DNA from: Candidatus Poribacteria bacterium
GTDB taxonomy: Bacteria > Poribacteria > WGA-4E > PCPOR2b
Direction: 5' to 3'
DNA: 64,000 nt
Assembly: GCA_965223985.1 (NCBI GenBank)
Contig: OZ245030.1
Span: 1,924,029-1,988,028 of the forward strand
Part shown: piece after piece, positions 1-64,000 of the stretch
Layout of the letters: every line of letters starts with the position of its first letter
Numbering within the stretch: the stretch's first letter is position 1
Position numbers and translations under genes: made by a program
The notes under the pieces: model-generated
Database searches by the model: none
The model's input: the letters and a program-made list of their open reading frames with translations, nothing else
What the model was told of the DNA's origin: nothing

Positions 1-419
1 CGATTTCGGCAGGAGCCTTTCCAGGGTTTCCTGGTCAAAAATATCCAAATCTATTTGTTTTCTATTCGTTTCCCGCTCAGGGACATACGAACGTAGAAAA
101 TGAAGAAATTGTTCTGACTGAGATTGAGGCACTCAAAACGGACTTGGTTTCGGAAGTTGAATTAAAAAAGGTCAAACGGCGTGCTAAGGCAGAGTTAATT
201 CATTCACTGCGTTCTAGTAGTGGGTTAGCCAGTATGTTGTGTAGTTCTGAATTTCTCTTGGGAGACTGGCGAGAACTCTTCAAGTCCCTTGACCGAATTG
301 ACAAGGTAACGGCTGAAGATATCAAGCGGGTGGCGAATGAATATTTTGTAAGTTCCCGTCGATCCGTTGCTGAGATTGTGACAGAGGCAACCAAGGAAGA
401 AGCGGAGGCGGATGAATGA
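1..419 (+). CDS. M16 family peptidase, C-terminal part (gene starts upstream of window)
   Basis: Open frame from window edge to TGA at 417-419; translation (…LTEIEALKTDLVSEVELKKVKRRAKAELIHSLRSSSGLASML…VTAEDIKRVANEYF) matches the conserved C-terminal region of insulinase-type M16 peptidases; 4-nt ATGA overlap with next gene. Confidence 0.7.
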   Translation, partial: ISAGAFPGFPGQKYPNLFVFYSFPAQGHTNVENEEIVLTEIEALKTDLVSEVELKKVKRRAKAELIHSLRSSSGLASMLCSSEFLLGDWRELFKSLDRIDKVTAEDIKRVANEYFVSSRRSVAEIVTEATKEEAEADE

Positions 420-2674
420 GAAAAATCGCATTTTATACACTTCTATACGGCTTAACGTCTATACTAATTGCATGTGCGGGTAAACAGATGGCACCCCAGC
501 AGCAATCCGCGGTAGTTTCGAGTGACGCACTCGAACTGTCAGATGCAGAAATAGCGCAATCAGAGGAGCGGCGCGATGAATCTTTGGACACTTCTTTAGA
601 GGTGGAAGCACCAAGAAAAAAGCCACATGAGGGGCTTGTCTACCCACCATTGAACCAGCCGCGGCCACCGGTTCCCCAAAAGGTCGAATTGGACAATGGG
701 ATAATCGTCTATCTGTTAGAAGATCACGAATTTCCGATTATTGAAATTTCCGCGTGGATTCACACCGGTTCAATCTACGAACCAGCGGACAAAATTGGGT
801 TGGCGGAGATTACCGGGGCAGTCATGCGAACGGGTGGAACCACGGGTAAAACCGGAGATGAACTTGATGAAATTCTGGAGAGTCTGGCCGCATCTGTTGA
901 AACGAGTATCGGTGACGATTCAGGTTCCGCGTCGATGTCGGTTTTGAAAGAGGATCTCGATACAGGGCTATCCATCCTCGCCGATGTTCTCATGAATCCT
1001 GCGTTCCGAGAGGACAAAATCGAGTTAGAAGTGGTGCAGCATCGTAGCGCCATAGCACGACGAAATGATGATCCAACAAGTATCACGGCGCGAGAATTCC
1101 GGAAACTCATCTATGGTGCAGACAGTCCTTATGCGCGTACAACCGAATATGATACGATAAACAATATTACTCGTGATGACCTCGTGGCTTTCTATCAGAA
1201 GTATTTCCACCCGAACAACCTCCTAATAGGTGTTCTTGGAGACTTCGAATCCGCTGCTATGCTGGCAACGATTCGGGAGGTCTTCAAGGAATGGGAACCT
1301 GTAGAGATTGATTTACCTGAAAAACCTGCAATTCCTGAAACGTATGCGAGGAAAGTTGCTCTAGTAAACAAGAATGACGTGAACCAAACAAATATCCGTA
1401 TGGGACACATTGGCTGGTTGCGCAATAATGAAGACTATCCCGCTCTGGTCGTGATGTCTCAAATTCTCGGGATTGGATTTTCTAGCCGGTTGATGAACAC
1501 GATCCGAGTTGAAAAAGGGCTCGCATATTCTGTCGGAAACAACTATGGCGCTGGCTACGACCTTCCCGGAATATTCTTCATCTCATGTGGAACCAAATCG
1601 GAAACCACTGTGATGACAATCGAAGCGATTTTGGAAGAGGTCGAGAAGTTGCAATCAGAGGGGATAACGGATGAGGAATTGAAACAGGCGATTGATGGCT
1701 TTATGAATTCTTCTGTGTTTGACTATGATACTAAGGGAGAAATTCTGTCTCGAGCGCTCCGGTATGAATACTATGAATATCCACAGGATTTCGTTGAGCA
1801 ACTCATGGCGGGGATTCGGGAGGTCACAAAAGCAGATGTCAAGCGCGTAGCTAGTGAGTACCTACATCCAGACAGATTTGCCCTCATTGCTGTTGGCAAG
1901 TCTAACGATTTTGATAAGCCACTGAATTCCCTTGGAGATGTTACTGAAGTCGATATTGCCATTCCAGCTCCTTCCCCTGAACCTGTTCCCGAGGCTGGTG
2001 AAGAAACTGTTACAAGGGGAAAGGAGATTCTGGGGTACGTCATCGAAGCGCACGGCGGGCTTGATAAATTAAAGCAGGTGAAAAACATCGTTACCACAGG
2101 TAGAATGGTTGTAAATACACCCGGTGGAATGATGGAGCTTGATGGAGAGGTAACATTAGTATTACCGACAAAAGCGCGGTTTGATATAAAGATGCCTGCT
2201 GTGGGGATGCAGATGAGTCGGATCTATGACGGTCAATCGGCGTGGATGGTGATGCCTCAGGGAGTTCAACCCCTCCCTGCAGCTTTTGTTGAAGAGGCGA
2301 AAAAAGAAATTTTTAGGGATAGTATTCACCTACTGACCTATATTTCTGACAAAGAAGCATCTGTTCAGTATCTTGGTGTGGAAGATGTGAAAGGCAAAAT
2401 GACAGATGTCGTACTGGTCGGAAATACGCCAGCCGGTTCCCTTAAGCTCTTTATCGACCAGGAAACAAAGCATATCGTTAAAAAGGAGTATCAAGCGTTA
2501 ACGGAGCAAGGACCCGCCGAGCGAGAAGAGTTCTTAGACGCCTATCGAGAAGTCTCTGGGGTGATGGTTGCCTTTCATACCGTTTTGGTCGATAACGGTG
2601 AGCAATCTGCCGAAATCACGTTCAGCGAAGTCATGCTCAACGCCGAGGTGGATGAATCGCTGTTCGAGAAATAG
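416..2674 (+). CDS. M16 family peptidase-like protein (no HxxEH seen, likely non-catalytic partner subunit) with extra C-terminal LolA-like domain
   Basis: 752-aa ORF; N-terminal lipoprotein-like signal (LIACAG); two M16 half-domains (…YGADSPYARTTEYDT…, …NIRMGHIGW…) ; translationally coupled to upstream M16 gene. Confidence 0.7.
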   Translation: MRKIAFYTLLYGLTSILIACAGKQMAPQQQSAVVSSDALELSDAEIAQSEERRDESLDTSLEVEAPRKKPHEGLVYPPLNQPRPPVPQKVELDNGIIVYLLEDHEFPIIEISAWIHTGSIYEPADKIGLAEITGAVMRTGGTTGKTGDELDEILESLAASVETSIGDDSGSASMSVLKEDLDTGLSILADVLMNPAFREDKIELEVVQHRSAIARRNDDPTSITAREFRKLIYGADSPYARTTEYDTINNITRDDLVAFYQKYFHPNNLLIGVLGDFESAAMLATIREVFKEWEPVEIDLPEKPAIPETYARKVALVNKNDVNQTNIRMGHIGWLRNNEDYPALVVMSQILGIGFSSRLMNTIRVEKGLAYSVGNNYGAGYDLPGIFFISCGTKSETTVMTIEAILEEVEKLQSEGITDEELKQAIDGFMNSSVFDYDTKGEILSRALRYEYYEYPQDFVEQLMAGIREVTKADVKRVASEYLHPDRFALIAVGKSNDFDKPLNSLGDVTEVDIAIPAPSPEPVPEAGEETVTRGKEILGYVIEAHGGLDKLKQVKNIVTTGRMVVNTPGGMMELDGEVTLVLPTKARFDIKMPAVGMQMSRIYDGQSAWMVMPQGVQPLPAAFVEEAKKEIFRDSIHLLTYISDKEASVQYLGVEDVKGKMTDVVLVGNTPAGSLKLFIDQETKHIVKKEYQALTEQGPAEREEFLDAYREVSGVMVAFHTVLVDNGEQSAEITFSEVMLNAEVDESLFEK

Positions 2675-3019
2675 TCCCATTTTAAGCGTATATATATATA
2701 CCTCAATTCTCGAACTCTAGTCCGTATTCACATCGGGGATCCATTGACTTAATGGGCATTCAACCCAAGTCGAACGTGTTGTGTGTACCAAAAAGGCGGT
2801 CGTTATGGAGCCTCATGAGACGATGGTGTGGAGCACTGCCTAGTCAATCTTGGCGACAATCTGCTGAAGAAGCATCTCCCCCGCCGTGACGCGAGTAGGA
2901 TTTCCAATTTTTCGTCCATTTGCAGATTTGTCCAATATGTAGACCGTGCAGATTTAAGAAATAAACGGGTTCGATTCAGTTCTTCATATTATGTGTCGTG
3001 GCTTTGTGCATTCCCCAAC

Positions 3020-3796
3020 ATGAAGCAAATCTTTTTTCAGATTAACAACCGATTGAAGTTAATAGTTCTTGAGTTGCAAGAATTCACACTTTTCCTCGGT
3101 CGTGTGATTCGCAGCCTATTCCGAAGACCACGATATTGGGCGGATCTCTTTGACCAGATGGATATTCTGGGTGTCGGATCGCTTGTCATTGTGCTAATCG
3201 CGGGGTGTTGCGTTGGGGCTATTATTTCAATGGAAACCTTGTTCCAACTCCAGTCATACGGTGCTCAGTCTTTCCTCGGCCGAGTAACTGGCGATTCAAT
3301 TGTCCGAGGCGCGGGGCCCGTCTTCACAGCGATGATTGTTTCCAGTCGTATTTGCCCAGCAACTGCCGCGGAGTTAGGCTCGATGCAAGTGAGTCAACAG
3401 ATTGATGCGCTCGTGACGATGGGTATTGACCCCATTCGCAAACTGATTGCGCCGCGTATCATCGCTAGTTTTTTTATATTCCCAGCCCTTACATGCGCCC
3501 ATGCCGTAGCTGCCATTCTGTCAGGTGGTTTAGTTGCTCAGTTGTCGGGGGAATTAACACTATTGCGTTTTTTAAGAGAGTCTTTGGTCGAAATTTCCTC
3601 TGGAGACGTGCTTTGGGGGTTGATGAAATCAGTTGTGTTCGGTTTGGTGGTGGTAACGCTTGCCTGCTACTCCGGCATTCGAGTTTCGGGTGGGGCAGTT
3701 GGAGTGCGAAAAGGCGCCACGAATGCAGCGGTTAACGCAATTCTGCTCATCCTTGTATTTGACTTTCTGGTGATTAGTCTGGGTCGTTCGCTCTGA
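3020..3796 (+). CDS. mlaE: MlaE-type ABC transporter permease
   Basis: ORF 2828-3796; conserved MlaE/DUF140 permease sequence begins at ATG 3020 (MKQIFFQINNRLKLIVLELQEFTLFLGRV…); multiple TM helices. Confidence 0.8.
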   Translation: MKQIFFQINNRLKLIVLELQEFTLFLGRVIRSLFRRPRYWADLFDQMDILGVGSLVIVLIAGCCVGAIISMETLFQLQSYGAQSFLGRVTGDSIVRGAGPVFTAMIVSSRICPATAAELGSMQVSQQIDALVTMGIDPIRKLIAPRIIASFFIFPALTCAHAVAAILSGGLVAQLSGELTLLRFLRESLVEISSGDVLWGLMKSVVFGLVVVTLACYSGIRVSGGAVGVRKGATNAAVNAILLILVFDFLVISLGRSL

Positions 3797-3954
3797 TACC
3801 GGATAACCACGTCAGTAGGTCTAATTTTTTGAGGTTCGAAGTGAAGCGATTTGTCGCTGCCACTGGTTTGCTCGCTTAACACAAGGACTTGCCTGACTAC
3901 GAATGAAAATGCAAGAAATTTCATGGAACTAGCTTCTTAGTGGTCGTTTAATTA

Positions 3955-4713
3955 ATGATTTTACTGAAAAATATCAACTTTTCCTACGGGGATACCCAAA
4001 TCCTCAAAGATATCACATTTGATATCCCGGCTGGTGAAGTGACTGCGATTCTTGGTCCAAGTGGATCCGGAAAGACTACGCTACTTCGTATCTTAACCGG
4101 ATTGCTCAAACCTGCGAGCGGTGAAATCTGGATGAGTGGGAAGAGTTTGATGGCTTTGTCTGAATCAGAACAACAACACATTCGAAATAAAATGGCGATT
4201 GTTTTTCAGAACGGCGCGCTTTTTGATTCACTCAGTGTTTGGGAAAACATCGCGTTCCCCCTTTATGAGCGCTTTTCAATGCCTCTACTAGTAATTCGGC
4301 AGGAAGTTGAAAAACTCCTTGAAAAATTTGGTTTGCAGAACGCCGACGAATTGACAATTAATCAATGCAGCGGCGGGATGCAGATGCGGGTTGCAATTGC
4401 ACGCGCTTTTGCCTGTCATCCTGAGATTATTCTTTACGATGAACCGACCTCTGGACTCGATCCGATCGCGCGTGACCGCATCTGTGATTGTATTCAAAAG
4501 CAACAGTTCCAGCGCAATGTAACATCGGTACTCGTGACCCATCAGCTGACCACCGCGTTCCGCATTTCCAAGCGTTTCATTTGCCTCTACGATGGAGAAA
4601 TTCATTTTGACGGCACTGCTGATGAATTAACGGTATCAAAAGATCCCTATATCCAACGGTTCATCCAACCTTCGAAGCGGGTTTATCGGGCTCTCGATTC
4701 TGATCTGACCTAA
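3955..4713 (+). CDS. mlaF: MlaF-type ABC transporter ATP-binding protein
   Basis: Walker A GPSGSGKTT, ABC signature LSGGMQMRVAIARA, Walker B ILYDEPTSGLD; position between mlaE and mlaD. Confidence 0.85.
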   Translation: MILLKNINFSYGDTQILKDITFDIPAGEVTAILGPSGSGKTTLLRILTGLLKPASGEIWMSGKSLMALSESEQQHIRNKMAIVFQNGALFDSLSVWENIAFPLYERFSMPLLVIRQEVEKLLEKFGLQNADELTINQCSGGMQMRVAIARAFACHPEIILYDEPTSGLDPIARDRICDCIQKQQFQRNVTSVLVTHQLTTAFRISKRFICLYDGEIHFDGTADELTVSKDPYIQRFIQPSKRVYRALDSDLT

Positions 4714-4726
4714 TATCCAATGTTTA

Positions 4727-6094
4727 ATGCCGAGTGCCTATTATATATTCACGGAGATGAAATTCATGCGATTACAAAGAACACAAGTCACTTGGTCTCA
4801 ATTGCGAGTGGGGATTTTTTCGGGTATCTGTCTGGTAATTATACTTTGGTTTCTGTTTTACCGGGAAAATGGACTGAGAGCCATTCGTAGCCAATTTACC
4901 GTTGAGACGATTATCGATTCTGCATCAGGGGTCAAACGGGGTACTCCCGTCCGCTTGGCTGGAATTGAAGTTGGAGAAGCGAATAAAGTTGAATTCATTC
5001 ATCAAGAGGGGTTGCATAAAGTCCGAATCCAGATGGCACTGAGCAAAAATGCAGCCGAACACCTCAGAAGCGATTCGATTGTCCAAGTAAAGTCTGCAGG
5101 GCTAACTGACAACAGGGTTATTGAGATTTCATTAGGCACCTCCGATGGTAGCCTAGTTGCAGACGGCGACACATTGTCGAGCATTGTACCGATGGAAGCA
5201 ACTGTCGTCTTGAATCAGATAATGGCGCTCAGCAACAGCATGAATAGTTTCTTGAGCAGATTCGAGAGTCTTGTCAATCAACTTCAAGTGGGTGATGGTA
5301 CATTTGCACAATTACTGAAGGATGGGAAAATCTACCAAAACCTGCACCAAGCAACTCAAGGTGTTTCCCATTTGATGTCAAATTTAAACGAGGGTCAAGG
5401 CCTCCTTCCTCAATTACTTTCCGACGGACAACTTGCTGAGAATATTACACAGAGTGCTGCTTCAACGGCAGCTTGGGGCAAACAAATTACCAATGGAGAA
5501 GGCACGTTGGGCAAGCTAAGCATGGATGCTGCACTCTTCGATCAGGCGTTAATCCTAGCAACAAAAGGAGATCGAGTATTGGAGAACCTTGAGGCTCGCT
5601 TGGAGGCGGCAATTGTTTTGACGGAGGTACTGGTTCAAAAAATATCCCACGGTGAAGGAACGGCTGCAAAGTTTGTCAACACACCGGAACTGTACAATCA
5701 AATTCACGCCTCGGCTGAAAGGATGGAGCAGTTTATAGAGCTTGCGCAGTCGGGTGAAGGAACAGTCGGTCAGTTCATGTCGGATGCGATGTTTGCCGAA
5801 CAGGTTTCAGCAATTACGGCCTCGCTCGCAACGTTGACCCAAAAACTCAATACTCCCGGAAATACGTTCGACACACTTGCAACGGGATCGGGTTTGGTGG
5901 ATAGCCTGCTTGCAACGACGGTTCATTTGGAATCCATCTTGACAAAAGTCAACAACGGAGAGGGTTCTCTGGGCAAATTGACTGATGATCAGCAGACCGC
6001 CGAAAGTCTTTCACAACTAATCGCCAATCTCAGGACACTTATTGCAGACATCCATGCAAATCCGAAGAAGTACGTTAAGCTCAGCCTTTTTTAG
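4727..6094 (+). CDS. mlaD: MlaD/MCE-family substrate-binding protein with long C-terminal coiled extension
   Basis: N-terminal TM anchor then MCE domain (…VKRGTPVRLAGIEVGEANKVEF…); third gene of mlaFED cassette; start could be ATG 4757 (MKFMRL). Confidence 0.7.
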   Translation: MPSAYYIFTEMKFMRLQRTQVTWSQLRVGIFSGICLVIILWFLFYRENGLRAIRSQFTVETIIDSASGVKRGTPVRLAGIEVGEANKVEFIHQEGLHKVRIQMALSKNAAEHLRSDSIVQVKSAGLTDNRVIEISLGTSDGSLVADGDTLSSIVPMEATVVLNQIMALSNSMNSFLSRFESLVNQLQVGDGTFAQLLKDGKIYQNLHQATQGVSHLMSNLNEGQGLLPQLLSDGQLAENITQSAASTAAWGKQITNGEGTLGKLSMDAALFDQALILATKGDRVLENLEARLEAAIVLTEVLVQKISHGEGTAAKFVNTPELYNQIHASAERMEQFIELAQSGEGTVGQFMSDAMFAEQVSAITASLATLTQKLNTPGNTFDTLATGSGLVDSLLATTVHLESILTKVNNGEGSLGKLTDDQQTAESLSQLIANLRTLIADIHANPKKYVKLSLF

Positions 6095-6174
6095 AATTGA
6101 CAATAGAGCTGTCTCTGAACCATTCAAATCATACTTCCAAGCTTTTTACTGTTAAGTATGGATTGGGAGGCGCA

Positions 6175-7386
6175 ATGGATCTATTTGAAAAGTGTTTCCA
6201 TTTTACCAGCGGTAAAAGTGTCCTTGGGAAAGGGACCAAAGAAGCACGAGAAGCAGGACTCTATCCTTACTTCATCCCAATCCAAGAATCAAGAGATACT
6301 GAAGTCATTATTAATGGCGAAAAAAAGGTAATGATCGGCTCCAATAATTACCTCGGTTTGACGCATCACCCGAAGGTTCTTGAAGCTGCCGCAGATGCCG
6401 CTCAGAAATATGGCTCTGGCTGCACGGGAAGTCGCTTTCTGAACGGAACACTCGATATACACATCGCGCTCGAAGAAGCGCTTGCCGAATTTGTGCATAT
6501 GGAAGCTGCGTTGGTTTTTAGTACTGGCTTTCTAGTGAACCTTGGTGTGATTGATGCAATTGTAAAACGCAAGGACATCGCATTCATTGATGCCTTGAGT
6601 CACGCGAGTATCGTCGATGCATGTTTGTTCTCTCGGGGCGAAATGGTAAGGTTTGCGCACAACGACTTAGAAGATCTCAGCCGCAGGTTGGAAATGGCGA
6701 CTTCCCAAGGAGGTAAGCTCATAGTTGTGGAAGGTATTTACAGTATGGAAGGCGATGTGGCTGATCTTCCCGGTATCGTGAAAGTTGCCCAAAAATACGA
6801 TTGCCGGTTGATGGTTGACGATGCCCACGCAGTTGGTGTTCTTGGACCAACCGGCGCAGGAAGTGCTGAACGTTTTGATGTTGAAAACGAGGTGGACCTC
6901 ATTATGGGGACATTCAGCAAGTCTTTTGCATGCATAGGAGGCTTTATCGCCGGTGAAGCAACTGTCCTCGACTACCTGAAACACCATAGTCGTAGTTTGA
7001 TCTTTAGTGCAAGCATGCCCCCGTCAGCCGTTGCAACCGTACATGCAGCGTTAGAAATCATCAAGTCCGAACCGGAACGGCGCGAGCGGCTCTGGCAAAA
7101 TACCCGAAAGATGCAGGAGGGGTTCCGATCGCTGGGATATGACATCGGTCAGTCTGATTCCCCTATTATCCCGATTCTCACCGAAGATGACACAACAGCC
7201 TTGATACTTTGGAGACGTCTACTTGACGAAGGGATTTTCACCAATCCGGTTCCAAGCGCAAGTTCTGCTGTGCCACCGGGAGGCTCCCGCCTTCGCACAA
7301 GCTATATGGCAAACCATACCGATGATCACCTCGACTTTGTACTTGACAAGTTTGCGAAACTCGGCAAAGAATTGGGGATTATCTAA
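6175..7386 (+). CDS. Alpha-oxoamine synthase family PLP enzyme, serine palmitoyltransferase-like
   Basis: ORF 6097-7386; ATG 6175 preceded by GGAGG; NYLGL motif, PLP-lysine motif GTFSKSF which matches the SPT signature GTFTKSFG better than Kbl/BioF GTL(G/S)KALG. Confidence 0.7.
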   Translation: MDLFEKCFHFTSGKSVLGKGTKEAREAGLYPYFIPIQESRDTEVIINGEKKVMIGSNNYLGLTHHPKVLEAAADAAQKYGSGCTGSRFLNGTLDIHIALEEALAEFVHMEAALVFSTGFLVNLGVIDAIVKRKDIAFIDALSHASIVDACLFSRGEMVRFAHNDLEDLSRRLEMATSQGGKLIVVEGIYSMEGDVADLPGIVKVAQKYDCRLMVDDAHAVGVLGPTGAGSAERFDVENEVDLIMGTFSKSFACIGGFIAGEATVLDYLKHHSRSLIFSASMPPSAVATVHAALEIIKSEPERRERLWQNTRKMQEGFRSLGYDIGQSDSPIIPILTEDDTTALILWRRLLDEGIFTNPVPSASSAVPPGGSRLRTSYMANHTDDHLDFVLDKFAKLGKELGII

Positions 7387-7431
7387 ATACTGAAGATTGA
7401 AAGCAATCTATCCTAGTTATCAATATTCAAC

Positions 7432-8652
7432 ATGGAAGTTGTCGTCACTCCTGTTCAGTCGAAATCGGATCTCAAGGCATTCATTAGCTTGCCATGGCAG
7501 ATATACCGTGGAGATCGAAATTGGGTACCGCTGCTGCGCAGAAATCTCAAGAATCGATTAGATTTGTCTAAGCATCCGTTTTTTGATTCCGCTGATGTAG
7601 CACTTTTCATTGCGCGTTGTGACGGACACATCGTTGGCAGCATCGCCGCAATCAACAACCATCACCATGTTGATTTTCACAAGGAGCCTGTGGGTTTTTT
7701 TGGATTCTTCGAGTGTGTTCGGCACCAGGAAGTAGCCGAAGCCTTATTTTCTCACGCTGCTGATTGGTTGAAAACCCGCAACTTGGAAATAATGCGCGGG
7801 CCCATGAGTTACTCAACGAATGAAGAGTGTGGTTTGCTCATTGATGGATTCAATCGCCCGCCTGTCATCATGATGCCGTATAATCCGCTCTATTATGTTG
7901 ATCTCATTGAGGGGTTCGGCTTCAAGAAAGCAAAAGATTTGCTCGCATACGAAATCACCGATGAAGTAGCCTTATCCGATCGCCTGAAGCATACCGTTAA
8001 TTATATCGAAAGGCGAAGAAAAATCACAACACGTCGTCTCAACATAAAACAGATTCATCAGGAAGTTCAGCGCGTGAAAGAGATCTATAACTCTGCATGG
8101 GAGCGAAACTGGGGATTCGTTCCAATGACAGATGAAGAAATCGATTACATGGCGGCGGAACTCAAACCGATTGTAGATCCTGATATTGTGCGATTCGCCG
8201 AAATTGAAGGAGAGGCAGTTGCCTTTGTCCTTTCCTTACCAGATTTCTATCAGGTGCTGAAGTATGCAAATGGACGACTATTTCCGTTTGGATTGCTCAA
8301 AATACTCTGGCATAGCGGCAAAATCTGGCCGGCTCGTGGTAAAATCGACAATATCCGCATACTAACGTTGGGTATCAAGGAAGAATATCGGCGGCAAGGG
8401 ATTGATGCGCTGCTCTACTATTATTCCTATACCGAGGGTAAGAAAAAAGGTTATCGACGGGCTGAATTATCGTGGATTTTGGAGGATAACACCCTCATGA
8501 ATCGAGCGCTGGAAAACATGGGGGCGAAAGTCTATAAACGCTATCGGATTTATGACTATCCGCTGGGATCGCCCAAGAATCCCTCTGTAGACAGCCCCAC
8601 AAAATTGGCAAATAAAAAATTTATGTCAGCAGAGTCTAAACGGGACCTCTGA
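7432..8652 (+). CDS. GNAT-fold N-acyltransferase of unknown specificity (~400 aa family, candidate bacterial ceramide/N-acyl amino acid synthase)
   Basis: 406-aa ORF with N-terminal ISLPWQIYRGDRNWVPLL motif typical of a widespread ~400-aa GNAT-like family; 45 bp downstream of SPT-like gene. Confidence 0.5.
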   Translation: MEVVVTPVQSKSDLKAFISLPWQIYRGDRNWVPLLRRNLKNRLDLSKHPFFDSADVALFIARCDGHIVGSIAAINNHHHVDFHKEPVGFFGFFECVRHQEVAEALFSHAADWLKTRNLEIMRGPMSYSTNEECGLLIDGFNRPPVIMMPYNPLYYVDLIEGFGFKKAKDLLAYEITDEVALSDRLKHTVNYIERRRKITTRRLNIKQIHQEVQRVKEIYNSAWERNWGFVPMTDEEIDYMAAELKPIVDPDIVRFAEIEGEAVAFVLSLPDFYQVLKYANGRLFPFGLLKILWHSGKIWPARGKIDNIRILTLGIKEEYRRQGIDALLYYYSYTEGKKKGYRRAELSWILEDNTLMNRALENMGAKVYKRYRIYDYPLGSPKNPSVDSPTKLANKKFMSAESKRDL

Positions 8653-8879
8653 GGTCTGAATAACCCTACTGAGCACATCCGGCAATCTGGATTTCACCTC
8701 TCGGCGAGCATTTGTGGTTGCTCAGTACGGGCTCATTAACTAAGCCAGGCAAACCATTCGGCGTCTCGCAGTTGTGCCAGGTTTTTATTGCGTTGCATCA
8801 GGTGCTTACCACCGATCGGAAAGTTGCATGAAATTCGTATCGGTATCGCTAGTCATCAGAACAAAGGTCTGATTCGTTG

Positions 8880-11106
8880 TTACAAAACTTTAACAACGAC
8901 GACTGTCATGTCATCAGCGAGTTCAGTAGGTGCGGTAAGTGTCCGGCCATCACTCAGGATGGCATCTACCCACTCCTGCGCGAGCTTCCGCTGGACAACA
9001 AGTGCTTTTAAGCAAATTCCACATCCGAATTCTCTCGTATTCATCCTCGCCGGCGTTTCTAGCTTCCGTAAAATCGGTTCGGGAAGCCCTTCGTTGAAAT
9101 GTGTCAATGTATAATCTCGAAGATTGATTTGGACAATCGATGTCGCGACAAATGCTTTTTTGGGGAGGATTTCTTGAAGCGATTGGTGCATCTTCGGTTT
9201 CGGGCAACAGAGACAGTTGCATTTCCCGCGCTGCCTTGATTTCCTCAACTGCGATACCTTGATAGACGCTAACCTGCCTGCGACGTTTGAAAAAGAGTAT
9301 CGTCTGCATCACGAGTATACCGAGCAGAATCGCACTGCCGCCCACTGTCGGTACGAGAAAAAGAGCTGTTTTGTGGAATGGCGTCGGAACCGTGAAATTC
9401 AGAGTTGTAGGGGTGGAATAGTTCAGATCGCGGTCGACCGCTTGCACCTCAAATGCATAGTCGCCTGGCAAAAGGTTAAAATATTGGATTTCTTCTGAAA
9501 TTATTGGGGGTTGCCAATCGACTTCTCTCCCGATCAGTCGGTGATAATAGCGCATCCCTGCCGGGCGGGTTTTGAAACTGATGGCATTGAAACCGAAAAT
9601 TACACGTTTGACTCCGGCTAGTAACGTGAGAAAATCAGTCGGGGCTTCGTAGACTTGGTCGTCGGTAGTAACTTTGGTTATAGTCAGCGGCAACTGAACT
9701 CTCTTCAGTCGGTTAAACCGGATTTCCCCACCGCCGAGCGTCCCAACCCAAACCGCTCAACTGCTGTCCATATACACAGATGTCACATTGTCATTCGGCA
9801 GACCATCTCGCGAATCGATAGTCTGAAACGTTCTGCCGTCAAAACGACTTGCTCCACCATCGAGCGTTCCAAACCACATCACGCCCCCCATGTCTTGAAG
9901 AATTGCGCCAATATAGTGGCTTCCAAGCCTGTCCGCACTGGTATAGGATGCCCAATTTTTCCCATCAAATCGACTGATGCCGCCAAACGTACCGAACCAC
10001 ATTGCACCGCTTTCATCCTGTCGGATGGCATGTACTTTGTCGCTCGGTAAACCGTCCTTTTGCGTGTGAACGGTCCAGCTTTTCGTATCTAACCGACTGG
10101 CACCGCCACCGGGCGTGCCAAACCAGACGGTTCCCTCTCTGTCTTGCATGAGTGCAAACACAGAGTTGCTGGCTAATCCATCTTCGGATGTATATGTTTC
10201 CCACTTTGTACCGTCGTACCGAGAAACGCCGCCAGTTTCGGTTCCGAACCACATTGCCCCCGTGTCGTCCTCCATCATAGTATGGACGACATCACCAGCC
10301 AATCCATCGCTTCTGGTAATGGCGGTCCACCTTTCGCCGTCAAATCGCTTTACGCCTCCGCCAATTGTCCCCACCAAAATAGCGCCGGAACGGGTTTCAA
10401 GGATCGGGGTTATGCGGTGGATTTCTCCTTCCTGAGTCTCTTGAGAGAATAGAGCATGAGGGCTAGTTCGAGAAATTCTAGTCCAGTTCTCCCCATCAAA
10501 ACGATTAAGTCCATGAATCGTTCCGACCCAGATGTTACCCTCTTTGTTTTGAAGAAGGGCTGCTACCCAACGGAACTGGCTGGTTCGGTCAACAGTGCGC
10601 CACTCTCGCCCGGCATATCGAAGAAGTCCACGTCGTGTTCCTACCCAGATAACACCTTCTCGATCAATAAGAAGAGCCGTCACTTCTCCTGATTTTTGAT
10701 TTGAGGCATCTTCAAAGGTAACACGGCGCCACTGTTTCCCGTCATAACGACTAAGTCCACCATTCGTAGCGGACCAGATAGCGCCAGTTCGATCTTCTAA
10801 AAGCGCGCGAACCGTGGCGCCGGCAAGACCATCCTTTTCTGTGTATCCGGTCCAATTTCTCCCATCAAACCGACTCGTGCCGTCAGTGGTTTGCAAGACG
10901 GAAAACACAGCGTTGTTCGCCAGTCCATCGACATGTCGGTAGGTTATCCATATCACCACGGTTCGATTCTCTTGTGTCGTGTTCTGTTGTGCCTTTGCGT
11001 CTTGAAACAGGATGCTAAGCATGAGGATGGTCAATACTACACCGATAGGGGTGCAGTACTGCGCGATTTGATATCTCCAATGCGATTTAGCGGATATTAG
11101 TTTCAT
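8880..11106 (-). pseudogene. Decayed periplasmic-sensor protein: two-component-regulator beta-propeller + Y_Y_Y domain + TM + PP2C/SpoIIE phosphatase remnant
   Basis: 449-aa propeller ORF (repeated GLxxNxVxxxxxDxxGxxWxGT units) ends at in-frame TGA 9757-9759; reading continues in same frame (AVWVGTLGGGEIRF…) into Y_Y_Y domain ORF 8950-9693; PP2C start motif (EMQLSLLP) and PP2C C-terminus (DDMTVVVVKVL, ORF 8880-9248) lie in different frames only ~100 nt apart, so the catalytic core is deleted. Confidence 0.65.
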
Positions 11107-11290
11107 GTATTCCTACAGTGTGAGCGTCTAAGGGATTAACTGCGGATAAGTCGGAACCCCATATCACACTAATAGCCATCAGACAGACTCAATGGACATC
11201 TGTTCGTGAGGAAATCGGCGGAGGTGGAAGGATCTCAACACAATTTCGGTGGTCATAGCTGTCAAGCATGTTCTATAATAATGTAGTTAG

Positions 11291-12112
11291 CTAGGTTCTG
11301 TTGACATTTCATTGTAACCAGATAATGGTAGCAACGAGACTTAGAAACCTCATATACCGAACCGCTAACTTATCAAAACGAGCAGAGATGCGTCTATACT
11401 GCTTGATTTTGTTGATAAAACATTCGATTCAATGCCTCTCTTTATACAGATGCACATCATAAGTGCGTGAATCACGACGGTTGGCAGGTGGCGGTATCAC
11501 CGCCACCGCACTCCTTTTGGTTATCGATTCAATAAATGCCATCGCGTCGTATGATGTGTCAGCTATCACATACTCACTACTATAACCAGAAATCAACGCT
11601 TCAGCACAAGTAATGTCATGCCGTTGACCCGCCGTCAGCCTAAAACGTAGGGGATTACCTAAGCCGTCAACAGCGATGTGAATCTTGGTTGAAAATCCAC
11701 CTCGACTGCGTCCGAGCGCTTGTGAAGCTTGACCACCCCTTGTTTTCAATGCGCCCCCAGCACATGGGTGCGCTCGAATGATAGTGGTGTCAATGATGAG
11801 CCACTCCATATCGGGGTCTTGGGCAAAGTGTTGATGCAACCATTGAAAGATACCTTTATCGCACCACCGAGCGAAGCGTTTATAGACGCTGTTCCAATGA
11901 CCGTACTGTTTGGGTAACAGTCGCCATTGACTACCACTACGAGTTATCCAAAGCACCGCATCAATAAAGCGTTTTAAGCGAGTTTGCTGTCCAGTGTAGA
12001 TGTCGGGACAGGTTTTAAGGAATGCTACTATTTTTGACCATTGTGTATCGGATAAGGTAAGTGTGGACATCCCCTCATTATACACAATACACAAATGTCA
12101 ACACGCCCTAGG
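11291..12112 (-). mobile_element. IS5-family (IS427/IS1031-like) insertion sequence, ~822 bp
   Basis: Imperfect terminal inverted repeats CTAGG-nnn-TGTTGACATTT at 11291-11309 and its reverse complement at 12093-12112; single DDE transposase ORF inside. Confidence 0.7.
11429..12070 (-). CDS. IS5-family DDE transposase
   Basis: ORF 11429-12094, likely start ATG 12070 (MSTLTLSDTQWSKIVAFLK…); sequence resembles IS5/IS427-group transposases (…RIDTTIIRAH…, …YVIADTSYD…). Confidence 0.8.
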   Translation of the reverse strand: MSTLTLSDTQWSKIVAFLKTCPDIYTGQQTRLKRFIDAVLWITRSGSQWRLLPKQYGHWNSVYKRFARWCDKGIFQWLHQHFAQDPDMEWLIIDTTIIRAHPCAGGALKTRGGQASQALGRSRGGFSTKIHIAVDGLGNPLRFRLTAGQRHDITCAEALISGYSSEYVIADTSYDAMAFIESITKRSAVAVIPPPANRRDSRTYDVHLYKERH

Positions 12113-12174
12113 TAATTCAAGAGTAATTTAGTTAAACCTGTCCAAAGTATAGGTCATGAGCAGGGAGTTCAACA

Positions 12175-14976
12175 ATGTATTCAAATGAAGTGTCATTAAT
12201 CGCAATCGTGGCGATTGCAGTTGGCGTGCTAACCTCTTCGAACCTGTGGGCCTCGCTTGCAATTAGCGGCTCAGACAGCGAGGTGGTAAGGACGACAATA
12301 ACCGTCGATGATTCCGGAAAGTCTGTCTTTGTTATGTGGACGACCAGGGACTGCTTTCCGCCCCAACAGCGCTGGGGTCTGCACCTGCGTTTCAATTCGT
12401 CCTCCGATGGTGGAACTAACTGGAAGGGTCGGTCAATGAACTTCACACACAATTCCCCCGTTGGTTCCAGCGATGTTCTGCCTGAACTGGCTTTCGACGC
12501 TCAAGGGAAGCTTCATCTGCTTTGGTCTCGCGGCAACGAAAAAACGTCGCCCTACTACGCCTCTTCACTTGACTTGGGGCTTTCTTGGAGCGAGCCGAAG
12601 ACAATTGGTTTGGAGGGATACGGATGGGTACAACTCAACGGTCTTGGTCTGACGGTGAGCGAGAACGGAAGGAATGTCTGGGCATTCCATAACGACGCCG
12701 ACTGGACTGCTAACGATTGCGGCTCTAGCGACGGGGGGTTGACCTGGAGACAACTCGGAAGGCATATAGCCACAGGCAGCGACATTGATGGCGGTAACCC
12801 GACCCAAAGTTATTGCTCTGATGCTATTGTCGTGGGTGATTACCGGTACGTTTTGCGAAAGCGAAACAATCAGCTCAACGTTGTGACCTACGATGGCAAA
12901 ATATGGTCGTCCTCGACTCCCACACCGGTCAAAAGCCCTCTGTTTCTGGCGGACAATCACACCATAGTAGCGGACAGCGAAGGCGGAATCTATATTGTCT
13001 TTAGTGACGCAGGCGAGATTTATTGCATGCGTTCTGCGGATAACGGCGTTACTTGGGATGGTAAAGTGCGTGTGGACGATGATTCCGAAGGCCAACACCT
13101 TCTGCCGGTGATTGGAATAATGGCAGATGGGACCTTAGTCGTTGCCTGGCAGGACGGCCGCGAATTTGCCTCTGCAATTCGCTATGCGACATCGAAAGAT
13201 GCTGGCAAAACCTGGGATGCTAGTGAGGTTCTCTCGCCTACGGCAAGGAACCAGACAGCTCCTGACATGTGTGTAAACAACGAAACCTTGTACTTCAGCT
13301 ACACCGAGGACAGCAGGGCCTTTTTCGCACGGATTCCGGCCGTACCGCCTCTTGATACCTCGAGCCTCTTTCCGAATTTCGGATTTGGTGTCTTTGGTAC
13401 GGAATTTGACGGAAGGCTCCCAGCTGGCTGGAGTTTTGATTCCTGGAAACAGGAATTCATGAAAGAAAAGTTCGGCCAGGTTTCTCCTGGGCGAAATGGA
13501 GAGGGGTTCTGTTTAGAGCTACAGCAGGGATCGCCCGCGGGTCCCCTTTCAATCCGCAGTCAGCCAGTGCCAGTGCCCGCTGATACTGCATATGTTTTCA
13601 AGGGGTACTATGCATCAGTGTGTCAGGGAAAGATGTTGGTTGTGGGACAGTGGCTCGACACAGCTGGAAAGACAGTCGGGAGTTTTGAGGTAAAACTCCC
13701 TGATACGCAGGATGACTGGATTGCGTTTTTCGAAGAGGTCTGCAGCCCGGTTAACGCAGCACAGTTGCAGATAGTGATTACAAAAGAGTGGGGGGACGGT
13801 TCTGTGCGATTCGATGACTTTTCCCTGCGCAGAGGTGTTCTACGGGACTATGCATTGGAATTTTCTCTGCCTCCGCTGAGATCGGGTGAATTGCGTTTCC
13901 CTATCTACGGTCTTTTGACTAGTGGCCCGGGCCTCGACGGAGAGTGGGAGGCTGAATGCGCCATGGCCAACTTCAGCGTCGGTTCCTGGCAAGCAAAATA
14001 TGGGTTGCGAAAGCGTATTTCTTCGACCTGGGTTTCCACTTGGCCGGACTCCGAACTGGTCAAAGCCAATGAAGATACTGAGGTTTATGATATCTCAGGT
14101 CACGATGAGCCGGGAAAGTGGCAGTATATAGACCTAGCAGAGGAAAACCGTCGATTCAGCAGACTTGCGCCTTCCAAACCTTTTGTAGTGAATCTACTTC
14201 CATGCTATGGGCCATATTCTCCCTATCCCGTCTACCGAGACTACGTCCGATTATTTATTGAAACCGTCAAGCCGTCTCTGTTTACTTATGATAACTATGC
14301 ATTGGGAGGCGAATCTCCTGCCTACGGTGGGCATTTCTTCGCCAATTTTGAAATCGTGCGTCAAGAAGCCCTAAGAGCAAATGTCCATTTTGGCTTTATC
14401 GGTTCAGTGGTCGCGTTTCACAGCATTCGCAGCCCGAGTGAGGCGGAGCTTCGCTGGCAGGCTTATGGTGCTTTGGCTTATGGCGCCCGTGCCTTGGGTT
14501 GGTTCACCTACAATACGGAGGTCGAGTATGGCGGTCATAATTGGCGAGATGCTGTGATAGAAAGGGACGGAAGCCGATCCCGGCACTATTCTATGCTGCG
14601 CCGAGTGAACGGGGAGATACTCAATCTGGGTGATACCTTGCTGCGGTTGAAATCCACGGGCGTCTTTCATACCAAGCCCTTGCCGGAACTTACTCGAGAT
14701 GGGGCAGAATCCAAGCTGTTAAGTTCAATTAGCGAGGGCCAGTGGGTTGTAGGCGAGTTTGTGGATGGTTCAGGCCAGGCCTGCTTCATGTTGGTCAACC
14801 GCGACTTCACGAAGGAGCAGAAGGCGGTTATAACGTTCAACGGCAAGCCCAAGGGGCTATTCGAGATCGATAAGACCGATGGCACACAGACGCCGGTCAA
14901 GGGCTTCAACACGCGAACCCGATCGGTGACTTTGACGGTATCTGCCGGGAATGGCAGACTGTTTCTCCTTAAGTAG
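12175..14976 (+). CDS. Large secreted/anchored BNR-repeat (sialidase-like) protein
   Basis: 933-aa ORF; N-terminal hydrophobic anchor; at least five BNR/Asp-box motifs (SSDGGTNW, SLDLGLSW, SSDGGLTW, SADNGVTW, SKDAGKTW). Confidence 0.65.
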   Translation: MYSNEVSLIAIVAIAVGVLTSSNLWASLAISGSDSEVVRTTITVDDSGKSVFVMWTTRDCFPPQQRWGLHLRFNSSSDGGTNWKGRSMNFTHNSPVGSSDVLPELAFDAQGKLHLLWSRGNEKTSPYYASSLDLGLSWSEPKTIGLEGYGWVQLNGLGLTVSENGRNVWAFHNDADWTANDCGSSDGGLTWRQLGRHIATGSDIDGGNPTQSYCSDAIVVGDYRYVLRKRNNQLNVVTYDGKIWSSSTPTPVKSPLFLADNHTIVADSEGGIYIVFSDAGEIYCMRSADNGVTWDGKVRVDDDSEGQHLLPVIGIMADGTLVVAWQDGREFASAIRYATSKDAGKTWDASEVLSPTARNQTAPDMCVNNETLYFSYTEDSRAFFARIPAVPPLDTSSLFPNFGFGVFGTEFDGRLPAGWSFDSWKQEFMKEKFGQVSPGRNGEGFCLELQQGSPAGPLSIRSQPVPVPADTAYVFKGYYASVCQGKMLVVGQWLDTAGKTVGSFEVKLPDTQDDWIAFFEEVCSPVNAAQLQIVITKEWGDGSVRFDDFSLRRGVLRDYALEFSLPPLRSGELRFPIYGLLTSGPGLDGEWEAECAMANFSVGSWQAKYGLRKRISSTWVSTWPDSELVKANEDTEVYDISGHDEPGKWQYIDLAEENRRFSRLAPSKPFVVNLLPCYGPYSPYPVYRDYVRLFIETVKPSLFTYDNYALGGESPAYGGHFFANFEIVRQEALRANVHFGFIGSVVAFHSIRSPSEAELRWQAYGALAYGARALGWFTYNTEVEYGGHNWRDAVIERDGSRSRHYSMLRRVNGEILNLGDTLLRLKSTGVFHTKPLPELTRDGAESKLLSSISEGQWVVGEFVDGSGQACFMLVNRDFTKEQKAVITFNGKPKGLFEIDKTDGTQTPVKGFNTRTRSVTLTVSAGNGRLFLLK

Positions 14977-15132
14977 TAGCCATAGGCTGGAATAAGGTAT
15001 TGGTACACAAAAAAAAATTAGAATCTCAAAGGAACCCTCCCGAAAGTGTGTGTTAATGATGCAGCGGATTCGTTCACAATGCTTAGGCTTCGGAACCGTC
15101 GACAGGATTTGTCCAGATTTTAAGAATAGTCC

Positions 15133-15678
15133 CTAAACTTCACCGATGCGTGCTAAACCACATTCCCAATCACAATCCAAACAGAAACTCACACCCTTGG
15201 TAAGATTCTGGATTTTGCCACCGCAGTCTGGGCAAGTGAAACTATCCGATGCGTTGGAGCCAGTCAATCCCTGGCGTTCTGAAGTTGGGGAGGATTGGTT
15301 CAGGGTGTCCACCAGACGATGCCTACACTCGTAGATGTGCCTGTTGCACTCCGGACAGCGATAGAATAAGTTGGAGTGTAAGCCGGTAGTATCTGGCAGT
15401 ATGATGCATTGCAACGCATAGATTGCCGCGTTGTGGCGCACAAGCCGTGCTTTTCCCGACCCTTCAATGGCAATTGCATCCCACTTGTTGAGATGGGGCT
15501 CTAGTTGGATTACGAGTTCGTCAATTCGATAAGCAGCGGCTTCCCATGGCTGATCGGTAATTCCGAAGATAACGCTCGTCCGCTGCGGGGCAATCTGTTC
15601 AAAAACGCCACCACCTGCGAGTAATTTTGCGGGTGAAAAACCATCTTGAAAAGCAAAATGATTCTCAGTCAAATGCAT
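15133..15678 (-). CDS. Hypothetical protein with C-terminal Cys-rich zinc-ribbon-like motifs
   Basis: 181-aa ORF; CPECN…C…H and CPDCGG…CLDCDWEC motifs; no family recognised. Confidence 0.4.
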   Translation of the reverse strand: MHLTENHFAFQDGFSPAKLLAGGGVFEQIAPQRTSVIFGITDQPWEAAAYRIDELVIQLEPHLNKWDAIAIEGSGKARLVRHNAAIYALQCIILPDTTGLHSNLFYRCPECNRHIYECRHRLVDTLNQSSPTSERQGLTGSNASDSFTCPDCGGKIQNLTKGVSFCLDCDWECGLARIGEV

Positions 15679-15885
15679 TGAAATAGCCTCTTTTGCGCGA
15701 TACGGTCAGACTCAAATGTGATGCATTCAGGCTGCTAATTCCTTATTCTCGTAATTTCCTCAACCAGCAATTTTCGAACATGGTGGCCTGAGTCACTTGG
15801 CACAGTAAGTCTTCGTGTTTAAGTATACCGGTAGTAATTGTGATGGCAAGTAATTATTCATTAGTAGTGTGTTTTCGTAACTAAC

Positions 15886-16683
15886 CTAATATCCCAACGT
15901 TCGAAGATATTCCCGGTTGATCTGTAATCTCTCTGCGTCGGAACGATTCTCGACTTGACCGGGGCATACCGTCACCCAGCGGCTATAATCAATTTCCGCT
16001 AATGTTTTCATAATTGAAGGAAAATCAATTGTCTTTCCACCGCCGATATCAATCCAATCGACTTCATAAAGGGTACCGTCTCCACCGGAAGCCTGGCTGT
16101 AATCCTGAAGGTGGACATAGATTAGCTCATCCTTATACCGGCGTATTGCCTCAACAGGATCGCATCCCCATAGCGCAGCATGTGATACATCAATACACAG
16201 CTTGCACTTCCGGAGCAGATTCATATATTTTGCCCAGTCCTGAATCGAATCAACAGTTGTGTTCGTATGGATATGGTAACAGACCTCCAAATTATACTGC
16301 GCAGCGTATTCCGCCCACTCCTCGGAAATGTCTGCTAGTGCAGCAATGTCCGAATCGTTCACGGGGTAATCCTTAGGTTTGTCAGCGCCCATGAACATGA
16401 AACCATCCGCTCCAACTTCAGCGGCGAATTCAATCCGTCGTTTATTAATCTCGATTTGATACCAATCTTTATCAATTGGTAGTCCGTGTGCGGTTACCAC
16501 AGCGACAGGTAAACCGACATTGTCGCAAACCTGTCTGACTCGCTTGGGTGTGCCAAGCCAATCGAGTGATTGTCTCAGTTCCCACCCATGCCATCCTGCT
16601 TCCTTAATCTGGGTTAGAAGCAGTTCAAGATTCGGTGTTTGCCAACGCAAAGTGCTGTATCCAAGCTTGAATCCCATGCACAA
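15886..16683 (-). CDS. Sugar phosphate isomerase/epimerase (xylose-isomerase-like TIM barrel)
   Basis: 265-aa ORF with typical family layout (GYSTLRW…, …HIHTNTTVDS…, …VHLQDY…). Confidence 0.65.
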   Translation of the reverse strand: MCMGFKLGYSTLRWQTPNLELLLTQIKEAGWHGWELRQSLDWLGTPKRVRQVCDNVGLPVAVVTAHGLPIDKDWYQIEINKRRIEFAAEVGADGFMFMGADKPKDYPVNDSDIAALADISEEWAEYAAQYNLEVCYHIHTNTTVDSIQDWAKYMNLLRKCKLCIDVSHAALWGCDPVEAIRRYKDELIYVHLQDYSQASGGDGTLYEVDWIDIGGGKTIDFPSIMKTLAEIDYSRWVTVCPGQVENRSDAERLQINREYLRTLGY

Positions 16684-17042
16684 TCTCCTATTGAATGGGG
16701 AAAAGTAGATAAATGAAATGGATTTTCTACCTTATTACAATCGCTGTAGCTTGTCAAGGAATTTATCGAGAACAGCATCAAACTAATCGTGTTGAATGTT
16801 TAGGAAATTTGTTCCTTGACGAACATAGTGTTAGTGTGAGATAATTTAAGTGCGGTCGAAAAATTGGTTCAAGCTTCGACGACACTTAGTATTCAATATC
16901 TCAAGAGGGATTTATCACAGCGATTGCACAGGTTCAACCGAAAGTTTTTGATTACGAATCCCCAACAAAGAAGCTGGAGAATTGCTTAATAAGTCTTAGT
17001 GCTGACTGCTGACGAGTAAGAAACTATCGATAGCTTTGAGAC

Positions 17043-17801
17043 ATGAGAACACCAATCGTCACTGGTAACTGGAAACTCTACAAGACAATCAGTGAAGCTG
17101 TAGAGTTTGTTATTGCGTTGCGCGATTTAGTCGCGGATGATACCGATGTTGAGATTGTTATCGCTCCGCCCTTTACAGCTCTGTCGGCGGTTGCGAGAGC
17201 GCTAGAAGGCAGCAATATTCGTCTTGCAGCGCAAGATGTGTTCTGGGAAGATAAAGGCGCGTTTACCGGCGAGGTTTCGCCAGTGATGCTTAAGGAGTCC
17301 GGCTGTGACTATGTGATCATCGGTCATTCTGAGCGACGACAATATTTCGGTGATACGGATGAAAGTGTCAATCGCAAGGCAAAAGCAGCACACATACACG
17401 GATTAAAACCGATTCTCTGTGTGGGTGAAAAACTTGAAGATCGGGACGCCGGAAACACTGGATTGGTCGTTGAAGAACACGTCATAAACGGAACTTTTGG
17501 CTTCTCCGAGGAAGAAATTCTGTCTACTGTGATAGCCTATGAGCCAGTCTGGGCGATTGGCACAGGCAAAACGGCTAGATCGGTTCAAGCGCAGGAAGTT
17601 CACGGTTTTGTCAGATCGTTGTTATCAAGAATCTACCCGACCAATGTGGCAATGCAAGTGCGGCTCCTGTATGGCGGAAGTGTCAACCCAGACAACACTT
17701 CCGAGTTTATGACGCAACGAGATGTGGATGGGGTCTTGGTTGGTGGATCGAGCTTAAAAGTTGAGTCATTTGCACGGATCGTGAAAGCAGCAAACAGATA
17801 A
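17043..17801 (+). CDS. tpiA: Triose-phosphate isomerase
   Basis: 252 aa; catalytic motifs NWK, IGHSERR, AYEPVWAIGTGKTA; followed by secG as in many bacteria. Confidence 0.95.
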   Translation: MRTPIVTGNWKLYKTISEAVEFVIALRDLVADDTDVEIVIAPPFTALSAVARALEGSNIRLAAQDVFWEDKGAFTGEVSPVMLKESGCDYVIIGHSERRQYFGDTDESVNRKAKAAHIHGLKPILCVGEKLEDRDAGNTGLVVEEHVINGTFGFSEEEILSTVIAYEPVWAIGTGKTARSVQAQEVHGFVRSLLSRIYPTNVAMQVRLLYGGSVNPDNTSEFMTQRDVDGVLVGGSSLKVESFARIVKAANR

Positions 17802-17819
17802 AGTAAAGCGAGGATTATC

Positions 17820-18197
17820 ATGGGAATTTTTGTCGGGCTTGTAATGGTCACTTTCGTGCCCGTATGTATTTTATTGGTAGTCATCATTTTGTTGCAAGAT
17901 AGTAAAGGTGAGGGACTGTCATCAAGCGCGTTTGGTGCTTCTGAAGTACAATCAATTTTGGGAGGTAGAGGGGCGGCGACCTTCCTCTCCAAACTTACAA
18001 CGTGGCTTGCTGTTGGATTTATGTTGATGTCGCTCTTTTTAATGCGTTTTTACGGTGATATTAAAAGTGGCGGATTGAAGCCGCTTGAGGCGGAAGTGAC
18101 GCAAGCGGAAAACGCGATTTCCACCGATAATGAGGATAATGAAACAGAAGCAGATGAAGCCATTGAAGCGGGTGACGCTGAATCTGATAGTCAATAA
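17820..18197 (+). CDS. secG: Preprotein translocase subunit SecG
   Basis: 125 aa; two TM helices; N-terminus MGIFVGLVMV…ILLVVIILLQDSKGEGL typical of SecG; conserved tpiA-secG synteny. Confidence 0.8.
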   Translation: MGIFVGLVMVTFVPVCILLVVIILLQDSKGEGLSSSAFGASEVQSILGGRGAATFLSKLTTWLAVGFMLMSLFLMRFYGDIKSGGLKPLEAEVTQAENAISTDNEDNETEADEAIEAGDAESDSQ

Positions 18198-18261
18198 TCC
18201 TTATTTTCAGACATTACGCTTTCCCCTTTCCAATTGAGTTTTCAACTCTGTAAATCCACCA

Positions 18262-18678
18262 ATGTCCAATCAAGGAACTCCTCAAGAAAGTTGGACTGTC
18301 CACCCGCTCTGCGACAGTTGGAATCGATCATTACTCTTGCTCCTTTTCCTCATCGCTTTCTTCTCTAGCGTCTATTTTTTCTGGCGGTCTGCGTGGGTTA
18401 CTTTCTTTTCAGCGATCCTTCTATTGGGATCTCTGTACCGATATTTCGTACCATTCCGCTATGAACTCTACGCAGATGGCTTAGTTATCACTTCGCTGTT
18501 TTACCGAGTCACAAAGTCATGGTCTGACTTCCATAGTTTCTACGTTGATAGAAACGGTGTATTACTTAGCCCATTCGCTAAACCCTCCCGGCTTGAGAAT
18601 TTCCGAGGTCAATATGTTCGCTTTGGATCTAACCGACTCGAAGTGATTGATTTCATCAAACGTAAAATTTCATCATAA
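18262..18678 (+). CDS. Small membrane protein, bacterial PH-like domain (hypothetical)
   Basis: 138 aa; two N-terminal TM helices then short beta-rich domain. Confidence 0.4.
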   Translation: MSNQGTPQESWTVHPLCDSWNRSLLLLLFLIAFFSSVYFFWRSAWVTFFSAILLLGSLYRYFVPFRYELYADGLVITSLFYRVTKSWSDFHSFYVDRNGVLLSPFAKPSRLENFRGQYVRFGSNRLEVIDFIKRKISS

Positions 18679-18903
18679 AGATGTAAACGGAAGCAAATCA
18701 CTGCCATCAAAGGTTAAGGCTGATGAAAGACCGTGAACCGATAGGGTCATCTCGGTAGTAAATCATTTCCTGATATTTCCCCCTCGCGATTTTGTGTTTG
18801 ATTAAAAATTCGAGTTATGCTATACTAACCAACCTAATTGAGCTACACAACCCACAATAATTTCCATCAGCAGTGATGGGCGAACAAGGAGGAAAGTTCT
18901 CTA

Positions 18904-19695
18904 ATGATGAGTTCAAATGACTCTGTAAAGATGAGCATAGCCGCTTTGCTTATACTTATTTTATTCGTTGCCGGTTGCATGGGGGGAACAGCGTTAAAAC
19001 ACGAATCACCGGTTCATCCCCCTGAAAAACTGCCTGAAGATATCGTACTTGATGTAGACAACCCTGACTTTTTCAAAATCGCTGCTAAAGGGCCAATACT
19101 CTCAATGACGCAGAAGGATATTACCGTTTCACTAACCTATTGGCGAAATGCAGATCTCAATTTCAAATATAATCGTGGGAGCTCAGTCTCACCTTTCTAT
19201 GAAACAGAAGCGCTTCATCAGGGCGATAAAACAGACGTCTTTTATGTCAAAATCGAAAACAATAGTCCCCAGAAGGTGTTTTTCAGGGTGCAGGGGAGGC
19301 GCGTAAGAGATGTGGGCGGAGCAGCGGCGATATGTGAAATTGCCGATATGAGAGAGAATCGTTTCCCAGTGTTGAGCTATGTTGATTTGGACCAACGTCT
19401 CAGATACATGAAAAAAGTCGGCGGGCTGTATGTCAAAAATGGACTCAGGATAGCGAGGCAAATCTTACTCGAGCGTCAGATTCCAGACAATGAAATACAA
19501 CCGGGGACAAGCGCTGAAGGATTTCTTCCATTTCAAGAGTTGAAACTAAACACCAGAGAGCTAGAGGTGATCATCCCGTTGGAGAAAGCACCACCGGAAG
19601 GAACAGCAGGACGTTATCAAAACGTAGTGTTCAGGTTCCCCTTCGTACACTCCGAATCGATTAGACACGCTCAACCTGCAACAAATAGATACTGA
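18904..19695 (+). CDS. Hypothetical lipoprotein
   Basis: 263 aa; signal peptide with lipobox-like FVAGC. Confidence 0.45.
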   Translation: MMSSNDSVKMSIAALLILILFVAGCMGGTALKHESPVHPPEKLPEDIVLDVDNPDFFKIAAKGPILSMTQKDITVSLTYWRNADLNFKYNRGSSVSPFYETEALHQGDKTDVFYVKIENNSPQKVFFRVQGRRVRDVGGAAAICEIADMRENRFPVLSYVDLDQRLRYMKKVGGLYVKNGLRIARQILLERQIPDNEIQPGTSAEGFLPFQELKLNTRELEVIIPLEKAPPEGTAGRYQNVVFRFPFVHSESIRHAQPATNRY

Positions 19696-20089
19696 TGTCT
19701 GTATTATGTATGAAATAGTTAATCTTCAAAGTTGGCTAAACTAATCTTCTAGCCGACTGGGTCTACGCTTTATTTCGACGGGAGAGGCATGCTTGGCTAA
19801 ATGTGCAACTGGGGGCGAATTGCGTTAAACAGAATGCGGAATCCCATCCTATTTCCGCTTGGACACTGAAGCATTGAAGACATCAAGTGAAAGTATTGAC
19901 CCCTGATAATTTCGCTTCCCTCGTTGTTCTAAGACGCCTTGCTTTCAAGAGTAATCTCCTACCATCAGATTCATTGATTTATTTCTTTCAAAAGCGCTGT
20001 TCTCAGTTGTCAAGGTGGATGGCTTTGCGTGTGTCGCAAAATCCGAGTTGTAGGCTTCGCAGGAACGTCTTTCTTGAACCTGAATGGTG

Positions 20090-21856
20090 TCAGACCTTGA
20101 AAATTTCTCCCAGACGATTCCCGAGAAAACGTCCTGCGACGACGAGACATGTCGCCAATAAAAACATCCCAACAACGCCCATTGCACTAGCAACATATGC
20201 CCCCCCAACAGGGCGTTGCGAGAGCTTCCAGATAGCTTTGGTAATCGGGTAGAATTGATCTCGCATTGCAAGAATTAAGCTGTCAGCTACTTCCAACATT
20301 GAGAATGAGAACACCAAAATAGAACCAGCGATGATATTCGCTATCACCAGAGGAAGTGTAATCTTGTAGAGTGTATATGCAGGACTAGCGCCCAAATTCT
20401 GTGAAGCTTCTTCGTAAGTGACACTGGTCTGTTGAAGTCCAGCATAAATCGAGCGAAGCATATACGGTAATCGCCTCACTGCGTAGCTAATGATTAACAA
20501 CGCAACTGGGTTCTGACGAGGGTCTAGAATTGATACGATTTGATTCGGGAGATGACGGAGAAGCAGCGTCGTATCCGCGAAGCTCCCGACATAGCCGAAG
20601 GCAAGCGCCACACCGGGAAGCGCTAAGGGCAACATCGCGATAGCATCGATCGAATTTTTGAAAGGGATGCGTTTACGGGTGAGCAGATATGATATCAAAA
20701 TTCCAAAGATGAGCGCAAGCAAGGTACTGAATGTACTGTAAAGCAAGCTATTTTTAATGCTGGGAAGGGTATCATCGTGAGTGAACACGGTTTCATAATG
20801 TTCTAGTGTGTAGCTTTGCGGGAAAATTCTGAGGTGCCATTGACTTGCATCGGGAGTTAGAGACGACAACACCACGCTGATGTGCGGCAGCAGCGCCATG
20901 AGAATAATTCCCCCGACCAAAAAATAAATCACACCACACATCAACTTGCTTGCTTGGATTTCACGAGTGCTGACATGACCGCGTCCCAGCATCGCATACT
21001 GTTTGTTTGCTGTAAAGCGCTTGGTAAGATAGAACGAGATTGCTGTGAGTAGGATAACTAAAACAACAAGTGCGTATCCCATCGGGTTAACATTTGCGTC
21101 GGTGACCTGCCGGAAAATTCGTACGGCGATAACATCATTATAATTGAAGATTAACGGCGTTCCCAAATCGGTGAATGCCCAGATGAAAACAAGAATAGCG
21201 CCAGCGAAATAGCCGGGCAGCATGAGTGGCAATGTAACCGTCCAAAGAAGTTTAAGACGCGAAGCACCCATGTTTTCGGCAGCTTCCTCCAGACTTCGAT
21301 CCACGTTGGATAGTGCGGCGACAACGTTTAAATACATGATTGGATAGAGATGCAGGGTTGCTAGTAGCACTACCCCCCATAAACCGCTGCCGAACCAGTC
21401 AATTGGTTCGGCAAAATCGATCAGTCCAATCTTCATGAGGAAGGTATTCACGCTGCCATACGACCCGAAGAACTTCTGCATACCAATTGCACCGACAAAG
21501 GGCGGCATTATTATCGGAATCAGGATGACACCTTGCAGGGTGCTGCGCCCGGGGAAGCGATAACGAGTCAAGAAATAGGCAAGGGGCAAACTGATGAATG
21601 TTGAGACCAATGTTACAGCAACCCCAATCTTAATGCTGTTAATTACCAGTTCACGTGTGTTTCCATCCGTAACCATCAGCTTAAAATACGCAAGGCTCAG
21701 ACGGTTATTAATCCACAAAGATTCTTTGAAAATGTAGAGAAGGGGATATATCAGGAATACAGCAAAAAATAGGATAATTGGCAGAAGCAGGAGGAAAACG
21801 GAGGGTGTCAGATCGTATCTGGAGGGCATGGATTTTATTTGGGCGGCTAATGCCAA
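20090..21856 (-). CDS. Fused two-domain ABC transporter permease (iron(III)/thiamine ThiP-FbpB type)
   Basis: 588 aa, ~12 TM helices, duplicated binding-protein-dependent permease domain. Confidence 0.7.
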   Translation of the reverse strand: MALAAQIKSMPSRYDLTPSVFLLLLPIILFFAVFLIYPLLYIFKESLWINNRLSLAYFKLMVTDGNTRELVINSIKIGVAVTLVSTFISLPLAYFLTRYRFPGRSTLQGVILIPIIMPPFVGAIGMQKFFGSYGSVNTFLMKIGLIDFAEPIDWFGSGLWGVVLLATLHLYPIMYLNVVAALSNVDRSLEEAAENMGASRLKLLWTVTLPLMLPGYFAGAILVFIWAFTDLGTPLIFNYNDVIAVRIFRQVTDANVNPMGYALVVLVILLTAISFYLTKRFTANKQYAMLGRGHVSTREIQASKLMCGVIYFLVGGIILMALLPHISVVLSSLTPDASQWHLRIFPQSYTLEHYETVFTHDDTLPSIKNSLLYSTFSTLLALIFGILISYLLTRKRIPFKNSIDAIAMLPLALPGVALAFGYVGSFADTTLLLRHLPNQIVSILDPRQNPVALLIISYAVRRLPYMLRSIYAGLQQTSVTYEEASQNLGASPAYTLYKITLPLVIANIIAGSILVFSFSMLEVADSLILAMRDQFYPITKAIWKLSQRPVGGAYVASAMGVVGMFLLATCLVVAGRFLGNRLGEIFKV

Positions 21857-21975
21857 TTCTGTAGTAGCATATACTACTTGAGAAAATTAGGCCACCCAGA
21901 AGACATAAACCTCACAGCGTCGCATGACATGGATGCGGTGTTGGGGGAACGCTTTGGAAATATAGTGACCATTCG

Positions 21976-23694
21976 CTATCTGGGCACAACAGCGAGTTCC
22001 CGATTCAGGTTATACATTAACGCTCGACGGTCAAAATCGTCTACGAAGTCGTACAATCCGTAACGAAACGACCCGTCATTTTGAATCGTCTTGTCTTCAA
22101 GAGGGTCATATGCGAGGCTCTTGATAAACTCATTTTTTTCGCCAATCCTTTGGGCAACCAGATTACGCCGTTTAGTGAAATGCACAGCTTTCTCTAGCTG
22201 AGTTGGAATCGGTGCAGAGATATTCAGTTTATCCGCATTTTTCCTAATGCGATATGTCTGCTGATTTTCGTGATCGACTATCAACCACTTGCTGCCTTTG
22301 TCTTCAATCGAGATACTGACATTCTTGGGTAGGGGGATGCCATTGTTTTCAAACGTTTGTCGTAGATTTTCTGAAATCTTCCGTTCATCCAAGTCAGTTT
22401 GGAACTCCAACCCAATGTTGGCGAGTGACTCTTGACGCATTTGGAGAAATCTCTTCATTAAGTACCAACGCTTAGGCCCGCCGTTATAGAAAGTGTAGTC
22501 TGTCCAATGGGACGGATTAAGATCTCGATCAAGGTTTAGTTCACTTCTGAGGAATGCGGCATTATTGTCGTAAAAATTCATACATTCATCATATAAGTGA
22601 TAGGTCTCATCCCGTTTGAGGTGATAAGCCGCTAGAAAAACGCTAATGTGAGGGGCTTTAAGCAGGTTGATGTAATATCTCCCTGTAGGGTCTTTCTCAT
22701 GGTTATAAGTGCCTTTTAGTTCCGCTTCCAGTCGAGGTAAATAGGTTTTCCATGTTAGCGGTTCACCCGTCTCTAGATCTCTACCAAGACTAAGGAATTC
22801 AAGAAAGGGACTATATACTGGGGAGTCTGGACTCATGACATCCCGGATTAACCCTGGTAGAACCGCCAAATTATTTTGTGCAATCCCAATATCATCGTTA
22901 TTCACTTGGTTGTTATTGCGCCCCACTGCGATTTCATCGAAGTTTGATTCAATCTCAAAAATCTTCAAAAGCCGCAGCGGATCCACGCCAGCTACTTGCC
23001 CAGCGACAAGTGCAAATGGGAAATAGCGCCTGCCTTCAAACAGAACGTGCCTCAACGTCATCGGGGAATAACCGGGAACCTTGAGACCCTTCTGATAGAT
23101 TAGTTCATCTGTGGTAATTCCGTAGACCCTACGCTCTGTCTCCAGATCGAATTGATTATAAATCCCATAAGCTTGTTCAATCGCTACCACGATTCGCTTC
23201 TCAAAGGTTAGTTGATATGTCGTACGCAGTGTTTCGTCGTAAACGACAACAGATTGCCTATGCCAATCGATTTGAGCATATCCTGATACCGCGAGTTCAA
23301 TTAACTTCTGTTGGAGGTCCATACCGGGTTGCGTAAATTGATTTAGGACATCATCAATTGCCGCGTCCTGTATTGTCTTTTGATTGGTTAGCGTCACAGC
23401 GAGCGTCTGATTATTTTTTAGATAATGCCAAACTGTATCATGGTCCTTAACGATACGATACCCAAGGAAAACGCCCAGTGCTGAAATACCTAGAGCAGTT
23501 AATATAGAAGCAAGTAGCAGAGTTGTCCGAAAAATCTTTTTCGCTATTGCCAAAAAGGAAGTTTTCGGTACAAATGGTGGAATCAATTGATTCAGGCAAT
23601 CACTCATTTTTTTCTCATCCAAAATGAGTGGTTCGATTGGAGAAGGAACCGACTTACGCCGATCACGATTCAATTTTCGCAGTGATGTTCCCAT
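21976..23694 (-). CDS. Membrane-anchored protein with lytic-transglycosylase (SLT/GH23)-like motifs
   Basis: 572 aa; single N-terminal TM; motifs EIESNF…GIAQNN…FYNGGP resemble SLT catalytic E-S / GLMQ / AYNAG motifs. Confidence 0.45.
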   Translation of the reverse strand: MGTSLRKLNRDRRKSVPSPIEPLILDEKKMSDCLNQLIPPFVPKTSFLAIAKKIFRTTLLLASILTALGISALGVFLGYRIVKDHDTVWHYLKNNQTLAVTLTNQKTIQDAAIDDVLNQFTQPGMDLQQKLIELAVSGYAQIDWHRQSVVVYDETLRTTYQLTFEKRIVVAIEQAYGIYNQFDLETERRVYGITTDELIYQKGLKVPGYSPMTLRHVLFEGRRYFPFALVAGQVAGVDPLRLLKIFEIESNFDEIAVGRNNNQVNNDDIGIAQNNLAVLPGLIRDVMSPDSPVYSPFLEFLSLGRDLETGEPLTWKTYLPRLEAELKGTYNHEKDPTGRYYINLLKAPHISVFLAAYHLKRDETYHLYDECMNFYDNNAAFLRSELNLDRDLNPSHWTDYTFYNGGPKRWYLMKRFLQMRQESLANIGLEFQTDLDERKISENLRQTFENNGIPLPKNVSISIEDKGSKWLIVDHENQQTYRIRKNADKLNISAPIPTQLEKAVHFTKRRNLVAQRIGEKNEFIKSLAYDPLEDKTIQNDGSFRYGLYDFVDDFDRRALMYNLNRELAVVPR

Positions 23695-24011
23695 ATTTCT
23701 CTAAACTGAGCGGTGATCGGTCTTGCGTTTGACGATTAACAGTTTTAATTTGTTGATTCACGTTGATTAAAGGGAGAATAATAATTTATTTGGATGAAGT
23801 GGAAGATGAAAAATACTCGAAATCCCGCCAATCTTATGATTGGGGTTTTTCGCTACCTACTCCGCCTCGAAATTGTCGTCACACATTACTCATGAAGAAA
23901 TATTCCAACTGTTCAAAAGGAGTTTCCAGCTGTGCCGGCATCAGCTCGTTTACGAGAGAGCGAAGTTGCTTTTCGCCACCGGGAACAGTATGTAGCTGCA
24001 AGTTTTGCATA

Positions 24012-26030
24012 TTAAGGTACTGCTGAAGTTGTTGGATAAGAAATGTTTGGAGCCCGTTCCCTCCCTGATTCGTGCAACTGGGATGGAAGCAGTGCCGGAA
24101 CGCAAATGCCGCTAATAAAGGTCTCAATTAGTTGGATATACTCATCGAGCTGTTGTGCAATCTGATTGAATTTCTGAGTGGCGTTTTCGCGTACCTGCTT
24201 GTTGAAATCCGCGACATCACGCCGAACAAGTTGAACGTAATCTTCGTTCCACTCGTTGTCAATATATTGTCCATTGTTGGTGCAAATTCCTTTTAAATCC
24301 CCGGCAATTTTCATGAGGCGATTTGATGTAGTGTTCTTTATAGTCTTATCAATTTCAGCCGTCAGTCGGGCAAGTGTTCCAATGAATTCAAGTTCAAAAG
24401 CCCTGATATCGCCCGTTGGTTCATTTTTCATCAATTCCACAAGCTGATTGGAAATCTCATGTAACCCACGGGACTGCTTCAGATGCAGTAACACAAGTAT
24501 GTAGCTTGATTTTGCCAACCTCAATGCAACATCGTAGCAAGAATAGGAAGTCTGGCTTTGAATGTCGTGGACTTCTTTTTGAATTTCGAGCAAGTGTTCA
24601 TAATAACTCGCTTGCTCGCCTTGGATAGCGGAGTAAGTACCCGTGTTCGGGACTTCAAACGCTCTCTTTGTAAGAATTTCACGTTTATCATTGATTTCAC
24701 GATGCCGCTGCATTTCATCCGCATCTTCTAAGGCTTTGGCTAGCGATTCGATAGTTGGCTGAAGTCGATCGATTTGGATGCGAATCGGCGGATAGGCATC
24801 ATAACTTGCATCCGTTGTGATGTTACGAATTTTCCCTAGCACCTCGCCGAGTCTTTCTTCATACGCCTGATCTTCGAGCGGGGAGTATACTTCTTCTTCC
24901 TCCGCTTCCACGCCTATGTCCTCCTCAGCGAGGAATCTGTGCATAAATCGATAAAAATGCTCAAGTTGATTATCTTGAAGGAAACTCGCTTCTACGTAGA
25001 AGTAGAGTTTATCTTTGATAATTGTGCAGCTATCAATCACTGTGGCGCGGTCGAGGCTCAAAGCTGCCAAGCTAAGGTAAAAAAGATCTTCCTCGAGTTC
25101 GGCAAAATGCTTTTCAAAAGCTAGGGCAATTTTTTCGTAGGCTTCATCGGAAATTGATTGATGGCGGGCTTGTTTCGCGATGGTCATGTCATCCGAACGA
25201 TGAAAATCACTAGCTTGTTGACGAGTCTTCGTAATAATCAAAGGCGGATTGTCATCTGCTGAATGACTGGAAGGTTTTCGCATTGACGATTGCTGATTGT
25301 AAAGGTTAAGAGCGGCTTGATAGTGCCGTAGCAGTTCGCCATTACCTAGTTCAATCAACAGCGACTCAATTGTGTTTTTCGGATCGATGGAAATTCCTTC
25401 CTGTGCGAGCAATCTGTTAGATAAAGCGGCGAATCCTTCTCCACCTAAATTCCCAAAAGGACGCAGCAGAAATGCGCGTCCATCCTCAATGTAAATTTTC
25501 TGATTACCAAGTGGAAAGCGGTTCTTGACGTGCCCTCTGTCGTTATCAAACCAGATTTCCATTGGGTAAGTTTTGTTGTAGACCTGAAAATTGATAGCTC
25601 CTTCCAGTAACCGATCGAACAAATCTCGACGGATTTGCTCAAGGTCATTAACATCAATAAGGATTATCGAAGCGTTATCGTTCGTATGCAGCTTTGCTTC
25701 AATGATTTTGTCATTTGGGACCAAATAACGCCGTTCGAAAAAATGAATGCCCGTAACGTTATCGTTCGTGATGGCAAGCCTTGGAATATCATACTCATCG
25801 TAATAATAATATGATTTCCAACTGAGCGCACGCCGTCTCATCTTTTCAAATAACTGGAAGGACAGACGTTGTTTGGCTTTCCTTTCACGTTTTGGCACTG
25901 ATTCTGCCTCATACGGAATAAGCGTCCCCTTTGTATCAGGAACCTGTAAACTGAGTTGTGGTAGCGTAGAAGCTTTTTTCTTACCTGGAAGGCGGGTGAG
26001 CGCTTTATCAATAATATTCTTTCCAATCAA
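24012..26030 (-). CDS. Large hypothetical protein (672 aa), no recognisable domain
   Basis: Long uninterrupted ORF; first gene of a same-strand block with the 572-aa protein and the ABC permease. Confidence 0.4.
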   Translation of the reverse strand: MIGKNIIDKALTRLPGKKKASTLPQLSLQVPDTKGTLIPYEAESVPKRERKAKQRLSFQLFEKMRRRALSWKSYYYYDEYDIPRLAITNDNVTGIHFFERRYLVPNDKIIEAKLHTNDNASIILIDVNDLEQIRRDLFDRLLEGAINFQVYNKTYPMEIWFDNDRGHVKNRFPLGNQKIYIEDGRAFLLRPFGNLGGEGFAALSNRLLAQEGISIDPKNTIESLLIELGNGELLRHYQAALNLYNQQSSMRKPSSHSADDNPPLIITKTRQQASDFHRSDDMTIAKQARHQSISDEAYEKIALAFEKHFAELEEDLFYLSLAALSLDRATVIDSCTIIKDKLYFYVEASFLQDNQLEHFYRFMHRFLAEEDIGVEAEEEEVYSPLEDQAYEERLGEVLGKIRNITTDASYDAYPPIRIQIDRLQPTIESLAKALEDADEMQRHREINDKREILTKRAFEVPNTGTYSAIQGEQASYYEHLLEIQKEVHDIQSQTSYSCYDVALRLAKSSYILVLLHLKQSRGLHEISNQLVELMKNEPTGDIRAFELEFIGTLARLTAEIDKTIKNTTSNRLMKIAGDLKGICTNNGQYIDNEWNEDYVQLVRRDVADFNKQVRENATQKFNQIAQQLDEYIQLIETFISGICVPALLPSQLHESGRERAPNISYPTTSAVP

Positions 26031-26746
26031 TCATTTTCATCTCCTTAAGCGACATCATATGATCCTTGATGCTGATAATTTGGCATATGACTATGAATCT
26101 ATAGGGTGTTGGTGTGCTAGGTGGGCGACGCTGCTATCAGCGACCAATTGTTGCGTATGCTTGAACCTGAAAGCGATATTTTCACTAACACCTCTAGGAG
26201 CAAGCTTGAAAAGTCGGAGGCAAACCATTTTCTAGCCGTGCGTGGGTCAGAATCATCGAATTTTCAAGGGATTGACCCGAAGTTAACCCTTTCCAAGACG
26301 GATTTGGAATATTAAAACGGGTTCGAAGTAAAGCGAAGACGTGAACAACGTGACAAGAGGGTCAAAATTTGTTATGAGCAAGTGAATCGACTGAATATAG
26401 AGCTTGACCAACTGAAAAAACCGTACCGAGCATCCGTCTTATTCATTTAAGCGTTTGAACTCAAATTGTAGTTTCATTTTGTGAAAAAATATCGTATAAA
26501 TATTGTATAATTGAGTAGTATTAGGGTTGTTGTTAAACGGAATAAAACGTTAGCTAAAACCCGTTCTATGGCACATCACGATTTGTGTCGCAGGACACAT
26601 ATATTTCGACAGAGAGAAGGTTCATTAAGGCGTAAACGATTTCCGCGTCAATTTAAGAGAACTTGACGGCCGTATAGAAATATCTAAGACTCCGACGCAC
26701 GCCTAAAACTCCAAATATTGTAGCATAGCTCCACATGTAAAAGAAG

Positions 26747-27023
26747 AAAAATAAACCCTATAGTTGGTCGTTACCAACAATTAGTAATGAGTTACGACCC
26801 ATTTGTGGTAAAGTTGCCTTCAGAAGAAGATTTAAAGAAGGCGCTGTTGCTGTTAGATTTGTTGGTAGAAGACTTTCGACAAATCCCTCGGCTTTCTGAA
26901 CCAATTGGAACACTTTGTTTCGTCGCTTCTCGATTTTAAGACGTTTGAAAGGAAGATGACGGATCTTATAGAAGGTATTAGAGAAATTATTGAGAGAGCG
27001 TTCGATAATGTCCTCGCTCAATA
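26747..27023 (+). pseudogene. Degenerate 5' duplicate of the 27273-28127 gene
   Basis: ~90% nucleotide identity to 27245-27545, but ATG is followed directly by TAA and single-nt indels break the frame. Confidence 0.6.
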
Positions 27024-27272
27024 ATGTAGTTTCATTTTATGGCAATATATTGTATAATGAATAGGTTGAAGGCTGTAAAATTGAGTAAGCCGTAAGGAAA
27101 AACCGCTCTTGACTCACCACAATTCATGTCTTAGGACACATAATTTCGGCAAATGTGATGTTTTAGTAATGTGTTTTCAACAACCGTAAAATTCTAAGAA
27201 ACTACGCCGAATACGACAATGTAGAATTCCGGTGCATGTCCAAACGCACGAAATATTATAGCATAGCTCCAC

Positions 27273-28127
27273 ATGGAAGAAAATAAAAATAAACCCATAG
27301 TTGGTCGATACCAACAATTAGTAATGAGTTACGGCCCATCTTTGGTAAAGTTGCCTTCAGAAGAAGATTTAAAGAAGGCGCTGTTACTGTTAGATTTGTT
27401 GGTAGGAGACTTCGAAAAATCCCTCGGCTTTCTGAACCAATTGGAACACTTTGTTTCGTCGCCTCTCGATTTTAAGACCTTTGAAAGGAAGATGACGGAT
27501 CTCATAGAAGGTACCAGAGAAATTGCTGAAAGGGCACTCGATAATTACCACTACCTCTCGGGGAATCTCAAGGACATTTATACTATTTTTACTCAGACCG
27601 TTGAATCGGAAAATGCCATCGGTGAAACTCATGAAAGTATCAATGTTCGGTTCAAATTTTGGCTTCACTCATATCGGACTGAAAATGCGGGCGAGGGAAA
27701 GGGCTCAAAGGAAATACAGACCTTTTCTGAATTTATTCAGTTGCTGTCAAATGAACAATCGGGATATAGATATTTTATTTCTCCCCTTGGGGAAACGCAC
27801 TTTCTCATCTGCCAGTATGCCCCTCTTGAAAGTAGTCCAGAGAAGATTGAGCTCCATTTCTCCACGTATGTGGAACCGCCGGACACTTCCTTTCAAAGCT
27901 TGAAACGGGCATGGAATAAATTGTTCAGCGCCGCCAATAAAAGGGTTTACCATGTTTTCCGCGACTCACCCCCAAACTCTACAATTGGAACATTCAAGGA
28001 GCGATTGTCGGTTTCCATTCCGCCCTATACACCTCATCGCTACAATTACCCGGAACAGCTTACCAAGGTATCTATGACTTCATTAACGTTTACGGCGTTG
28101 ACGGGCGCCGACATATCCACCTGCTGA
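27273..28127 (+). CDS. Hypothetical protein (284 aa)
   Basis: Intact ORF downstream of a TATAAT-containing duplicated leader. Confidence 0.45.
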   Translation: MEENKNKPIVGRYQQLVMSYGPSLVKLPSEEDLKKALLLLDLLVGDFEKSLGFLNQLEHFVSSPLDFKTFERKMTDLIEGTREIAERALDNYHYLSGNLKDIYTIFTQTVESENAIGETHESINVRFKFWLHSYRTENAGEGKGSKEIQTFSEFIQLLSNEQSGYRYFISPLGETHFLICQYAPLESSPEKIELHFSTYVEPPDTSFQSLKRAWNKLFSAANKRVYHVFRDSPPNSTIGTFKERLSVSIPPYTPHRYNYPEQLTKVSMTSLTFTALTGADISTC

Positions 28128-28839
28128 GGCACAATGATAAATTTGCCGTATTCACGACCCATTGTCCAATACGGTTCGATGGACGTTTTGTGGTCCTGTC
28201 AGATGTTGATACTACTAACGCGTTACTTGGAGAAAACCACCGCGTGATTTTTGAATAAATCGGAGGCAGTGGATATTCATCACCAACGGAATTGTTGCTA
28301 GCGGCTAGTCATTACAGTATTTTAATGTTCGATAGAATACAAACAAAATCCCAAGAAATTGACGACATTGATAATTCTGCACATGCAGTGGCATTGCACG
28401 TCCTTTGGAAAGCAAATCCCCCGTATGTAACGGCACTAGAGACTTGTTACTTTCCAAAGACATCTTGCATCTTTGGGGGCGCGAGAACTAGAGACTTGAA
28501 GAGTTCAATGCCCTTGACATGGGCTGAAAATCCGATTAAAATAGCATCAACGCTTTATTGGTTCACCTTAGGGCAATGATTTCGACACAGGGCAAGCCAA
28601 ACCAAACTCCAAATGTACGAAACTTGGTGGCGTGATACTCACTAGCGTCGTCTGTTGAGAGCTGAATGTCTACATTATCGCACCGAATGAAATAACCGTT
28701 GTTGTGTTAATTTCAAGAAAATCCAAAATTCAGTTTTAAAGACGATTTCAAGATTCGTATTCATCTGCAAAACTATACAATGCTTGTTTAGAAACGCACA
28801 GCAGTAGGTTTCAACCTCGTAAGAAGGAGGTGACAAGCT

Positions 28840-29856
28840 ATGCAAACGCGGAAAATAAACTCAACGGTTGTGTTCGTTGGCGTGCTACTCTTGGGCAGCG
28901 CCGCTGTGCTTATGATTGCTCAAGCACAAGCCCCTATACGTTCAACTATTGCCGTTGCTACTTCTGGAGCGGAGGGATTCGGAATCTTTATCGTGGATCC
29001 CAAGAGACCGCAAGGCGGTACAGTGCAGCTCCTAGAGGTTGAAGGGGACCCAATTCCCGGCGGATTAGAGTGGTCTCCGGACGGCACTAAGATTGCTTTC
29101 CATACCCAAGTTGGACAGAATATAGATGTCTACGTTGTCGATGGTGACGGGGACGGTCTCAAACAGCTCACCGGCCATGAGGGGGAAGATAGCTGGCCCG
29201 CTTGGCACCCCAGCGGTCAAAAACTAGCCTTCACCAGCAATCGGGATGGCAACCTTGAGATTTACACCATGACATCGGGTGGGGTAGTTATCGGAAACTT
29301 AACAAACGATCCTGCTCCGGATCAGCATCCTGCTTGGTCTCCGAACGGTCGCAACATTGCTTTTGCCACCAAGCGCGGTCGTACTATCTCTGATGTCTGG
29401 CTTATGGATTCGGCGGGAGATAACCCACACAATCTAACCAACCACAAGGGAGAAGACGTTGAACCTTCGTGGTCGTGGGACAGCCAAAAGATTGCTTTTA
29501 CCACCCGTCGGTTTGGATCTGGGCGTGCTATGACAATGGACCCTGATGGTGGTAGCTTGCTGAAGATTTCGGGACCGGACGTTGAGCGAAGAGACCCCGA
29601 GTTTTCTCCAGATGGAAAAGAAATCGCCACTGTGTGGTTTGGGGGTGGTCAGACACGCTTGGATATATATTCAAGCAATGGCAAACATGCGGATGCAGAC
29701 CAACACGGGGCGCCAGTGTGGGATATCATCGATCTCGGATTCCCGAGCCGGGGTCCAGCCTGGTTTGACCCTGATTTTGTAGTACCGTTCTCTGTTTCCT
29801 CTACGGACAAACGCCCTTTGAGCTGGGGCTGGCTAAAGAGGGCAGGGCTTGAGTAA
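28840..29856 (+). CDS. TolB-like periplasmic beta-propeller protein (PD40 repeats), paralog 1
   Basis: Signal peptide ending AQAQAP; repeated …NRDGNLEIY… / …PAWSPNG…IAF… PD40 units; conserved C-terminal tail DKRPLSWGWLK. Confidence 0.75.
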   Translation: MQTRKINSTVVFVGVLLLGSAAVLMIAQAQAPIRSTIAVATSGAEGFGIFIVDPKRPQGGTVQLLEVEGDPIPGGLEWSPDGTKIAFHTQVGQNIDVYVVDGDGDGLKQLTGHEGEDSWPAWHPSGQKLAFTSNRDGNLEIYTMTSGGVVIGNLTNDPAPDQHPAWSPNGRNIAFATKRGRTISDVWLMDSAGDNPHNLTNHKGEDVEPSWSWDSQKIAFTTRRFGSGRAMTMDPDGGSLLKISGPDVERRDPEFSPDGKEIATVWFGGGQTRLDIYSSNGKHADADQHGAPVWDIIDLGFPSRGPAWFDPDFVVPFSVSSTDKRPLSWGWLKRAGLE

Positions 29857-30005
29857 TGATTCTTCCAATTCACTCAGTCGACTTTCTGAAAAATTCTGTT
29901 GGCCCATGTCAAAAGCAAGCGGATTGGGCATAAAAAGGTGCCAAGACACTTTGGGATAGGATGTCAACGTCGAACCGATGAAAATCATCATGGGGAGGAT
30001 GCATC

Positions 30006-31025
30006 ATGCAACTCCAGAAATCGCATTTAAGATTGGCAATATCTATGGGTATACTTTTCTTGAGCAGCATTGCCGTATTGATGATTGCTCAAGCACAAGC
30101 ACCTGACCGTTCAACAATTGCTATTGCCACGGGGATAGAGGGATTTGGAATTTATCTGCTCGACCCTGATAAACCAGCAGCTCATGCAGAGAAGCTCCTC
30201 GAAATTGAAGGGGATCCCATCCCCGGCGGGTTGGAGTGGTCTCAGGATGGCACTAGGATTGCTTTCCATACCCAAGTTGGACAGAATATAGATGTCTTCG
30301 TGGTCAGTGGTGATGGGAACGGTCTCAAACAGCTCACCGACCATGAAGCGGAAGATAGCTGGCCCGCTTGGCACCCCAGCAGTCAAAAGCTGGCCTTCAC
30401 CAGCAATCGGGATGGCAACCTTGAGATTTACACCATGACATCGGGTGGGGTAGTTATCGGAAACTTAACAAACGATCCTGCTCCGGATCGGCATCCCGCT
30501 TGGTCTCCGAACGGTCGCAACATTGCTTTTGCTACCAAGCGTGGGCGGACGCTGTCAGATATCTGGCTGATGGACTCCGCGGGAGGCAACCTTAAAAATC
30601 TAACCAACCACAAGGGTGAAGATCTTACCCCCTCGTGGTCATGGGACGGTCAAACGATTGCCTTTACCACCCGTCGGTTTGGAGCTGGTCGTACAATGCG
30701 GATGGACGCCGATGGTGGTAATCTGCTGACGATTTCTGCGCGTCAAGTTCCGCGGTTAGACCCCGAATTTTCTCCGGATGGGAAAGAAATCGCCAACGTG
30801 TGGTTTGGAGGCGGTCAGACGCGTCTCCATATATGGCCAAGCGATGGGAAGCTTGCGGACGCTGACGAACACGCGGCACCGGTGTGGAAAGAAATAGATC
30901 TAGGATTCCCGAGTGCGGGACCGGCCTGGTTTGACCCTGATTTTGTGGTACCGTTCTCTGTTTCCTCTGCGGACAAACGCCCTTTGAGCTGGGGCTGGCT
31001 AAAGAGCGCCGGACTTGAGAACTAG
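30006..31025 (+). CDS. TolB-like periplasmic beta-propeller protein, paralog 2
   Basis: Very similar to paralog 1 (long identical stretches); same signal peptide and C-terminal tail. Confidence 0.75.
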   Translation: MQLQKSHLRLAISMGILFLSSIAVLMIAQAQAPDRSTIAIATGIEGFGIYLLDPDKPAAHAEKLLEIEGDPIPGGLEWSQDGTRIAFHTQVGQNIDVFVVSGDGNGLKQLTDHEAEDSWPAWHPSSQKLAFTSNRDGNLEIYTMTSGGVVIGNLTNDPAPDRHPAWSPNGRNIAFATKRGRTLSDIWLMDSAGGNLKNLTNHKGEDLTPSWSWDGQTIAFTTRRFGAGRTMRMDADGGNLLTISARQVPRLDPEFSPDGKEIANVWFGGGQTRLHIWPSDGKLADADEHAAPVWKEIDLGFPSAGPAWFDPDFVVPFSVSSADKRPLSWGWLKSAGLEN

Positions 31026-31220
31026 CAGGTGATAGATGCTGTTATTGTCCGCTGAGATAATTTGGCACGTAGATGCCATTTTACTGAGTGTGTTCACTTC
31101 TGTAGTGAATTCCTGCTTAACAATTGATGAAGAGACATAGAAACGCGGCGGTTGCCGTGAACTTTTAAATCATTCAATCCTGATTTGTGGTCAGGGTTTC
31201 GTGAAAGGAGACAAAAGACT

Positions 31221-32246
31221 ATGCAACATCCAGTAACAGTTGTACGTCTAAGCATATTGGCGAGTGTATTCCTCGTGGGTTGTTTTGCGCTAATCCTGAG
31301 TGCACATGCTCAGGCACCCAATGGTCCTACCATCGCAGTTGCTAGTTTAGGGGACGGTGGGACGCTCTGGCTCATAGATAAGGATGGAGAACAAGCGCGC
31401 GCAATACACGACATTGAGGGGGATCCGGTAGTCTTAGGGTTGTCGTGGTCCCCGGACGGTAATAAGATTGCGTTCTTTTCTGAAAAGAAGAAGGACGTAG
31501 AAAGTGATGTGTACGTGGTGGATGCCGACGGTAAGGGGCTCAGAAATCTCACAGACCGTCAAGGGTTTGATGGCTGGCCCACTTGGCACCCCAGCGGGCA
31601 AAGGCTTGCCTTCACTACCGATCGAGATGGCAACCTTGAAATTTACACGATGTCGGCTCAAGGAATCATCGGTGGCAACCTCACGAACGATGCCGTTCCT
31701 GACCAAATGCCCACTTGGTCACCAGATGGTCGTAAGATTGCCTTTGCCACTAAACGAGGGAAGACACTAGGTGACATCTGGGTGATGGACACCAGCGGAG
31801 GCAGCCTCCAGAACCTGACCGAGCATAGGGGGCAGGACATCGAACCTCGATTTGCCTTCGACTCTAAAAAGATCGCTTGGACAACACGGCGGTTTGGGGA
31901 AGGAGCAATCATGGTCATGGATGCCGATGGACAGAATCAAGTACAGATTTCCCCTAACCCTGAAAATGAAAAGCGAGATCCTGCATTTTCGCCCGACGGT
32001 AAAAAAATCATCTACGTAAGATTCGGTGGGGGTCAGGCGAATATTCAGAAACGGTCGGTAAAACAGTTTGCAAAAGGAGTGCCGAATGTATGCGGGGGTG
32101 ATTGTTTTGAACTTCCGGGGATAGGTTTCCCAACACGTTCACCGGTGTGGTTTGACCCAGATTTTGTGGTTGAGTGGGCGGTTTCTCCTGCGGACAAACG
32201 TCCAATGACATGGGGCTGGATAAAACAGTTGGGGCAGAGCAGATAA
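31221..32246 (+). CDS. TolB-like periplasmic beta-propeller protein, paralog 3 (diverged)
   Basis: ORF 31185-32246, likely start ATG 31221 after AAAGGAG; signal peptide AHAQAP; PD40 repeats; tail DKRPMTWGWIK. Confidence 0.7.
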   Translation: MQHPVTVVRLSILASVFLVGCFALILSAHAQAPNGPTIAVASLGDGGTLWLIDKDGEQARAIHDIEGDPVVLGLSWSPDGNKIAFFSEKKKDVESDVYVVDADGKGLRNLTDRQGFDGWPTWHPSGQRLAFTTDRDGNLEIYTMSAQGIIGGNLTNDAVPDQMPTWSPDGRKIAFATKRGKTLGDIWVMDTSGGSLQNLTEHRGQDIEPRFAFDSKKIAWTTRRFGEGAIMVMDADGQNQVQISPNPENEKRDPAFSPDGKKIIYVRFGGGQANIQKRSVKQFAKGVPNVCGGDCFELPGIGFPTRSPVWFDPDFVVEWAVSPADKRPMTWGWIKQLGQSR

Positions 32247-32431
32247 TCACTTGTGCGGAGTCTATCCACCAGATCCAGTGTTGATGGGTACCGAATGGTG
32301 AGAATCAACTTCTTTGAAAGATATAACCAGCAAAGGCGGTAGTGACTGGAAGTTTCCCGGGCATTACAACATGCAATGATGGTTGCGCGGACTTTTTGCA
32401 TAGCCGCGACGAAAAGATCGAATTAGGAGTG

Positions 32432-32878
32432 ATGCAACAATACAGACATACCCAGATTGGTTATCTCCTCATCATCTTGTATAGCGCAGTGGTAGTCTTC
32501 ATAGGCTATGTGAATGTTTTGGTGGGTTTTAACCCGTTTGCCTTAGCCGCTCTAATTGTTATGGTTTTTGTTCTAAGGCTATTCTCTAGTTTGACGGTAG
32601 CGGTCGATGCCAAGATGATTAAGATTCAATTTGGTTTGGGGGTTATTCGTAAGGTTTTTCTGCTAAAGGACGTAGAAACATACTTTGTAGTCAAGAATCC
32701 TTGGTACTACGGTTGGGGGATTAGATTCACTACAAGAGGTTGGCTATTCAATGTTTCTGGTTTCTCGGCAATCGAACTTCAGATGAAGAATGGGAAGAGG
32801 TATCGGATAGGGACGGATGAGCCCGATAATTTAGCGAATGCGCTTACCGAAGCACTGAATGATGTTCCCGTTCAGTAA
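32432..32878 (+). CDS. Small membrane protein with bacterial PH-like domain
   Basis: ORF 32342-32878, likely start 32432 after AGGAG; two TM helices then beta-rich domain. Confidence 0.45.
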   Translation: MQQYRHTQIGYLLIILYSAVVVFIGYVNVLVGFNPFALAALIVMVFVLRLFSSLTVAVDAKMIKIQFGLGVIRKVFLLKDVETYFVVKNPWYYGWGIRFTTRGWLFNVSGFSAIELQMKNGKRYRIGTDEPDNLANALTEALNDVPVQ

Positions 32879-32900
32879 CTCTGCGCATAGAGGAAGAACG

Positions 32901-33686
32901 ATGTTTATTCGTATTGTAACACACGATTCGATTGCATGTATGAGTTTAGTAGCCTTCGCTTGCATCTTCGCAACATCAGGGCATGCAGAGATTGACCCAG
33001 ATACGATTGTAGGGTTGTGGCTCCTCGACGAGGATAAAGGTAGAGAAGCTAAAGATAGCTCAGGCAATGAACTTCACGGGACGTTCACAGGGTCTCCTAA
33101 GTGGAGGGAAGGTAAGTTCGGCCGGGGCCTGGAACTCCCAGGCGGAGGCGATACGGTCAAGATTGAAGGATTTGCCCAGGACTTTCCCACCGAGGAAGTG
33201 ACAATCACATCGTGGGTGAAGGTAGAAGGGTTCAAGAATCAAGACCTTTTTAGTCTCGAACCACTTGACCCTAGTCGCGTCACAGTCCACTTTCCGTGGG
33301 ATAACCAACTTCACTGGCAGTTCAGCACTATATGGATGCATCCACCACTTCCAATTGGTGAGGAGGTTGAAGGCAAATGGCAACATTGGGCTTTCATCCA
33401 TAGTATTGCGGATAACGTAATGCTTGCATATCAGGATGGCGAGGAGGTCGGAAGATCGCAGAACTCCAAAGCGTATGCTCCACGAGCCGGAGATTTTCAC
33501 ATAGGCGGTAGACTAGGTTCTTCTTTTCAGGGTTTCGTTGACGAAGTTGGACTGTTTGAGGCTGTCCTTAGCCAAGCTGATATACAAAGCATTATGGAAA
33601 ACGGTCTTGAGGCGCGAGTCTTTGCAGTTTCGCCAGCCAGCAAGCTTGCGATCTCCTGGGGTCAAATCAAAGCACGAAAGGAATGA
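32901..33686 (+). CDS. Secreted LamG-like (concanavalin A-like/Laminin_G_3) protein, type A copy 1
   Basis: Signal peptide …ATSGHA/EIDPDT; LamG hallmark GFVDEVGLFEAVLSQADIQSIM; C-terminal tail VSPASKLAISWGQIKARKE. Confidence 0.7.
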   Translation: MFIRIVTHDSIACMSLVAFACIFATSGHAEIDPDTIVGLWLLDEDKGREAKDSSGNELHGTFTGSPKWREGKFGRGLELPGGGDTVKIEGFAQDFPTEEVTITSWVKVEGFKNQDLFSLEPLDPSRVTVHFPWDNQLHWQFSTIWMHPPLPIGEEVEGKWQHWAFIHSIADNVMLAYQDGEEVGRSQNSKAYAPRAGDFHIGGRLGSSFQGFVDEVGLFEAVLSQADIQSIMENGLEARVFAVSPASKLAISWGQIKARKE

Positions 33687-33842
33687 TCTCCTGAGGAATT
33701 TCCAGTTTCACCCGTCAAAAAGTCTATTGCCCTGCGGTTGGTTCATGTAGGTGAGGTACGCGCCGTCGAGAGAAATCGTGTGGCTCACAGAACCACAGTA
33801 GAATTTTGAAACATATCAAACTATTTATAGGAGAAAAAAACG

Positions 33843-34640
33843 ATGTTTGATCGGATTGTAACAAGATTTTCGATTGTATGTATGAGTTTAGTAGCCTTCG
33901 GGTGGATTCTCGTAACATCAGGGTATGCAGAGATCGACCCAGATACCATTAGAGGGTTGTGGCTCCTTGACGAGGGCAAAGGAAAGGATGCCAAGGATGG
34001 CTCGGACAATGAACGTCACGGGACGTTCACGGGAACTCCCAAATGGAGGGAAGGTAAATTCGGCCAGGCCGTTGAGTTTGGAGGTGCAGGCGACACCGTC
34101 AAGATTGAAGGATTTGGCATGGAATTTCCCTCGGAGGAAGTGACAATTACGTCGTGGGTGAAGTTAGAGGGGTTCAGGAATCAAGACCTTTTTAGTCTCG
34201 TGCCGCTTGAGGTTGGTAACAAGGGCCGCGTCACAGTCCACTTTCCCTGGGATAACGCTGTTCACTGGCAGTTCGGCACGCCTTTTACGGGGATTGCACC
34301 GGTTGCGCTCGACAAGGCGGTGGAAGGCAAATGGCAGCACTGGGCTTTCATTCATAGTGTTAAAGAAAACGTGTTTCTTGTGTATCAGGATGGCGAGGAA
34401 GTGCGAAGGACAGCGAATTCGCAAGCGTTTGTTCCAGGAGCCGCAGATTTTCACATAGGTGGTAGACTGGGTTCTTCTTTTGAGGGTTTCGTTGACGAAG
34501 TTGGAGTTTTTGAGGCTGTCCTTAGCCAAGCTGACATAAAAAGCATCATGGAAAATGGTCTTGAAGCGCGCGTCTTTGCTGTGTTGCCAGCCAGCAAACT
34601 TGCGACTTCCTGGGGTCGAATCAAAGTGAAAAGGGAGTAA
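33843..34640 (+). CDS. Secreted LamG-like protein, type B copy 1
   Basis: Paralog with EVGNKGRVTV variant; tail LPASKLATSWGRIKVKRE. Confidence 0.7.
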   Translation: MFDRIVTRFSIVCMSLVAFGWILVTSGYAEIDPDTIRGLWLLDEGKGKDAKDGSDNERHGTFTGTPKWREGKFGQAVEFGGAGDTVKIEGFGMEFPSEEVTITSWVKLEGFRNQDLFSLVPLEVGNKGRVTVHFPWDNAVHWQFGTPFTGIAPVALDKAVEGKWQHWAFIHSVKENVFLVYQDGEEVRRTANSQAFVPGAADFHIGGRLGSSFEGFVDEVGVFEAVLSQADIKSIMENGLEARVFAVLPASKLATSWGRIKVKRE

Positions 34641-34819
34641 CCCCGGGCGCGCCGCCGCGGGGGGAATTGTCCTATCTTTGTATTCAACACTTGTCTTTAA
34701 TCCATGTGCGACCAAACCCTTGCGAAGGTTTCAAACCTTCGCAAGGGTAAACCTCGCTGGCACACCATATCGTCTCTACACCATTGAGTGAGATTGGGAA
34801 ACATTGGAGATTTGCCGCA

Positions 34820-34940
34820 ATGAAGACGCACCATTAGTGAAGCAAAGCTGACCGATATGTAGGTCATGGAGTTCTGTAGAAACGAGTTCTTCATGTTTGA
34901 AAGCGTAGTTCCGCATGAATTTAATCAACGAACCATCTAC
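34820..34940 (+). pseudogene. 5' remnant of a PhyH-family dioxygenase gene
   Basis: ~120 nt alignable to the first 130 nt of the gene at 36810 (ATGAAGACGCACCATTAG…), with a stop at codon 6. Confidence 0.6.
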
Positions 34941-34960
34941 ATTTGTCGGAGGCAAAAACG

Positions 34961-35743
34961 ATGTTTATTCGCACTATAGCAAGATTTTCGATTGCATGTA
35001 TGAGTTTAGTAGTCTTCGCTTGCATCTTCGCAACATCAGGGCATGCAGAGATTGACCCAGATACGATTGTAGGGTTGTGGCTCCTCGACGAGGATAAAGG
35101 CAGAGAAGCTAAAGATAGCTCAGGCAATGAACTTCACGGGACGTTCACGGGATCTCCTAAGTGGAGGGAAGGTAAGTTCGGCCGGGGCTTGGAGTTCCCG
35201 GGAGGGGGCGATACTGTCAAAATTGAAGGATTTGCCCAGGACTTTCCCACGGAAGAAGTGACAATCACATCGTGGGTGAAAGTAGAGGGGTTCAAGAATC
35301 AAGACCTTTTTAGTATGGAACCGCTTGACCCTAGTCGCGTCACAGTCCACTTTCCGTGGGATGGCCACCTTCACTGGCAGTTTAGCAATACGGGTATGGC
35401 TCCAATTCTGATTGGCGAAGCGGTAAAAGGGAAATGGCAACACTGGGCTTTCATCCATAGTGTTGCGGATAACGTGATGCTCGCCTATCAGGATGGCGAG
35501 GAGGTCCGAAGAACATCGGTTTCAAATGCGTATGTTCCGCGGGCCGGAAGTTTTCACATAGGCGGCAGACTGGGTTCTTCGTTTCAGGGTTTCGCTGACG
35601 AAGTTGGCCTGTTTGAGGCTGTCCTTAGCCAAGCTGACATAAAAAGCATCATGGAAAACGGTCTCGAGGCTCGCGTTTTTGCGGTTTCGCCAGCCAGCAA
35701 ACTTGCAACTTCTTGGGGTCAAATCAAGGCAGGAAGAGAGTGA
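34961..35743 (+). CDS. Secreted LamG-like protein, type A copy 2
   Basis: Near-identical over long stretches to 32901-33686; tail VSPASKLATSWGQIKAGRE. Confidence 0.7.
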   Translation: MFIRTIARFSIACMSLVVFACIFATSGHAEIDPDTIVGLWLLDEDKGREAKDSSGNELHGTFTGSPKWREGKFGRGLEFPGGGDTVKIEGFAQDFPTEEVTITSWVKVEGFKNQDLFSMEPLDPSRVTVHFPWDGHLHWQFSNTGMAPILIGEAVKGKWQHWAFIHSVADNVMLAYQDGEEVRRTSVSNAYVPRAGSFHIGGRLGSSFQGFADEVGLFEAVLSQADIKSIMENGLEARVFAVSPASKLATSWGQIKAGRE

Positions 35744-35879
35744 ATCCCAAACACCTATTCACTGTGGTTTGTTCAAGTAGTTGGGGTAAGCGCTGTCCAG
35801 CGATATTGTGTGGCTGGGAGAGCCACAGTAAAATTTTGAAACGCATCAAGCTATTTCTATTTGTAGGAGGAAAAGAACG

Positions 35880-36680
35880 ATGTTTGTACGTATTGTAACA
35901 AGCGTTTCAATTGCATGTATGAGTTTAGTAGCCTTCAGTTGGATCTTTACAACATCATCAGGGTATGCAGAGATCGACCCAGATACCATTAGAGGGTTGT
36001 GGCTCCTTGACGAGGGCAAGGGAAAGGACGCCAAGGATAGATCGGGCAATGAACTTCACGGGACGTTCACGGGAACTCCCAAATGGAGGGAAGGTAAATT
36101 CGGTCAGGCCGTTGAGTTTGGAGGTGCAGGCGACACCGTCAAAATTGAAGGATTTGGCCTGGAATTTCCCGCGGAGGAAGTGACAATCACATCGTGGGTA
36201 AAGGTAGAGGGGTTCAAGAATCAAGACCTTTTTAGTCTCGAGCCGCTTGAGGTTGGTAACAAAGGCCGCGTCACAGTCCACTTTCCCTGGGACAACGGTG
36301 TTCACTGGCAGTTCGGCACCCCTTTTACGGGGATTGATCCAATTCCGCTCGACAAAGCGGTAAAAGGTAAATGGCAGCACTGGGCTTTCATCCATAGTGT
36401 TGTAGAAAACATGTTCCTTGTCTATCAGGATGGCGAGGAAGTGAAAAAAACACCGAGGTCAAAGGCGTTTGTTCCAGGAGCCGCAGATTTTCACATAGGC
36501 GGTAGACTGGGTTCTTCTTTTGAGGGTTTCGTTGACGAAGTTGGAGTTTTTGAGGCTGTCCTTAGCCAAGCTGACATAAAAAGCATCATGGAAAATGGTC
36601 TTGAAGCGCGTGTCTTTGCGGTTGCGCCAGCCAACAAACTTGCGACCTCCTGGGGCAAAATCAAGGCACAAAGAGAGTGA
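35880..36680 (+). CDS. Secreted LamG-like protein, type B copy 2
   Basis: Near-identical to 33843-34640; tail VAPANKLATSWGKIKAQRE. Confidence 0.7.
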   Translation: MFVRIVTSVSIACMSLVAFSWIFTTSSGYAEIDPDTIRGLWLLDEGKGKDAKDRSGNELHGTFTGTPKWREGKFGQAVEFGGAGDTVKIEGFGLEFPAEEVTITSWVKVEGFKNQDLFSLEPLEVGNKGRVTVHFPWDNGVHWQFGTPFTGIDPIPLDKAVKGKWQHWAFIHSVVENMFLVYQDGEEVKKTPRSKAFVPGAADFHIGGRLGSSFEGFVDEVGVFEAVLSQADIKSIMENGLEARVFAVAPANKLATSWGKIKAQRE

Positions 36681-36809
36681 CCCAGAGACCACCTCGTTTT
36701 GCGCATTTTAACACCTGTTCTTGCGATTCATGCGCGGCTAAACCCTTAGCGGGACTAGCCGAGCGATCAATTGCGGGTTAGATTAGGAACATATTGGAGA
36801 TCGACCACA

Positions 36810-37592
36810 ATGCAAACGCACGATTGCGAAGCAACGCTGACCGATTCGCAGGTCTTGGAATTCTGTAAAAATGGGTTCTTAATGTTTGAAGGCGTTGTTC
36901 CAGATGAAATTAATCAGCGGGTCTATGAATATTGCGATGACCATGAAGGTCAGGTACCTGCGGGCGAAGACTGGTACATTGAGAACGTCACGCTTAATCC
37001 ACAAGTGACCGGTGCGATACGATCCGTCTTGGGCAAGAATTTCCGTTATAATCTTTTCGCCGGCAATCATCGAGTCCAGGGTCCGACCCACATGACCGGC
37101 GGGTGGCACAACGATGGGGGATCTGTTTACAAGCCCGATCTTGATTCCTTGCAGGTATTTTACTATCCACAGGACACCCCCGTTGCACTTGGACCGACCG
37201 AAGTGGTTCCCGGTTCACATTTTCTCGTCCATTTGCAGCGCTGGATGGGACACTACACGGGCATCAAAGGAGCGGTCTCTACAGAAGCGCCCGCAGGCTC
37301 GATTTTTCTCACTATCTATTCTGTTTGGCATCGGCGGAGCACCTCTACAGCGAGCGGCATCCGTAATCTGATTAAGTATTGGTATATACGCACGTCGCCG
37401 CCGGAGCGTGACTGGGCTATCGAACCAGATTTTGACCTCGTACGCCCCTATCATTTCCCACCTGGTCCAACCTTCCACAGGGAACATCACCACACAATCA
37501 ATGACGCTGCTGAGATTTATTATTGGTTGTGCGGAAAACACGGCGAATATCGCGGTCACACTAACAATTTGCCCGTCTATTTCTCTAGATAG
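36810..37592 (+). CDS. PhyH-family Fe(II)/2-oxoglutarate dioxygenase, paralog 1
   Basis: HxD motif (WHNDGG) and distal His (PGSHF); no signal peptide. Confidence 0.7.
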   Translation: MQTHDCEATLTDSQVLEFCKNGFLMFEGVVPDEINQRVYEYCDDHEGQVPAGEDWYIENVTLNPQVTGAIRSVLGKNFRYNLFAGNHRVQGPTHMTGGWHNDGGSVYKPDLDSLQVFYYPQDTPVALGPTEVVPGSHFLVHLQRWMGHYTGIKGAVSTEAPAGSIFLTIYSVWHRRSTSTASGIRNLIKYWYIRTSPPERDWAIEPDFDLVRPYHFPPGPTFHREHHHTINDAAEIYYWLCGKHGEYRGHTNNLPVYFSR

Positions 37593-37606
37593 GGAGGGAT
37601 ACTACT

Positions 37607-38398
37607 TTGGGCAGCCATGACTTCGAACCAACACTGACAGATACGCAAGTTCTTGAGTTTTGCAGAGATGGGTTCTTAATGTTCAAAGGTGTCGTGCCGG
37701 ATGAAATTAATCGACGGGTCTTTGACTATTGCGACGCACACGATGGCAACGTACCAGCAGGCGAGGATTGGTATATTGATAATGTGACGCTTAATCCGCA
37801 AGCGGCTGGTGCGATACGGTCTCTTTTAGGCAAAAACTTCCGTTGGTCAGGGGCGGGCAACCACCGCATCCGATGCCCGGTTCAAGAATTACACCAGCAA
37901 TCGAACGGTTTGTGGCATAACGACGGAGGCTCCGTATACACGCCGGAGATTGATTGCCTGCAAGTGTTTTATTACCCACAGGATACCCCTGTGGAGCTAG
38001 GTCCAACAGAGGTGGTGCCTAGTTCTCATTTTCTCCACAGTTACCATTTCTGGATGGGCCATTATGGCAGGATTCGGAGTGCAGTTTCCACAGCAGCGCC
38101 GGCAGGCTCGATTTTTCTCACCATCTACCGCATTTGGCATCGGCGCAGTCCGTCTACAGCAAGCGGTATTCGCAATCTAATTAAGTATTCGTACATACGA
38201 ACTGTACCGCCCGAGCACGATTGGATTATTGAGCCGGGGTTCGATCTCGCGCATACCTATCACGCGCCGCCCGGTCCACAGTTCCACCGAGAATACCACC
38301 GCACTATCAATGACGCCGCTGAGATTTACTTTTGGCTGTGTGGCAAACACAATCAATATCGCGGCGCCCGGAGTAGTTTGCCCATCTATTACTCTTGA
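37607..38398 (+). CDS. PhyH-family dioxygenase, paralog 2
   Basis: ~70% aa identity to paralog 1; WHNDGG / PSSHF. Confidence 0.7.
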   Translation: MGSHDFEPTLTDTQVLEFCRDGFLMFKGVVPDEINRRVFDYCDAHDGNVPAGEDWYIDNVTLNPQAAGAIRSLLGKNFRWSGAGNHRIRCPVQELHQQSNGLWHNDGGSVYTPEIDCLQVFYYPQDTPVELGPTEVVPSSHFLHSYHFWMGHYGRIRSAVSTAAPAGSIFLTIYRIWHRRSPSTASGIRNLIKYSYIRTVPPEHDWIIEPGFDLAHTYHAPPGPQFHREYHRTINDAAEIYFWLCGKHNQYRGARSSLPIYYS

Positions 38399-38607
38399 TG
38401 GAAGCGTAATAATTGATAGCGTATGAAGCGGGAACATCCAGTCCAAAAATATCTAGGATGTGGACGTGGCAAAAGAGCAATTCATACGAAGGACGAGCAG
38501 AGGTTTGCTACAAGAATTCGGGATATGTGAAGGCTCAAAATTGAGAAGAGTATAACGAGTGTGGCGATACGGGCAATATTTTATCAAGAGACATATAGGG
38601 TTATCGG

Positions 38608-39396
38608 TTGATGAAAACTTATAACAGTGAGCCTACGCTTACGGACACCCAAGTGCTAGAGTTCTGTAGAGATGGCTTCATGATGCTCAAGGGTGTTGTG
38701 CCAGAAGAGATTAATAAGCAAACATTTGAGTTCCTCGATTTACACCCGCATGGCAAACCAGTTGAAATTCTAAAGGAGGATTGGTTTGTCGAGAACGTGA
38801 TTCTTAATTCGCAGGCAGTGGGTATCGTGCGGTCGCTACTGGGGAAGAACTTTGCGCTCGCCACTCGGATTGCCAATCATCGAGCCGAGTGCCCAGGACC
38901 AGCCCAGCATTGGCACCGAGATGGCGGATCGATTCACAGTCCTGAGATGGATAGTTTACAGGTGTTCTATTATCCTCAGGACACCCCGCTTGAACTAGGC
39001 CCAACACAGGTGGTGCCCGGTTCCCACCTGCTCTTCTCTTTGCAGAGCCATATGAGACATTATGGCAGTATACGAGTTGCTCATTCCGCAGTAGCCCCCG
39101 CAGGCTCAATTTTCATCACGATGTATTCCATTTGGCACCGCCGCGGCCCATCCACGTCGCATGGTACGCGCAATCTGCTGAAATATTGGTACCGGCGAAC
39201 TGTGCCTCCCGAACGCGACTGGGTTATTGAACAGGAGTTCAATCTTCAGCAGGCTTATCATTTCTCGCACGGCATAACCTTCAATCGAGAAGGTCACAAG
39301 ACCATTAATGACGCTGCCGAGATTTATTTTTGGCTGTGCGGCAAGCACGACCAATATCGCGCGCGCACTAACAATTTGCCCGTCTATTTCTCTTGA
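38608..39396 (+). CDS. PhyH-family dioxygenase, paralog 3
   Basis: WHRDGG / PGSHL motifs. Confidence 0.7.
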   Translation: MMKTYNSEPTLTDTQVLEFCRDGFMMLKGVVPEEINKQTFEFLDLHPHGKPVEILKEDWFVENVILNSQAVGIVRSLLGKNFALATRIANHRAECPGPAQHWHRDGGSIHSPEMDSLQVFYYPQDTPLELGPTQVVPGSHLLFSLQSHMRHYGSIRVAHSAVAPAGSIFITMYSIWHRRGPSTSHGTRNLLKYWYRRTVPPERDWVIEQEFNLQQAYHFSHGITFNREGHKTINDAAEIYFWLCGKHDQYRARTNNLPVYFS

Positions 39397-39408
39397 GAGG
39401 AGGGGGCA

Positions 39409-40251
39409 TTGGAAACACATGACTGTGAGCCGACGTTGACCGACACACAAGTGGTCGAGTTCTGCAAGCAGGGCTACCTAATGTTGAAGGGTGTTGTGCC
39501 GGAGGAGATTAACCGGCGTGTGTGTGAATGTGTGGGGGGTGGCTTCGAAGATGGGAGACTGCTTCAAGAGGACTGGTTTCGTGATAGCGTGATTCTCAAT
39601 CAGCAGGCGGCTGGAGCGGTGCGGTCGCTGTTGGGAAAGCAGTTTTCCACACCGGTTGGGTTGTACAATCATCGGGTTGAGTGTCCTGCTCCATCTCAGC
39701 ATTGGCACCGGGACGGGGGATCGCGTCACGAACCAGAACTAAATCATTTGCAGGTGTTCTATTATCCGAAGGATACTCCAGTAGAGCTTGGGCCAACAGA
39801 GGTATTACCTTGTTCCCATTTTTTCTTCTGCTTCCAGAGTTGGATGGAGCACTACGCCAACATAAAGGGGACGATTAAAACAGCCGCGCCGGCGGGTTCG
39901 ATTTTCATCACGGTTTATTCGATATGGCATCGGCGTCCTGTTTCTACCGGGCATGGCGTTCGCGATATGTTGAAATACTGCTATTGGCGAACGGTACCAC
40001 CTCAACGGGATTGGGTTGTCGAACCCGACTTCGATCCGGCAACTGCCTCATATAGCCTGAATGGCGCAATTTCCCAGCCGCCTCGGCAGCAGTTTGACGA
40101 TTGGAACGATGCTGCGCGGATGTTTTACTGGTTGTGTGGAGAGTCCAACGAGTTGCACACAGTATTGGGCGGCGAGGGATGGCCTCCAGGATATCCCCCA
40201 CCCCGTCCTGATGGTCAGATATATCCGCCCAAAGGATTCCGCCGGTTTTGA
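39409..40251 (+). CDS. PhyH-family dioxygenase, paralog 4, with Pro/Gly-rich C-terminal extension
   Basis: WHRDGG / PCSHF; extra tail GGEGWPPGYPPPRPDGQIYPPKGFRRF. Confidence 0.65.
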   Translation: METHDCEPTLTDTQVVEFCKQGYLMLKGVVPEEINRRVCECVGGGFEDGRLLQEDWFRDSVILNQQAAGAVRSLLGKQFSTPVGLYNHRVECPAPSQHWHRDGGSRHEPELNHLQVFYYPKDTPVELGPTEVLPCSHFFFCFQSWMEHYANIKGTIKTAAPAGSIFITVYSIWHRRPVSTGHGVRDMLKYCYWRTVPPQRDWVVEPDFDPATASYSLNGAISQPPRQQFDDWNDAARMFYWLCGESNELHTVLGGEGWPPGYPPPRPDGQIYPPKGFRRF

Positions 40252-40758
40252 ATAATTTAATCTCCAGCGCAGATTCTCATCAACTGTAGATCCCGGTAAT
40301 TGACGCCGAAAAGAGGAGAACCACAACACCCTGTTGTTGAGGACGGCAAACCCGCACACTCCCCCATCGGGTGCAGCACGCAGAAACCTACTCGGTTCCG
40401 CAGGAAAGTCAAGCGTGCCTGACCATCCATGATGAAGTTGATTGTTCTCTGTACGTCGCCGATGATAGTGCCTTTCCAGAAGAAGTCAATCTCGCTTCGT
40501 CTGTTTTCTACGTCGAAAGTAATGTGGAAGGAGTCAATAGTGTGCTCGATTTGCAGACACGAGAGAGCCGATGGCAGAGTGTTCCAGTTAGATCTCGAAT
40601 GGCTACGTACACCCGGCGGAGGATTTCTTGATTGCCCAGCCGAATATAGCGCAAATCGCCTGCTTCAAAGATTAGCGATAAGGGCCCGGCGCGGAGTTGC
40701 TTCCGGTCGGGCAGGGGCTCATCTTTTCCGTAATACAACGTTCTAAGTGGCAGTTGGT

Positions 40759-41811
40759 TCATTTTGCCTCTGTCGTGCGGGCTGCATAGCGACGCAACTT
40801 CTCTTGCAGGCAAATGTGGTCGAGGACCTCACGGTTCACTACGCTGCGTGGAATCTGTCCAGTTGCGACATCCAGAATACTTTGACATGCATCGCGCCCC
40901 ATAGCCTGGAAACATTCGTCTGTCCAGCAGATGGAGTGTGGCGTGACAATGACGTTATCTAGTGTCAGGATGGGATGATTTTTATCGATCGGTTCCTCCT
41001 CGAACACATCCAGCCCAGCACCGCGGATACGCCTTTCCCGCAGCGCGTCGGTGAGCGCGTCTTGATCTACGATGGGGCCGCGGGCAGTGTTGATTAGGTA
41101 AGCAGTTTTTTTCATCAGCGCAAGCCGTTCTGCGTTAATGAGGTGACGGGTCTCCGGAGTTAGAGCGCAGCAGATACAGACGAAGTCCGCTGTTTGGAGC
41201 AAGGTTTCTAGATTCATCAGTTCCACACCCGTTCCAGCCACTTCTGCTGTGCGTACGTAGGGATCGTATGCCAAGTGGCGCATCCCAAACGGCTGAACTA
41301 GGGCGAATACCTCGCGTCCGATATTGCCCAAGCCGACCATGCCGAGCGCACGTCCGGTGAGGCCCATTCCCATAGCGTCAAGCCGGTCTGTCCAGCGCCC
41401 GGAGCGAGTCAGATGGTCTTTGATAAGCAACTTGTGGCTGAGCGCTAGAATAAAAGCTATGATGGACGATGCCACAGGACGCCGTACGCCATCAGGTGTG
41501 ATGGTCAACAACACTCCATTCTTCGTACAGGCTTCCACATCCACTGTGTCGTACCCCACCCCAAACCGTGCTAAGATCGCTAGGCGATCCGCCCTATGCA
41601 ATGTGTCAGCGGTCACCCGCCGTCCGAGCAAGAACAACCCGTCATAATCCTGCACATGGTCTGCGTGCAACGTCTGGGCGTCATCTGCCAAGAGTTCGTA
41701 TTCCACACCCGGCGCGGTAGCTAGCAGGCTCAAGCCCATGTTGTCAAAGCTGAACGTGCCATCTGGTCTGACGAAGTCGCGGGTGATTCCGACGCGAAAT
41801 GTCTGACGCAT
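40759..41811 (-). CDS. D-isomer-specific 2-hydroxyacid dehydrogenase family protein
   Basis: ORF 40759-41853, likely start 41811 after AAGGAGAG; NAD-binding GLGNIGREV. Confidence 0.75.
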   Translation of the reverse strand: MRQTFRVGITRDFVRPDGTFSFDNMGLSLLATAPGVEYELLADDAQTLHADHVQDYDGLFLLGRRVTADTLHRADRLAILARFGVGYDTVDVEACTKNGVLLTITPDGVRRPVASSIIAFILALSHKLLIKDHLTRSGRWTDRLDAMGMGLTGRALGMVGLGNIGREVFALVQPFGMRHLAYDPYVRTAEVAGTGVELMNLETLLQTADFVCICCALTPETRHLINAERLALMKKTAYLINTARGPIVDQDALTDALRERRIRGAGLDVFEEEPIDKNHPILTLDNVIVTPHSICWTDECFQAMGRDACQSILDVATGQIPRSVVNREVLDHICLQEKLRRYAARTTEAK

Positions 41812-42144
41812 TGGTTTCTCTCTCCTTGCACAGAAGGGTTTCCCATTATTCAACTTGGAACAACAAGTATAGCAGAGATTTGATTGGTGGTCAATCGGAT
41901 ATTAATGTCGAAATCTATGTCAGTTAGCACGAATAAAGATCTAACCCTGTAGGGCACATCAATATCAATGTGCTGAAATGATTGGCAGTTTCTTGATGGA
42001 AAATTGGGCATAATCCTCCCGCGAATATTGGCGGGAAGTGCCGAAAATTACGAATACTTTGACAGGACTACCCATGTGAAATGCCTTGTAAGTAGCACAA
42101 CTAGAACCCGGTCAAACCTGCGGAGTTCGTCTGTTGTTTAATCG

Positions 42145-42160
42145 TGGCATATTTATTGCT
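42145..42160 (+). promoter_or_regulatory. Candidate sigma-54 (-24/-12) promoter upstream of amtB
   Basis: TGGCAT-N5-TTGCT with canonical GG-to-GC spacing, ~245 nt upstream of amtB start. Confidence 0.45.
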
Positions 42161-42401
42161 CAGTTGTCCATCGCAGTACAGTTGGCAAGTCTGGCGAGAG
42201 TGGGGATGGTTCAGAACTCAGCTTGGCCTTTGGGTTCAGGCGCTAGGAATTTTCTTACGTTTTAGCAACCTCCCGATTTAGTGGTGACCATCAGGTTGCC
42301 TTATATCTATACGTATATCGCTGCTGTCAAAGCGAAGCATTGGGGACAGCGTTCGTAAAAATTCATTAAATTTACATCGGATTGAAAGGGGAATCTCCAA
42401 A

Positions 42402-43769
42402 ATGAGAAAGTTACTGATGAACGGTTCCCGGATTTGGGTAACCGTTCTGATTTTCACACTACTTCTAAGTGTGAACGCTTTTGCGTTGAACGGTATGGTA
42501 GAAGGTAAAGAAATCGACGAATCAAAGTATATTGCTGACACCCTCTGGGTATTGGTCGCTGCATTTCTGGTTTTCTTTATGCAGGCAGGCTTCGCGATGG
42601 TCGAAGCCGGATTCACCCGTGCAAAGAATGCAGTCAACATCTTGATGAAGAATTTAATTGATTTCTCAATTGGGTCGCTTGCATATTGGGCAGTCGGATT
42701 CGCGATAATGTTCGGCACTGGAGGATGGTTCATGGGGTTTAGCGGATGGTTTGTCCCAGCAGAAACCGATGCTTTCAGTTCTCTAGAATGGTCTTCTGTT
42801 CCAACGCACGCCGCATGGCTCTTCCAACTGGTCTTCGCCGCAACTGCAGCGACAATCGTTTCCGGCGCAATGGCGGAGCGCACAAAATTCAAGAGCTATT
42901 TGGTTTATAGCATTTTCATCACCGGTATTATCTATCCCGTTGCCGGACATTGGATCTGGGGCGGTGGTTGGCTGTCAAATCTGGGCATGTTAGATTTTGC
43001 CGGCTCGACGGTTGTTCATTCAACAGGCGGGTGGCTTGCGTTAATGGGAGCCATTGTGTTGGGCGCCCGCACCGGCAAATTCGATGGCAATGGCAGACCG
43101 CGTGTGATTGCCGGGCACAACCTGCCCCTGGCAGCGCTCGGTGTGTTTATTCTGTGGCTTGGTTGGTTCGGGTTTAATCCTGGGAGCCAAATGGCGGCAG
43201 ACCCGAGTGCCATCGCTTTAATTGCAGTTACCACAAACATCGCGGCAGCAGCCGGCGCGATTGCTAGCATGATTACCGCTTGGGTAAGGCTTGGAAAACC
43301 CGATGCCGGTATGGCGCTTAACGGTGCCTTGGCTGGACTTGTTGCAATTACTGCCCCATGTGCGTTTGTCGAACCGTGGGCGGCAGTGGTAATCGGTGCA
43401 ATCGCAGGGGTTGTTGTCGTATTCTCTGTTCTGCTGTTGGAAAACTTACGAATCGACGATCCCGTTGGTGCAATCTCCGTTCACGGCACTTGCGGCGCAT
43501 TGGGAACGATATTACTTGGCGTGTTCCACAACGAGCAAGGAATTCTATACGCGGCGGATAAGGGCGCAGCCTTCAAATTCCTCGGTGTCCAATTCCTCGG
43601 TGTTTTCGCTGTTTTAGCGTGGTGTGTGGTTACGGGGTATATCTTGTTTTCCGCCATCAAAGCTGTCGTTGGTTTGCGCGTCAGCCAAGAAGAAGAGATG
43701 GAAGGTTTGGATTTAGGTGAACACGGTGCAAGGGCCTATCCGGATTTTTCAGTTTCGTCCATACATTAA
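42402..43769 (+). CDS. amtB: Ammonium transporter
   Basis: 455 aa; signal peptide, ~11 TM helices, conserved Amt segments (…DFAGSTVVHSTGGW…, …NGALAGLVAIT…). Confidence 0.9.
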   Translation: MRKLLMNGSRIWVTVLIFTLLLSVNAFALNGMVEGKEIDESKYIADTLWVLVAAFLVFFMQAGFAMVEAGFTRAKNAVNILMKNLIDFSIGSLAYWAVGFAIMFGTGGWFMGFSGWFVPAETDAFSSLEWSSVPTHAAWLFQLVFAATAATIVSGAMAERTKFKSYLVYSIFITGIIYPVAGHWIWGGGWLSNLGMLDFAGSTVVHSTGGWLALMGAIVLGARTGKFDGNGRPRVIAGHNLPLAALGVFILWLGWFGFNPGSQMAADPSAIALIAVTTNIAAAAGAIASMITAWVRLGKPDAGMALNGALAGLVAITAPCAFVEPWAAVVIGAIAGVVVVFSVLLLENLRIDDPVGAISVHGTCGALGTILLGVFHNEQGILYAADKGAAFKFLGVQFLGVFAVLAWCVVTGYILFSAIKAVVGLRVSQEEEMEGLDLGEHGARAYPDFSVSSIH

Positions 43770-43846
43770 CCGTGAGATAGTTCGTATTGAGGGATTAGGA
43801 TTAGGGCTTGTCATTGAACCCGAAGCCTAGTCCCCTAAATACTTGA

Positions 43847-44221
<375 letters not shown>

Positions 44222-44428
44222 CCTGAGTTTGATAAACGTTTAGACTCCGTCGGTCAAAAACAGCACCGTAGCGTCATAACTAATTCAATTTTCGACACGG
44301 ACAAGCAAGAGCGTCCATCTGCAAGAGAGTTACTCTCGCAGGTGGACGCTCTTTTCAGTCGAATGCGCGGACGCAATCTCCAGTGTTCCGCTGTAAACCG
44401 CCATTAGGGCTGCGGTTGTTTAATGGCG

Positions 44429-47344
44429 CTAATTGACGAAGATGTCCGCCAACCTGATTTCAACCACTTTGCCGACTTTTACCAACTGCTCCATATCTAT
44501 CTTGTTTTGGTCCCCAACAATGGAAATGAGCTTGTGACGGTTTCGCAGGTGTTCTTCATGGAATTGGAGCATCAGGTCGATCTTGGATTCTTGAATCTGT
44601 TCAAATCGCCATTTTCGCGGATCAATTGGGACCTCTAAGCGTTCCCATGAACGCACCGCTCCAATAACGTCTCGGAAGCCGAGTTTGGCGGTACGATAGC
44701 GATTCAGTATGGAATGACGCGCCTCAGCGAAACGTTCAGGAGATTCAGGTAGGTTGTCAATGAGGTCAATGAAGGCTTCCACAGCTACAGGTGTTTTATC
44801 GGCTTGGCAGGCAATATACCCCCACATCGAATTTTGATCGCCTTTGCGGCGACCCGTAGCGTATCTAGCGTGTGTTGCATAAGCAAGCGCGCGGGACTCT
44901 CGCAATTCTTGGAAGACGACGCCTGCCATCCCACCGGCGAAATAGGCGTTGTAAAGTTGGAGAGCTGGATTGTCAGCTTCATTATAGTCTTCATCACCGA
45001 ATTCGATATCCACCTGCGACTGCGCCATCTCTTTGTGAAAGAAGAAGATTTCAGTCTCTTCGGGAAGACGGACTTTGAGAAAATGGTAGCGCGGGGGCGT
45101 TTGCAAAGTACCCGAGATGGGGTGGTTCTTTGTTAGGTCATCCAGCACTTCATCCAGTGGCAACGAACCCACGTAACTGATGGTGTGTTTGTAGTTCAAG
45201 AGTTCTTTAATCTCTTTGTGGAGTTCATCTACCGTCAGCCGCCGGACAGCTTCACTGGGTAGCAAACGCAAATAGCGGGAGTCTTTGCCATATCGATTGT
45301 AATGCAGAAGGGCGCGGCGTATAGCACGGTAATTTTTCTTGGCATCTTCTCGGTTAATGAGAATAATTCTGATGAGTTCCTCCAGGGTCGTTGCATCAGC
45401 AGTTGGGTGCTTCAGAAGATCTAGTAGCAATACGAGAGATGCACTGAAATTTTCGTCGAGGCCTGAAATGGTGATTGCCGTTTCGTTGTCTTCAACGTCA
45501 ATGCTGAAGTCGGTTCCCAGTTTGTACCACTCCTTTTTTAAGCCTTCGGCGCTGTATTCTGAAGCGCCGGATTTATCGAGCAGTTGCGTGGCGATGTCCA
45601 ACTTATTATTGTGGCGGCTACCGAGATCGATGGAAATCGTGAGTGAAAACAGGTCGTTGATTGGATTCTGATCGTAGTAGAGCCTGACGCCATCGTGATA
45701 GTTAGTGATTTGATAGTCTTTATCCGATACAAAGACTGGCTCAATTTCTTTAACTGACATCGCAAAGATTTGTTTGGCAAAGGCGGACTGCCTCGCAGGA
45801 TCAATCTCGATGGTGTCAATTTGTGGTTTTTCGATGGATGGGACTTCGTGCTGTTCGTCCACACGATAGCCCGCTACATAGTTGTTGCTGAAATATCGGT
45901 TGGCTACCGTGACGAGGTCCTGTTTGGTCAGTTCTTCCATACGTGCAATTTCACCGACGGCGTCATCCCAATCCTGAAAAGACAGAAAAGCATCACGCAT
46001 CATCGTGACCCGGGCGGGATTTGACTCCAATTGCGCTTTCTGGGATTTCTTAAAATCGATCACAATTCCTGGCACCAACCACGCTTCAAACTCACCCTTT
46101 TTAATCAATTCAATCTGCTCCAGAAGCAGCTGTTCAACTGCTTCGAGAGGCTGTTCTTCTTTCGGAATGCCCCACAGGTATTGCACACCATCGTCGTTAT
46201 CCATGCTAGGATACGAGCCAGCCTGCCGCACCTTCTGTGCCTGATTTAAGTTCAGGTTAATCAACCCGGCGGTCGCATTATCCAAAATCATATCAATTAG
46301 TTTCAGGGCTTCCGCGTCCTTGTGATTGCGGCTCGCCGTTCGGAATGCGAGGAGGACATACTCCTCCCCCCGATATTTGACTGTAACACGTTCAGCACCC
46401 TTCAGCGGTTCTTCATTCCACACTTTTGCTTGGGGCAGCTTTTTTGGCTGCCACCGGGAAAAATGCTCGTCAATCATTCGGATGGTTCCCTCGGCATTGA
46501 TGTCGCCGGAGATGTGAATTGCCATGTTGTTGGGCACATAGTAGGTATGGTAGAATTCGTACATCTTTTTTAGAGATGGATTCTTCAAGTGTTCGCCCGA
46601 GCCAAGAGTTGTCTGTTGTCCATAGGGGTGATTTTTATAGAGCAACTGCTTGACTGCTTCACTAATGATTCGGCGTTTGCTGTCCAACGACCGGTTCTTT
46701 TCCTCATAGACAGTTTCCAACTCGGTCTGAAAGAGGCGGAAGACGGGCTCAATGAAGCGATCGGATTCTATCATCATCCACTGATACAGCCGGTTCGCAG
46801 GCAGATCCACGGTGTAAACGGTTTCCTCCACCCAGGTATGTGCATTGACATATCGTCCGCCCATCGCTTTGTAGAGCTTGTCGAGTTCGTTGGGGATACC
46901 GTATTGCGCAGCGAGTTGAGATGCCTGATTAATTTCAGCGTAGATTTTCACACGATTCTCTGGATCAGTTTCATGGAAATGCGCTTCGTAGAGATCGGTA
47001 ATTTTGTCTAGATGCGGTTTCTCTTTTTCGTAGTCAAGGGTGCCCACATTCTGGGTTCCCTTAAAGAGCATGTGCTCCAGATAGTGAGCGATACCGGTTG
47101 CTTCAGCCGGATCATGCTTGCTGCCCGCACGCACAGAAATCTCTGCGTAGAAGCGGGGCTCTTCACGGTTTTCTGTGAGATAAACCGTCAAGCCGTTGTC
47201 CAATTGATAAATCTGGGCAGACATTAAATCGGCAGGGTTTGGATCATTGATGCGTCTATAGCCAGCCCAGCTAGTAGATACAGTCAAGCCGAGAACAAAA
47301 ACTGAAACAAATATTTTGTACAAAACCTCTTTTTTCCGATACAT
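44429..47344 (-). CDS. Large secreted M16 family zinc peptidase (two-repeat PqqL-like insulinase)
   Basis: ORF 44429-47479; likely start ATG 47344 (MYRKKEVLYKIFVSVFVLGL signal peptide), which removes the overlap with the upstream gene; zinc motif HYLEHMLFKG. Confidence 0.8.
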   Translation of the reverse strand: MYRKKEVLYKIFVSVFVLGLTVSTSWAGYRRINDPNPADLMSAQIYQLDNGLTVYLTENREEPRFYAEISVRAGSKHDPAEATGIAHYLEHMLFKGTQNVGTLDYEKEKPHLDKITDLYEAHFHETDPENRVKIYAEINQASQLAAQYGIPNELDKLYKAMGGRYVNAHTWVEETVYTVDLPANRLYQWMMIESDRFIEPVFRLFQTELETVYEEKNRSLDSKRRIISEAVKQLLYKNHPYGQQTTLGSGEHLKNPSLKKMYEFYHTYYVPNNMAIHISGDINAEGTIRMIDEHFSRWQPKKLPQAKVWNEEPLKGAERVTVKYRGEEYVLLAFRTASRNHKDAEALKLIDMILDNATAGLINLNLNQAQKVRQAGSYPSMDNDDGVQYLWGIPKEEQPLEAVEQLLLEQIELIKKGEFEAWLVPGIVIDFKKSQKAQLESNPARVTMMRDAFLSFQDWDDAVGEIARMEELTKQDLVTVANRYFSNNYVAGYRVDEQHEVPSIEKPQIDTIEIDPARQSAFAKQIFAMSVKEIEPVFVSDKDYQITNYHDGVRLYYDQNPINDLFSLTISIDLGSRHNNKLDIATQLLDKSGASEYSAEGLKKEWYKLGTDFSIDVEDNETAITISGLDENFSASLVLLLDLLKHPTADATTLEELIRIILINREDAKKNYRAIRRALLHYNRYGKDSRYLRLLPSEAVRRLTVDELHKEIKELLNYKHTISYVGSLPLDEVLDDLTKNHPISGTLQTPPRYHFLKVRLPEETEIFFFHKEMAQSQVDIEFGDEDYNEADNPALQLYNAYFAGGMAGVVFQELRESRALAYATHARYATGRRKGDQNSMWGYIACQADKTPVAVEAFIDLIDNLPESPERFAEARHSILNRYRTAKLGFRDVIGAVRSWERLEVPIDPRKWRFEQIQESKIDLMLQFHEEHLRNRHKLISIVGDQNKIDMEQLVKVGKVVEIRLADIFVN

Positions 47345-47409
47345 TTTTTGGGTTCCCTTCTTGAGAATGTTTTGAAAATCTACAAATCGCAAATGATTCT
47401 CGAATCTTC

Positions 47410-48498
47410 CTAATAAACCCCCACTACGACTGTCTCCTGTAGGTCGGATAGCAACCGGAGATTCTGAACACCGCCCCAAGGGTATTGCTCAATCGGTTCA
47501 GCCCGTTCGGCTTCGTCTCTTTCTAAAAAGCGCGGCATAAAAAACTCTAGGGTCAACGTCGTCAGCATGACTCGACCGGTTTCACCATAATCGACAGGCT
47601 CTTCAGGGTTGTTGCGGTTGACCAGTTCAATCACAGCGCGAGGTTGTGGGGGATAGTAGATAATCGCATAATTGTCAGCGGGGTCAAACGGTTTGCAGCA
47701 CGCCAGACCCATCAGCGTGTTCCCGTAAGTCGGGACGAAATCAACCCCCGGCACCAATTCTTCACGGGCAAAGCGGTGAAACTGGGCATCCATTTCCGTC
47801 CCACCGCAAAAGATGCCTGTAATACCAATCTTTTGCAACGAAATCTTTTCGCACAGCGCCTCAAGAAGTTTGGGAGTTGTAAAAAGACACTGGATATTTT
47901 CATGGGCTCTTAAGATGTTCAATGCCTGATCGATGACATGGTCCTTGTAGGCGTCCAATTCTTGATGTTTCCCGTACTTAATCAATCTATTCACCCATCG
48001 CGGATCTAAATCCACCATAAAACAGATGCCACCTCGGTGTTGAGCTAAATACTCAACGGCAAGGCGCAATCGTCTCGGTCCGGTGGGGCCCAACATCAAC
48101 CAATCGCCCCCGTGTGGAAAGCTTTCATCGGAGAGGGTTTGACTAAAGAACTCGTAATCAATCTGAAAATCACGAACGTTGACGCGGGATTTGGGGACGC
48201 CGGTCGAACCGCCCGTTTCAAACACATACACCGGTTCCTTCGCGTACGCTTTTGGCACCCAACGTCGTACCGGTCCACCACGCAGCCATTCGTCCTGAAA
48301 ATGTCCCAGAATTTTTAGGTCATCATAGCCGCCAATTTCTTTGCGTGGGTCAAATTCGAGGTTCCTCGCAAATTCTAACCAGAACGGGGCGCCGGTCTCT
48401 GGACTGAAATGCCATTGAACAATTTCACGAACGTGGTCATCGAGTTGGCGGCGTGCCACTGCGATTTTTTGAGATAGAGAAGTGTTTAAGATTTCCAT
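47410..48498 (-). CDS. Adenylate-forming enzyme, PaaK/F390-synthetase-like (hypothetical)
   Basis: 362 aa; AMP-binding P-loop variant FETGGSTGVPK. Confidence 0.45.
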   Translation of the reverse strand: MEILNTSLSQKIAVARRQLDDHVREIVQWHFSPETGAPFWLEFARNLEFDPRKEIGGYDDLKILGHFQDEWLRGGPVRRWVPKAYAKEPVYVFETGGSTGVPKSRVNVRDFQIDYEFFSQTLSDESFPHGGDWLMLGPTGPRRLRLAVEYLAQHRGGICFMVDLDPRWVNRLIKYGKHQELDAYKDHVIDQALNILRAHENIQCLFTTPKLLEALCEKISLQKIGITGIFCGGTEMDAQFHRFAREELVPGVDFVPTYGNTLMGLACCKPFDPADNYAIIYYPPQPRAVIELVNRNNPEEPVDYGETGRVMLTTLTLEFFMPRFLERDEAERAEPIEQYPWGGVQNLRLLSDLQETVVVGVY

Positions 48499-48788
48499 AC
48501 TATCCTTTCTGTGGTTAGTCGCCTTTGGGTGAGATGACCTCGATAAGACGGCAAAACTCCTTACTAAAAAGGCGGGTACAATCCTCTGTTAAGGCATTCT
48601 TAATAATCTCACTGCTTGGAAGTTTCTATTGACACCTTATCGTTCTGTGTGCTAGACTTGAAGTTGCCAGTTGTTGGTCTATATCTTATCAAAGGGGAGG
48701 ATTTATTCGCCGTGTCCTCATCCACTTCACATTTGGGAATCAGCCAGCGATTATGGTGAACATCTGCAACAGACTCGAAGGTGCAAAA

Positions 48789-49445
48789 ATGCAAAACGAG
48801 TTGGGTAGAGAAATATCTGAGGATGAACTTCCACTTTTTCCATTGCACGTTGTGTTGTTTCCCGGCACTATACTTCCTCTCCACATTTTTGAGCCGCGGT
48901 ATCGATTGATGATTCAATTCTGCTTGGACAACGAACGTCCTTTCGGGGTTGTTCTCATCAAAGAGGGGCACGAAGTGGGCGAGCCAGCCGAACCTTTTCT
49001 CGTTGGTACATCGGTTCAAATCATCGAAGTGGATCGGCTGAAGGATGGTCGGATAAACCTGATAACCCTCGGACAGCATCGCTTTGAAGTCGTAGATATT
49101 ACGCAATATGAACCGTATTTGGTCGGCAGAGTCAGCGTTCTGGATATAGAGGATATTGAGGCGGACGAAAACCTCCAATCGCTTGCGGCGAAAGCCAGCC
49201 AGTTATACCAGGACTATGAATCCCTGTTGGCAAAACTAATGCCGGGGTGGGAGACGCCGCAGGACATTCCGGCATCCCCGTGCCCTCTATCTTACCAGAT
49301 TGGTGCAAGGCTTCAAATCCCTTTGGAGGAATCACAGCAGTTGCTTGAAACGTTGCCGATCGATCAGCTTATGACTCACGAAATCGAGATTCTTGAACGA
49401 GAGAACCGACAATTGAGAATTAGGCTAATTGCCCAAAGTAATTAA
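48789..49445 (+). CDS. LON N-terminal (substrate-binding) domain protein
   Basis: ORF 48753-49445, likely start 48789; LPLFPLHVVLFPGTILPLHIFEPRYRLM is the canonical Lon N-domain opening. Confidence 0.65.
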   Translation: MQNELGREISEDELPLFPLHVVLFPGTILPLHIFEPRYRLMIQFCLDNERPFGVVLIKEGHEVGEPAEPFLVGTSVQIIEVDRLKDGRINLITLGQHRFEVVDITQYEPYLVGRVSVLDIEDIEADENLQSLAAKASQLYQDYESLLAKLMPGWETPQDIPASPCPLSYQIGARLQIPLEESQQLLETLPIDQLMTHEIEILERENRQLRIRLIAQSN

Positions 49446-49541
49446 GACCGCGTCTCCAACCCAAGCAGTGCTTGCCCCGATATTGAATTGCAGGAGTACA
49501 CTTTCAGATGCTTTTGCTAATTCTGAGACGAAGATGAACAC

Positions 49542-50186
49542 ATGCACCGCGCCTTAAGTTCAAACAACCCTTCCGATATATCTGCCGTCCAACTCAACGT
49601 GCGGGATTTTATTTATGTCTGCAACATTTTGTCCCTGGTGAGAATTGGGCTTGTTCCGCTTATCGTTTACAGCATTATCCGTCACCATCATTTGATGACG
49701 CTGGTTACAGGGAGTCTGGCTATTCTCTCTGACATACTTGACGGCTACTTTGCCCGGCGGTTGAATCAACAGTCGGATCTCGGAAAGATTTTGGATCCAA
49801 TCGCTGACAAATTGGTGATTGGTGTGGTTATTCTCGCGCTGGTTCTATCAAATCCAAAATTTCCTCTCTGGGCTTTGGGAATTGTCATCACTCGTGATCT
49901 TCTCATCGTTTTTGGAAACATAGTTATGTTTCGCCGAAAGCGAATCATTACGAAATCCAATCGTTGGGGCAAGGGCACAACTTTCGTCCTCTCAACAGCT
50001 TTGATGCTTTACGTTTTTAATGACTATTTTCCGGATTCAATCCCCTTCTATGTGCTAAGCATCGGTTTGGTGTTAGCGCTGATTTCTGCATGGAGCTATG
50101 GGCAGCGCTGGTTGTATCTCATGCAAATAAGTGATTCCGCCCAGCCAGTGGAGACCATTAACTCGAACAAGTCCCCATCCTCATAG
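49542..50186 (+). CDS. CDP-alcohol phosphatidyltransferase family protein
   Basis: Motif DGYFARRLNQQSDLGKILDPIADKL (D-G-x2-A-R-x8-G-x3-D-x3-D); multiple TM helices; exact start uncertain. Confidence 0.7.
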   Translation: MHRALSSNNPSDISAVQLNVRDFIYVCNILSLVRIGLVPLIVYSIIRHHHLMTLVTGSLAILSDILDGYFARRLNQQSDLGKILDPIADKLVIGVVILALVLSNPKFPLWALGIVITRDLLIVFGNIVMFRRKRIITKSNRWGKGTTFVLSTALMLYVFNDYFPDSIPFYVLSIGLVLALISAWSYGQRWLYLMQISDSAQPVETINSNKSPSS

Positions 50187-50209
50187 CGGCAGAAAGGAAA
50201 TGCTGTCGA

Positions 50210-50692
50210 ATGCCAACAACAGTCACTGTAGCTGAGATTGCGGACATGATAGGTGTCGATGACGCCATTATCAGGCGAACCCTTGATCGCCGTGATGACG
50301 ATCTTCAGCCCTATCTGCATGGAAACTCTGAGGTCATAGAACTAAACGAAAGGGCGACCGATGCGCCGGTTTCCGAACCGCCAACGCCGCTATTGGATTT
50401 AGAGGGGCTGCCGCTCCTGATCACGAAACTAGCTTTTAATATTCCCACATTGGACATTATCGAAAATCTTGCCTGCCAAGTGTTGCATCTCACAGTCCTG
50501 CGAGAGGAAAACACAGACCTGACGATTAACAACCAAGAACTTCAAGATCGAAATGAGCAACTGCAAGACTGTATTAAAGATTTACAGCATCAAGTTTCGG
50601 AACTTCAAGGCGAATTAACCCGGCAAGCAGAGATGCAATCTCGCAAATGGTTTCACAGATTTTTCAGCCGCCGCCAATCAGATCGTTCTTAA
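50210..50692 (+). CDS. Hypothetical coiled-coil protein
   Basis: 160 aa, heptad-rich C-terminus. Confidence 0.35.
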   Translation: MPTTVTVAEIADMIGVDDAIIRRTLDRRDDDLQPYLHGNSEVIELNERATDAPVSEPPTPLLDLEGLPLLITKLAFNIPTLDIIENLACQVLHLTVLREENTDLTINNQELQDRNEQLQDCIKDLQHQVSELQGELTRQAEMQSRKWFHRFFSRRQSDRS

Positions 50693-50777
50693 GGTTATTC
50701 GCTGTCGTCAGATTGGAACTTTCCCAGAATCCGTATTTTCCAATTATAGCATAGTTTCACTCAGCTTATCTACACTT

Positions 50778-51503
50778 TTGGGTTCTTCCTCAATGAAAAA
50801 GAATCGTAATCAACTCATCGCACTTGGAACGCTAATTGTTGGCTTGGTCTTTCTGTATCAACCCCGATATATCCTTCTTAAGGGGATTGCGTTGCCGCTT
50901 TTATCCCTGTCTGCAATCTTATCATCAACTTCCTTTTCCAAAAGACGAATCGTCGAGATCACTGCTGCGGTTGTGCTAGCCGCCGGATTAACATTTCTCT
51001 ATCTACCGGTATCAATGGAGTCGTCCATCCCTTCGATTCTACACGGGTCAGCTTTTCACCTGCTGTTTGCCAGCGCCATCGCTTTCGGTATGACAACGCA
51101 CCTGAAAAAATCAGCGGCAACTGTGGCAGCGATTATCGCCGTCATTGGACTGGTATTCCTTTATCAACCCTATCTTTTTCTGTTCACGCTGGAACTGCCA
51201 GATGAGTTCTATGCTCTCACACAGTTGGAGGATGCGATTCGTACCGAAGGTTACCAACTGAAAGGGCACTTCTTTCAACTCTCTCTCACGCTAAAGAACT
51301 CCGCACTCCATCTGATGCTGACAGGTATGATTGTCCTTGCGATTGTGTCACCACGGAAGGTGTTAATCGAACGCATATCGCTCGGCGGGATTACACTCGG
51401 ATTGGTCTTTCTCTGTCAACCTTTTTGGATCCTACTTTACCAGACAAGCTTCCAGATTCTATTGGGGGGGTTGACCGCATTCATTGTCGTCGCACACCGG
51501 TAG
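50778..51503 (+). CDS. Polytopic membrane protein with four internal repeats (hypothetical)
   Basis: 241 aa; repeated LVFLYQP(R/Y)…LL units about every 55 aa. Confidence 0.4.
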   Translation: MGSSSMKKNRNQLIALGTLIVGLVFLYQPRYILLKGIALPLLSLSAILSSTSFSKRRIVEITAAVVLAAGLTFLYLPVSMESSIPSILHGSAFHLLFASAIAFGMTTHLKKSAATVAAIIAVIGLVFLYQPYLFLFTLELPDEFYALTQLEDAIRTEGYQLKGHFFQLSLTLKNSALHLMLTGMIVLAIVSPRKVLIERISLGGITLGLVFLCQPFWILLYQTSFQILLGGLTAFIVVAHR

Positions 51504-51527
51504 GATATCCTGGGTTGCCACCTGTTT

Positions 51528-52079
51528 TCAGATGTGGGTGTGTGCCCAAGTGTGGAGTTGGCGACAATCTTCCGGCGGGGCGCCGTTTTGGAGCCAGACG
51601 AGGGGTTCTTCTTCTGTAAAGACCGGATTCACCCAAACAATGTGTCGGATTTCACCAACATGTTGAGTGGCTCGAGCGAAGCACACCCGGGCAGTTTCAT
51701 CGAGCGAAATGATGGTCTGGTCAGTTTCCCGTGCTGCTTCGAGAAGGTGAAAATCTTTCCGCATCGCTTCAACCTCATTTTCGCCGGTTGCTATCCCTTC
51801 AATTCTGTCGCGCAATGCACGATTTACAAGAGGTTCGACATAATCAAATCTCTTTCTGGCAATCATCGATCTCAGCCATGTGGCTGTAAACATTGATTGG
51901 TGCGCATTCCATTCCTCGGAAAGTTCGGGCGACATCACAATGTGATGTCGGCATTCGTCCCGAAAGGTTTCGAGAAATTCGGTGCAGTTGATTGATACTG
52001 AAGCCGTTGCATCTTCCCCACCAGCAGCTCTTGCAATCGAAGCATTCACAACAAGCCGTTTCAAATCCCTTGATTGCAT
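51528..52079 (-). CDS. Small partner protein of the AAA ATPase (RloB/DUF4276-like candidate)
   Basis: 183 aa; starts 2 nt after the ATPase stop on the same strand. Confidence 0.35.
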   Translation of the reverse strand: MQSRDLKRLVVNASIARAAGGEDATASVSINCTEFLETFRDECRHHIVMSPELSEEWNAHQSMFTATWLRSMIARKRFDYVEPLVNRALRDRIEGIATGENEVEAMRKDFHLLEAARETDQTIISLDETARVCFARATQHVGEIRHIVWVNPVFTEEEPLVWLQNGAPPEDCRQLHTWAHTHI

Positions 52080-52080
52080 A

Positions 52081-53409
52081 TTATGTTTTTTCAGCCAAAC
52101 GCGATTGGGCTGCCTTGATATAACGACTCTGCGCTTTCAAATCGACATCATCAAAGTCCTCGGGCCAATCCCCGTAAGCTCCTGCATCGTCCAGATCGGC
52201 GGTGTTGATTTCGGTGGCACCATTTTCACCTCGTGTGAACCAATGCAGCTTCACCAACTCCGGCGAGAGGTCGCCTTTAGCGACAAGTGTTTGAACCGCT
52301 AGAAGCAGCCGCGAACTGTGAGTTTCCGCGACGATACGGACACCGCGTTTCGCTGCATCTGATAACACTTGCGCCAACGCGACCTGCGCGCGCGGGTGTA
52401 GGTGCATCTCCGGCTGTTCGAGGTAGACCAACCGCCCCGGCTCCGCGACAATTAGGGCAACTAAAACGGGCAGGATTTGGGACACACCGAATCCCACATC
52501 GGCGATGCTGACCATGTCCGTTTCGCCGGTTCCGGGGTGAGGGAGACGGCCGACTTGAAGTTCGATGCGGGTATCGCCGATCTTTTTGGTACCGACGTGT
52601 CCTGTCAGTCCAAGTGCATGGAGGGCATCGGCTAACGTATTCAGACGTTCATCTGTTGTCTCCTGCCAACTGTGAATAATACTCGCAACGTAATTTTCAA
52701 ACGTGCCGGGATACTTTGAACCGGTGCTGGTCAGTTTGTAGAGGCGTTCTGGATTGCCTCGTAGTCCGGGAAGGTGAATGCTGTTGAAAATATTGGACTG
52801 AAAGGAAGGGGAAGGATCGTTAAACACAAATCCACCATCTTCAGATTCAAGACGCAAAAAACATCTTAAACGCTTTACAACAAGATTTTTGCCAATCGAC
52901 TTGAGCATCGAATCTAGGTCAGCCTGTAACTCGATTGCTTCAAGTGGCATCCCGGGTTTTAGTGTAAGATGTTCGTCAGGTCTAGTTCTGAATTTAAATT
53001 TTCTCGTCATCTCGACAAGTTCAATCCCACTCCGTACCCTTCTGAAAATCGTTCTTACCGACACGGACTGATTAGTCTCAATCTCAATCTGAAAGCAATC
53101 TTCTCTGTCTTCATGGGTTAACTTGGACAAAAATTGCTCCGCCGATGTAAACTGAACGTTAGGTCCCTCAAGCAACAGCGGTCCCGGATCATACGGCGCC
53201 TCCAGCGTCTGCTTCAGCATCAATAACGGTTGCATAATGCTCGATTTTCCAGAACTGTTCGCACCGGCAAGAATCGTCAGCGGACGAATGTCGATTGCGC
53301 ACTCGTTTGCAAGCGGCTTGAAGCCGCTCACGGCTATCTTGGTAATGCCTTCGACCGTTTCCTTCGACATGCGTGAAGTAACCTTTTCACTGTTGAAAAT
53401 GTGAGACAA
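52081..53409 (-). CDS. AAA/ABC-type ATPase of defence-system type (AAA_15/AAA_21 with DUF3696-like C-terminus)
   Basis: N-terminal LTILAGANSSGKSS P-loop; C-terminal …GFGVSQILPVLVALIVAEPGRLVYLEQPEMHLHP… signature. Confidence 0.6.
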   Translation of the reverse strand: MSHIFNSEKVTSRMSKETVEGITKIAVSGFKPLANECAIDIRPLTILAGANSSGKSSIMQPLLMLKQTLEAPYDPGPLLLEGPNVQFTSAEQFLSKLTHEDREDCFQIEIETNQSVSVRTIFRRVRSGIELVEMTRKFKFRTRPDEHLTLKPGMPLEAIELQADLDSMLKSIGKNLVVKRLRCFLRLESEDGGFVFNDPSPSFQSNIFNSIHLPGLRGNPERLYKLTSTGSKYPGTFENYVASIIHSWQETTDERLNTLADALHALGLTGHVGTKKIGDTRIELQVGRLPHPGTGETDMVSIADVGFGVSQILPVLVALIVAEPGRLVYLEQPEMHLHPRAQVALAQVLSDAAKRGVRIVAETHSSRLLLAVQTLVAKGDLSPELVKLHWFTRGENGATEINTADLDDAGAYGDWPEDFDDVDLKAQSRYIKAAQSRLAEKT

Positions 53410-53439
53410 CCATCAGATAGCATCGTCGTAACTCAACAT

Positions 53440-54738
53440 TTACGGCTGAGGGGAGACTGATATTGCATTGATTCGTTCCGGCAGGTTTGGAGCGAGGACG
53501 TTCTCGAAAGCGTTAGGCAACGATGCACTCAAATTTGTTTCCATTTCTCTGGCAGCCGTACGGTCGTATGTGGTTTTTTTGTGTGTTCCTATGTGTAACG
53601 ACACTTCGTCGCGATCGGCATAATTGGGATTCAGTTGTATGGCTTTATTATAGTCTTCAGCCGCGCGGTCAACCTCGCCTTTGACATCGTAGGCAATACT
53701 GCGATTGTAATAGGCATCTGCATAATCTGATTTGAGCTGTATCGCTTTGTCAAAGTCAGTGATGGCACGGTCAACTTCGCCTTTGCGACCATAAACCAGA
53801 CCACGACAGCAATATGCGTCGGCGTGATTCGGCTTCAACTGTATGGCTTTTTTGAAGTCTGTGATGGCAAGGTCATACTCGCCTTTATCATCTTGAATGA
53901 CGCCACGATTATGATATGCGTCGGCGTCATTCGGCTTCAATTGTATGGCGGTATTATAGTCTGTGATGGCAAGGTCATACTCGCCTCTGTTTCGATAAGT
54001 CAAGCCCCGATTGTAATAGGCGTCGGCATAATTGGGATTCAGTTGTATGGCTTTGTTGAAGTCTGTGATGGCAAGGTTGTATTCGCTCATTTTATCGTAA
54101 ACATTGCCCCGGTTGTTATACGCTTTGGCGTCATTCGGTTCCAGCTGTATTGCTCGGTTATAGTCTGCGATGCTGTGGTTATACTCGCCTCTGTCAAGGT
54201 AGACAGCCCCGCGGTTGAAATAGGCCTCCGGGAAATCCGGATTAAGACTAATTGCTCTGTTAAAGTCGCTGATAGCCCGATCATACTCTCCTTTGTCCCA
54301 GTAGATACAGCCGCGACTGTAATAGGGGTAGGCATTATTTGGCTTTAATTGTATGGCTTTGTTAAAGTCGTCGATGAAATTATCATAATCGCCTTTATGA
54401 TGGTAAACTAAACCACGAAAGTAATAGGCCTCCGCACAGGGGTTCAGTTCTATTGCAGTGTTATATTCCTCAAGGGCTAGATCATATTCTTCAAGTAAGT
54501 AGTACATTAAGCCGCTCAATGAACGTACTTTGTAAATGAGGTCTTTGTTCTCTGGCTGCGCATTGGCGATACTTTGGAGTGCTATCAGGAACGCGGCATT
54601 GTCACCGTCTTTCTGATATTCTTCTGCTGAAGTTTGGAGATAAACGATTGCTTCATCGTAGTCGGCAAGTCTTTCGACTAGGTAATCGCGGTATTTTCTC
54701 ATTTGCCTCATTTTGAGTCCTCCTTGTATTCCTGCCAA
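53440..54738 (-). CDS. TPR-repeat protein with antitoxin (HigA-type antidote)-like N-terminal segment
   Basis: About nine TPR units (AYYNRG…GEYD.AI.D(F/Y)NKAIQL.PN…); N-terminus MRQMRKYRDYLVERLADYDEAIVYLQTSAEEYQKDGDNAAFLIALQSIANAQ resembles the start of addiction-module antidote proteins; 31-nt overlap with the upstream toxin gene. Confidence 0.5.
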   Translation of the reverse strand: MAGIQGGLKMRQMRKYRDYLVERLADYDEAIVYLQTSAEEYQKDGDNAAFLIALQSIANAQPENKDLIYKVRSLSGLMYYLLEEYDLALEEYNTAIELNPCAEAYYFRGLVYHHKGDYDNFIDDFNKAIQLKPNNAYPYYSRGCIYWDKGEYDRAISDFNRAISLNPDFPEAYFNRGAVYLDRGEYNHSIADYNRAIQLEPNDAKAYNNRGNVYDKMSEYNLAITDFNKAIQLNPNYADAYYNRGLTYRNRGEYDLAITDYNTAIQLKPNDADAYHNRGVIQDDKGEYDLAITDFKKAIQLKPNHADAYCCRGLVYGRKGEVDRAITDFDKAIQLKSDYADAYYNRSIAYDVKGEVDRAAEDYNKAIQLNPNYADRDEVSLHIGTHKKTTYDRTAAREMETNLSASLPNAFENVLAPNLPERINAISVSPQP

Positions 54739-55046
54739 TATGCTTTTGCCCGTTTAATATCTCGACCTTGCGAAGATTTGTCCCCGCCGTAGAGTAGCAG
54801 CACAATAGTATTTCCTACTTGTCCAAAATAGACGCGATAGCCTGGACCAAAGTGGCAACGGAGTTCAAACACACCACCGCCAACTGAATCGCAGTTACTC
54901 AAATTACCAGATTCGATGCGGTCTATACCGGCTTGAATTCTAGTTCGTGTCTTTAGATCTGGAATTGATTCAAACCATTGGGTAAAGGGCTCTTGACCGT
55001 TTGGGGTACGGTAGATTTCTAGTTCTCTTGGTTGTACAACGGGCAT
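54708..55046 (-). CDS. Type II toxin, RelE/ParE superfamily (HigB-like addiction-module killer)
   Basis: 112 aa; sequence pattern of the addiction-module killer family (…EIYRTPNGQEPFTQWFESI…VGGGVFELRCHFGPGYRVYF…). Confidence 0.6.
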   Translation of the reverse strand: MPVVQPRELEIYRTPNGQEPFTQWFESIPDLKTRTRIQAGIDRIESGNLSNCDSVGGGVFELRCHFGPGYRVYFGQVGNTIVLLLYGGDKSSQGRDIKRAKAYWQEYKEDSK

Positions 55047-55520
55047 TTCTGATATCGAAGCTATATGTAAAAGCTAAACAGAACATCGGCACGAGACGCA
55101 CAGTTTGGAGTATCTTCCACGCGGAGATGGTTTCATCATCCTGAAAATGTGATTGATACATTATACCACACGTAAAACGGGCGTGCAAACGGTCGAAAAC
55201 GCGCTGATTAGCAGTTGCCACGTATTCTGCGCACAACTTTACATCGTCTCCTCTGTTGAATGGGATGCTTGCTTGGAAATCACGGTTTGGCTTCGTTTTG
55301 GGTTCGTTTCGCAAAAACAGGTTTGGCGCTTTCACATTGTGCGTGCCGAAAGATTTGCAAAGTTGCACTGTGAGGGCGTTCACAAGGGATTACCCTACAA
55401 TGCAAAAGGTAACCCCCCTAGCCCCCTTATCAGTGGGGAATTTGTTGGCGGAAAATTTGGCTTCGTTTCGTAAAAACGATCTAGTCTTGAGATTCCGCTT
55501 TCCGGCGCCGTTACAGCTCT

Positions 55521-55715
55521 TCCAGCTTTTGTAGGTTGGGTAGAGCCGAAAGCGAAACCCAACGATCAACTGAGCGAATAGCGAAGGCGATAGTCTTCAC
55601 CGACACCAAAACTATCGCTCTCCCTTTTCGTTCGCTTGATCCTTCGCTATCCGCTCAGTTGATCCCTCGTTATTCACTCGGTTGATTGCTCAACCCAACC
55701 TACAAGAGTTGTGCG
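55521..55715. repeat. Long imperfect inverted repeat (~60-bp arms, ~50-bp centre), MITE-like or structured element
   Basis: Arms share TTGTAGGTTGGGT(A/T)GAGC and ATCAACTGAGCG(A/G)ATAGCGAAGG in opposite orientation; non-coding. Confidence 0.5.
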
Positions 55716-55943
55716 AACTCGGAGTCGCGCTCTTTGGCTTCGCCGACCGGAATCACCGTCGCTTGCGCGACCAATCCGTGCTTTAGGGCGTTCATTTTTG
55801 ACTTTTCTTTGCCCGCTTGAGTTTTGAAGAGGTGTTACACGATTTAGACGCGAAAAATGAACGTAATTAACGGATTCAGGCTTGAACCTTTTGCCGATTG
55901 ATATTTGCACAGCCAACTATGTTATGGTCAAGCGGAACACCAG

Positions 55944-56288
55944 TTAAAGGTTAAAATCACTTTTCTGAATAGATTCAGGAAGGTTAACAACAATTCCTTG
56001 TTTTGTGTATCTTTTTTTGGGAATTGAAAGCGTATCTGCCCCCTCATAAATTGCTTCCAATATCCAACATTGGGCTAAATCCCAAAGTTCTTTATTATCC
56101 GTTAATAAGATAAGGTTCAATGTTTTGGTTTTAGTTGTTAATTTTTTGCTTGTAGAATCCAAATTATCAAAAAGCCCAATAAAATACTTAGGTGGATTAG
56201 CAAAAAATTCTCCTGCTGAAAGAGGTTCTATTCCTTTACCCGTTGCATCGACATCATACACCTTTCCATTCATGTTTTCAACCTTCAT
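55944..56288 (-). CDS. Hypothetical small protein
   Basis: ORF 55944-56396, likely start 56288 (MKVENMNGK) after AGGAGG; AT-rich context. Confidence 0.35.
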   Translation of the reverse strand: MKVENMNGKVYDVDATGKGIEPLSAGEFFANPPKYFIGLFDNLDSTSKKLTTKTKTLNLILLTDNKELWDLAQCWILEAIYEGADTLSIPKKRYTKQGIVVNLPESIQKSDFNL

Positions 56289-56510
56289 CCTGAGCCTCCT
56301 TGCGTATTGGCGTTTTACGATTTGGGTCATATACAACAGCAACACGCATTGTATCCATATCCGAACGTAGTTGCTTAATCTCATCCCTAACATCATCTAC
56401 CCGTTTATTTAAGTGTGAAGATGTGGATTTAACTATAGCCCATACTCCGCCAACAATTGCCACAATTATAACTACCGCATTACCCAACGATATTTCTAAA
56501 TTCAAATTCT
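56278..56510 (-). CDS. Hypothetical small membrane protein
   Basis: Likely start 56510 (MTLENLNLEISLGNAVVIIVAIVGG…) after GGAGA; one TM helix plus coiled tail. Confidence 0.35.
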
Positions 56511-56671
56511 CCAAAGTCATAATTAATCTCCTTTTAGGTTTAGGTAGATTATAGCACAACATACCGCTTTGGATTTCCACACACAAAACAATACGATTCC
56601 CCTTGACATAATACAGAATAAATGCGATCATTCAGATCCTGTCGTAGGTTGGATTCTGATTGATACGATTT

Positions 56672-57451
56672 TCAAGGTTGTTTGCGTAAATCGACTATGC
56701 GTAGTAGGTGACTGGCAAGGATTATCATCTCAGCCGCTTCTTCTGCGGTAACAGTGACATTTCGGTGACTGTGAGGATTTTTGAAATAGCCGATTGCTCC
56801 GGCAAATAGGGCCGATAGAGCCTGTTTTTCTGACTCGGGTTGATTATGATCGGTTAGTTTACCATTTGTAACATTAAATGCTGTACGCATCAGATTAGCT
56901 CCGAAATCCGTTTGGGCATAGTTCCCAGCGTTGCGGACAGCGATTTCCACCTCTTTGAACGCTTGAAAGACCGCAGTGTCATAGTCCCCTCGTAAGAACA
57001 GCGGCCAGACTTTTTGAGCGATTATGGGGTGAAGTTGGCGTTTGGGTAAAAGGTCTCCCTTGCGAAATGCCTCAAACTCCTCATGCGTTTTGATCGTTTT
57101 GCCGCGTCGGGTAACGAAGTATCTAACTGTTGTACCTGCGGAATTCACCCCTGGCAAACTTGTCGGTCTTGGAGCAATGAACCCTTCGCTCGCCAACCAC
57201 TGCCAAGCCTCCATAAGGGCAAAGATGATGTCTTCGCAAAGGGCGTTTGACATGGACTTGAATGAGTCTGGTATGTGCTTGGATTTGAGTGAATCTGACA
57301 TAAGATTAAATGAGATAACATCCTTTGGGGTTATGTCATCGCTACGCTCTAAAGACAGTAAGAGCGGACCGGCGAGTTCTTCTGGTTCAAGACTAAGTAA
57401 AGCCGTCACATCTGAAAACATTGAAAATAGCTTTTGGAAAATCGATTGCAT
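56672..57451 (-). CDS. TIGR02391/Abi_C-like protein (abortive-infection-associated family)
   Basis: C-terminus …AGAIGYFKNPHSHRNVTVTAEEAAEMIILASHLLRIVD matches the conserved RNxxxH C-terminal domain of this family. Confidence 0.5.
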   Translation of the reverse strand: MQSIFQKLFSMFSDVTALLSLEPEELAGPLLLSLERSDDITPKDVISFNLMSDSLKSKHIPDSFKSMSNALCEDIIFALMEAWQWLASEGFIAPRPTSLPGVNSAGTTVRYFVTRRGKTIKTHEEFEAFRKGDLLPKRQLHPIIAQKVWPLFLRGDYDTAVFQAFKEVEIAVRNAGNYAQTDFGANLMRTAFNVTNGKLTDHNQPESEKQALSALFAGAIGYFKNPHSHRNVTVTAEEAAEMIILASHLLRIVDLRKQP

Positions 57452-57500
57452 AGTTACGATTTTTCACTCCCCAAACAGATTGAACAGCAAAACTTTGTTT

Positions 57501-57917
57501 CTAGCAAAAGTAGGATATCCCGACTTGATAAAGCAACATCCCTGTATTGATAATAAGAGCAACACCGAAGAACAGTGTTCTGGAAGTTTGATCTCTTGGT
57601 GTTTTCATATCGTCATCATCCAGTAAAGAATGTGCGTGAAAACCTAAATGGATTTCAATCTCTTTCATCACGTCGAATCGCTGATGAATCCTTTCTCTGT
57701 AGCACAATGACAGCAAAAACCAGAATGACAATAGTTGCACAATCCCAGGATACACAAAGATGAATTTCAAGGCATCATTCGCTAAGGACAATGCGGATGC
57801 CCCGACTGACACAGGCAAGAAAATCTTGTCAAAGGACAGGACAGCCTGGGCATCATGCTTATTCCAAAAACTCAAATTTCGATATCCTTCTAGAATCAAC
57901 TCTTGTTGTTCAGTCAT
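57501..57917 (-). CDS. Small hypothetical membrane protein
   Basis: 138 aa; two or three TM helices; 8-nt overlap with methyltransferase ORF. Confidence 0.35.
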   Translation of the reverse strand: MTEQQELILEGYRNLSFWNKHDAQAVLSFDKIFLPVSVGASALSLANDALKFIFVYPGIVQLLSFWFLLSLCYRERIHQRFDVMKEIEIHLGFHAHSLLDDDDMKTPRDQTSRTLFFGVALIINTGMLLYQVGISYFC

Positions 57918-60384
57918 TTCCCAATCCCATCCGGTATTTGATGTCGTAGTTGATGATAAAGTCTAATTCCTCGTCTGTGAAGCCGTAGTGTTGGGCAAGG
58001 ATACGGTCTATCTTATCTATGATGGATTTGGAATGGCGGGGATAAAATTCGTCATAGACAACACGGCCCGTTGTTTGGTAGTTGGTTTCCTTACGTTGAG
58101 CGTGACGTTTCAAATCCTCCATCAAGTCTGCGACAATCGCCTCAAGGCTTTCCTTTATCGGTGGCTTAAATTCATTGACGCCGATTGGAAAATTCGCAAT
58201 TTCACGAAAAATCAGGTCCCGGCAATTAGAAAGCGCTACAAACCACCAAAAAAAAAGCGAACTATTCATGGCCGCGATGACTACGGATGCATCTAATTCG
58301 GAAGTCAAGTGCAGAAATTTTATATGGCTTGAAATCTTCTCTCCATCCCGTTCATTCCAAAAATACGGAGCAAAGTCCATTGCCCTAATCCAGTAACGTG
58401 GCGAGTTATGGAAATAGAGTGTAAAGGAAGTTGGTTTAGTAGGAAGCCGTGTACCTAAAGCTGGGAATTTGGCTAATTTTGCCCAAATGTCCTGTTCAAC
58501 TTTACTGCAAATTTTGGGCGTGGAATTTTGAAACGAAAGTTGAGAAATTTCTGTATGTTCCATGACAGCAAAGAGATGCGAGCGGAATTGTTCATTCCAT
58601 CTGTGATAGCGAGATGAGTACAACGAGCAAGATGGCTTTGAATTCTGCTGAATTATATAGATTGCTAACCGTTGATCTGCTCCCTGAAACAATTTTGCCG
58701 GACGGATGCTATATGTTTGTACCCACCCATCCCGCCTTGAACGATGGAATAACCCTTGAAGACATGACATTCTATCAGTACAGAAAGCGGAATGTGGAAT
58801 TATCATCGATTTCCAACCGCTTCGCTGGAGAAGACGTAAGCTTCTTTCAAAAATAAACGCGTACAAATTACCACAACTCTTCGTCTCATACCGTTTGATG
58901 GTGTAATCATTCTGTACCTTGTTATATTCCACATACGGCGGATTGCCAATAATCACATCAAACCCTCCATCCTTTAGAATACCGAAAAATTCGATAAACC
59001 AGTGAAACGGTTTATGTGAATGAAGCCAGTTTTGGTAATTAGGTTCGTTGTTCGGATCCGTCTCGTATTCGTCAGCCAGATAGCGGTTTAGTTCATCTTT
59101 TAACCTGTTTAGTTCATATTGCAACTTTTGTTTGTCAGTAGGAGTTACAACACCACGCAATTCAGTCTGTTGCTGTCGAAACTGCTCAAACAGGCGTTCA
59201 ATGCTCTCTGCACTCTGTTTAATGCGCTGCATGGTATTGTAGAAGTCTATTTTATTTTCGGTAACCGCTCTTTCTACCTCGTCGTATGTAGCGTACCCGA
59301 CGAGCGTATTCCCCGCCTGTATGTTAAAGTCGATATCTGGCAGGGGTTCAATATCGTTGATGTCCTCGATCTGTGCAACTATCTTGAGAAATAGGCGCAA
59401 CTTGCATATTTCGACTGCCTCATCCATAATGTCTACGCCGTAGAGGTTGTTGATGATTATTGACTTAAGGATGAAGTATTTGCGGTTTGCGTGTTCATCA
59501 ACGCGATCAAGGGTTTTCCTGAAGTCGGCGTATTTCTTGGAATGCGGTGATTCGCCGGTATTCGGTAATTCGTCTAAGAAAACCTGCATTCGGTCAAGAC
59601 AGGCTTCGTAGAGCGGTTCAAGGATATTGAGGGCAGCGAACAGGAAGGCACCCGAGCCGCAAGTTGGATCGAGGACAGTCGCCTGAGTGATGGCGCTCCA
59701 GAAGGCGCGCAGCAGTTTGGGACCTTCACAGTTTTCAATCACGTCCTGTGCGAATTGTCGGATATTGAGATTATAGGTAATTAAATCATTTACCTCGTGG
59801 ATTTCGCCGTTGGAAAGCTTTGCGTGTATTTCATTGTATCGCGTGCGGCGTGCGACCACCTCCCGCCATAACTCTGTCGGCAAGGCGTAATCGTCTGGCG
59901 CGCGCGTGTTCCATTCGGTGCGTGCCGACACATCGTTGATTCCGTCGGCGATTTTTGCTGGTAGATTGAGTTTTACACCCTTCTTGACGGCATCGTAGAT
60001 ATAGCGGTTTGGATCGTCGACCAGCAGTTGCCATACAGTGGAGGCGGTGTCGTGGGTAGCGGTCGAATCTCTATCGCCCTCGGTATTCACTCGGTTGATC
60101 GGCGTGAATGCGATTTTGCAGTTTTCTCGCGCCGTATCTAGGAGGAACGGAACGATTGTGTTTTTGCTGATGTATTCCGTAATGTCCTCTTTGGTGTAGT
60201 AGGCGCCCATCTGTTTCTGGTTGATGTATTTTTCAAAGATGTAGCCGAGGACGTCGGGGTTAATTTCGTTATCATTCCGCAGTGGACGGTCGTCCAGATG
60301 CCATTGGTACGCCTCAAAAAAATTGAAAAGCCTTTCAAATGCCGCGTCAGCAATCTGAATCGTTTCCCCTATGAAGTTCCTCAA
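57910..60384 (-). CDS. N6-adenine DNA methyltransferase, C-terminal 825 codons of an MmeI/PglX/DrmMI-type enzyme
   Basis: NPPY motif (VIIGNPPYVEYNK); SAM-binding LDPTCGSGAFL; N-terminal LGYIFEKYIN…GAYYT motif. Confidence 0.7.
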   Translation of the reverse strand: MRNFIGETIQIADAAFERLFNFFEAYQWHLDDRPLRNDNEINPDVLGYIFEKYINQKQMGAYYTKEDITEYISKNTIVPFLLDTARENCKIAFTPINRVNTEGDRDSTATHDTASTVWQLLVDDPNRYIYDAVKKGVKLNLPAKIADGINDVSARTEWNTRAPDDYALPTELWREVVARRTRYNEIHAKLSNGEIHEVNDLITYNLNIRQFAQDVIENCEGPKLLRAFWSAITQATVLDPTCGSGAFLFAALNILEPLYEACLDRMQVFLDELPNTGESPHSKKYADFRKTLDRVDEHANRKYFILKSIIINNLYGVDIMDEAVEICKLRLFLKIVAQIEDINDIEPLPDIDFNIQAGNTLVGYATYDEVERAVTENKIDFYNTMQRIKQSAESIERLFEQFRQQQTELRGVVTPTDKQKLQYELNRLKDELNRYLADEYETDPNNEPNYQNWLHSHKPFHWFIEFFGILKDGGFDVIIGNPPYVEYNKVQNDYTIKRYETKSCGNLYAFIFERSLRLLQRSGWKSMIIPHSAFCTDRMSCLQGLFHRSRRDGWVQTYSIRPAKLFQGADQRLAIYIIQQNSKPSCSLYSSRYHRWNEQFRSHLFAVMEHTEISQLSFQNSTPKICSKVEQDIWAKLAKFPALGTRLPTKPTSFTLYFHNSPRYWIRAMDFAPYFWNERDGEKISSHIKFLHLTSELDASVVIAAMNSSLFFWWFVALSNCRDLIFREIANFPIGVNEFKPPIKESLEAIVADLMEDLKRHAQRKETNYQTTGRVVYDEFYPRHSKSIIDKIDRILAQHYGFTDEELDFIINYDIKYRMGLGND

Positions 60385-61237
60385 GTTGGTGCCGTTGAAA
60401 GATACCGCCGTTCAGGTACGGCACTGTTCCGAGCAGCCGCCTTGCCTCTGCATTTCGATCGGACTCCGGTTTCGCAAACCCTTCAAAGAATAGGGGGCAG
60501 AGAAAATTGGTATAGTAAAAATCTGTACATCCTGCTTTGCTTTCTGTCAGTTTGGTTTGCAGATAGTTTGTGTCGTCGTTTAGGAAGCTCTTTTTTTGGA
60601 TAAAGTAGATGAACATCAGACGGTTCAGCATCACCGAGGCATACCAGCGTTCCATTTCCTCATCAGGAATTCCTTCAAGGAAATTGAGAAATGCACTGTG
60701 CTCTGCTTTGAAACGATCGTAGAATTTCTTGGTGATTCTTTCAACATCAAATGCTGCCCGAACACGCCCGGTTACGTCTACCAGTGTGAGACTTTCTTCC
60801 TCCTCTAAACTGAACGCAATTCTTTCGAGTTTTTGAACTAGTGCTTCACCGGACTGTTCACTATCATAACGGTGTTCACGACATGCGAGGGGTTTCCCCG
60901 GTTCTCGTTTGACCGATTGCCAGATTTGCGTGGTTTTTTCAGGGTCGGTGTAGATGATAAGGTGCTCGTGGACAGATTTGGCGACTCGCCGTTGAATTTT
61001 GCCTCGTGCCGCATGGTCTGGGATACTTCCGTCGATCCGCCCCGAACAGTGAAAGACCGCTAACCCACGTTTTTCTGCGACCGCGGTCAGTCGATATTCC
61101 CCGTAATCCGCCTCACTCTCTCGGATTTCAGCTTTAACTTCTTCTCTGAGGCGCTCCCAGCCGAGTTCCTCAATAAAGAGGGGTTCAAATTCAAAGTCTC
61201 GCAGGCGTTGGCGGGTTATGTGCCGATTAAATTGCAT
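60347..61237 (-). CDS. N-terminal ~296-codon segment of the same methyltransferase, in a different frame
   Basis: Carries the family-specific VPYLNGGIF and FFEGF motifs; overlaps the downstream ORF by 38 nt in another frame, so a frameshift or sequencing error splits the gene. Confidence 0.6.
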   Translation of the reverse strand: MQFNRHITRQRLRDFEFEPLFIEELGWERLREEVKAEIRESEADYGEYRLTAVAEKRGLAVFHCSGRIDGSIPDHAARGKIQRRVAKSVHEHLIIYTDPEKTTQIWQSVKREPGKPLACREHRYDSEQSGEALVQKLERIAFSLEEEESLTLVDVTGRVRAAFDVERITKKFYDRFKAEHSAFLNFLEGIPDEEMERWYASVMLNRLMFIYFIQKKSFLNDDTNYLQTKLTESKAGCTDFYYTNFLCPLFFEGFAKPESDRNAEARRLLGTVPYLNGGIFQRHQLEELHRGNDSDC

Positions 61238-61429
61238 CGGTGCTCTCCTCTTGGGGCAAGCCTCGCCGAATAACAGTTTGAAACTTGTAATGATATGTCG
61301 AAACCCAACGATTTATTTGTTTATCTTCGGATTTAGCGCGGGTGCAGGGTGCTCGACCCCCTCTAGCTCCCCCTTGGCAAGGGGGAGGATTTTCCGAGAC
61401 TGTTTTTTGAAAAACTTGGTTTTCCAGGT

Positions 61430-64000
61430 TCAGGATGTATTTTCGGCGAGCCCTAGCGAACAGATAATCTGGGGTTCTCGCGTTTCTCTTTCTCGTTCAA
61501 CGATACAGAGTCGGTCTTCGTCGCGCAGTGTAATCACAAGCTCCGCAAGCAGTTGGTCGGTGATTCCGCTGCGAAGTTGTCGATTGAGGGCATCGGTCGC
61601 TGCTTGGCGGAGCGGGAATCGGTAAATCTCGTCAATCGCTCGTTTGAGTTCAGGAATGTCGAACAACTCGCCTCTCACGTCGTCGGCATACCGCTTGAGC
61701 CGTTCATAGGTGCGGAACCGCGCCCCTGATGGTCGTCCCAATCCGCCGCCGATTGATCGCTCTTCGGACAGCATCAACTCCGCCCCTTTTTGTACCAGTT
61801 GATGGTGCTCCCTTAACGGTGGCAGCGCCTCAGTGCCGGGTGCGCAGGCGGCAGCACGCAGAATCGCAAACTGAGATTCTGTCACGCTATTACCGTCGCG
61901 ATTCATCCATGCTAGCACGTCGTTTCCTTCTCCGGTGCGCATATAAATCAGTGCACCTTCCGGCTCCGCATCTGTTGGCAAGTGGGATTTTGTCGAATAA
62001 ACGACCGCTGGAAGTCTAGAAATCGTGCGTTTCAGACTAGGATTTTCAGTAATCGCGTTTTTCCAAATCTGATAGGCGTAAGAAGCGAGATCGACATCGT
62101 CGTCCGCGGAATCGTCAAGCAAGCCCGCCTTTTCGTCGTAGAGGTTAACAATTGTCGTCGCGTCGTCATCGTCTTCAAAGAATGTTTCATCTGTGCCGAC
62201 GACTTCTGCGTTCTGAAGAAGACGTGCCCGAACGCGCGCACGTAAGGTAATGAGGCGCTCGACACCCTCGGCTGGCAAAAAGGAGTAGCACAGGATTCTC
62301 TCGGCTTCCTGACCGATGCGGTCGATGCGTCCAGCGCGTTGCACTAAACGTATGATCGCCCACGGCAGGTCGTAGTTCACGACGACGGAACAGTCCTGCA
62401 GATTTTGTCCTTCACTCAGGATATCAGTGCTGACTAGGATGCGCAACTCGTCACTCGGTGCGATTTTATCTCGCCTATTGTTGCTAACGGGACTGAATCG
62501 CCACGCCAACACCGTGGGGTTTTGTGAGTCGCCGGTCACCGCCTCAATACGAGATATGCCTCGCGCCGAAAGTTCATCCTTGAGATAGCGTACCGTATCG
62601 GCAAATTGGCTGAAAACCAGGACTTTCTCATCCGGGTGGGTTCGGGTTAATAGATTCTCAAGTGCGTTCAATTTTTCATCGGCGGCGGCATCCCATGCGC
62701 CGTAGGACTGTAGGATTTTAATCAAGTGGTGCGCGTCGGACGCAAGATTTTCCCGAAGGGAATAGCGAAAGAGATTCGTACGAATCCACTTAAACCGACC
62801 CTTATATTGCGTCGCGTAGAACTGATAGATTTCAGCGGCTCGCGCTCTGAAGTCACCCGGTGTGTTCAAACTGCGTTGCGCTGTGGTGTCCTCTATCTCC
62901 TCGTTGTCCTCCTCAAAGGGATTAGAAATAACGTTGAGTGCATCGGTGTCTTCGTCGTAGATGCGCGCATCAAGCATCTCGGCATTTTGCGCACCGATTG
63001 GCAGTGGATGATTATTTTCGATGGCATAGAGGTAAACATGGTTTCTCAAGACGTGTCGTTCAACGGATTGAATAAACGCCCTGCCGCCGCTTTCCAGACG
63101 CTTGAAGAGGTTATTTCGACAGAAGCCTATCAGCCGTTGTCCACCGCGTGAGAGATTCTCCAACTGTTCCTGTTCAGCACTAGTGGGGGGCTCTGATGGC
63201 GAATCGCTGATATAATTTGCCAGTCCGTATCGGGGCAATCTCAGGTTGCCGATGGTATTTACGACAGGTTCAGAATATAGCTGCGCGTATTGGTCATTGG
63301 GATTTTCGTCATCAATTTTGAACTTCACGGTTTTTGGGATTCGGGTTGGAAAGTATGAACGGCTTCCGTCGGGAAAGGTGAGGAACCTTCGTCCTGTTTC
63401 AGTGTCTGTTTCGGCGTAGTTTTCGGAGATGAAGCTGCGTGTGCGGCGGACAAGAAAGAGCCGCATCAGTTCGCGCCAATCGTCGATGTGCTCACTATGT
63501 TCAAAGGCTGGGAGCGTTCGAGGACCGCTTTGGTGTTCACGAATGAACTCGGGTTCGCCGCCCAAGGATTTAATATACTGGTCGGGTCGAATCCCCAAGT
63601 TTCTGTCCTCTTCAACAAACAGCCGCAACTGGTTGGAGAGATCGACGTAGTTTTTGTTGTAAGGAGTTGCGGAGAGGAGGATGACTTTGCTGTCGTTCTG
63701 TTGCATGTATTCCTGAATGGCGCGATAGCGTTTGCCCTCGCGGTTTCTTAGGTTATGGCTCTCATCAATGAGAACAAGGCGATAGCGTCGAAGGTCTGGC
63801 AATGTATCGGTTACACGGCTCAATGAAAGAACAGTGCCGCGCAAGCCATATTTTTGGCGATAATCCTCCCACATTGCAACCAGATTCTTGGGGCAGATAA
63901 TTAGGGTCTCAAGTCCGTAATCGTCCTCAAGGATTCGCGCGAGCGCCGTTCCCATCAGGGTTTTTCCTAAGCCGACGACATCTCCAATCATCACGCCGCC
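61430..64000 (-). CDS. SNF2-family helicase (partial, N-terminus beyond window)
   Basis: Walker A GDVVGLGKT; DEAH-like LIDESHNLRN; helicase C motifs (…SEGQNLQDCSVVVNYDLPWAIIRLVQRAGRIDRIGQ…). Confidence 0.8.
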   Translation of the reverse strand, partial: GGVMIGDVVGLGKTLMGTALARILEDDYGLETLIICPKNLVAMWEDYRQKYGLRGTVLSLSRVTDTLPDLRRYRLVLIDESHNLRNREGKRYRAIQEYMQQNDSKVILLSATPYNKNYVDLSNQLRLFVEEDRNLGIRPDQYIKSLGGEPEFIREHQSGPRTLPAFEHSEHIDDWRELMRLFLVRRTRSFISENYAETDTETGRRFLTFPDGSRSYFPTRIPKTVKFKIDDENPNDQYAQLYSEPVVNTIGNLRLPRYGLANYISDSPSEPPTSAEQEQLENLSRGGQRLIGFCRNNLFKRLESGGRAFIQSVERHVLRNHVYLYAIENNHPLPIGAQNAEMLDARIYDEDTDALNVISNPFEEDNEEIEDTTAQRSLNTPGDFRARAAEIYQFYATQYKGRFKWIRTNLFRYSLRENLASDAHHLIKILQSYGAWDAAADEKLNALENLLTRTHPDEKVLVFSQFADTVRYLKDELSARGISRIEAVTGDSQNPTVLAWRFSPVSNNRRDKIAPSDELRILVSTDILSEGQNLQDCSVVVNYDLPWAIIRLVQRAGRIDRIGQEAERILCYSFLPAEGVERLITLRARVRARLLQNAEVVGTDETFFEDDDDATTIVNLYDEKAGLLDDSADDDVDLASYAYQIWKNAITENPSLKRTISRLPAVVYSTKSHLPTDAEPEGALIYMRTGEGNDVLAWMNRDGNSVTESQFAILRAAACAPGTEALPPLREHHQLVQKGAELMLSEERSIGGGLGRPSGARFRTYERLKRYADDVRGELFDIPELKRAIDEIYRFPLRQAATDALNRQLRSGITDQLLAELVITLRDEDRLCIVERERETREPQIICSLGLAENTS

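Follow-up and report, generated by a model that had tools for sequence, protein, structure and literature searches.

The window (the whole stretch of DNA analysed here, 64,000 nt of Candidatus Poribacteria bacterium, assembly GCA_965223985.1, contig OZ245030.1, positions 1,924,029-1,988,028 of the forward strand) was found to carry two neighbouring genes on the + strand. The first, spt (6175..7386), encodes a PLP-dependent alpha-oxoamine synthase (AOS) of 403 aa of the serine palmitoyltransferase (SPT) type, and the second, bcerS (7432..8652), a putative tandem-GNAT N-acyltransferase of 406 aa assigned to the YghO/CC_1154 family. An earlier note on this DNA had reported an AOS gene next to a gene for a GNAT protein of ~400 aa, and both were located at these positions, separated by a gap of 45 bp. 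The spt gene starts with an ATG that has GGGAGG ahead of it. Its ORF in the program-made list reaches back to a TTG at 6097, with the gene callers of a near-identical public contig giving the protein as 403 aa.

Upstream of spt on the same strand, genes for an MlaE-like ABC permease (3020..3796; Pfam MlaE, E 1.2e-57; 258 aa on the near-identical contig), an MlaF-like ABC ATPase (3955..4713; ABC_tran, E 2.3e-38) and a long MlaD/MCE protein of 455 aa (4727..6094; Pfam MlaD, E 2.9e-12, residues 59-135) are encoded together and have a putative link to the lipid genes. The earlier note had placed the pair downstream of mlaFED; the position is correct, but the order of the genes is E-F-D. All three proteins fall under the NCBIfam equivalog cutoffs, with MlaF as the top model for the ATPase at 196 bits against a cutoff of 441. 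The MlaD/MCE protein consists of an N-terminal membrane anchor, the MCE domain and a helical C-terminal region of ~300 aa, and its near-identical counterpart shows a weak match to Helical_needle. The joint presence of MlaE, an MlaF-like ATPase and an MCE-domain MlaD is shared with MlaFEDB of Proteobacteria, from which the window differs in the length of MlaD, with its long helical C-terminal region, and in that genes for MlaB, MlaC and MlaA are not adjacent. Between the end of mlaD and the start of spt lie 80 bp that contain no terminator-like site, and a promoter and terminator scan around the genes returned sites no more numerous than in shuffled sequence. The genes mlaE-F-D are probably co-transcribed. 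Farther upstream, also on the + strand, is a gene for an M16 peptidase with a lipoprotein-like N-terminus (416..2674; Peptidase_M16 and M16_C matches), whose upstream position is conserved at each of the five Poribacteria-type loci compared.

Analysis of the AOS with Pfam showed a fold-type I PLP domain over the whole protein (Aminotran_1_2, E 1.2e-62, residues 50-392). Its top NCBIfam model was the SPT equivalog SerpalmtaseCFB at 507 bits, with bioF at 384 and Kbl at 375, yet for each of the NCBIfam SPT equivalogs, which are clade-specific models, its score stays under the trusted cutoff (507 against 640 for CFB, 417 against 500 for Betaproteobacteria and 341 against 670 for Alphaproteobacteria). 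Comparison to proteins of the PDB gave 401 bits for the SPT of Sphingobacterium multivorum, 258 for Kbl, 235 for a cysteate acyltransferase and 223 for BioF, so that SPT leads Kbl by over 140 bits. The S. multivorum enzyme (PDB 3A2B, 8GUH) is thus the closest solved structure, with ~48% identity over the full length against 35% for both Kbl and BioF; the GTFSKS motif and the catalytic residues agree between the two, but the S. multivorum enzyme belongs to another phylum, and the AOS of the window differs from it in lying below the cutoff for CFB SPTs and in a two-residue insertion in the loop ahead of PPGG that relatives do not possess. The catalytic residues H159, D231, H234, T262, K265 and R390 (S. 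paucimobilis numbering) are all kept in the alignment; the set includes the PLP lysine, the stacking His, the Asp and His that contact the pyridine and O3', and the Arg that binds the carboxylate. An SPT-type motif, GTFSKSF, had been claimed for the PLP lysine and was found there; its S-K-S is common to all members of the Spt clade, among them the SPTs of Sphingomonas, E. coli and S. multivorum, whereas the aligned motif is G-K-A in E. coli Kbl (GTLGKA) and G-K-G in BioF (TFGKG).

A simple neighbour-joining tree of 64 sequences, with E. coli Kbl and BioF as its only two outgroup sequences (HemA, CqsA and SulA being left out), placed the AOS inside a clade that holds the SPTs of S. multivorum, Sphingomonas and E. 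coli and from which Kbl and BioF were excluded in 84 of 100 bootstraps. Grouping with Kbl or BioF, which the earlier note had named as what would overturn its assignment, was therefore not seen either in the tree or in the bit scores, and these comparisons support the AOS as an SPT-like enzyme and not a Kbl or BioF. Named relatives of the protein carry the annotation Candidatus Poribacteria. Among the relatives of SPT are enzymes that take cysteate, glycine or alanine instead, and the sequence of the AOS does not reveal its amino-acid substrate.

The GNAT protein was found to align over its full length both with E. coli YghO, its best annotated homolog (36% identity, E 6e-81), and with the N-acetyltransferase of the Sphingomonas spt-acp-lptF-lptG locus (33% identity, E 8e-72). 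The E. coli gene yghO (ECD_02850) is listed in PMC9386255 as the ortholog of Caulobacter CC_1154, an N-acyltransferase needed for dihydroceramide. [quoted passage not shown] Homology of the GNAT protein to CC_1154 was reached via these E. coli and Sphingomonas orthologs and not by direct comparison, and its identity to those bCerS orthologs that have been studied by experiment does not exceed 33-36%. Similarity to bacterial ceramide synthases was the second point on which the earlier reading had been staked, and the full-length homology supports membership of the protein in the YghO/CC_1154 (bCerS) family. Pfam identified Acetyltransf_1 at residues 214-364 (E 2.1e-8), with no NCBIfam assignment. 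The AlphaFold model (pLDDT 88, pTM 0.86) consists of two GNAT halves, with the C-terminal ~25 residues forming a lineage-specific tail of low confidence. Searching the PDB by sequence gave nothing significant, while the top PDB matches with Foldseek were tandem GNATs (E about 1e-13, TM about 0.55). No signal peptide was recognised in the sequence of the AOS or the GNAT protein, and both are predicted to be cytoplasmic, in keeping with the location of Spt and bCerS in Caulobacter.

Comparison to 80 loci with GNAT-family homologs from other genomes, representing more than a dozen phyla, revealed that an SPT-like AOS is encoded within 3 kb of the GNAT gene at 55 of them (within 400 bp at 50 of those 55), and that the AOS gene lies upstream on the same strand at 49. 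The pairing of AOS and GNAT genes is therefore beyond chance. A CerR-like epimerase/reductase was identified within 5 kb of the GNAT gene at 50/80 loci, with both AOS and epimerase present at 46/80, and in this respect many other phyla resemble Caulobacter in that the AOS-GNAT pair adjoins such a gene. The neighbourhood was seen in Gemmatimonadota, Zixibacteria, Ignavibacteria, Acidobacteria, Binatia, Myxococcota, Bacteriovoracaceae and Streptomyces. At the remaining 25 loci the GNAT gene has no adjacent AOS gene, suggesting that members of the GNAT family may act in other contexts too.

Sequence homology, fold, retained catalytic residues and a recurrent pairing of the genes, all seen here, suggest that spt and bcerS encode the enzymes for the first two steps of the known pathway to bacterial ceramide, and the two likely form its cytoplasmic core. 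Such a candidate ceramide module had been proposed in the earlier note and gains support from the SPT scores and tree, the homology to YghO and the pairing at other loci. We infer the substrates, with the order of the reactions taken from Caulobacter. In the first step, the soluble PLP-dependent AOS would join L-serine and a long-chain acyl thioester to give 3-ketodihydrosphingosine. This thioester is probably acyl-CoA, due to no dedicated ACP or acyl-ACP synthetase gene being found nearby. In the second, the tandem-GNAT enzyme would N-acylate this long-chain base with a second acyl-CoA, resulting in an oxidised (3-keto) dihydroceramide, and a CerR-type reductase, whose existence we infer and which would be encoded elsewhere in the genome, would finish dihydroceramide.

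Regarding these partners, no CerR-like homolog was identified across the 64 kb of the window, either by tblastn with four CerR-like queries or by Pfam analysis of the other ORFs, nor was there a convincing homolog in it of an ACP, an acyl-AMP ligase/acyl-ACP synthetase or LptF2/G2. Likewise, the ±9-10 kb examined at each of four further Poribacteria-type loci showed no CerR-like epimerase, ACP or acyl-ACP synthetase, and searches of Poribacteria-type loci for LptF2/G2 and the acyl-AMP ligase gave no convincing homolog. A sub-threshold AMP-binding match at 47410-48498 was the only related match of the partner-gene search. Ceramide-pathway genes that are unclustered are known in Bacteroidota.

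The window thus shares with Caulobacter crescentus (Spt CC_1162, bCerS CC_1154, CerR CC_1164) an Spt-type AOS and an N-acyltransferase of the YghO/CC_1154 family, both predicted to be cytoplasmic, but its neighbourhood differs in having no dedicated ACP (AcpR), acyl-ACP synthetase (AasR), CerR or LptF2/G2, and in the pair lying directly 3’ of mlaE-F-D. In E. coli BL21 the cluster (ECD_02850-02854) comprises yghO, a fatty acyl-AMP ligase, an epimerase, an ACP, an SPT and lptG/lptF paralogs, and the SPT beside yghO makes 3-oxo-sphinganine if expressed with its ACP partners. That locus holds the full proteobacterial set of ACP, ligase, reductase and Lpt paralogs with yghO transcribed divergently, whereas the window holds only the two core genes, in tandem.

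The adjacency of the Mla/MCE genes is the sole element of the locus that may be new biology. One reading is that mlaE-mlaF-mlaD-spt-bcerS form one functional unit, in which the MCE transporter, including its long helical MlaD, would move the (keto)ceramide made by Spt and bCerS from the inner membrane in the direction of the outer one and so replace LptF2G2 of Caulobacter. All five genes share one strand, the gaps between them measure 14-160 bp, and no terminator-like site separates mlaD from spt; another Poribacteria-type genome has the genes in the same order (67-72% protein identity); sphingolipid loci of Alpha- and Gammaproteobacteria bring transporter genes of their own; and which alternative routes other phyla use is acknowledged to be an open question. 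However, MlaE and MlaD homologs lie near the AOS and GNAT genes at only two of the five Poribacteria-type loci and at none of the 80 others (2 of 86 loci examined). At locus L093, a close relative of locus L002 (82-86% nucleotide identity), spt-bcerS and both flanks are kept and mlaEFD is absent from the site, and in two further Poribacteria-type loci the GNAT gene is present with both Mla and AOS absent. Mla systems are, moreover, general phospholipid transporters. Such a functional unit is consequently considered unlikely.

The membrane-lipid theme that had been read into the adjacent Mla genes is weakly supported, because the adjacency is restricted to a lineage and was lost in a close relative; a conserved functional linkage to the pair was not seen at the loci compared. 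That the mlaE-F-D proteins transport the product of the pair may be regarded as a guess. The broader proposition, that one Poribacteria lineage keeps its ceramide genes in an operon with an MCE/Mla transporter of unusually long, helical MlaD that exports sphingolipid to the outer membrane and replaces the Lpt paralogs, is distinctly doubtful; if true, the Mla/MCE operon would be a second, independent solution to the export of bacterial sphingolipids.

For the two core enzymes, a product other than ceramide was also considered, namely a sulfonolipid of the capnine type formed from cysteate, or a lipid with a 1-deoxy base formed from alanine or glycine, in either case acylated by the GNAT protein. 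The AOS is clearly homologous to the cysteate-C-fatty acyltransferase of solved structure, the conserved catalytic residues examined leave the choice of substrate undefined, and the insertion ahead of PPGG sets the AOS apart from its relatives. Nevertheless, the AOS matches SPT much more strongly than the cysteate enzyme (401 against 235 bits), which makes the sulfonolipid unlikely, it is nested among proteins bracketed by biochemically characterised SPTs, and no cysteate synthase gene was seen among the ORFs of the window with Pfam. Another amino lipid as the product is therefore held to be highly improbable, and a serine-derived ceramide is preferred. The AOS fold and PLP chemistry are also common to Kbl (2-amino-3-ketobutyrate CoA ligase) and BioF (8-amino-7-oxononanoate synthase), but that the AOS is such a housekeeping enzyme of threonine breakdown or biotin synthesis with the GNAT protein an unrelated chance neighbour can be dismissed as barely credible, since, although the Kbl and BioF NCBIfam models also score high on it (375-389 bits) and the GNAT protein has just the weak Pfam match and no NCBIfam assignment, the identity is rejected by the higher scores of SPT models and structures, the tree and the lysine motif, while the tdh or bio genes that form the contexts of Kbl and BioF were not found nearby, the pair recurs across phyla and the GNAT protein is a homolog of YghO/CC_1154.

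With spt and bcerS as the predicted genes for the first two enzymes of a known pathway, the locus represents an ordinary further example of bacterial ceramide synthesis from a little-studied bacterial group, and a Poribacteria-like lineage would join the bacteria that carry ceramide-making genes. A literature search found no paper tying Poribacteria to serine palmitoyltransferase. Poribacteria are best known as sponge symbionts, which matters here because sphingolipids are host-signalling lipids in other symbioses. Beyond this lineage, the comparison shows that many phyla have members of the YghO/bCerS family whose annotation reads just ‘GNAT family N-acetyltransferase’ or ‘hypothetical’.

The gene for an alpha-oxoamine synthase (AOS; 6175-7386, + strand, 403 aa, with an ATG start preceded by GGGAGG) was found to be followed, 45 bp downstream, by that for a GNAT protein (7432-8652, + strand, 406 aa). 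Upstream on the same strand lie genes for MlaE (3020-3796, the start taken from the calls on a near-identical public contig, with the raw ORF beginning at 2828), an MlaF-like ABC ATPase (3955-4713) and a 455-aa MlaD/MCE protein (4727-6094). The public contig (3.0 Mb) possesses the same genes with 99-100% protein identity and identical gene calls. Every element described in the earlier note (an AOS, then a GNAT, downstream of mla genes) was present, except that the order of the Mla trio is E-F-D and not mlaFED. An M16 peptidase gene (416-2674, + strand) precedes these; the N-terminus of its product resembles that of a lipoprotein (…LTSILIAC), and a C-terminal extension matches LolA weakly (E 0.001, below cutoff).

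Comparison of the AOS to NCBIfam models gave the highest score with the Bacteroidota-type serine palmitoyltransferase (SPT; 507 bits), followed by those for Betaproteobacteria SPT (417), a BioF/Kbl-related subfamily (389), BioF (384) and Kbl (375), with the scores falling under the trusted cutoffs of the SPT models, which are clade-specific. Among solved structures, the SPTs of Sphingobacterium multivorum (401 bits) and Sphingomonas (309) scored above Kbl (258), cysteate-C-fatty acyltransferase (235) and BioF (223). An NJ tree of 64 sequences was constructed, including 57 AOS genes of other loci (one from L002, a second Poribacteria-type genome, and the rest from GNAT-family loci, nearly all adjoining the GNAT gene). 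References were S. multivorum SPT, a Sphingomonas Spt, the SPT of the E. coli yghO cluster and a Streptomyces homolog, with Kbl and BioF of E. coli MG1655 as the only non-SPT references. The AOS was placed within the span of characterised SPTs, and in 84 of 100 bootstraps all sequences other than Kbl and BioF formed one clade. The claim that the PLP-lysine motif points to SPT holds, as S-K-S is common to every member of the Spt clade, while Kbl has G-K-A and BioF G-K-G. The AOS also retains all six catalytic SPT positions, His159, Asp231, His234, Thr262, Lys265 and Arg390 (S. paucimobilis numbering). Based on sequence, it can be categorized as SPT-like. Compared to its relatives, it has a two-residue insertion in the loop preceding the conserved PPGG…R segment, with NPVPSASSAVPPGG at 7240-7290 (residues ~356-372) in place of their NPVVSPAVPPGG.

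For the GNAT protein, Pfam identified only a C-terminal Acetyltransf_1 domain and a sequence search of the PDB gave no match. In a confident AlphaFold model (44 homologs, pLDDT 88, pTM 0.86), residues 1-176 and 198-377 each form a GNAT half, and there is a disordered 25-residue tail; Foldseek retrieved tandem GNATs, among them glucosamine N-acetyltransferase, MshD and Eis, at a TM of about 0.55. Those of its relatives that carry a source name, at 67-71% identity, are assigned to Candidatus Poribacteria, which suggests a Poribacteria-like organism. The decisive evidence was a translated search against annotated plasmid records, which matched E. coli YghO over the full length (36% identity, E 6e-81) and, on a replicon of Sphingomonas parapaucimobilis, an N-acetyltransferase (33% identity, E 8e-72). 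YghO (ECD_02850) is the ortholog of Caulobacter CC_1154, an N-acyltransferase required for dihydroceramide, and the E. coli SPT encoded beside yghO makes 3-oxo-sphinganine (PMC9386255). The GNAT protein is, by these alignments, a homolog of bacterial ceramide synthase (bCerS).

The yghO neighbours encode a fatty acyl-AMP ligase, epimerase, ACP, AOS, LptG and LptF, and the Sphingomonas cluster an NAD(P)H-binding protein, ACP, AOS, ATP-binding protein, LptF, LptG, desaturase and N-acetyltransferase; the same layout as the latter is seen in Caulobacter, where CC_1154/CCNA_01212 adjoins lptG2/lptF2 in the sphingolipid locus (PMC11324152; a 2026 preprint). The E. coli record NZ_MG591698.1, with a full sphingolipid-type cluster at 1349-9128 (lptF/lptG paralogs, SPT, ACP, epimerase, fatty acyl-AMP ligase, yghO), is labelled a 353-kb plasmid but may be chromosomal DNA, since it also contains a glc operon; two other matches labelled as plasmids measure 4.8-4.9 Mb.

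The GNAT family comprises more than 7,800 matches at E ≤ 1e-5, usually of 370-380 aa. A scan of one genome per species yielded 80 loci, from Gemmatimonadota, Zixibacteria, Ignavibacteria, Spirochaetes, Acidobacteria, Binatia, Myxococcota (including cultured Archangium gephyra), Bacteriovoracaceae, Bacteroidota and others. An SPT-like AOS lay within 3 kb of the GNAT gene in 55 of the 80 (no more than 400 bp away in 50; upstream on the same strand in 49), and the pairing is conserved well beyond the genome of the window. A 3-beta-HSD/epimerase-type reductase was located within 5 kb in 50 of the 80, with both genes present in 46. The same triad was seen in gene tables of metagenomic contigs and, consecutively, on a Streptomyces plasmid; it is the Spt-bCerS-CerR cluster used as a marker for sphingolipid producers in a Black Sea study. 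On this plasmid (6769-11295) AOS, GNAT, epimerase and a condensation-domain protein form one overlapping operon, which suggests that in actinomycetes the ceramide-type core may be part of a secondary-metabolite pathway. Another locus (L006, 7606-9917) has two tandem GNAT copies adjoining a CerR-like epimerase, with no AOS; the first copy is apparently split by a frameshift between a 129-aa call and the beginning of one of 638 aa.

The interpretation of the pair as ceramide genes is supported, as a system of a known kind in a lineage new within the literature searched. No pairing of Poribacteria with serine palmitoyltransferase was found in the searchable literature, and among the listed publications mentioning both Poribacteria and sphingolipids there was none on this subject, going by titles and abstracts. 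By analogy with Caulobacter, the pathway would start in the cytoplasm with the condensation of serine and an acyl thioester by Spt; the keto base would next be N-acylated by the tandem-GNAT enzyme using acyl-CoA, and a reductase would complete dihydroceramide. Homology, catalytic residues, fold and gene neighbourhood are established directly; the substrates, the order of the steps and a reductase are predicted. Homologs of CerR-like epimerases, ACP, acyl-ACP synthetase and LptF2/G2 were found neither in the 64 kb nor, in four other Poribacteria-type loci, in the 9-10 kb around the GNAT gene; the only related signal in the window was an AMP-binding match at 47410-48498 that stayed under the threshold (27.2 bits, cutoff 29.9). 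Unclustered sphingolipid genes are on record for Bacteroidota (Black Sea study).

The neighbouring Mla genes had been read as a membrane-lipid theme. Among the loci examined, MlaE and MlaD homologs adjoin the pair only in the lineage of the window and in L002. L093, a close relative of L002 (82-86% DNA identity), retains spt-bcerS and both flanks but lacks mlaEFD at that site, and in two further Poribacteria-type loci the order is M16-M16-GNAT, both AOS and Mla being absent; the theme is a weak one. The mlaE-F-D block, between a methyltransferase gene and spt, is present entire in L002 (5645-8547) and absent from L093 (7544-7758). No terminator-like site was found between mlaD and spt, the scan giving no more sites than in shuffled sequence. 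Export of the sphingolipid by the MCE transporter in this lineage is quite unlikely; if true, it would bear on a question that the 2026 preprint poses as open. All five Poribacteria-type loci, including those without spt and mla, have an M16 pair upstream of the GNAT gene.

A transposase gene (DUF4096 + DDE_Tnp_1; 11429-12094, - strand) lies ~2.8 kb downstream of the GNAT gene, and past it the gene order differs from the other Poribacteria-type loci. Three paralogous PD40 beta-propeller proteins (28840-32246) are followed by at least three paralogous Laminin_G_3 (concanavalin-like) proteins (32859-35743); in two of the comparison loci, L092 and L094, Laminin_G_3 genes also occur in the vicinity of the GNAT gene. 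Besides the ORF with the AMP-binding match, the region 44429-50186 encodes another M16 peptidase, a fused one of 1016 aa, and, at 49542-50186, a CDP-alcohol phosphatidyltransferase that could serve ordinary phospholipid synthesis or be a head-group enzyme. On the - strand, 52081-63994 is probably a defence island, encoding an AAA_15/AAA_21 ATPase, a TPR protein, a Hypoth_Ymh protein, an Eco57I/MmeI-type methylase (824 aa) and an SNF2-type helicase (854 aa).

Follow-up and report, generated by a model that had tools for sequence, protein, structure and literature searches.

A shared C-terminal tag on exported propeller and LamG proteins encoded beside PhyH-type dioxygenases in a Candidatus Poribacteria gene array

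In the T9SS C-terminal domain, PEP-CTERM/exosortase, LPXTG/sortase and GlyGly-CTERM/rhombosortase systems, a single C-terminal element follows a variable linker on unrelated signal-peptide proteins of one lineage. Such elements lie at the very C-terminus, outside the functional fold. In polysaccharide utilisation loci, exported binders are co-located with cytoplasmic enzymes, and in the Tol-Pal system TolB is a periplasmic beta-propeller built of PD40 repeats. For Poribacteria, an expansion of PhyH is already published. No Pfam family is more abundant there than PhyH, which accounts for at least 1.9% of genes, mostly without assigned function (Kamke, 2014, PMC3909097). The available part of that paper does not describe arrays in which PhyH genes accompany genes for exported LamG or PD40 proteins.

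The window, a 64,000-nucleotide stretch of a Candidatus Poribacteria chromosome, holds an array of 12 genes, which an earlier note had counted as eleven: three PD40 propellers (P1-P3), one small membrane protein (M), four LamG proteins (L1-L4) and four PhyH-type dioxygenases (D1-D4). The organism is a sponge symbiont. All the genes lie on the + strand, as had been claimed, and their ORFs match the coordinates first given. By our comparisons no described system has this combination, in agreement with the note. The most informative feature of the array, and a new point of analysis, is a tag of ~20 residues at the end of every exported protein. As a whole, the locus is tentatively read as a vertically inherited, lineage-specific array of tagged exported binders with loosely linked cytoplasmic dioxygenases.

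Gene content of the array

P1 (28840..29856; 338 aa), P2 (30006..31025) and P3 (31185..32246, probable ATG 31221) match Pfam PD40 at E 2e-30 to 2e-36 (P1, 2.4e-30; P3, 2.2e-36). P2 is 79% identical to P1, and P3 is ~50% identical to both. These propellers had been called TolB-like. They share the PD40-repeat fold with TolB; however, they are multiple tagged paralogs and score 153 bits against TIGR02800, whose cut-off is 343. The listed best-scoring stretches cover model positions 240-343 of 418. Assignment as TolB was rejected because the score is below the equivalog cut-off and these stretches lie wholly within the propeller section of the model. No Tol-Pal family was found among the window's other annotated ORFs that were scanned.

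L1 (32859..33686, probable ATG 32901), L2 (33843..34640), L3 (34943..35743, probable ATG 34961) and L4 (35880..36680) match Laminin_G_3 at E about 1e-16 (1.5e-16, 2.5e-17, 4.4e-16 and 2.4e-16, respectively) with 60-64 bits, above the cut-off of 27.6, so that their description as LamG proteins holds for all four. L1 and L3 are 87% identical, L2 and L4 88%. In the AlphaFold2 model of L4, residues 31-240 have pLDDT >=90 per block of ten. The best Foldseek match of this core is domain 4 of AbnA, which binds arabinan (target-normalised TM 0.77); the core also comes close to the lectin-like domains found in botulinum toxins and in trans-sialidases. Although these LamG/ConA-like modules (AbnA domain 4, trans-sialidase, botulinum toxin Hc) are the top structural matches, sequence identity to them is only 9-21%, and the array LamG stands alone, with signal peptide and tag, lacking a catalytic partner domain. 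LamG-related loci were from Poribacteria or MAGs in 79 of 79 cases.

Signal peptides, called by eye from the sequence as an h-region followed by AQA/P or GHA/E (...AVLMIAQAQA/P in P1), were seen on P1-P3 and L1-L4 and on none of D1-D4. The propellers and LamG proteins thus look Sec-exported and the dioxygenases look cytoplasmic, as first proposed.

M (32342..32878, probable ATG 32432, 148 aa) belongs to a family without a name. Its sequence shows two hydrophobic helices and a C-terminal domain of ~95 aa. The "bacterial PH domain" once ascribed to it found no support: M had no Pfam match even at E<=5, and nothing meaningful was returned by NCBIfam or PDB sequence searches. There are at least 2278 clusters of M homologs, and those among the matches listed are ~70% identical. 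A PD40 gene lies directly upstream of M in each of the four further genome regions that were examined, and a gene for a 380-aa PhyH protein follows PD40-M within 0.3-4.2 kb (L093-L097); the M proteins of these regions are 72-73% identical to that of the window. Each of the four has just one PD40 and one PhyH gene and no amplified array. M is part of a PD40-M-PhyH arrangement on which the array grew. Region L095 additionally has a 2-Hacid_dh gene (47% identity).

D1 (36771..37592, probable ATG 36810), D2 (37607..38398, 14 nt after D1) and D3 (38608..39396) exceed the Pfam PhyH cut-off of 22 bits with 25.0, 23.6 and 41.2 bits. D4 (39409..40251, 12 nt after D3) stays below it with 18.3 bits; its membership is supported by 52-57% identity to D1-D3. 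D4 carries a proline-rich C-terminal extension, as do homologs in other phyla; the extension is similar to those of the homologs at loci L080 and L083. The motifs WHNDG and WHRR were found by eye in the D1 translation. H103, D105, H177 and R188 are invariant in an alignment of D1-D4 with 31 homologs and are read by position as a putative HxD...H...R catalytic motif. The AlphaFold2 model of D3 (pLDDT 89.7) has FtmOx1, TlxI/J, SptF, HygX and KanJ as its best Foldseek matches, and the best PDB profile match of the D proteins is EctD (E 1e-4). With the small-molecule-tailoring PhyH-type oxygenases (FtmOx1, TlxI/J, SptF, AsqJ, HygX, KanJ, EctD), the D proteins share the fold (Foldseek probability 1.00, TM 0.5-0.6) and the invariant H, D, H and R positions; however, identity is 12-21%, and the array lacks a surrounding biosynthetic cluster. 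D1-D4 belong to the same PhyH family as the published expansion, but form a distinct subfamily, kept at >=53% identity across phyla.

A C-terminal tag common to the exported proteins

The tag has the consensus [FL]-A-V-S-P-x-x-K-L-x-T-T-W-G-x-I-K, followed by 1-7 residues, and was derived from 108 unique tails, with V-10, K-5, W0 and K+4 invariant or almost invariant. In L4 it is encoded at 36612..36677 (+ strand) and reads VFAVAPANKLATSWGKIKAQRE; P1 ends in ...FSVSSTDKRPLSWGWLKRAGLE and P3 in ...WAVSPADKRPMTWGWIKQLGQSR. Equivalent tags lie at 29785-29853, 30951-31022, 32172-32243, 33618-33683, 34572-34637 and 35675-35740, all on the + strand. The pattern WGx[ILVM]K occurs 4-6 residues from the stop in exactly seven ORFs, which are all the exported proteins (7/7). 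Over the six frames there was one further match, 55 residues from a stop.

The tag is conserved. The minimum of dN falls in the last two sliding windows, tag included, and the tag is kept even in LamG homologs of only 30% identity. Propeller and LamG tags share only 26-36 of 63 nucleotides, so the motif is maintained at the protein level. Structure prediction of LamG with its tail gave a confident core, whereas L4 tail residues 250-266 have pLDDT <50 against >=90 in the core; in this model the predicted tag is not docked on the LamG fold.

A search of 1.84 billion proteins with a 21-position HMM of the tail yielded 87 hits, most of which end at most a few residues from the C-terminus. The carriers are LamG, PD40, Kelch and DUF5074-like proteins and families without a Pfam match, and those with a complete N-terminus start with a signal-peptide-like hydrophobic stretch. 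The named members are from Poribacteria or from a sponge assembly. Proteins with signal peptides but unrelated folds carry the tag at their very end. The earlier note had mentioned a "tail" on LamG, but had not recognised it as common to both exported families and to other folds. No matching model was found in Pfam or NCBIfam, nor was the tag found in the family libraries or literature searched.

Duplication history and the link with the dioxygenases

The paralogs are 50-88% identical in protein and 68-91% in DNA, and dN/dS is 0.09-0.29 in every pair with estimable dS; thus, all copies are constrained by purifying selection. Synonymous divergence is mosaic: between P1 and P2, codons ~121-160 form a gene-conversion tract with dS 0.07, against >1 in some other windows. 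Such mosaics indicate gene conversion with partial homogenisation of paralogs. The L2-L3 spacer holds a degenerate copy of the D1 5' end with stop codons (34792..34927, + strand; 34630-34965 aligns to 36670-36960), which is a scar of in-place segmental duplication. Sequences between LamG genes in two related chromosomes (L001, 10943-11110; L002, 10941-11117) also match window positions 36739-36918. Amplification in place of three unrelated families, as proposed earlier, is borne out by this scar and the mosaic dS. A single co-amplification of hydroxylases with secreted partners is not, since dS is saturated among the D paralogs, which are old, and only 0.24-0.55 among the young L paralogs. The spacers, said to be short, range from -20 to 302 nt; ribosome-binding sites, claimed throughout, were found as GGAGG-like sequences before six genes (P1, P2, L2, L4, D2 and D4).

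The three families were also expected to co-occur in other genomes. The array is kept in at least four related genomes, that of the window included, and at three non-orthologous Poribacteria loci LamG-tail or PD40-tail genes are interleaved with PhyH genes: L086 (four LamG-tail and three PhyH genes within ~10 kb), L089 (two PD40-tail and six PhyH genes) and L076 (gene order L-D-D). A general association did not appear, since PhyH accounts for ~1.5% of genes at 76 other LamG-tail loci, not above the published genomic frequency of at least 1.9% (Kamke, 2014). The only ground for linking the exported proteins to the dioxygenases is that their genes recur side by side within Poribacteria. Polysaccharide utilisation loci, conceptually similar, differ in that no SusC/SusD, transporter, glycoside hydrolase or regulator was found within the array (ORF list and Pfam searches).

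It is quite possible, if somewhat doubtful, that no functional link exists and that three abundant families with unrelated roles expanded independently in tandem at a duplication-permissive spot. The leading rank of PhyH in Poribacteria (PMC3909097), the lack of PhyH excess at the 76 loci, the far greater age of the D duplications and the spacers of 90-300 nt between blocks agree with this. Outside Poribacteria, moreover, D-subfamily genes pair with a small cytoplasmic protein in 54/80 loci, not with exported proteins. However, gene order is kept in four genomes, the arrays at L086, L089 and L076 are interleaved and not just adjacent, and the other PD40-M sites examined have PhyH 0.3-4.2 kb downstream. 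The reading as a loosely linked array is retained, tentatively. The array was built on the PD40-M-PhyH site by repeated in-place segmental duplication and gene conversion. It encodes three PD40 propellers and four LamG jelly rolls, the latter resembling carbohydrate-binding and lectin domains; all seven are putative binding modules, non-catalytic and apparently Sec-exported. They stand together with four cytoplasmic Fe(II)/2-oxoglutarate dioxygenases of the conserved PhyH-like subfamily. The binders may capture glycans from the host or from seawater, or other ligands, with paralogs diversifying specificity through a variable stretch at about residues 120-180. The cytoplasmic dioxygenases would have small molecules as their oxidation substrates. 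Any tie to the binders would be loose at most, by way of common regulation or a common substrate theme, and the two groups would not form a single machine.

Possible roles of the tag

The tag looks like a protein-sorting or retention signal of an envelope pathway. It resembles the signals of the sorting systems above in its very C-terminal position outside the functional fold, and in following a variable linker on many otherwise unrelated proteins with signal peptides in one lineage. PEP-CTERM, LPXTG and GlyGly-CTERM signals differ, as the tag, at ~20 residues, has no transmembrane helix or basic cluster; thus, the analogy to sortase/exosortase-type signals would be functional only. The T9SS domain is a 70-100-aa beta-sandwich, which the tag lacks. 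NCBIfam, presumably including the T9SS model TIGR04183, gave no match for the tag. We know of no enzyme that processes the tag. The published survey found no structural genes of T9SS in Poribacteria; on WD40-repeat proteins it notes C-terminal domains that may be TIGR04183-like, but not the tag motif (Kamke, 2014, PMC3909097). In the preferred reading, the tag would serve after Sec export as a signal for sorting or retention that a putative partner recognises, and the binders would thereby be placed in the envelope or at the surface of the cell.

It is unlikely that the tag is read by no machinery and is instead a short amphipathic C-terminal helix adhering to the membrane surface. E. coli PBP5 has a C-terminal membrane anchor of such a type. 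L, W and I/L/V at i, i+4 and i+7 with flanking lysines, and a helix at residues 253-265 of the L4 AlphaFold2 model (pLDDT <50), would suit it. However, there are just three hydrophobic residues; features such as the Thr-rich TTW, the conserved Gly/Ala and the invariant upstream V-S-P would be expected rather of a motif that is specifically recognised, and invariance over unrelated carrier folds goes beyond the needs of non-specific membrane binding.

A role of the adjacent dioxygenases in hydroxylating tagged proteins ahead of their Sec export, with the tag's invariant Lys or Trp as possible sites, would make the arrays sets of enzyme and substrate, and is very improbable. As Sec substrates stay unfolded while they are in the cytoplasm, access is conceivable; the tag offers invariant K, W and K residues, and interleaving of tagged with PhyH genes recurs in Poribacteria. 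Nevertheless, D homologs in Planctomycetes, Dehalococcoidia and many metagenomes (~55% identity) have no tagged protein nearby, the structural neighbours of D are all small-molecule enzymes, and most tagged genes have no PhyH neighbour.

For an assembly artefact of collapsed repeats, against which the earlier note had warned, nothing speaks beyond the existence of paralogs, and its probability is negligible, since copies of 50-88% protein identity are resolved and not collapsed, and the array recurs in the same context in three related, independent complete chromosomes (L001-L003). These are syntenic with the window over ~22 kb at 80-90% nucleotide identity and have the same P3-M-L3/4-D4 order, and proteins matching L3 (P0009) and D3 are recorded on a contig of 4,691,303 bp.

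Composition and conservation of the array

The region 28840-40251 carries twelve ORFs, all in one orientation: three genes for PD40 propellers (P1-P3), one for a small membrane protein (M), four for LamG proteins (L1-L4) and four for PhyH-type dioxygenases (D1-D4). The array had been recognized in an earlier note on this DNA and is real, but that note counted eleven genes, called the propellers TolB-like and gave M a bacterial PH domain; the first two details are corrected here, and the third has no sequence support. The domains expected of the other families were found by Pfam in P1-P3 (PF07676 PD40, cut-off 20.9, 104-124 bits at E 2e-30 to 2e-36, in 3-4 stretches each) and in L1-L4 (PF13385 Laminin_G_3, 60-64 bits against 27.6). 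For PhyH (PF05721, cut-off 22), D1, D2 and D3 are positive at 25.0, 23.6 and 41.2 bits, whereas D4 stays below at 18.3 bits; D4 is 52-57% identical to D1-D3. Membership in TolB was defined as a full-length match to TIGR02800 above its equivalog cut-off, N-terminal TolB domain included. The propellers reach 153 and 151.5 bits against 343.15, with their best listed stretches at model positions 240-343 of 418, which is the propeller part, and the name TolB is thus rejected.

As read from the translations, P1-P3 and L1-L4 start with classic signal peptides (...IAQAQA/P and ...SGHA/E), and the N-termini of D1-D4 are hydrophilic. Spacers in the array range from -20 to 302 nt, with gaps of 14 nt between D1 and D2 and 12 nt between D3 and D4. 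Scanning for sigma-70 promoters and terminators gave no more matches than shuffled sequence did. On the + strand a single intergenic hairpin, at 31063-31078 (+) just 3' of P2, is terminator-like and has a T-run, and P1-P2 may be transcribed apart from the remaining array.

An assembly artefact of collapsed repeats, which the earlier note had named as a danger, is ruled out by the divergence of the paralogs (50-88% identity in protein, 68-91% in DNA) and by the same array in other complete chromosomes. In three of these (L001, L002 and L003), synteny with the window extends over ~22.5 to 44 kb, nucleotide identity is 80-90%, and the row P3-M-L-D4 is shared, with four or three LamG copies. L3-like and D3-like proteins also occur on a 4.69-Mb contig. 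The one LamG homolog with an organism name belongs to Candidatus Poribacteria, and all 79 related LamG-centred loci are from Poribacteria or MAGs.

Some minor features flank the array. The 101-aa ORF at 40508-40813 (-) is what is left of the N-terminal part of a gene of 655-660 aa, which relatives have in full downstream of D4 (L001 16725-18707, L002 15504-17471); ~1.5 kb has been lost from the window here. Just upstream of the array, a stretch of low GC (0.40-0.44) comprises ~26459-27549 and the ORFs 24012-26030 (-) and 27273-28127 (+); it has large ORFs with no Pfam match and an internal tandem duplication of ~550 bp. The sequence ...IRHLPFK.LKIE.RRNKVFQLVQKAEGF is common to the ORFs 26758-27021 and 27390-27668. 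The Rfam search of the window gave no matches.

A C-terminal tag on the exported proteins

The array is an expansion of families already inflated in Poribacteria, and what raises its interest is a tag shared by its exported proteins. All seven of these, P1-P3 and L1-L4, end with [FW]-[AS]-V-[SLA]-[PS]-x-x-K-[LR]-x-x-[ST]-W-G-x-[IL]-K and 4-6 further residues. Elsewhere in the six frames of the window, WGx[ILVM]K is matched once, 55 residues before a stop. From 108 unique tails of related loci the consensus is [AV]-[FL]-[AD]-V-[SE]-P-x-[DG]-K-[LM]-[TA]-T-T-W-[GA]-x-[ILV]-K, then 1-7 residues, in which V, K, W and K vary hardly or not at all. The tag is kept in LamG homologs of only 30% overall identity, and dN among the LamG paralogs is at its minimum in the last two sliding windows, where the tag is included. 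Because the tag DNA of P and L genes is identical at just 26-36 of 63 nt, the motif is, on this comparison, maintained at the protein level; the same figure rules out recent DNA exchange as the source of the likeness. Nor is the tail part of the LamG fold, which the AlphaFold2 model of L4 rules out: since pLDDT is below 50 at residues 250-266 and at least 90 in the core, we take the tail as not docked in the predicted structure.

A tail-only HMM of 21 positions was run against 1.84 billion representative proteins at E<=1e-3. It gave 87 matches, most of which terminate a few residues from the protein C-terminus, and one of which (P0308) is a leucine-rich-repeat false positive. The tag is carried by LamG proteins, PD40 and Kelch propellers, one DUF5074-like protein and several families without a Pfam match. 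All carriers with a complete N-terminus start with a signal-peptide-like hydrophobic stretch, and the named members of the carrier clusters come from Candidatus Poribacteria or a Geodia barretti sponge assembly. There is no model of the tag in Pfam or NCBIfam, and literature searches, in full text for the motif and also for Poribacteria with sorting terms, returned nothing relevant; the tag appears undescribed so far.

Our conclusion is that exported poribacterial proteins bear, in this tag, a linear signal at the C-terminus. It has the marks of a sorting tag, being common to unrelated exported proteins, fixed at the C-terminus and separable from the fold, and by analogy it predicts that this uncultivated phylum has a hitherto unknown route by which proteins are sorted to the envelope or retained there. 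Functionally it resembles the known C-terminal sorting tags, but it has neither their transmembrane helix nor their beta-sandwich domain. The PEP-CTERM, LPXTG and GlyGly-CTERM signals consist of a signature motif, then a hydrophobic transmembrane helix and a basic cluster. Such a signal is rejected for the tail, in which 1-7 mostly polar residues follow W-G-x-I-K and no hydrophobic stretch of 15 or more residues is found. The C-terminal sorting domain of the type IX secretion system (T9SS) is a beta-sandwich of ~70-100 aa, and its model TIGR04183 is presumably contained in NCBIfam. P and L proteins match none of the NCBIfam sorting-domain models. A T9SS domain is rejected because NCBIfam gives no such match for either whole proteins or isolated tails and the conserved element is ~20 aa, disordered in the model. 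An earlier study reported T9SS genes as absent in Poribacteria and also mentioned possible TIGR04183-like C-termini on poribacterial WD40-repeat proteins (Kamke 2014, PMC3909097). A search for a sorting enzyme by unbiased clustering of the neighbours of tagged LamG genes yielded only conserved house-keeping synteny.

With the tag, a candidate proteome of the surface or envelope can be compiled from sequence. The tag also predicts a recognition partner or pathway, which could be found by phylogenetic profiling, and the tag peptide could serve as pull-down bait in sponge-symbiont enrichments.

Growth of the array and the PD40-M-PhyH site

The array is a clean example of family growth: it has a scar of segmental duplication, its paralogs underwent gene conversion, and sister species differ in copy number. 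L1 pairs with L3 (87% identity) and L2 with L4 (88%), which indicates that a two-gene LamG unit was duplicated. The 302-nt spacer between L2 and L3 holds a degenerate copy of the first ~130 nt of D1, with stop codons, and in L001 and L002 the stretch between two LamG genes resembles the L4-D1 junction. From this stub and its counterparts, it follows that two LamG genes plus the 5' end of D1 were duplicated as one segment.

Every copy is constrained: among P genes dN/dS is 0.16-0.29, among L genes 0.18-0.28 and among D genes 0.09-0.19. The D copies are old, with saturated dS. The L copies look young (dS 0.24-0.55), and gene conversion may lower their apparent age. Conversion among paralogs is indicated by the mosaic of dS, which is 0.07 over codons ~121-160 of P1/P2 and above 1 in some other windows. 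Diversifying selection on the LamG and PD40 paralogs is rejected since dN exceeds dS in no 40-codon sliding window, the signal-peptide end of L1/L3 excepted; differences among LamG paralogs are concentrated at residues ~120-180.

M (32342-32878) has two hydrophobic helices followed by ~95 residues, as read from its sequence. It matches no Pfam model even at E<=5 and no NCBIfam model, and PDB sequences gave chance antibody matches only, so that its description as a bPH_2-type membrane protein has no sequence support in these databases and stays unverified. Its family comprises at least 2278 homolog clusters at 90% identity; the listed members are ~70% identical to M and have neither a Pfam domain nor a name. 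Other sites were compared in four genome regions (L093, L095, L096 and L097) and one short contig (L094). In all of them a PD40 gene of 342-352 aa lies directly 5' of M, and a 380-aa PhyH gene is found 0.3-4.2 kb downstream of the pair. PD40-M is thus a conserved pair with no assigned function. Because M is preceded by PD40 and followed by PhyH in these other regions, the array appears to have expanded, within its own lineage, on a PD40-M-PhyH site that other genomes also have. The two PD40 sequences read, at L093 and L095, are without the tail. At L095 there is also a 47%-identical counterpart of the 2-hydroxyacid dehydrogenase gene downstream in the window. LPG_synthase_TM, PhyH and FMO genes lie near M in the four regions.

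The dioxygenases and their relation to the exported proteins

In Foldseek searches with the L4 model, the closest structure to the LamG core is the arabinan-binding domain 4 of the GH43 arabinanase AbnA (target-normalised TM 0.77), and lectin-like domains of botulinum toxin/NTNH and trans-sialidases are also near. A jelly-roll of the Laminin_G_3 type is seen in the core, with pLDDT of at least 90 and LamG/lectin matches. The LamG proteins have no catalytic domain attached, and we infer that the LamG and PD40 modules would bind a ligand or glycan non-catalytically.

In the dioxygenases, all 35 aligned sequences (D1-D4 and 31 homologs) keep H103, D105, H177 and R188; by position, we read the first three as a putative HxD...H iron triad and R188 as the probable 2OG-binding Arg. 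The D3 model (pLDDT 89.7) matches PhyH-type enzymes with a Foldseek probability of 1.00, as expected of their double-stranded beta-helix fold, and its likenesses are small-molecule-tailoring oxygenases: FtmOx1, TlxI/J, SptF, AsqJ, HygX, KanJ and a proline hydroxylase. By profile, the best PDB match of D is EctD; plain sequence searches of PDB with D1 and L4 gave no useful match. The large D subfamily comprises 508 clusters. Identity is 53% or more for the 120 members listed, and the few of these with an organism name include Planctomycetes, Dehalococcoidia and Abditibacteriaceae.

Outside Poribacteria, a conserved cytoplasmic protein of ~122 aa without a Pfam match (S) is encoded directly 5' of D, as in L080 (7627-8004), L083 (7626-7994), L091 (9628-9999) and 54 of the 80 metagenome loci L098-L177. 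S-D looks like an uncharacterised two-gene module. S has the motifs QDLLYLQA and DGWRVIQFPN[LM]ALMMD, and its gene overlaps or nearly abuts D in Planctomycetes, Dehalococcoidia and many marine and soil metagenome contigs. The window and the 79 LamG-centred loci hold no S homolog. Tagged ORFs near D were found in just 4 of the 80 contigs, and on one short metagenome contig (L143) S-D is followed by a tagged LamG gene.

Is there a link between the exported proteins and the dioxygenases? The earlier note had proposed a joint function and a test by gene neighbourhoods. In favour of a link, gene order is conserved in four genomes, the other PD40-M sites compared are also followed by PhyH, and the families are interleaved at independent Poribacteria loci: L086 reads LamG-D-LamG-LamG-x-FG-GAP-PhyH-LamG-PhyH-BNR_2, its four LamG genes all tagged, at L089 six PhyH genes are interspersed with two tagged PD40 genes, and L076 has the order L-D-D. 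However, general enrichment of PhyH around tagged LamG genes is rejected, since PhyH accounts for ~19 of 1236 retained ORFs (~1.5%) in 76 other such loci, which is not above the genomic frequency of at least 1.9% reported for Poribacteria by Kamke 2014 (PMC3909097). The duplication ages of D and L differ, and a transporter is absent from the array; both count against a link, as does the scan for promoters and terminators, which was uninformative. Adjacency by expansion only, with no functional link, is therefore a strong rival. Of the proposed joint function, recurrent interleaving in Poribacteria is what holds, while the lack of PhyH enrichment and the unequal ages weaken it. Because points on both sides stand, a loose functional association between exported proteins and dioxygenases is plausible but unproven.

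Poribacteria are dominant, uncultivated sponge symbionts. To our knowledge, no explanation has been given since 2014 for their very large PhyH family or for the many "eukaryote-like" repeat proteins that they export, and if the adjacency proves functional, it would offer a first testable context for the PhyH expansion. A far more specific proposal makes the VSP-K-TTWG-IK tail an address label for a hitherto undescribed protein-sorting or surface-display pathway specific to Poribacteria, in which the interleaved PhyH enzymes hydroxylate the tag, or the binding proteins that bear it, before export. We consider this very improbable; if PhyH did act on tagged cargo, the expanded family would serve to decorate proteins on the cell surface turned towards the sponge host.

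Several neighbouring genes may be mentioned. A BNR_2 (sialidase-like) gene lies directly 3' of a PhyH-family gene in L083 (8862-10040, Dehalococcoidia), where the latter is D-type, and in L086 (19274 onward, Poribacteria), where it is merely a faint PhyH match; this adjacency may hint at a sugar-type substrate. Lactamase_B_2 and AP_endonuc_2 (xylose-isomerase-like TIM barrel) genes are near S-D in two unrelated genomes, L080 and L091, and the window has an AP_endonuc_2 gene at 15886-16683 (-). Finally, an AAA_15/AAA_21 (AbiEii-like) ATPase and an Eco57I/MmeI-type restriction-modification methylase, encoded near each other at 52081-53409 (-) and 57910-60384 (-), may form a small defence island.

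What the first reader, a model, noticed from the sequence alone, without database searches (positions are those of the whole stretch)
29752..36680. Conserved extreme C-terminal tail shared by two unrelated folds (PD40 propellers and LamG proteins)
The tails are: TolB-like 1/2 …FSVSSxDKRPLSWGWLKxAGLE*; TolB-like 3 …AVSPADKRPMTWGWIKQLGQSR*; the four LamG copies …VSPASKLA(T/I)SWGQIKARKE*. The consensus is V-S-P-A-x-K-[RL]-x-[LT]-[ST]-W-G-x-[IL]-K followed by 5-7 residues and the stop. No transmembrane segment follows, so this does not look like PEP-CTERM, LPXTG, GlyGly-CTERM or a T9SS CTD. It also lacks the terminal aromatic residue of an outer-membrane beta-signal. One short motif on proteins of different folds in one cluster argues for a shared sorting, docking or processing signal. 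It could also be the substrate epitope of the neighbouring PhyH hydroxylases, which is speculative.
Basis: seen in the sequence. Interest (0 to 1): 0.8.

Follow-up and report, generated by a model that had tools for sequence, protein, structure and literature searches.

The report
Poribacterial C-terminal tag on secreted proteins
Seven neighbouring secreted proteins of a sponge-associated Poribacteria genome end in the same ~20-residue tail, which is a phylum-wide, apparently undescribed C-terminal tag found on dozens of unrelated secreted binding proteins and most likely sorts or docks them in the cell envelope.

Summary
Three PD40 propeller proteins and four LamG proteins (window 28840-36680, + strand) end in V-x-P-x-x-K-[LR]-x-x-[ST]-W-G-x-[IL]-K, then 4-6 residues and a stop. 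The window is from Candidatus Poribacteria.

The tail is widespread:
113 are labelled Poribacteria, 7 are unlabelled, and none is from another phylum.
- All 142 matches sit 1-12 codons before a stop.
- Carriers fall into at least 30-43 sequence-unrelated families: LamG, PD40, Kelch, CBM9, CBM4/9, DUF1080, discoidin and many with no Pfam domain.
- About 95% have an N-terminal signal peptide. None has a C-terminal transmembrane segment.

Third codon positions are almost free, so selection acts on the peptide. AlphaFold places the tail outside both folds (pLDDT 57-68 and below 50). PD40 homologues in other named phyla lack it. No Pfam, NCBIfam, PDB or literature match was found.

Best reading: a new TM-less C-terminal sorting or docking tag read by a common, unidentified envelope partner. 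The function is inferred, not shown. The PhyH-substrate idea is not supported. An uncharacterised membrane protein (DUF6785/6784) recurs next to carriers and is a lead.

The parts
28840..29856 (+). PD40 (TolB-like) beta-propeller protein 1, 338 aa, with an N-terminal signal peptide (..MIAQAQA) and the C-terminal tag
29788..29856 (+). tag of PD40-1: FSVSSTDKRPLSWGWLKRAGLE + stop
30006..31025 (+). PD40 beta-propeller protein 2, 339 aa, with signal peptide and tag
30954..31025 (+). tag of PD40-2: FSVSSADKRPLSWGWLKSAGLEN + stop
31221..32246 (+). PD40 beta-propeller protein 3. The likely start is the ATG at 31221 (341 aa, as in homologues P0203-P0206); the longest ORF starts at 31185. Has signal peptide and tag.
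32175..32246 (+). tag of PD40-3: WAVSPADKRPMTWGWIKQLGQSR + stop. AlphaFold2 gives pLDDT below 50 for residues 320-341.
32901..33686 (+). LamG (Laminin_G_3) protein 1. The likely start is 32901 (261 aa, same N- and C-terminal sequence as P0004); the longest ORF starts at 32859. Has signal peptide and tag.
33621..33686 (+). tag of LamG-1: FAVSPASKLAISWGQIKARKE + stop
33843..34640 (+). LamG protein 2, 265 aa, with signal peptide and tag
34575..34640 (+). tag of LamG-2: FAVLPASKLATSWGRIKVKRE + stop
34961..35743 (+). LamG protein 3 (identical to P0001, 260 aa; the longest ORF starts at 34943), with signal peptide and tag. The AlphaFold2 model has mean pLDDT 90.
35678..35743 (+). tag of LamG-3: FAVSPASKLATSWGQIKAGRE + stop. 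pLDDT is 57-68, outside the LamG sandwich.
35880..36680 (+). LamG protein 4, 266 aa, with signal peptide and tag
36615..36680 (+). tag of LamG-4: FAVAPANKLATSWGKIKAQRE + stop

Best explanation
The tail is a modular C-terminal sorting or docking tag, seen here only in genomes labelled Poribacteria or left unlabelled. Its consensus is [L/T/F]-[A/P]-V-[E/D/S]-P-x-[G/D]-K-L-[A/S/T]-T-T-W-[G/A]-x-[L/I]-K, followed by 1-8 mostly basic or polar residues and the stop.

Proposed mechanism: the carriers are small (about 200-350 aa), mostly single-domain, lectin-like or propeller binding proteins. They are exported by the Sec pathway through a cleavable N-terminal signal peptide. After export, the flexible tail is not part of the fold. 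One common envelope component binds it as a linear peptide. That component keeps or positions the carriers in the cell envelope, either displayed on the surface or coupled to uptake machinery. A short C-terminal piece may be processed off.

Shown here: the tail is strictly C-terminal, modular, under peptide-level selection, lies outside the fold, co-occurs with signal peptides, and has no transmembrane anchor.

Inferred: that a common partner exists, what it is, and whether the outcome is retention, surface display or processing.
For: - Strictly C-terminal. All 142 position-blind DNA-pattern matches in Poribacteria genome stretches are followed by an in-frame stop 1-12 codons later (141 within 8, mode 3). 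A core-only pattern gives 103 of 122 matches within 8 codons in metagenome contigs. The V-x-P part reappears upstream there although the pattern did not require it.
- Modular. 162 carriers fall into 30 BLAST-unrelated groups, and 260 carriers into 43. Pfam finds Laminin_G_3, PD40, Kelch, CBM9_1, CBM_4_9, 3keto-disac_hyd, F5_F8_type_C and DUF3108_like; many carriers have no Pfam domain.
- Gained on a domain. 72 of 120 PD40 homologues carry the tail. The named homologues from other phyla (Thermofonsia, Solirubrobacteraceae, Pyrinomonadaceae) lack it.
- Stronger constraint than the domain. In an 81-sequence LamG alignment at about 30% identity, the tail Trp is one of only two invariant columns. 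V, K, L and K of the tail are at least 90% conserved.
- Selection acts on the peptide. Third codon positions have 1.7-2.0 bits of entropy, and both Leu codon families are used.
- Outside the fold. AlphaFold2 gives pLDDT 57-68 (LamG) and below 50 (PD40) for the tail, against 90 and 87 overall.
- Exported. 142 of 150 genome carriers and 102 of 107 metagenome carriers have an N-terminal hydrophobic signal region.
- No C-terminal transmembrane segment. The highest 15-residue Kyte-Doolittle mean in the last 45 residues is 1.74.
- Lineage. All 120 returned genome stretches are from MAGs labelled Poribacteria (113) or unlabelled (7).
- The LamG carriers resemble carbohydrate-binding lectin domains, such as AbnA domain 4 and the trans-sialidase lectin domain.
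Against: - No receptor, sortase-like enzyme or secretion component was identified. The 64-kb window holds none, and the recurrent neighbours are ordinary abundant Poribacteria families.
- There are no experimental data on localisation or processing.
The phylum restriction and the number of carriers per genome are therefore not established. Metagenome carriers come from groundwater, Tara Oceans and other contigs of unknown taxon.
- The extreme C-terminus is variable, so recognition of the free carboxylate is unlikely. Why the tag must be terminal is unexplained.
- The secondary structure of the tail is unresolved. AlphaFold predicts a low-confidence helix. The hydrophobic moment favours neither a helix nor a strand convincingly.
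Confidence: 0.55

Rival explanations
1. Outer-membrane translocation signal. The tail is a minimal secretion signal, functionally like the T9SS C-terminal domain. An outer-membrane translocon reads it to move periplasmic intermediates out of the cell, and the tail is then cleaved off.
For: Carriers use a two-signal layout: an N-terminal Sec signal plus a conserved C-terminal element. The cargo is typical of extracellular proteins, such as CBMs, lectins and a HExxH protease-like protein. Poribacteria also encode proteins with T9SS-type FlgD_ig C-terminal domains. Kamke 2014 (PMC3909097) found no T9SS structural genes in the single-cell genomes, so an unknown export route already has to be assumed.
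Against: The tail is about 20 residues and disordered, not a 70-100-residue Ig-like sandwich (PMC11285876). No translocon gene was found near carriers. Nothing here separates secretion from retention.
Confidence: 0.18
2. Covalent anchoring through the invariant Lys. The few residues after the final Lys are trimmed, or a transpeptidase acts at the motif. The carrier is then cross-linked to peptidoglycan or a glycolipid, as Lpp's C-terminal Lys is linked by L,D-transpeptidases or T9SS cargo by PorU.
For: The motif has an invariant Lys 1-8 residues (mode 3) from the end. It is followed by a short, variable, expendable piece rich in Arg and Lys (30% K/R). Strict C-terminal placement is what a cleavage or transpeptidation signal needs.
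Against: The final residue is Lys in only 25 of 163 tails. The invariant Lys is terminal in 1 of 164. No candidate enzyme was found, and there are no mass-spectrometry data.
Confidence: 0.1
3. Membrane-binding amphipathic element. The tail is a short interfacial helix (Leu, Trp and Leu at i, i+4, i+7, flanked by Lys/Arg) that sticks exported proteins to an anionic membrane surface without any protein receptor.
For: AlphaFold2 predicts a helix over the TWGxIK core in both families (LamG 244-259, PD40 332-338). Trp plus flanking basic residues is typical of interfacial anchors.
Against: The helical hydrophobic moment equals that of shuffled tails (0.281 against 0.282 +- 0.010), although the test has low power on 11 residues. 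The helix confidence is low. Near-invariance of polar or small residues (T-T, G, P, the Lys positions) across 30+ families points to specific recognition. Membrane-targeting helices usually conserve only their amphipathic pattern (my general knowledge).
Confidence: 0.07
4. Post-translational modification epitope. The tail is the substrate site of the adjacent PhyH-family Fe(II)/2-oxoglutarate dioxygenases, or of another modifying enzyme.
For: Four PhyH paralogues directly follow the four LamG genes on the same strand (36771-40251). In Poribacteria genome stretches, PhyH makes up 46 of 668 non-tagged ORFs (6.9%) and occurs in 33 of 120 stretches. Kamke 2014 reports that more than 1.9% of genes in every poribacterial genome carry this domain.
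Against: In the independently selected metagenome set, 120 carriers have only 3 PhyH among 483 other ORFs. Only 14 PhyH ORFs are directly adjacent to a carrier, and 6 of those are on the same strand. PhyH is the most abundant family in Poribacteria anyway. The four window PhyH ORFs begin without an obvious signal peptide, so they are probably cytoplasmic, whereas carriers are exported.
Confidence: 0.05
5. Structural element. The tail is the conserved last strand or helix of a cryptic C-terminal domain, or a fold-capping element of each carrier.
For: It follows the last secondary-structure element closely, with no long linker.
Against: AlphaFold confidence in the tail is low in two well-modelled folds. 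The identical motif sits on at least 30 unrelated folds, including propellers, jelly-rolls and unknown folds. The shared part is about 20 residues, too short for a domain. PD40 homologues fold without it.
Confidence: 0.03

Closest known systems
PEP-CTERM / exosortase sorting signals (and relatives such as IPTL-, VPEID- and GlyGly-CTERM)
   Same: Both are short C-terminal tags on Sec-exported proteins of many unrelated families. Both are lineage-restricted and occur in many copies. The layout is similar: a proline-containing signature (V-[E/D]-P here, P-E-P there), then a spacer, then a basic end.
   Different: The spacer here is 12 polar residues (x-G-K-L-A-T-T-W-G-x-L-K), not a roughly 20-residue transmembrane helix. 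No PEP-CTERM-type NCBIfam model matches, even at E <= 10. No exosortase was looked for or found.
T9SS C-terminal domain (TIGR04183 / Por_Secre_tail; FlgD_ig-type CTDs)
   Same: Both use two signals, an N-terminal Sec signal and a conserved C-terminal element. Both occur on diverse secreted or surface proteins, with a conserved motif at the very C-terminus.
   Different: The T9SS CTD is a folded Ig-like 3+4 beta-sandwich of about 70-100 residues (PMC11285876). The tail here is about 20 residues and is predicted to be unstructured, with no HMM match. Poribacteria carry FlgD_ig-type CTDs as a separate element on other proteins (L009 3278-4867). That element is probably what Kamke 2014 reported.
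Dockerin-cohesin docking (cellulosome-type assembly)
   Same: Both are modular C-terminal appendages that could plug many different carbohydrate-binding or enzymatic modules into one common scaffold. The carriers here are mostly CBM- or lectin-like.
   Different: Dockerins are duplicated Ca-binding domains of about 60-70 residues with a Pfam model. The tail is a single short linear motif with no Dockerin_1 match. No cohesin-like receptor has been identified for it.
Donor-strand or short-helix linear docking motifs (chaperone-usher N-terminal extensions; i/i+4/i+7 helical motifs of the p53-MDM2 type)
   Same: Both are short, terminal, flexible peptides with a few invariant hydrophobic residues plus a conserved Gly, and become ordered only on a partner. 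The tail has a beta-type hydrophobic moment slightly above shuffled controls (0.322 against 0.276 +- 0.012) and L-x3-W-x2-L spacing.
   Different: This is an analogy only, recalled from general knowledge. No partner, no complex model and no sequence relationship were found.
Braun lipoprotein (Lpp) C-terminal Lys attachment to peptidoglycan
   Same: Both have an invariant Lys at or near the C-terminus of an exported envelope protein.
   Different: The Lys of Lpp is the terminal residue. Here 1-8 residues follow it in 163 of 164 tails. The carriers are not lipoproteins: a lipobox-like pattern occurs in 6 of 141, and these look spurious.

Membership tests
PEP-CTERM / exosortase substrates | Hydrophobic transmembrane helix (about 20 aa) between the signature motif and the basic C-terminal cluster | tested here: not met
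   Only 12 residues separate the Pro from the final Lys. The highest 15-residue Kyte-Doolittle mean in the last 45 residues is 1.74 (median 0.59) over 165 carriers.
PEP-CTERM / exosortase substrates | P-E-P-type signature motif | tested here: inconclusive
   V-[E 44% / D 23% / S 8%]-P is present. It reappears without being required by the search pattern. It is V-E-P rather than P-E-P, and the resemblance may be coincidental.
PEP-CTERM / exosortase substrates | Match to curated PEP-CTERM-type HMMs (NCBIfam/TIGRFAM) | tested here: not met
   No NCBIfam hit covers the tail at E <= 1 on the full proteins. Tail-only queries give none at E <= 10.
PEP-CTERM / exosortase substrates | Exosortase gene in the same genome | not tested
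Only 64 kb of this genome is in hand, and it holds none.
T9SS cargo (C-terminal domain) | Folded Ig-like 3+4 beta-sandwich CTD of about 70-100 residues (PMC11285876) | tested here: not met
   The shared element is about 20 residues. AlphaFold2 gives it pLDDT 57-68 and below 50, with no strands.
T9SS cargo (C-terminal domain) | Match to TIGR04183 / Por_Secre_tail / FlgD_ig models | tested here: not met
   None for the seven window proteins or for 29 other carriers. A separate Poribacteria protein does match FlgD_ig.
T9SS cargo (C-terminal domain) | T9SS machinery genes (PorU/PorV/SprA and others) | not tested
   Not searched here. Kamke 2014 reported none in the poribacterial single-cell genomes.
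Sortase (LPXTG) substrates | LPXTG-like motif + transmembrane helix + basic tail | tested here: not met
   There is no LPXTG and no transmembrane helix, and no NCBIfam hit.
Outer-membrane beta-barrel beta-signal | C-terminal aromatic residue on a beta-barrel protein | tested here: not met
   The last residue is F, Y or W in 26 of 163 tails, and in none of the seven window proteins. The carriers are soluble jelly-roll or propeller folds.
Lpp-type peptidoglycan-linked proteins | Lys as the terminal residue | tested here: not met
   The invariant Lys is followed by 1-8 residues in 163 of 164 tails. The final residue is Lys in 25 of 163.
Dockerin modules | Duplicated Ca-binding module of about 60-70 residues (Pfam Dockerin_1) | tested here: not met
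   No Dockerin_1 hit in any carrier scanned. The tail is too short.
Cytoplasmic encapsulation / membrane-targeting amphipathic helices (BMC encapsulation peptides, MinD/FtsA-type) | Cytoplasmic cargo and helical amphipathicity | tested here: not met
   142 of 150 and 102 of 107 carriers have N-terminal signal peptides. The helical hydrophobic moment equals that of shuffled controls.

The most novel reading that the evidence does not exclude
Poribacteria, and possibly some uncultured relatives in groundwater and the open ocean, have a previously unrecognised protein-sorting or docking system. Its address label is a 20-residue, TM-less C-terminal peptide (VEPxGKLxTTWGxLK). A dedicated and still unknown receptor or processing enzyme reads it. 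One candidate to test is the uncharacterised polytopic membrane protein DUF6785/DUF6784 that recurs beside carriers. The system would arrange a large repertoire of lectin-like, CBM and propeller modules on the symbiont envelope, and so would be central to glycan capture and sponge-symbiont contact.
Probability: 0.45. Interest if true: 0.85.

Novelty: new variant of a known kind. Interest (0 to 1): 0.72.

Why it matters
C-terminal sorting signals (LPXTG, PEP-CTERM, the T9SS CTD and others) have each led to the discovery of a dedicated envelope machine. They are also practical handles for predicting surface proteomes. This tag has no transmembrane segment, no folded domain and no database model. 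Yet it is the most conserved part of hundreds of secreted proteins in a dominant, uncultivated sponge-symbiont phylum.

If a dedicated partner reads it, three things follow:
- It defines the displayed or secreted binding-protein repertoire of Poribacteria from sequence alone.
- It gives a short peptide bait for pull-downs to find the machinery in an organism that cannot be grown.
- It may reveal a docking or sorting mechanism that differs from the known ones.

It also bears on an older puzzle. Kamke 2014 reported T9SS-like C-terminal domains in poribacterial genomes that lacked T9SS structural genes. This work shows that Poribacteria use at least two distinct C-terminal elements.

Tried and rejected
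- Tail-only profile in the 5.8-billion-protein search. I padded the first sequence with upstream LamG residues. Both profile searches then used all 45 columns and were biased towards LamG. They confirmed only that the matches lie at C-termini (591 representatives at E <= 1e-3). They did not widen the set of domain families. The DNA-pattern scans did that instead.
- Taxon names for non-sponge carriers. A cluster look-up returned no organism names, so the taxonomy of the metagenome carriers stays open.
- Tail profile against PDB sequences: only a chance hit at E = 0.85.
- NCBIfam with tail-only queries at E <= 10: nothing.
- Literature: no paper contains the motif strings. None links Poribacteria to a C-terminal motif other than the TIGR04183 remark in Kamke 2014.
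- Lipobox test, asking whether tagged proteins avoid lipoprotein signal peptides: 6 of 141 against 13 of 153. This is not informative, and the six look spurious.
- Hydrophobic moment. The helical value equals the shuffled one, and the beta value is about 3.8 SD above it. The window is short and the test has low power, so the secondary structure stays unresolved.
- Sorting machinery among neighbours. The window has M16 peptidases, transporters, TPR and restriction-modification genes, but no sortase or secretion genes. The recurrent neighbours in 240 stretches are PhyH, LRR, GFO/IDH/MocA, TPR, FG-GAP/ASPIC, FGE-sulfatase and sulfatase, which are ordinary abundant Poribacteria families.
- Conserved DNA or RNA element instead of a peptide: rejected, because third codon positions are nearly free.
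- Cryptic shared domain: rejected.
- PhyH substrate epitope: not supported.

Full report
**1. The observation**

Window 28840-36680 (+ strand) holds three PD40/TolB-like beta-propeller ORFs and four Laminin_G_3 ORFs.
- The PD40 ORFs are 28840-29856, 30006-31025 and 31185/31221-32246.
- The LamG ORFs end at 33686, 34640, 35743 and 36680.
- All seven end in V-x-P-x-x-K-[L/R]-x-x-[S/T]-W-G-x-[I/L]-K, followed by 4-6 residues and the stop.

In all six frames of the 64 kb, WGx[ILVM][KR] lies within 6 residues of a stop only in these seven ORFs. The degenerate DNA pattern for the LamG-type tail has four matches, against 0.00 expected from shuffles. The Pfam domain matches stop before the tail.

Four to six residues follow the Lys, not five to seven. 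The LamG tails are not identical.

**2. Source organism and how widespread the tail is**

The LamG protein at 34961-35743 is identical to a protein on a 4.6-Mb ENA contig. Its named relatives are Candidatus Poribacteria.

Of 43 LamG homologues, 39 keep the tail, down to 29-36% identity. In an 81-sequence LamG alignment the tail Trp is one of only two invariant columns of the whole protein. V, K, L and K of the tail are at least 90% conserved.

Of the 120 best PD40 homologues, 72 carry a tail of the types KRPLTWGWIKQ, KKFTIWGRLKQ or KTTTTWGRLKK. The homologues named from other phyla (Thermofonsia, Solirubrobacteraceae, Pyrinomonadaceae) lack it. The tail is therefore an add-on to the domain.

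*Genome scan.* I scanned one genome for each of 185,579 species with a DNA pattern that ignores position.
113 come from MAGs labelled Poribacteria and 7 from unlabelled MAGs. None comes from another phylum.
- The Poribacteria MAGs include some from hot-spring, Guaymas and Caspian samples.
- All 142 matches are followed by an in-frame stop 1-12 codons later. 141 are within 8 codons, the mode is 3, and none is at 0.

*Metagenome scan.* I used a core-only pattern, K-L-x-T-T-W-G-x-[LIM]-K.
- Of 122 matches, 103 lie within 8 codons of a stop.
- The upstream [A/P]-V-[E/D/S]-P reappears although the pattern did not require it.
- The contigs include Tara Oceans and Hainich groundwater, with GC of 0.33-0.55.
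- The clear false positives are internal sites in cytosine DNA methyltransferases.

**3. Anatomy of the tag and its carriers**

Over 164 tails the consensus is [L/T/F]-[A/P]-V-[E/D]-P-x-[G/D]-K-L-[A/S/T]-T-T-W-[G/A]-x-[L/I]-K, followed by 1-8 residues.
- Those last residues are 30% Lys/Arg and 5% Asp/Glu.
- Positions the search pattern left free are also conserved, for example Thr at -2 in 69% and Glu/Asp at -9 in 67%.
- No transmembrane-like stretch follows or overlaps the tag.
- Third codon positions carry 1.7-2.0 bits of entropy and both Leu codon families are used. The constraint is on the peptide, not on a DNA or RNA element.

The carriers are small, with a median of about 260 aa, and nearly all have an N-terminal signal peptide. 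142 of 150 genome carriers and 102 of 107 metagenome carriers do.

With the tail removed, they fall into 30 BLAST-unrelated groups (genome set) or 43 (both sets).
- LamG dominates, at about 50-58%.
- Other Pfam families are PD40, Kelch, CBM9_1, CBM_4_9, 3-keto-disaccharide hydrolase/DUF1080, F5/8 type C and DUF3108-like.
- One carrier is a HExxH protein, and many have no Pfam match.

The modelled LamG domain resembles carbohydrate-binding lectin domains, namely AbnA domain 4 and the trans-sialidase lectin domain.

**4. Is the tail part of the fold?**

AlphaFold2 with deep alignments models the LamG protein at mean pLDDT 90 and the PD40 protein at 87. The tails score 57-68 and below 50. Only a short, low-confidence helix is predicted over the TWGxIK core. 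Together with the variety of folds that carry it, this rules out a cryptic shared domain or a fold-capping strand.

The conformation of the tail itself is unresolved.
- The helical hydrophobic moment equals that of shuffled controls.
- The beta moment is modestly higher (0.322 against 0.276 +- 0.012).
- The window is short, so the test is weak.
- The L-x3-W-x2-L spacing would also suit a docking helix.

**5. Mechanism**

*Shown:* the tag is a strictly terminal, modular element. It is under strong peptide-level selection, lies outside the fold, sits on Sec-exported binding proteins, and has no membrane anchor of its own.

*Inferred:* after export, one common envelope partner reads it. That partner retains, displays or positions the carriers, and may process the tail.

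I put this at 0.55. The closely related alternatives are an outer-membrane translocation signal (0.18) and covalent anchoring through the invariant Lys (0.10). A receptor-free interfacial helix (0.07), a modification epitope (0.05) and a structural element (0.03) are less likely.

*The PhyH idea.* Four PhyH genes directly follow the LamG array (36771-40251).
- In Poribacteria genome stretches, PhyH makes up 6.9% of non-tagged ORFs. Kamke 2014 reports more than 1.9% of genes in every poribacterial genome.
- Near 120 metagenome carriers there are only 3 PhyH among 483 other ORFs.
- Only 6 PhyH genes are adjacent to a carrier on the same strand.

PhyH is therefore not an obligatory partner.

**6. 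The search for the partner**

The window has no sortase-like or secretion genes. The recurrent neighbours are families known to be abundant in Poribacteria.

One lead stands out. It is a polytopic membrane protein of about 640 aa with Pfam DUF6785 + DUF6784.
- It has no NCBIfam, PDB or literature record.
- It occurs in 8 of 240 stretches.
- In 7 of these it lies within two genes of a carrier, and in 5 it is on the same strand as the nearest carrier.
- In several of these stretches there are also ORFs that look like cytoplasmic sugar-type enzymes. I judged this mainly by resemblance to Pfam-scanned cluster members; the ORFs themselves were not scanned.

If the gene were single-copy, about 0.35 occurrences would be expected. 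Its copy number is unknown, however, and one stretch holds two copies, so I cannot judge the significance. It could be a transporter in sugar-utilisation-like loci, or the tail's receptor.

**7. Comparison with known systems**

The closest in logic are PEP-CTERM/exosortase tags and the T9SS C-terminal domain.
- The tag fails the defining features of both. It has no transmembrane helix, no folded Ig-like domain (PMC11285876) and no HMM match.
- It also fails LPXTG, the OMP beta-signal, Lpp-type terminal Lys and dockerin.
- Poribacteria do encode FlgD_ig/T9SS-type C-terminal domains on other proteins, for example a cohesin+dockerin protein at L009 3278-4867. That is probably what Kamke 2014 noted. 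The short tag is a second, distinct C-terminal element.

No paper in the searchable library mentions the motif.

**8. Verdict**

The finding is real and far beyond chance. I rate it a new variant of a known kind (C-terminal sorting or docking tags).

Open points:
- the partner and the outcome are unknown;
- the rest of this genome was not censused.

Noticed in passing
L172 421-2343; L104 3664-5589; L195 3251-5200; L226 1939-3867; L095 2623-4548 and 6552-8000; L209 3-1535; L034 3586-5505; L049 1-831: An uncharacterised polytopic membrane protein of about 640 aa (Pfam DUF6785 + DUF6784; no NCBIfam, PDB or literature record) lies within 0-2 genes of a tail carrier in 7 of 8 stretches. In 5 of them it is on the same strand as the nearest carrier. 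Several stretches also hold ORFs that look like GFO/IDH/MocA, xylose-isomerase-like, PhyH or enolase-type enzymes; I judged this by resemblance and did not scan most of them with Pfam. It could be a transporter in sugar-utilisation-like loci or the tail's receptor.
   Followed up: partly
window 36771-40251 (+): Four tandem PhyH-family dioxygenase paralogues (only the first was scanned with Pfam) directly follow the four LamG genes on the same strand. PhyH is over-represented near carriers in Poribacteria genome stretches (6.9% of other ORFs) but nearly absent near carriers in metagenome contigs (0.6%).
   Followed up: yes
L009 3278-4867: A Poribacteria protein has Cohesin + Dockerin_1 + a FlgD_ig (T9SS-type) C-terminal domain. 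This is a second, different C-terminal element in a phylum for which Kamke 2014 found no T9SS structural genes in the single-cell genomes. Its export route is unexplained.
   Followed up: no
window 32342-32878 (+): A 178-aa ORF with two predicted membrane helices and no Pfam or NCBIfam match sits between the PD40 and LamG arrays. It overlaps the longest-ORF start of the first LamG gene.
   Followed up: no
L015 and L116 (whole 8-kb stretches); L037 3638-5901: Other Poribacteria carry tandem arrays of 5-8 PD40 paralogues. Each ends in subfamily-specific tail variants (KTTTTWGRLKKLAPNLR, KLPISWGVLKRS, NQITIWGRLKKLAPYLR), so tail variants track the carrier subfamily.
   Followed up: partly
window 52081-53409 (-) and 57910-61237 (-): An AAA_15/AAA_21 (AbiEii-like) ATPase and an Eco57I/MmeI-type restriction-modification methylase with a DUF7814 neighbour. 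This looks like a small defence island.
   Followed up: no
window 21976-23694 (-), 24012-26030 (-), 27273-28127 (+): Three sizeable ORFs (572, 672 and 284 aa) have no Pfam match. They lie in the lowest-GC part of the window (GC 0.40-0.44), just upstream of the PD40 array.
   Followed up: no
window 416-2674 (+) and 44429-47479 (-): Two large M16 (insulinase-type) peptidase genes. They are the only peptidases seen in the window, and nothing links them to the tail.
   Followed up: no
L138, L141, L159, L168, L216, L217, L222, L140 (metagenome contigs, including a human-gut contig): The core pattern K-L-x-T-T-W-G-x-L-K also hits an internal site, 78-89 residues before the stop, in a family of C5 cytosine DNA methyltransferases. 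These are false positives for the tail and show what a non-terminal match looks like.
   Followed up: yes
window 12175-14976 (+): A 933-aa protein with a BNR/sialidase-like repeat domain. It fits the glycan-foraging gene content around the cluster.
   Followed up: no
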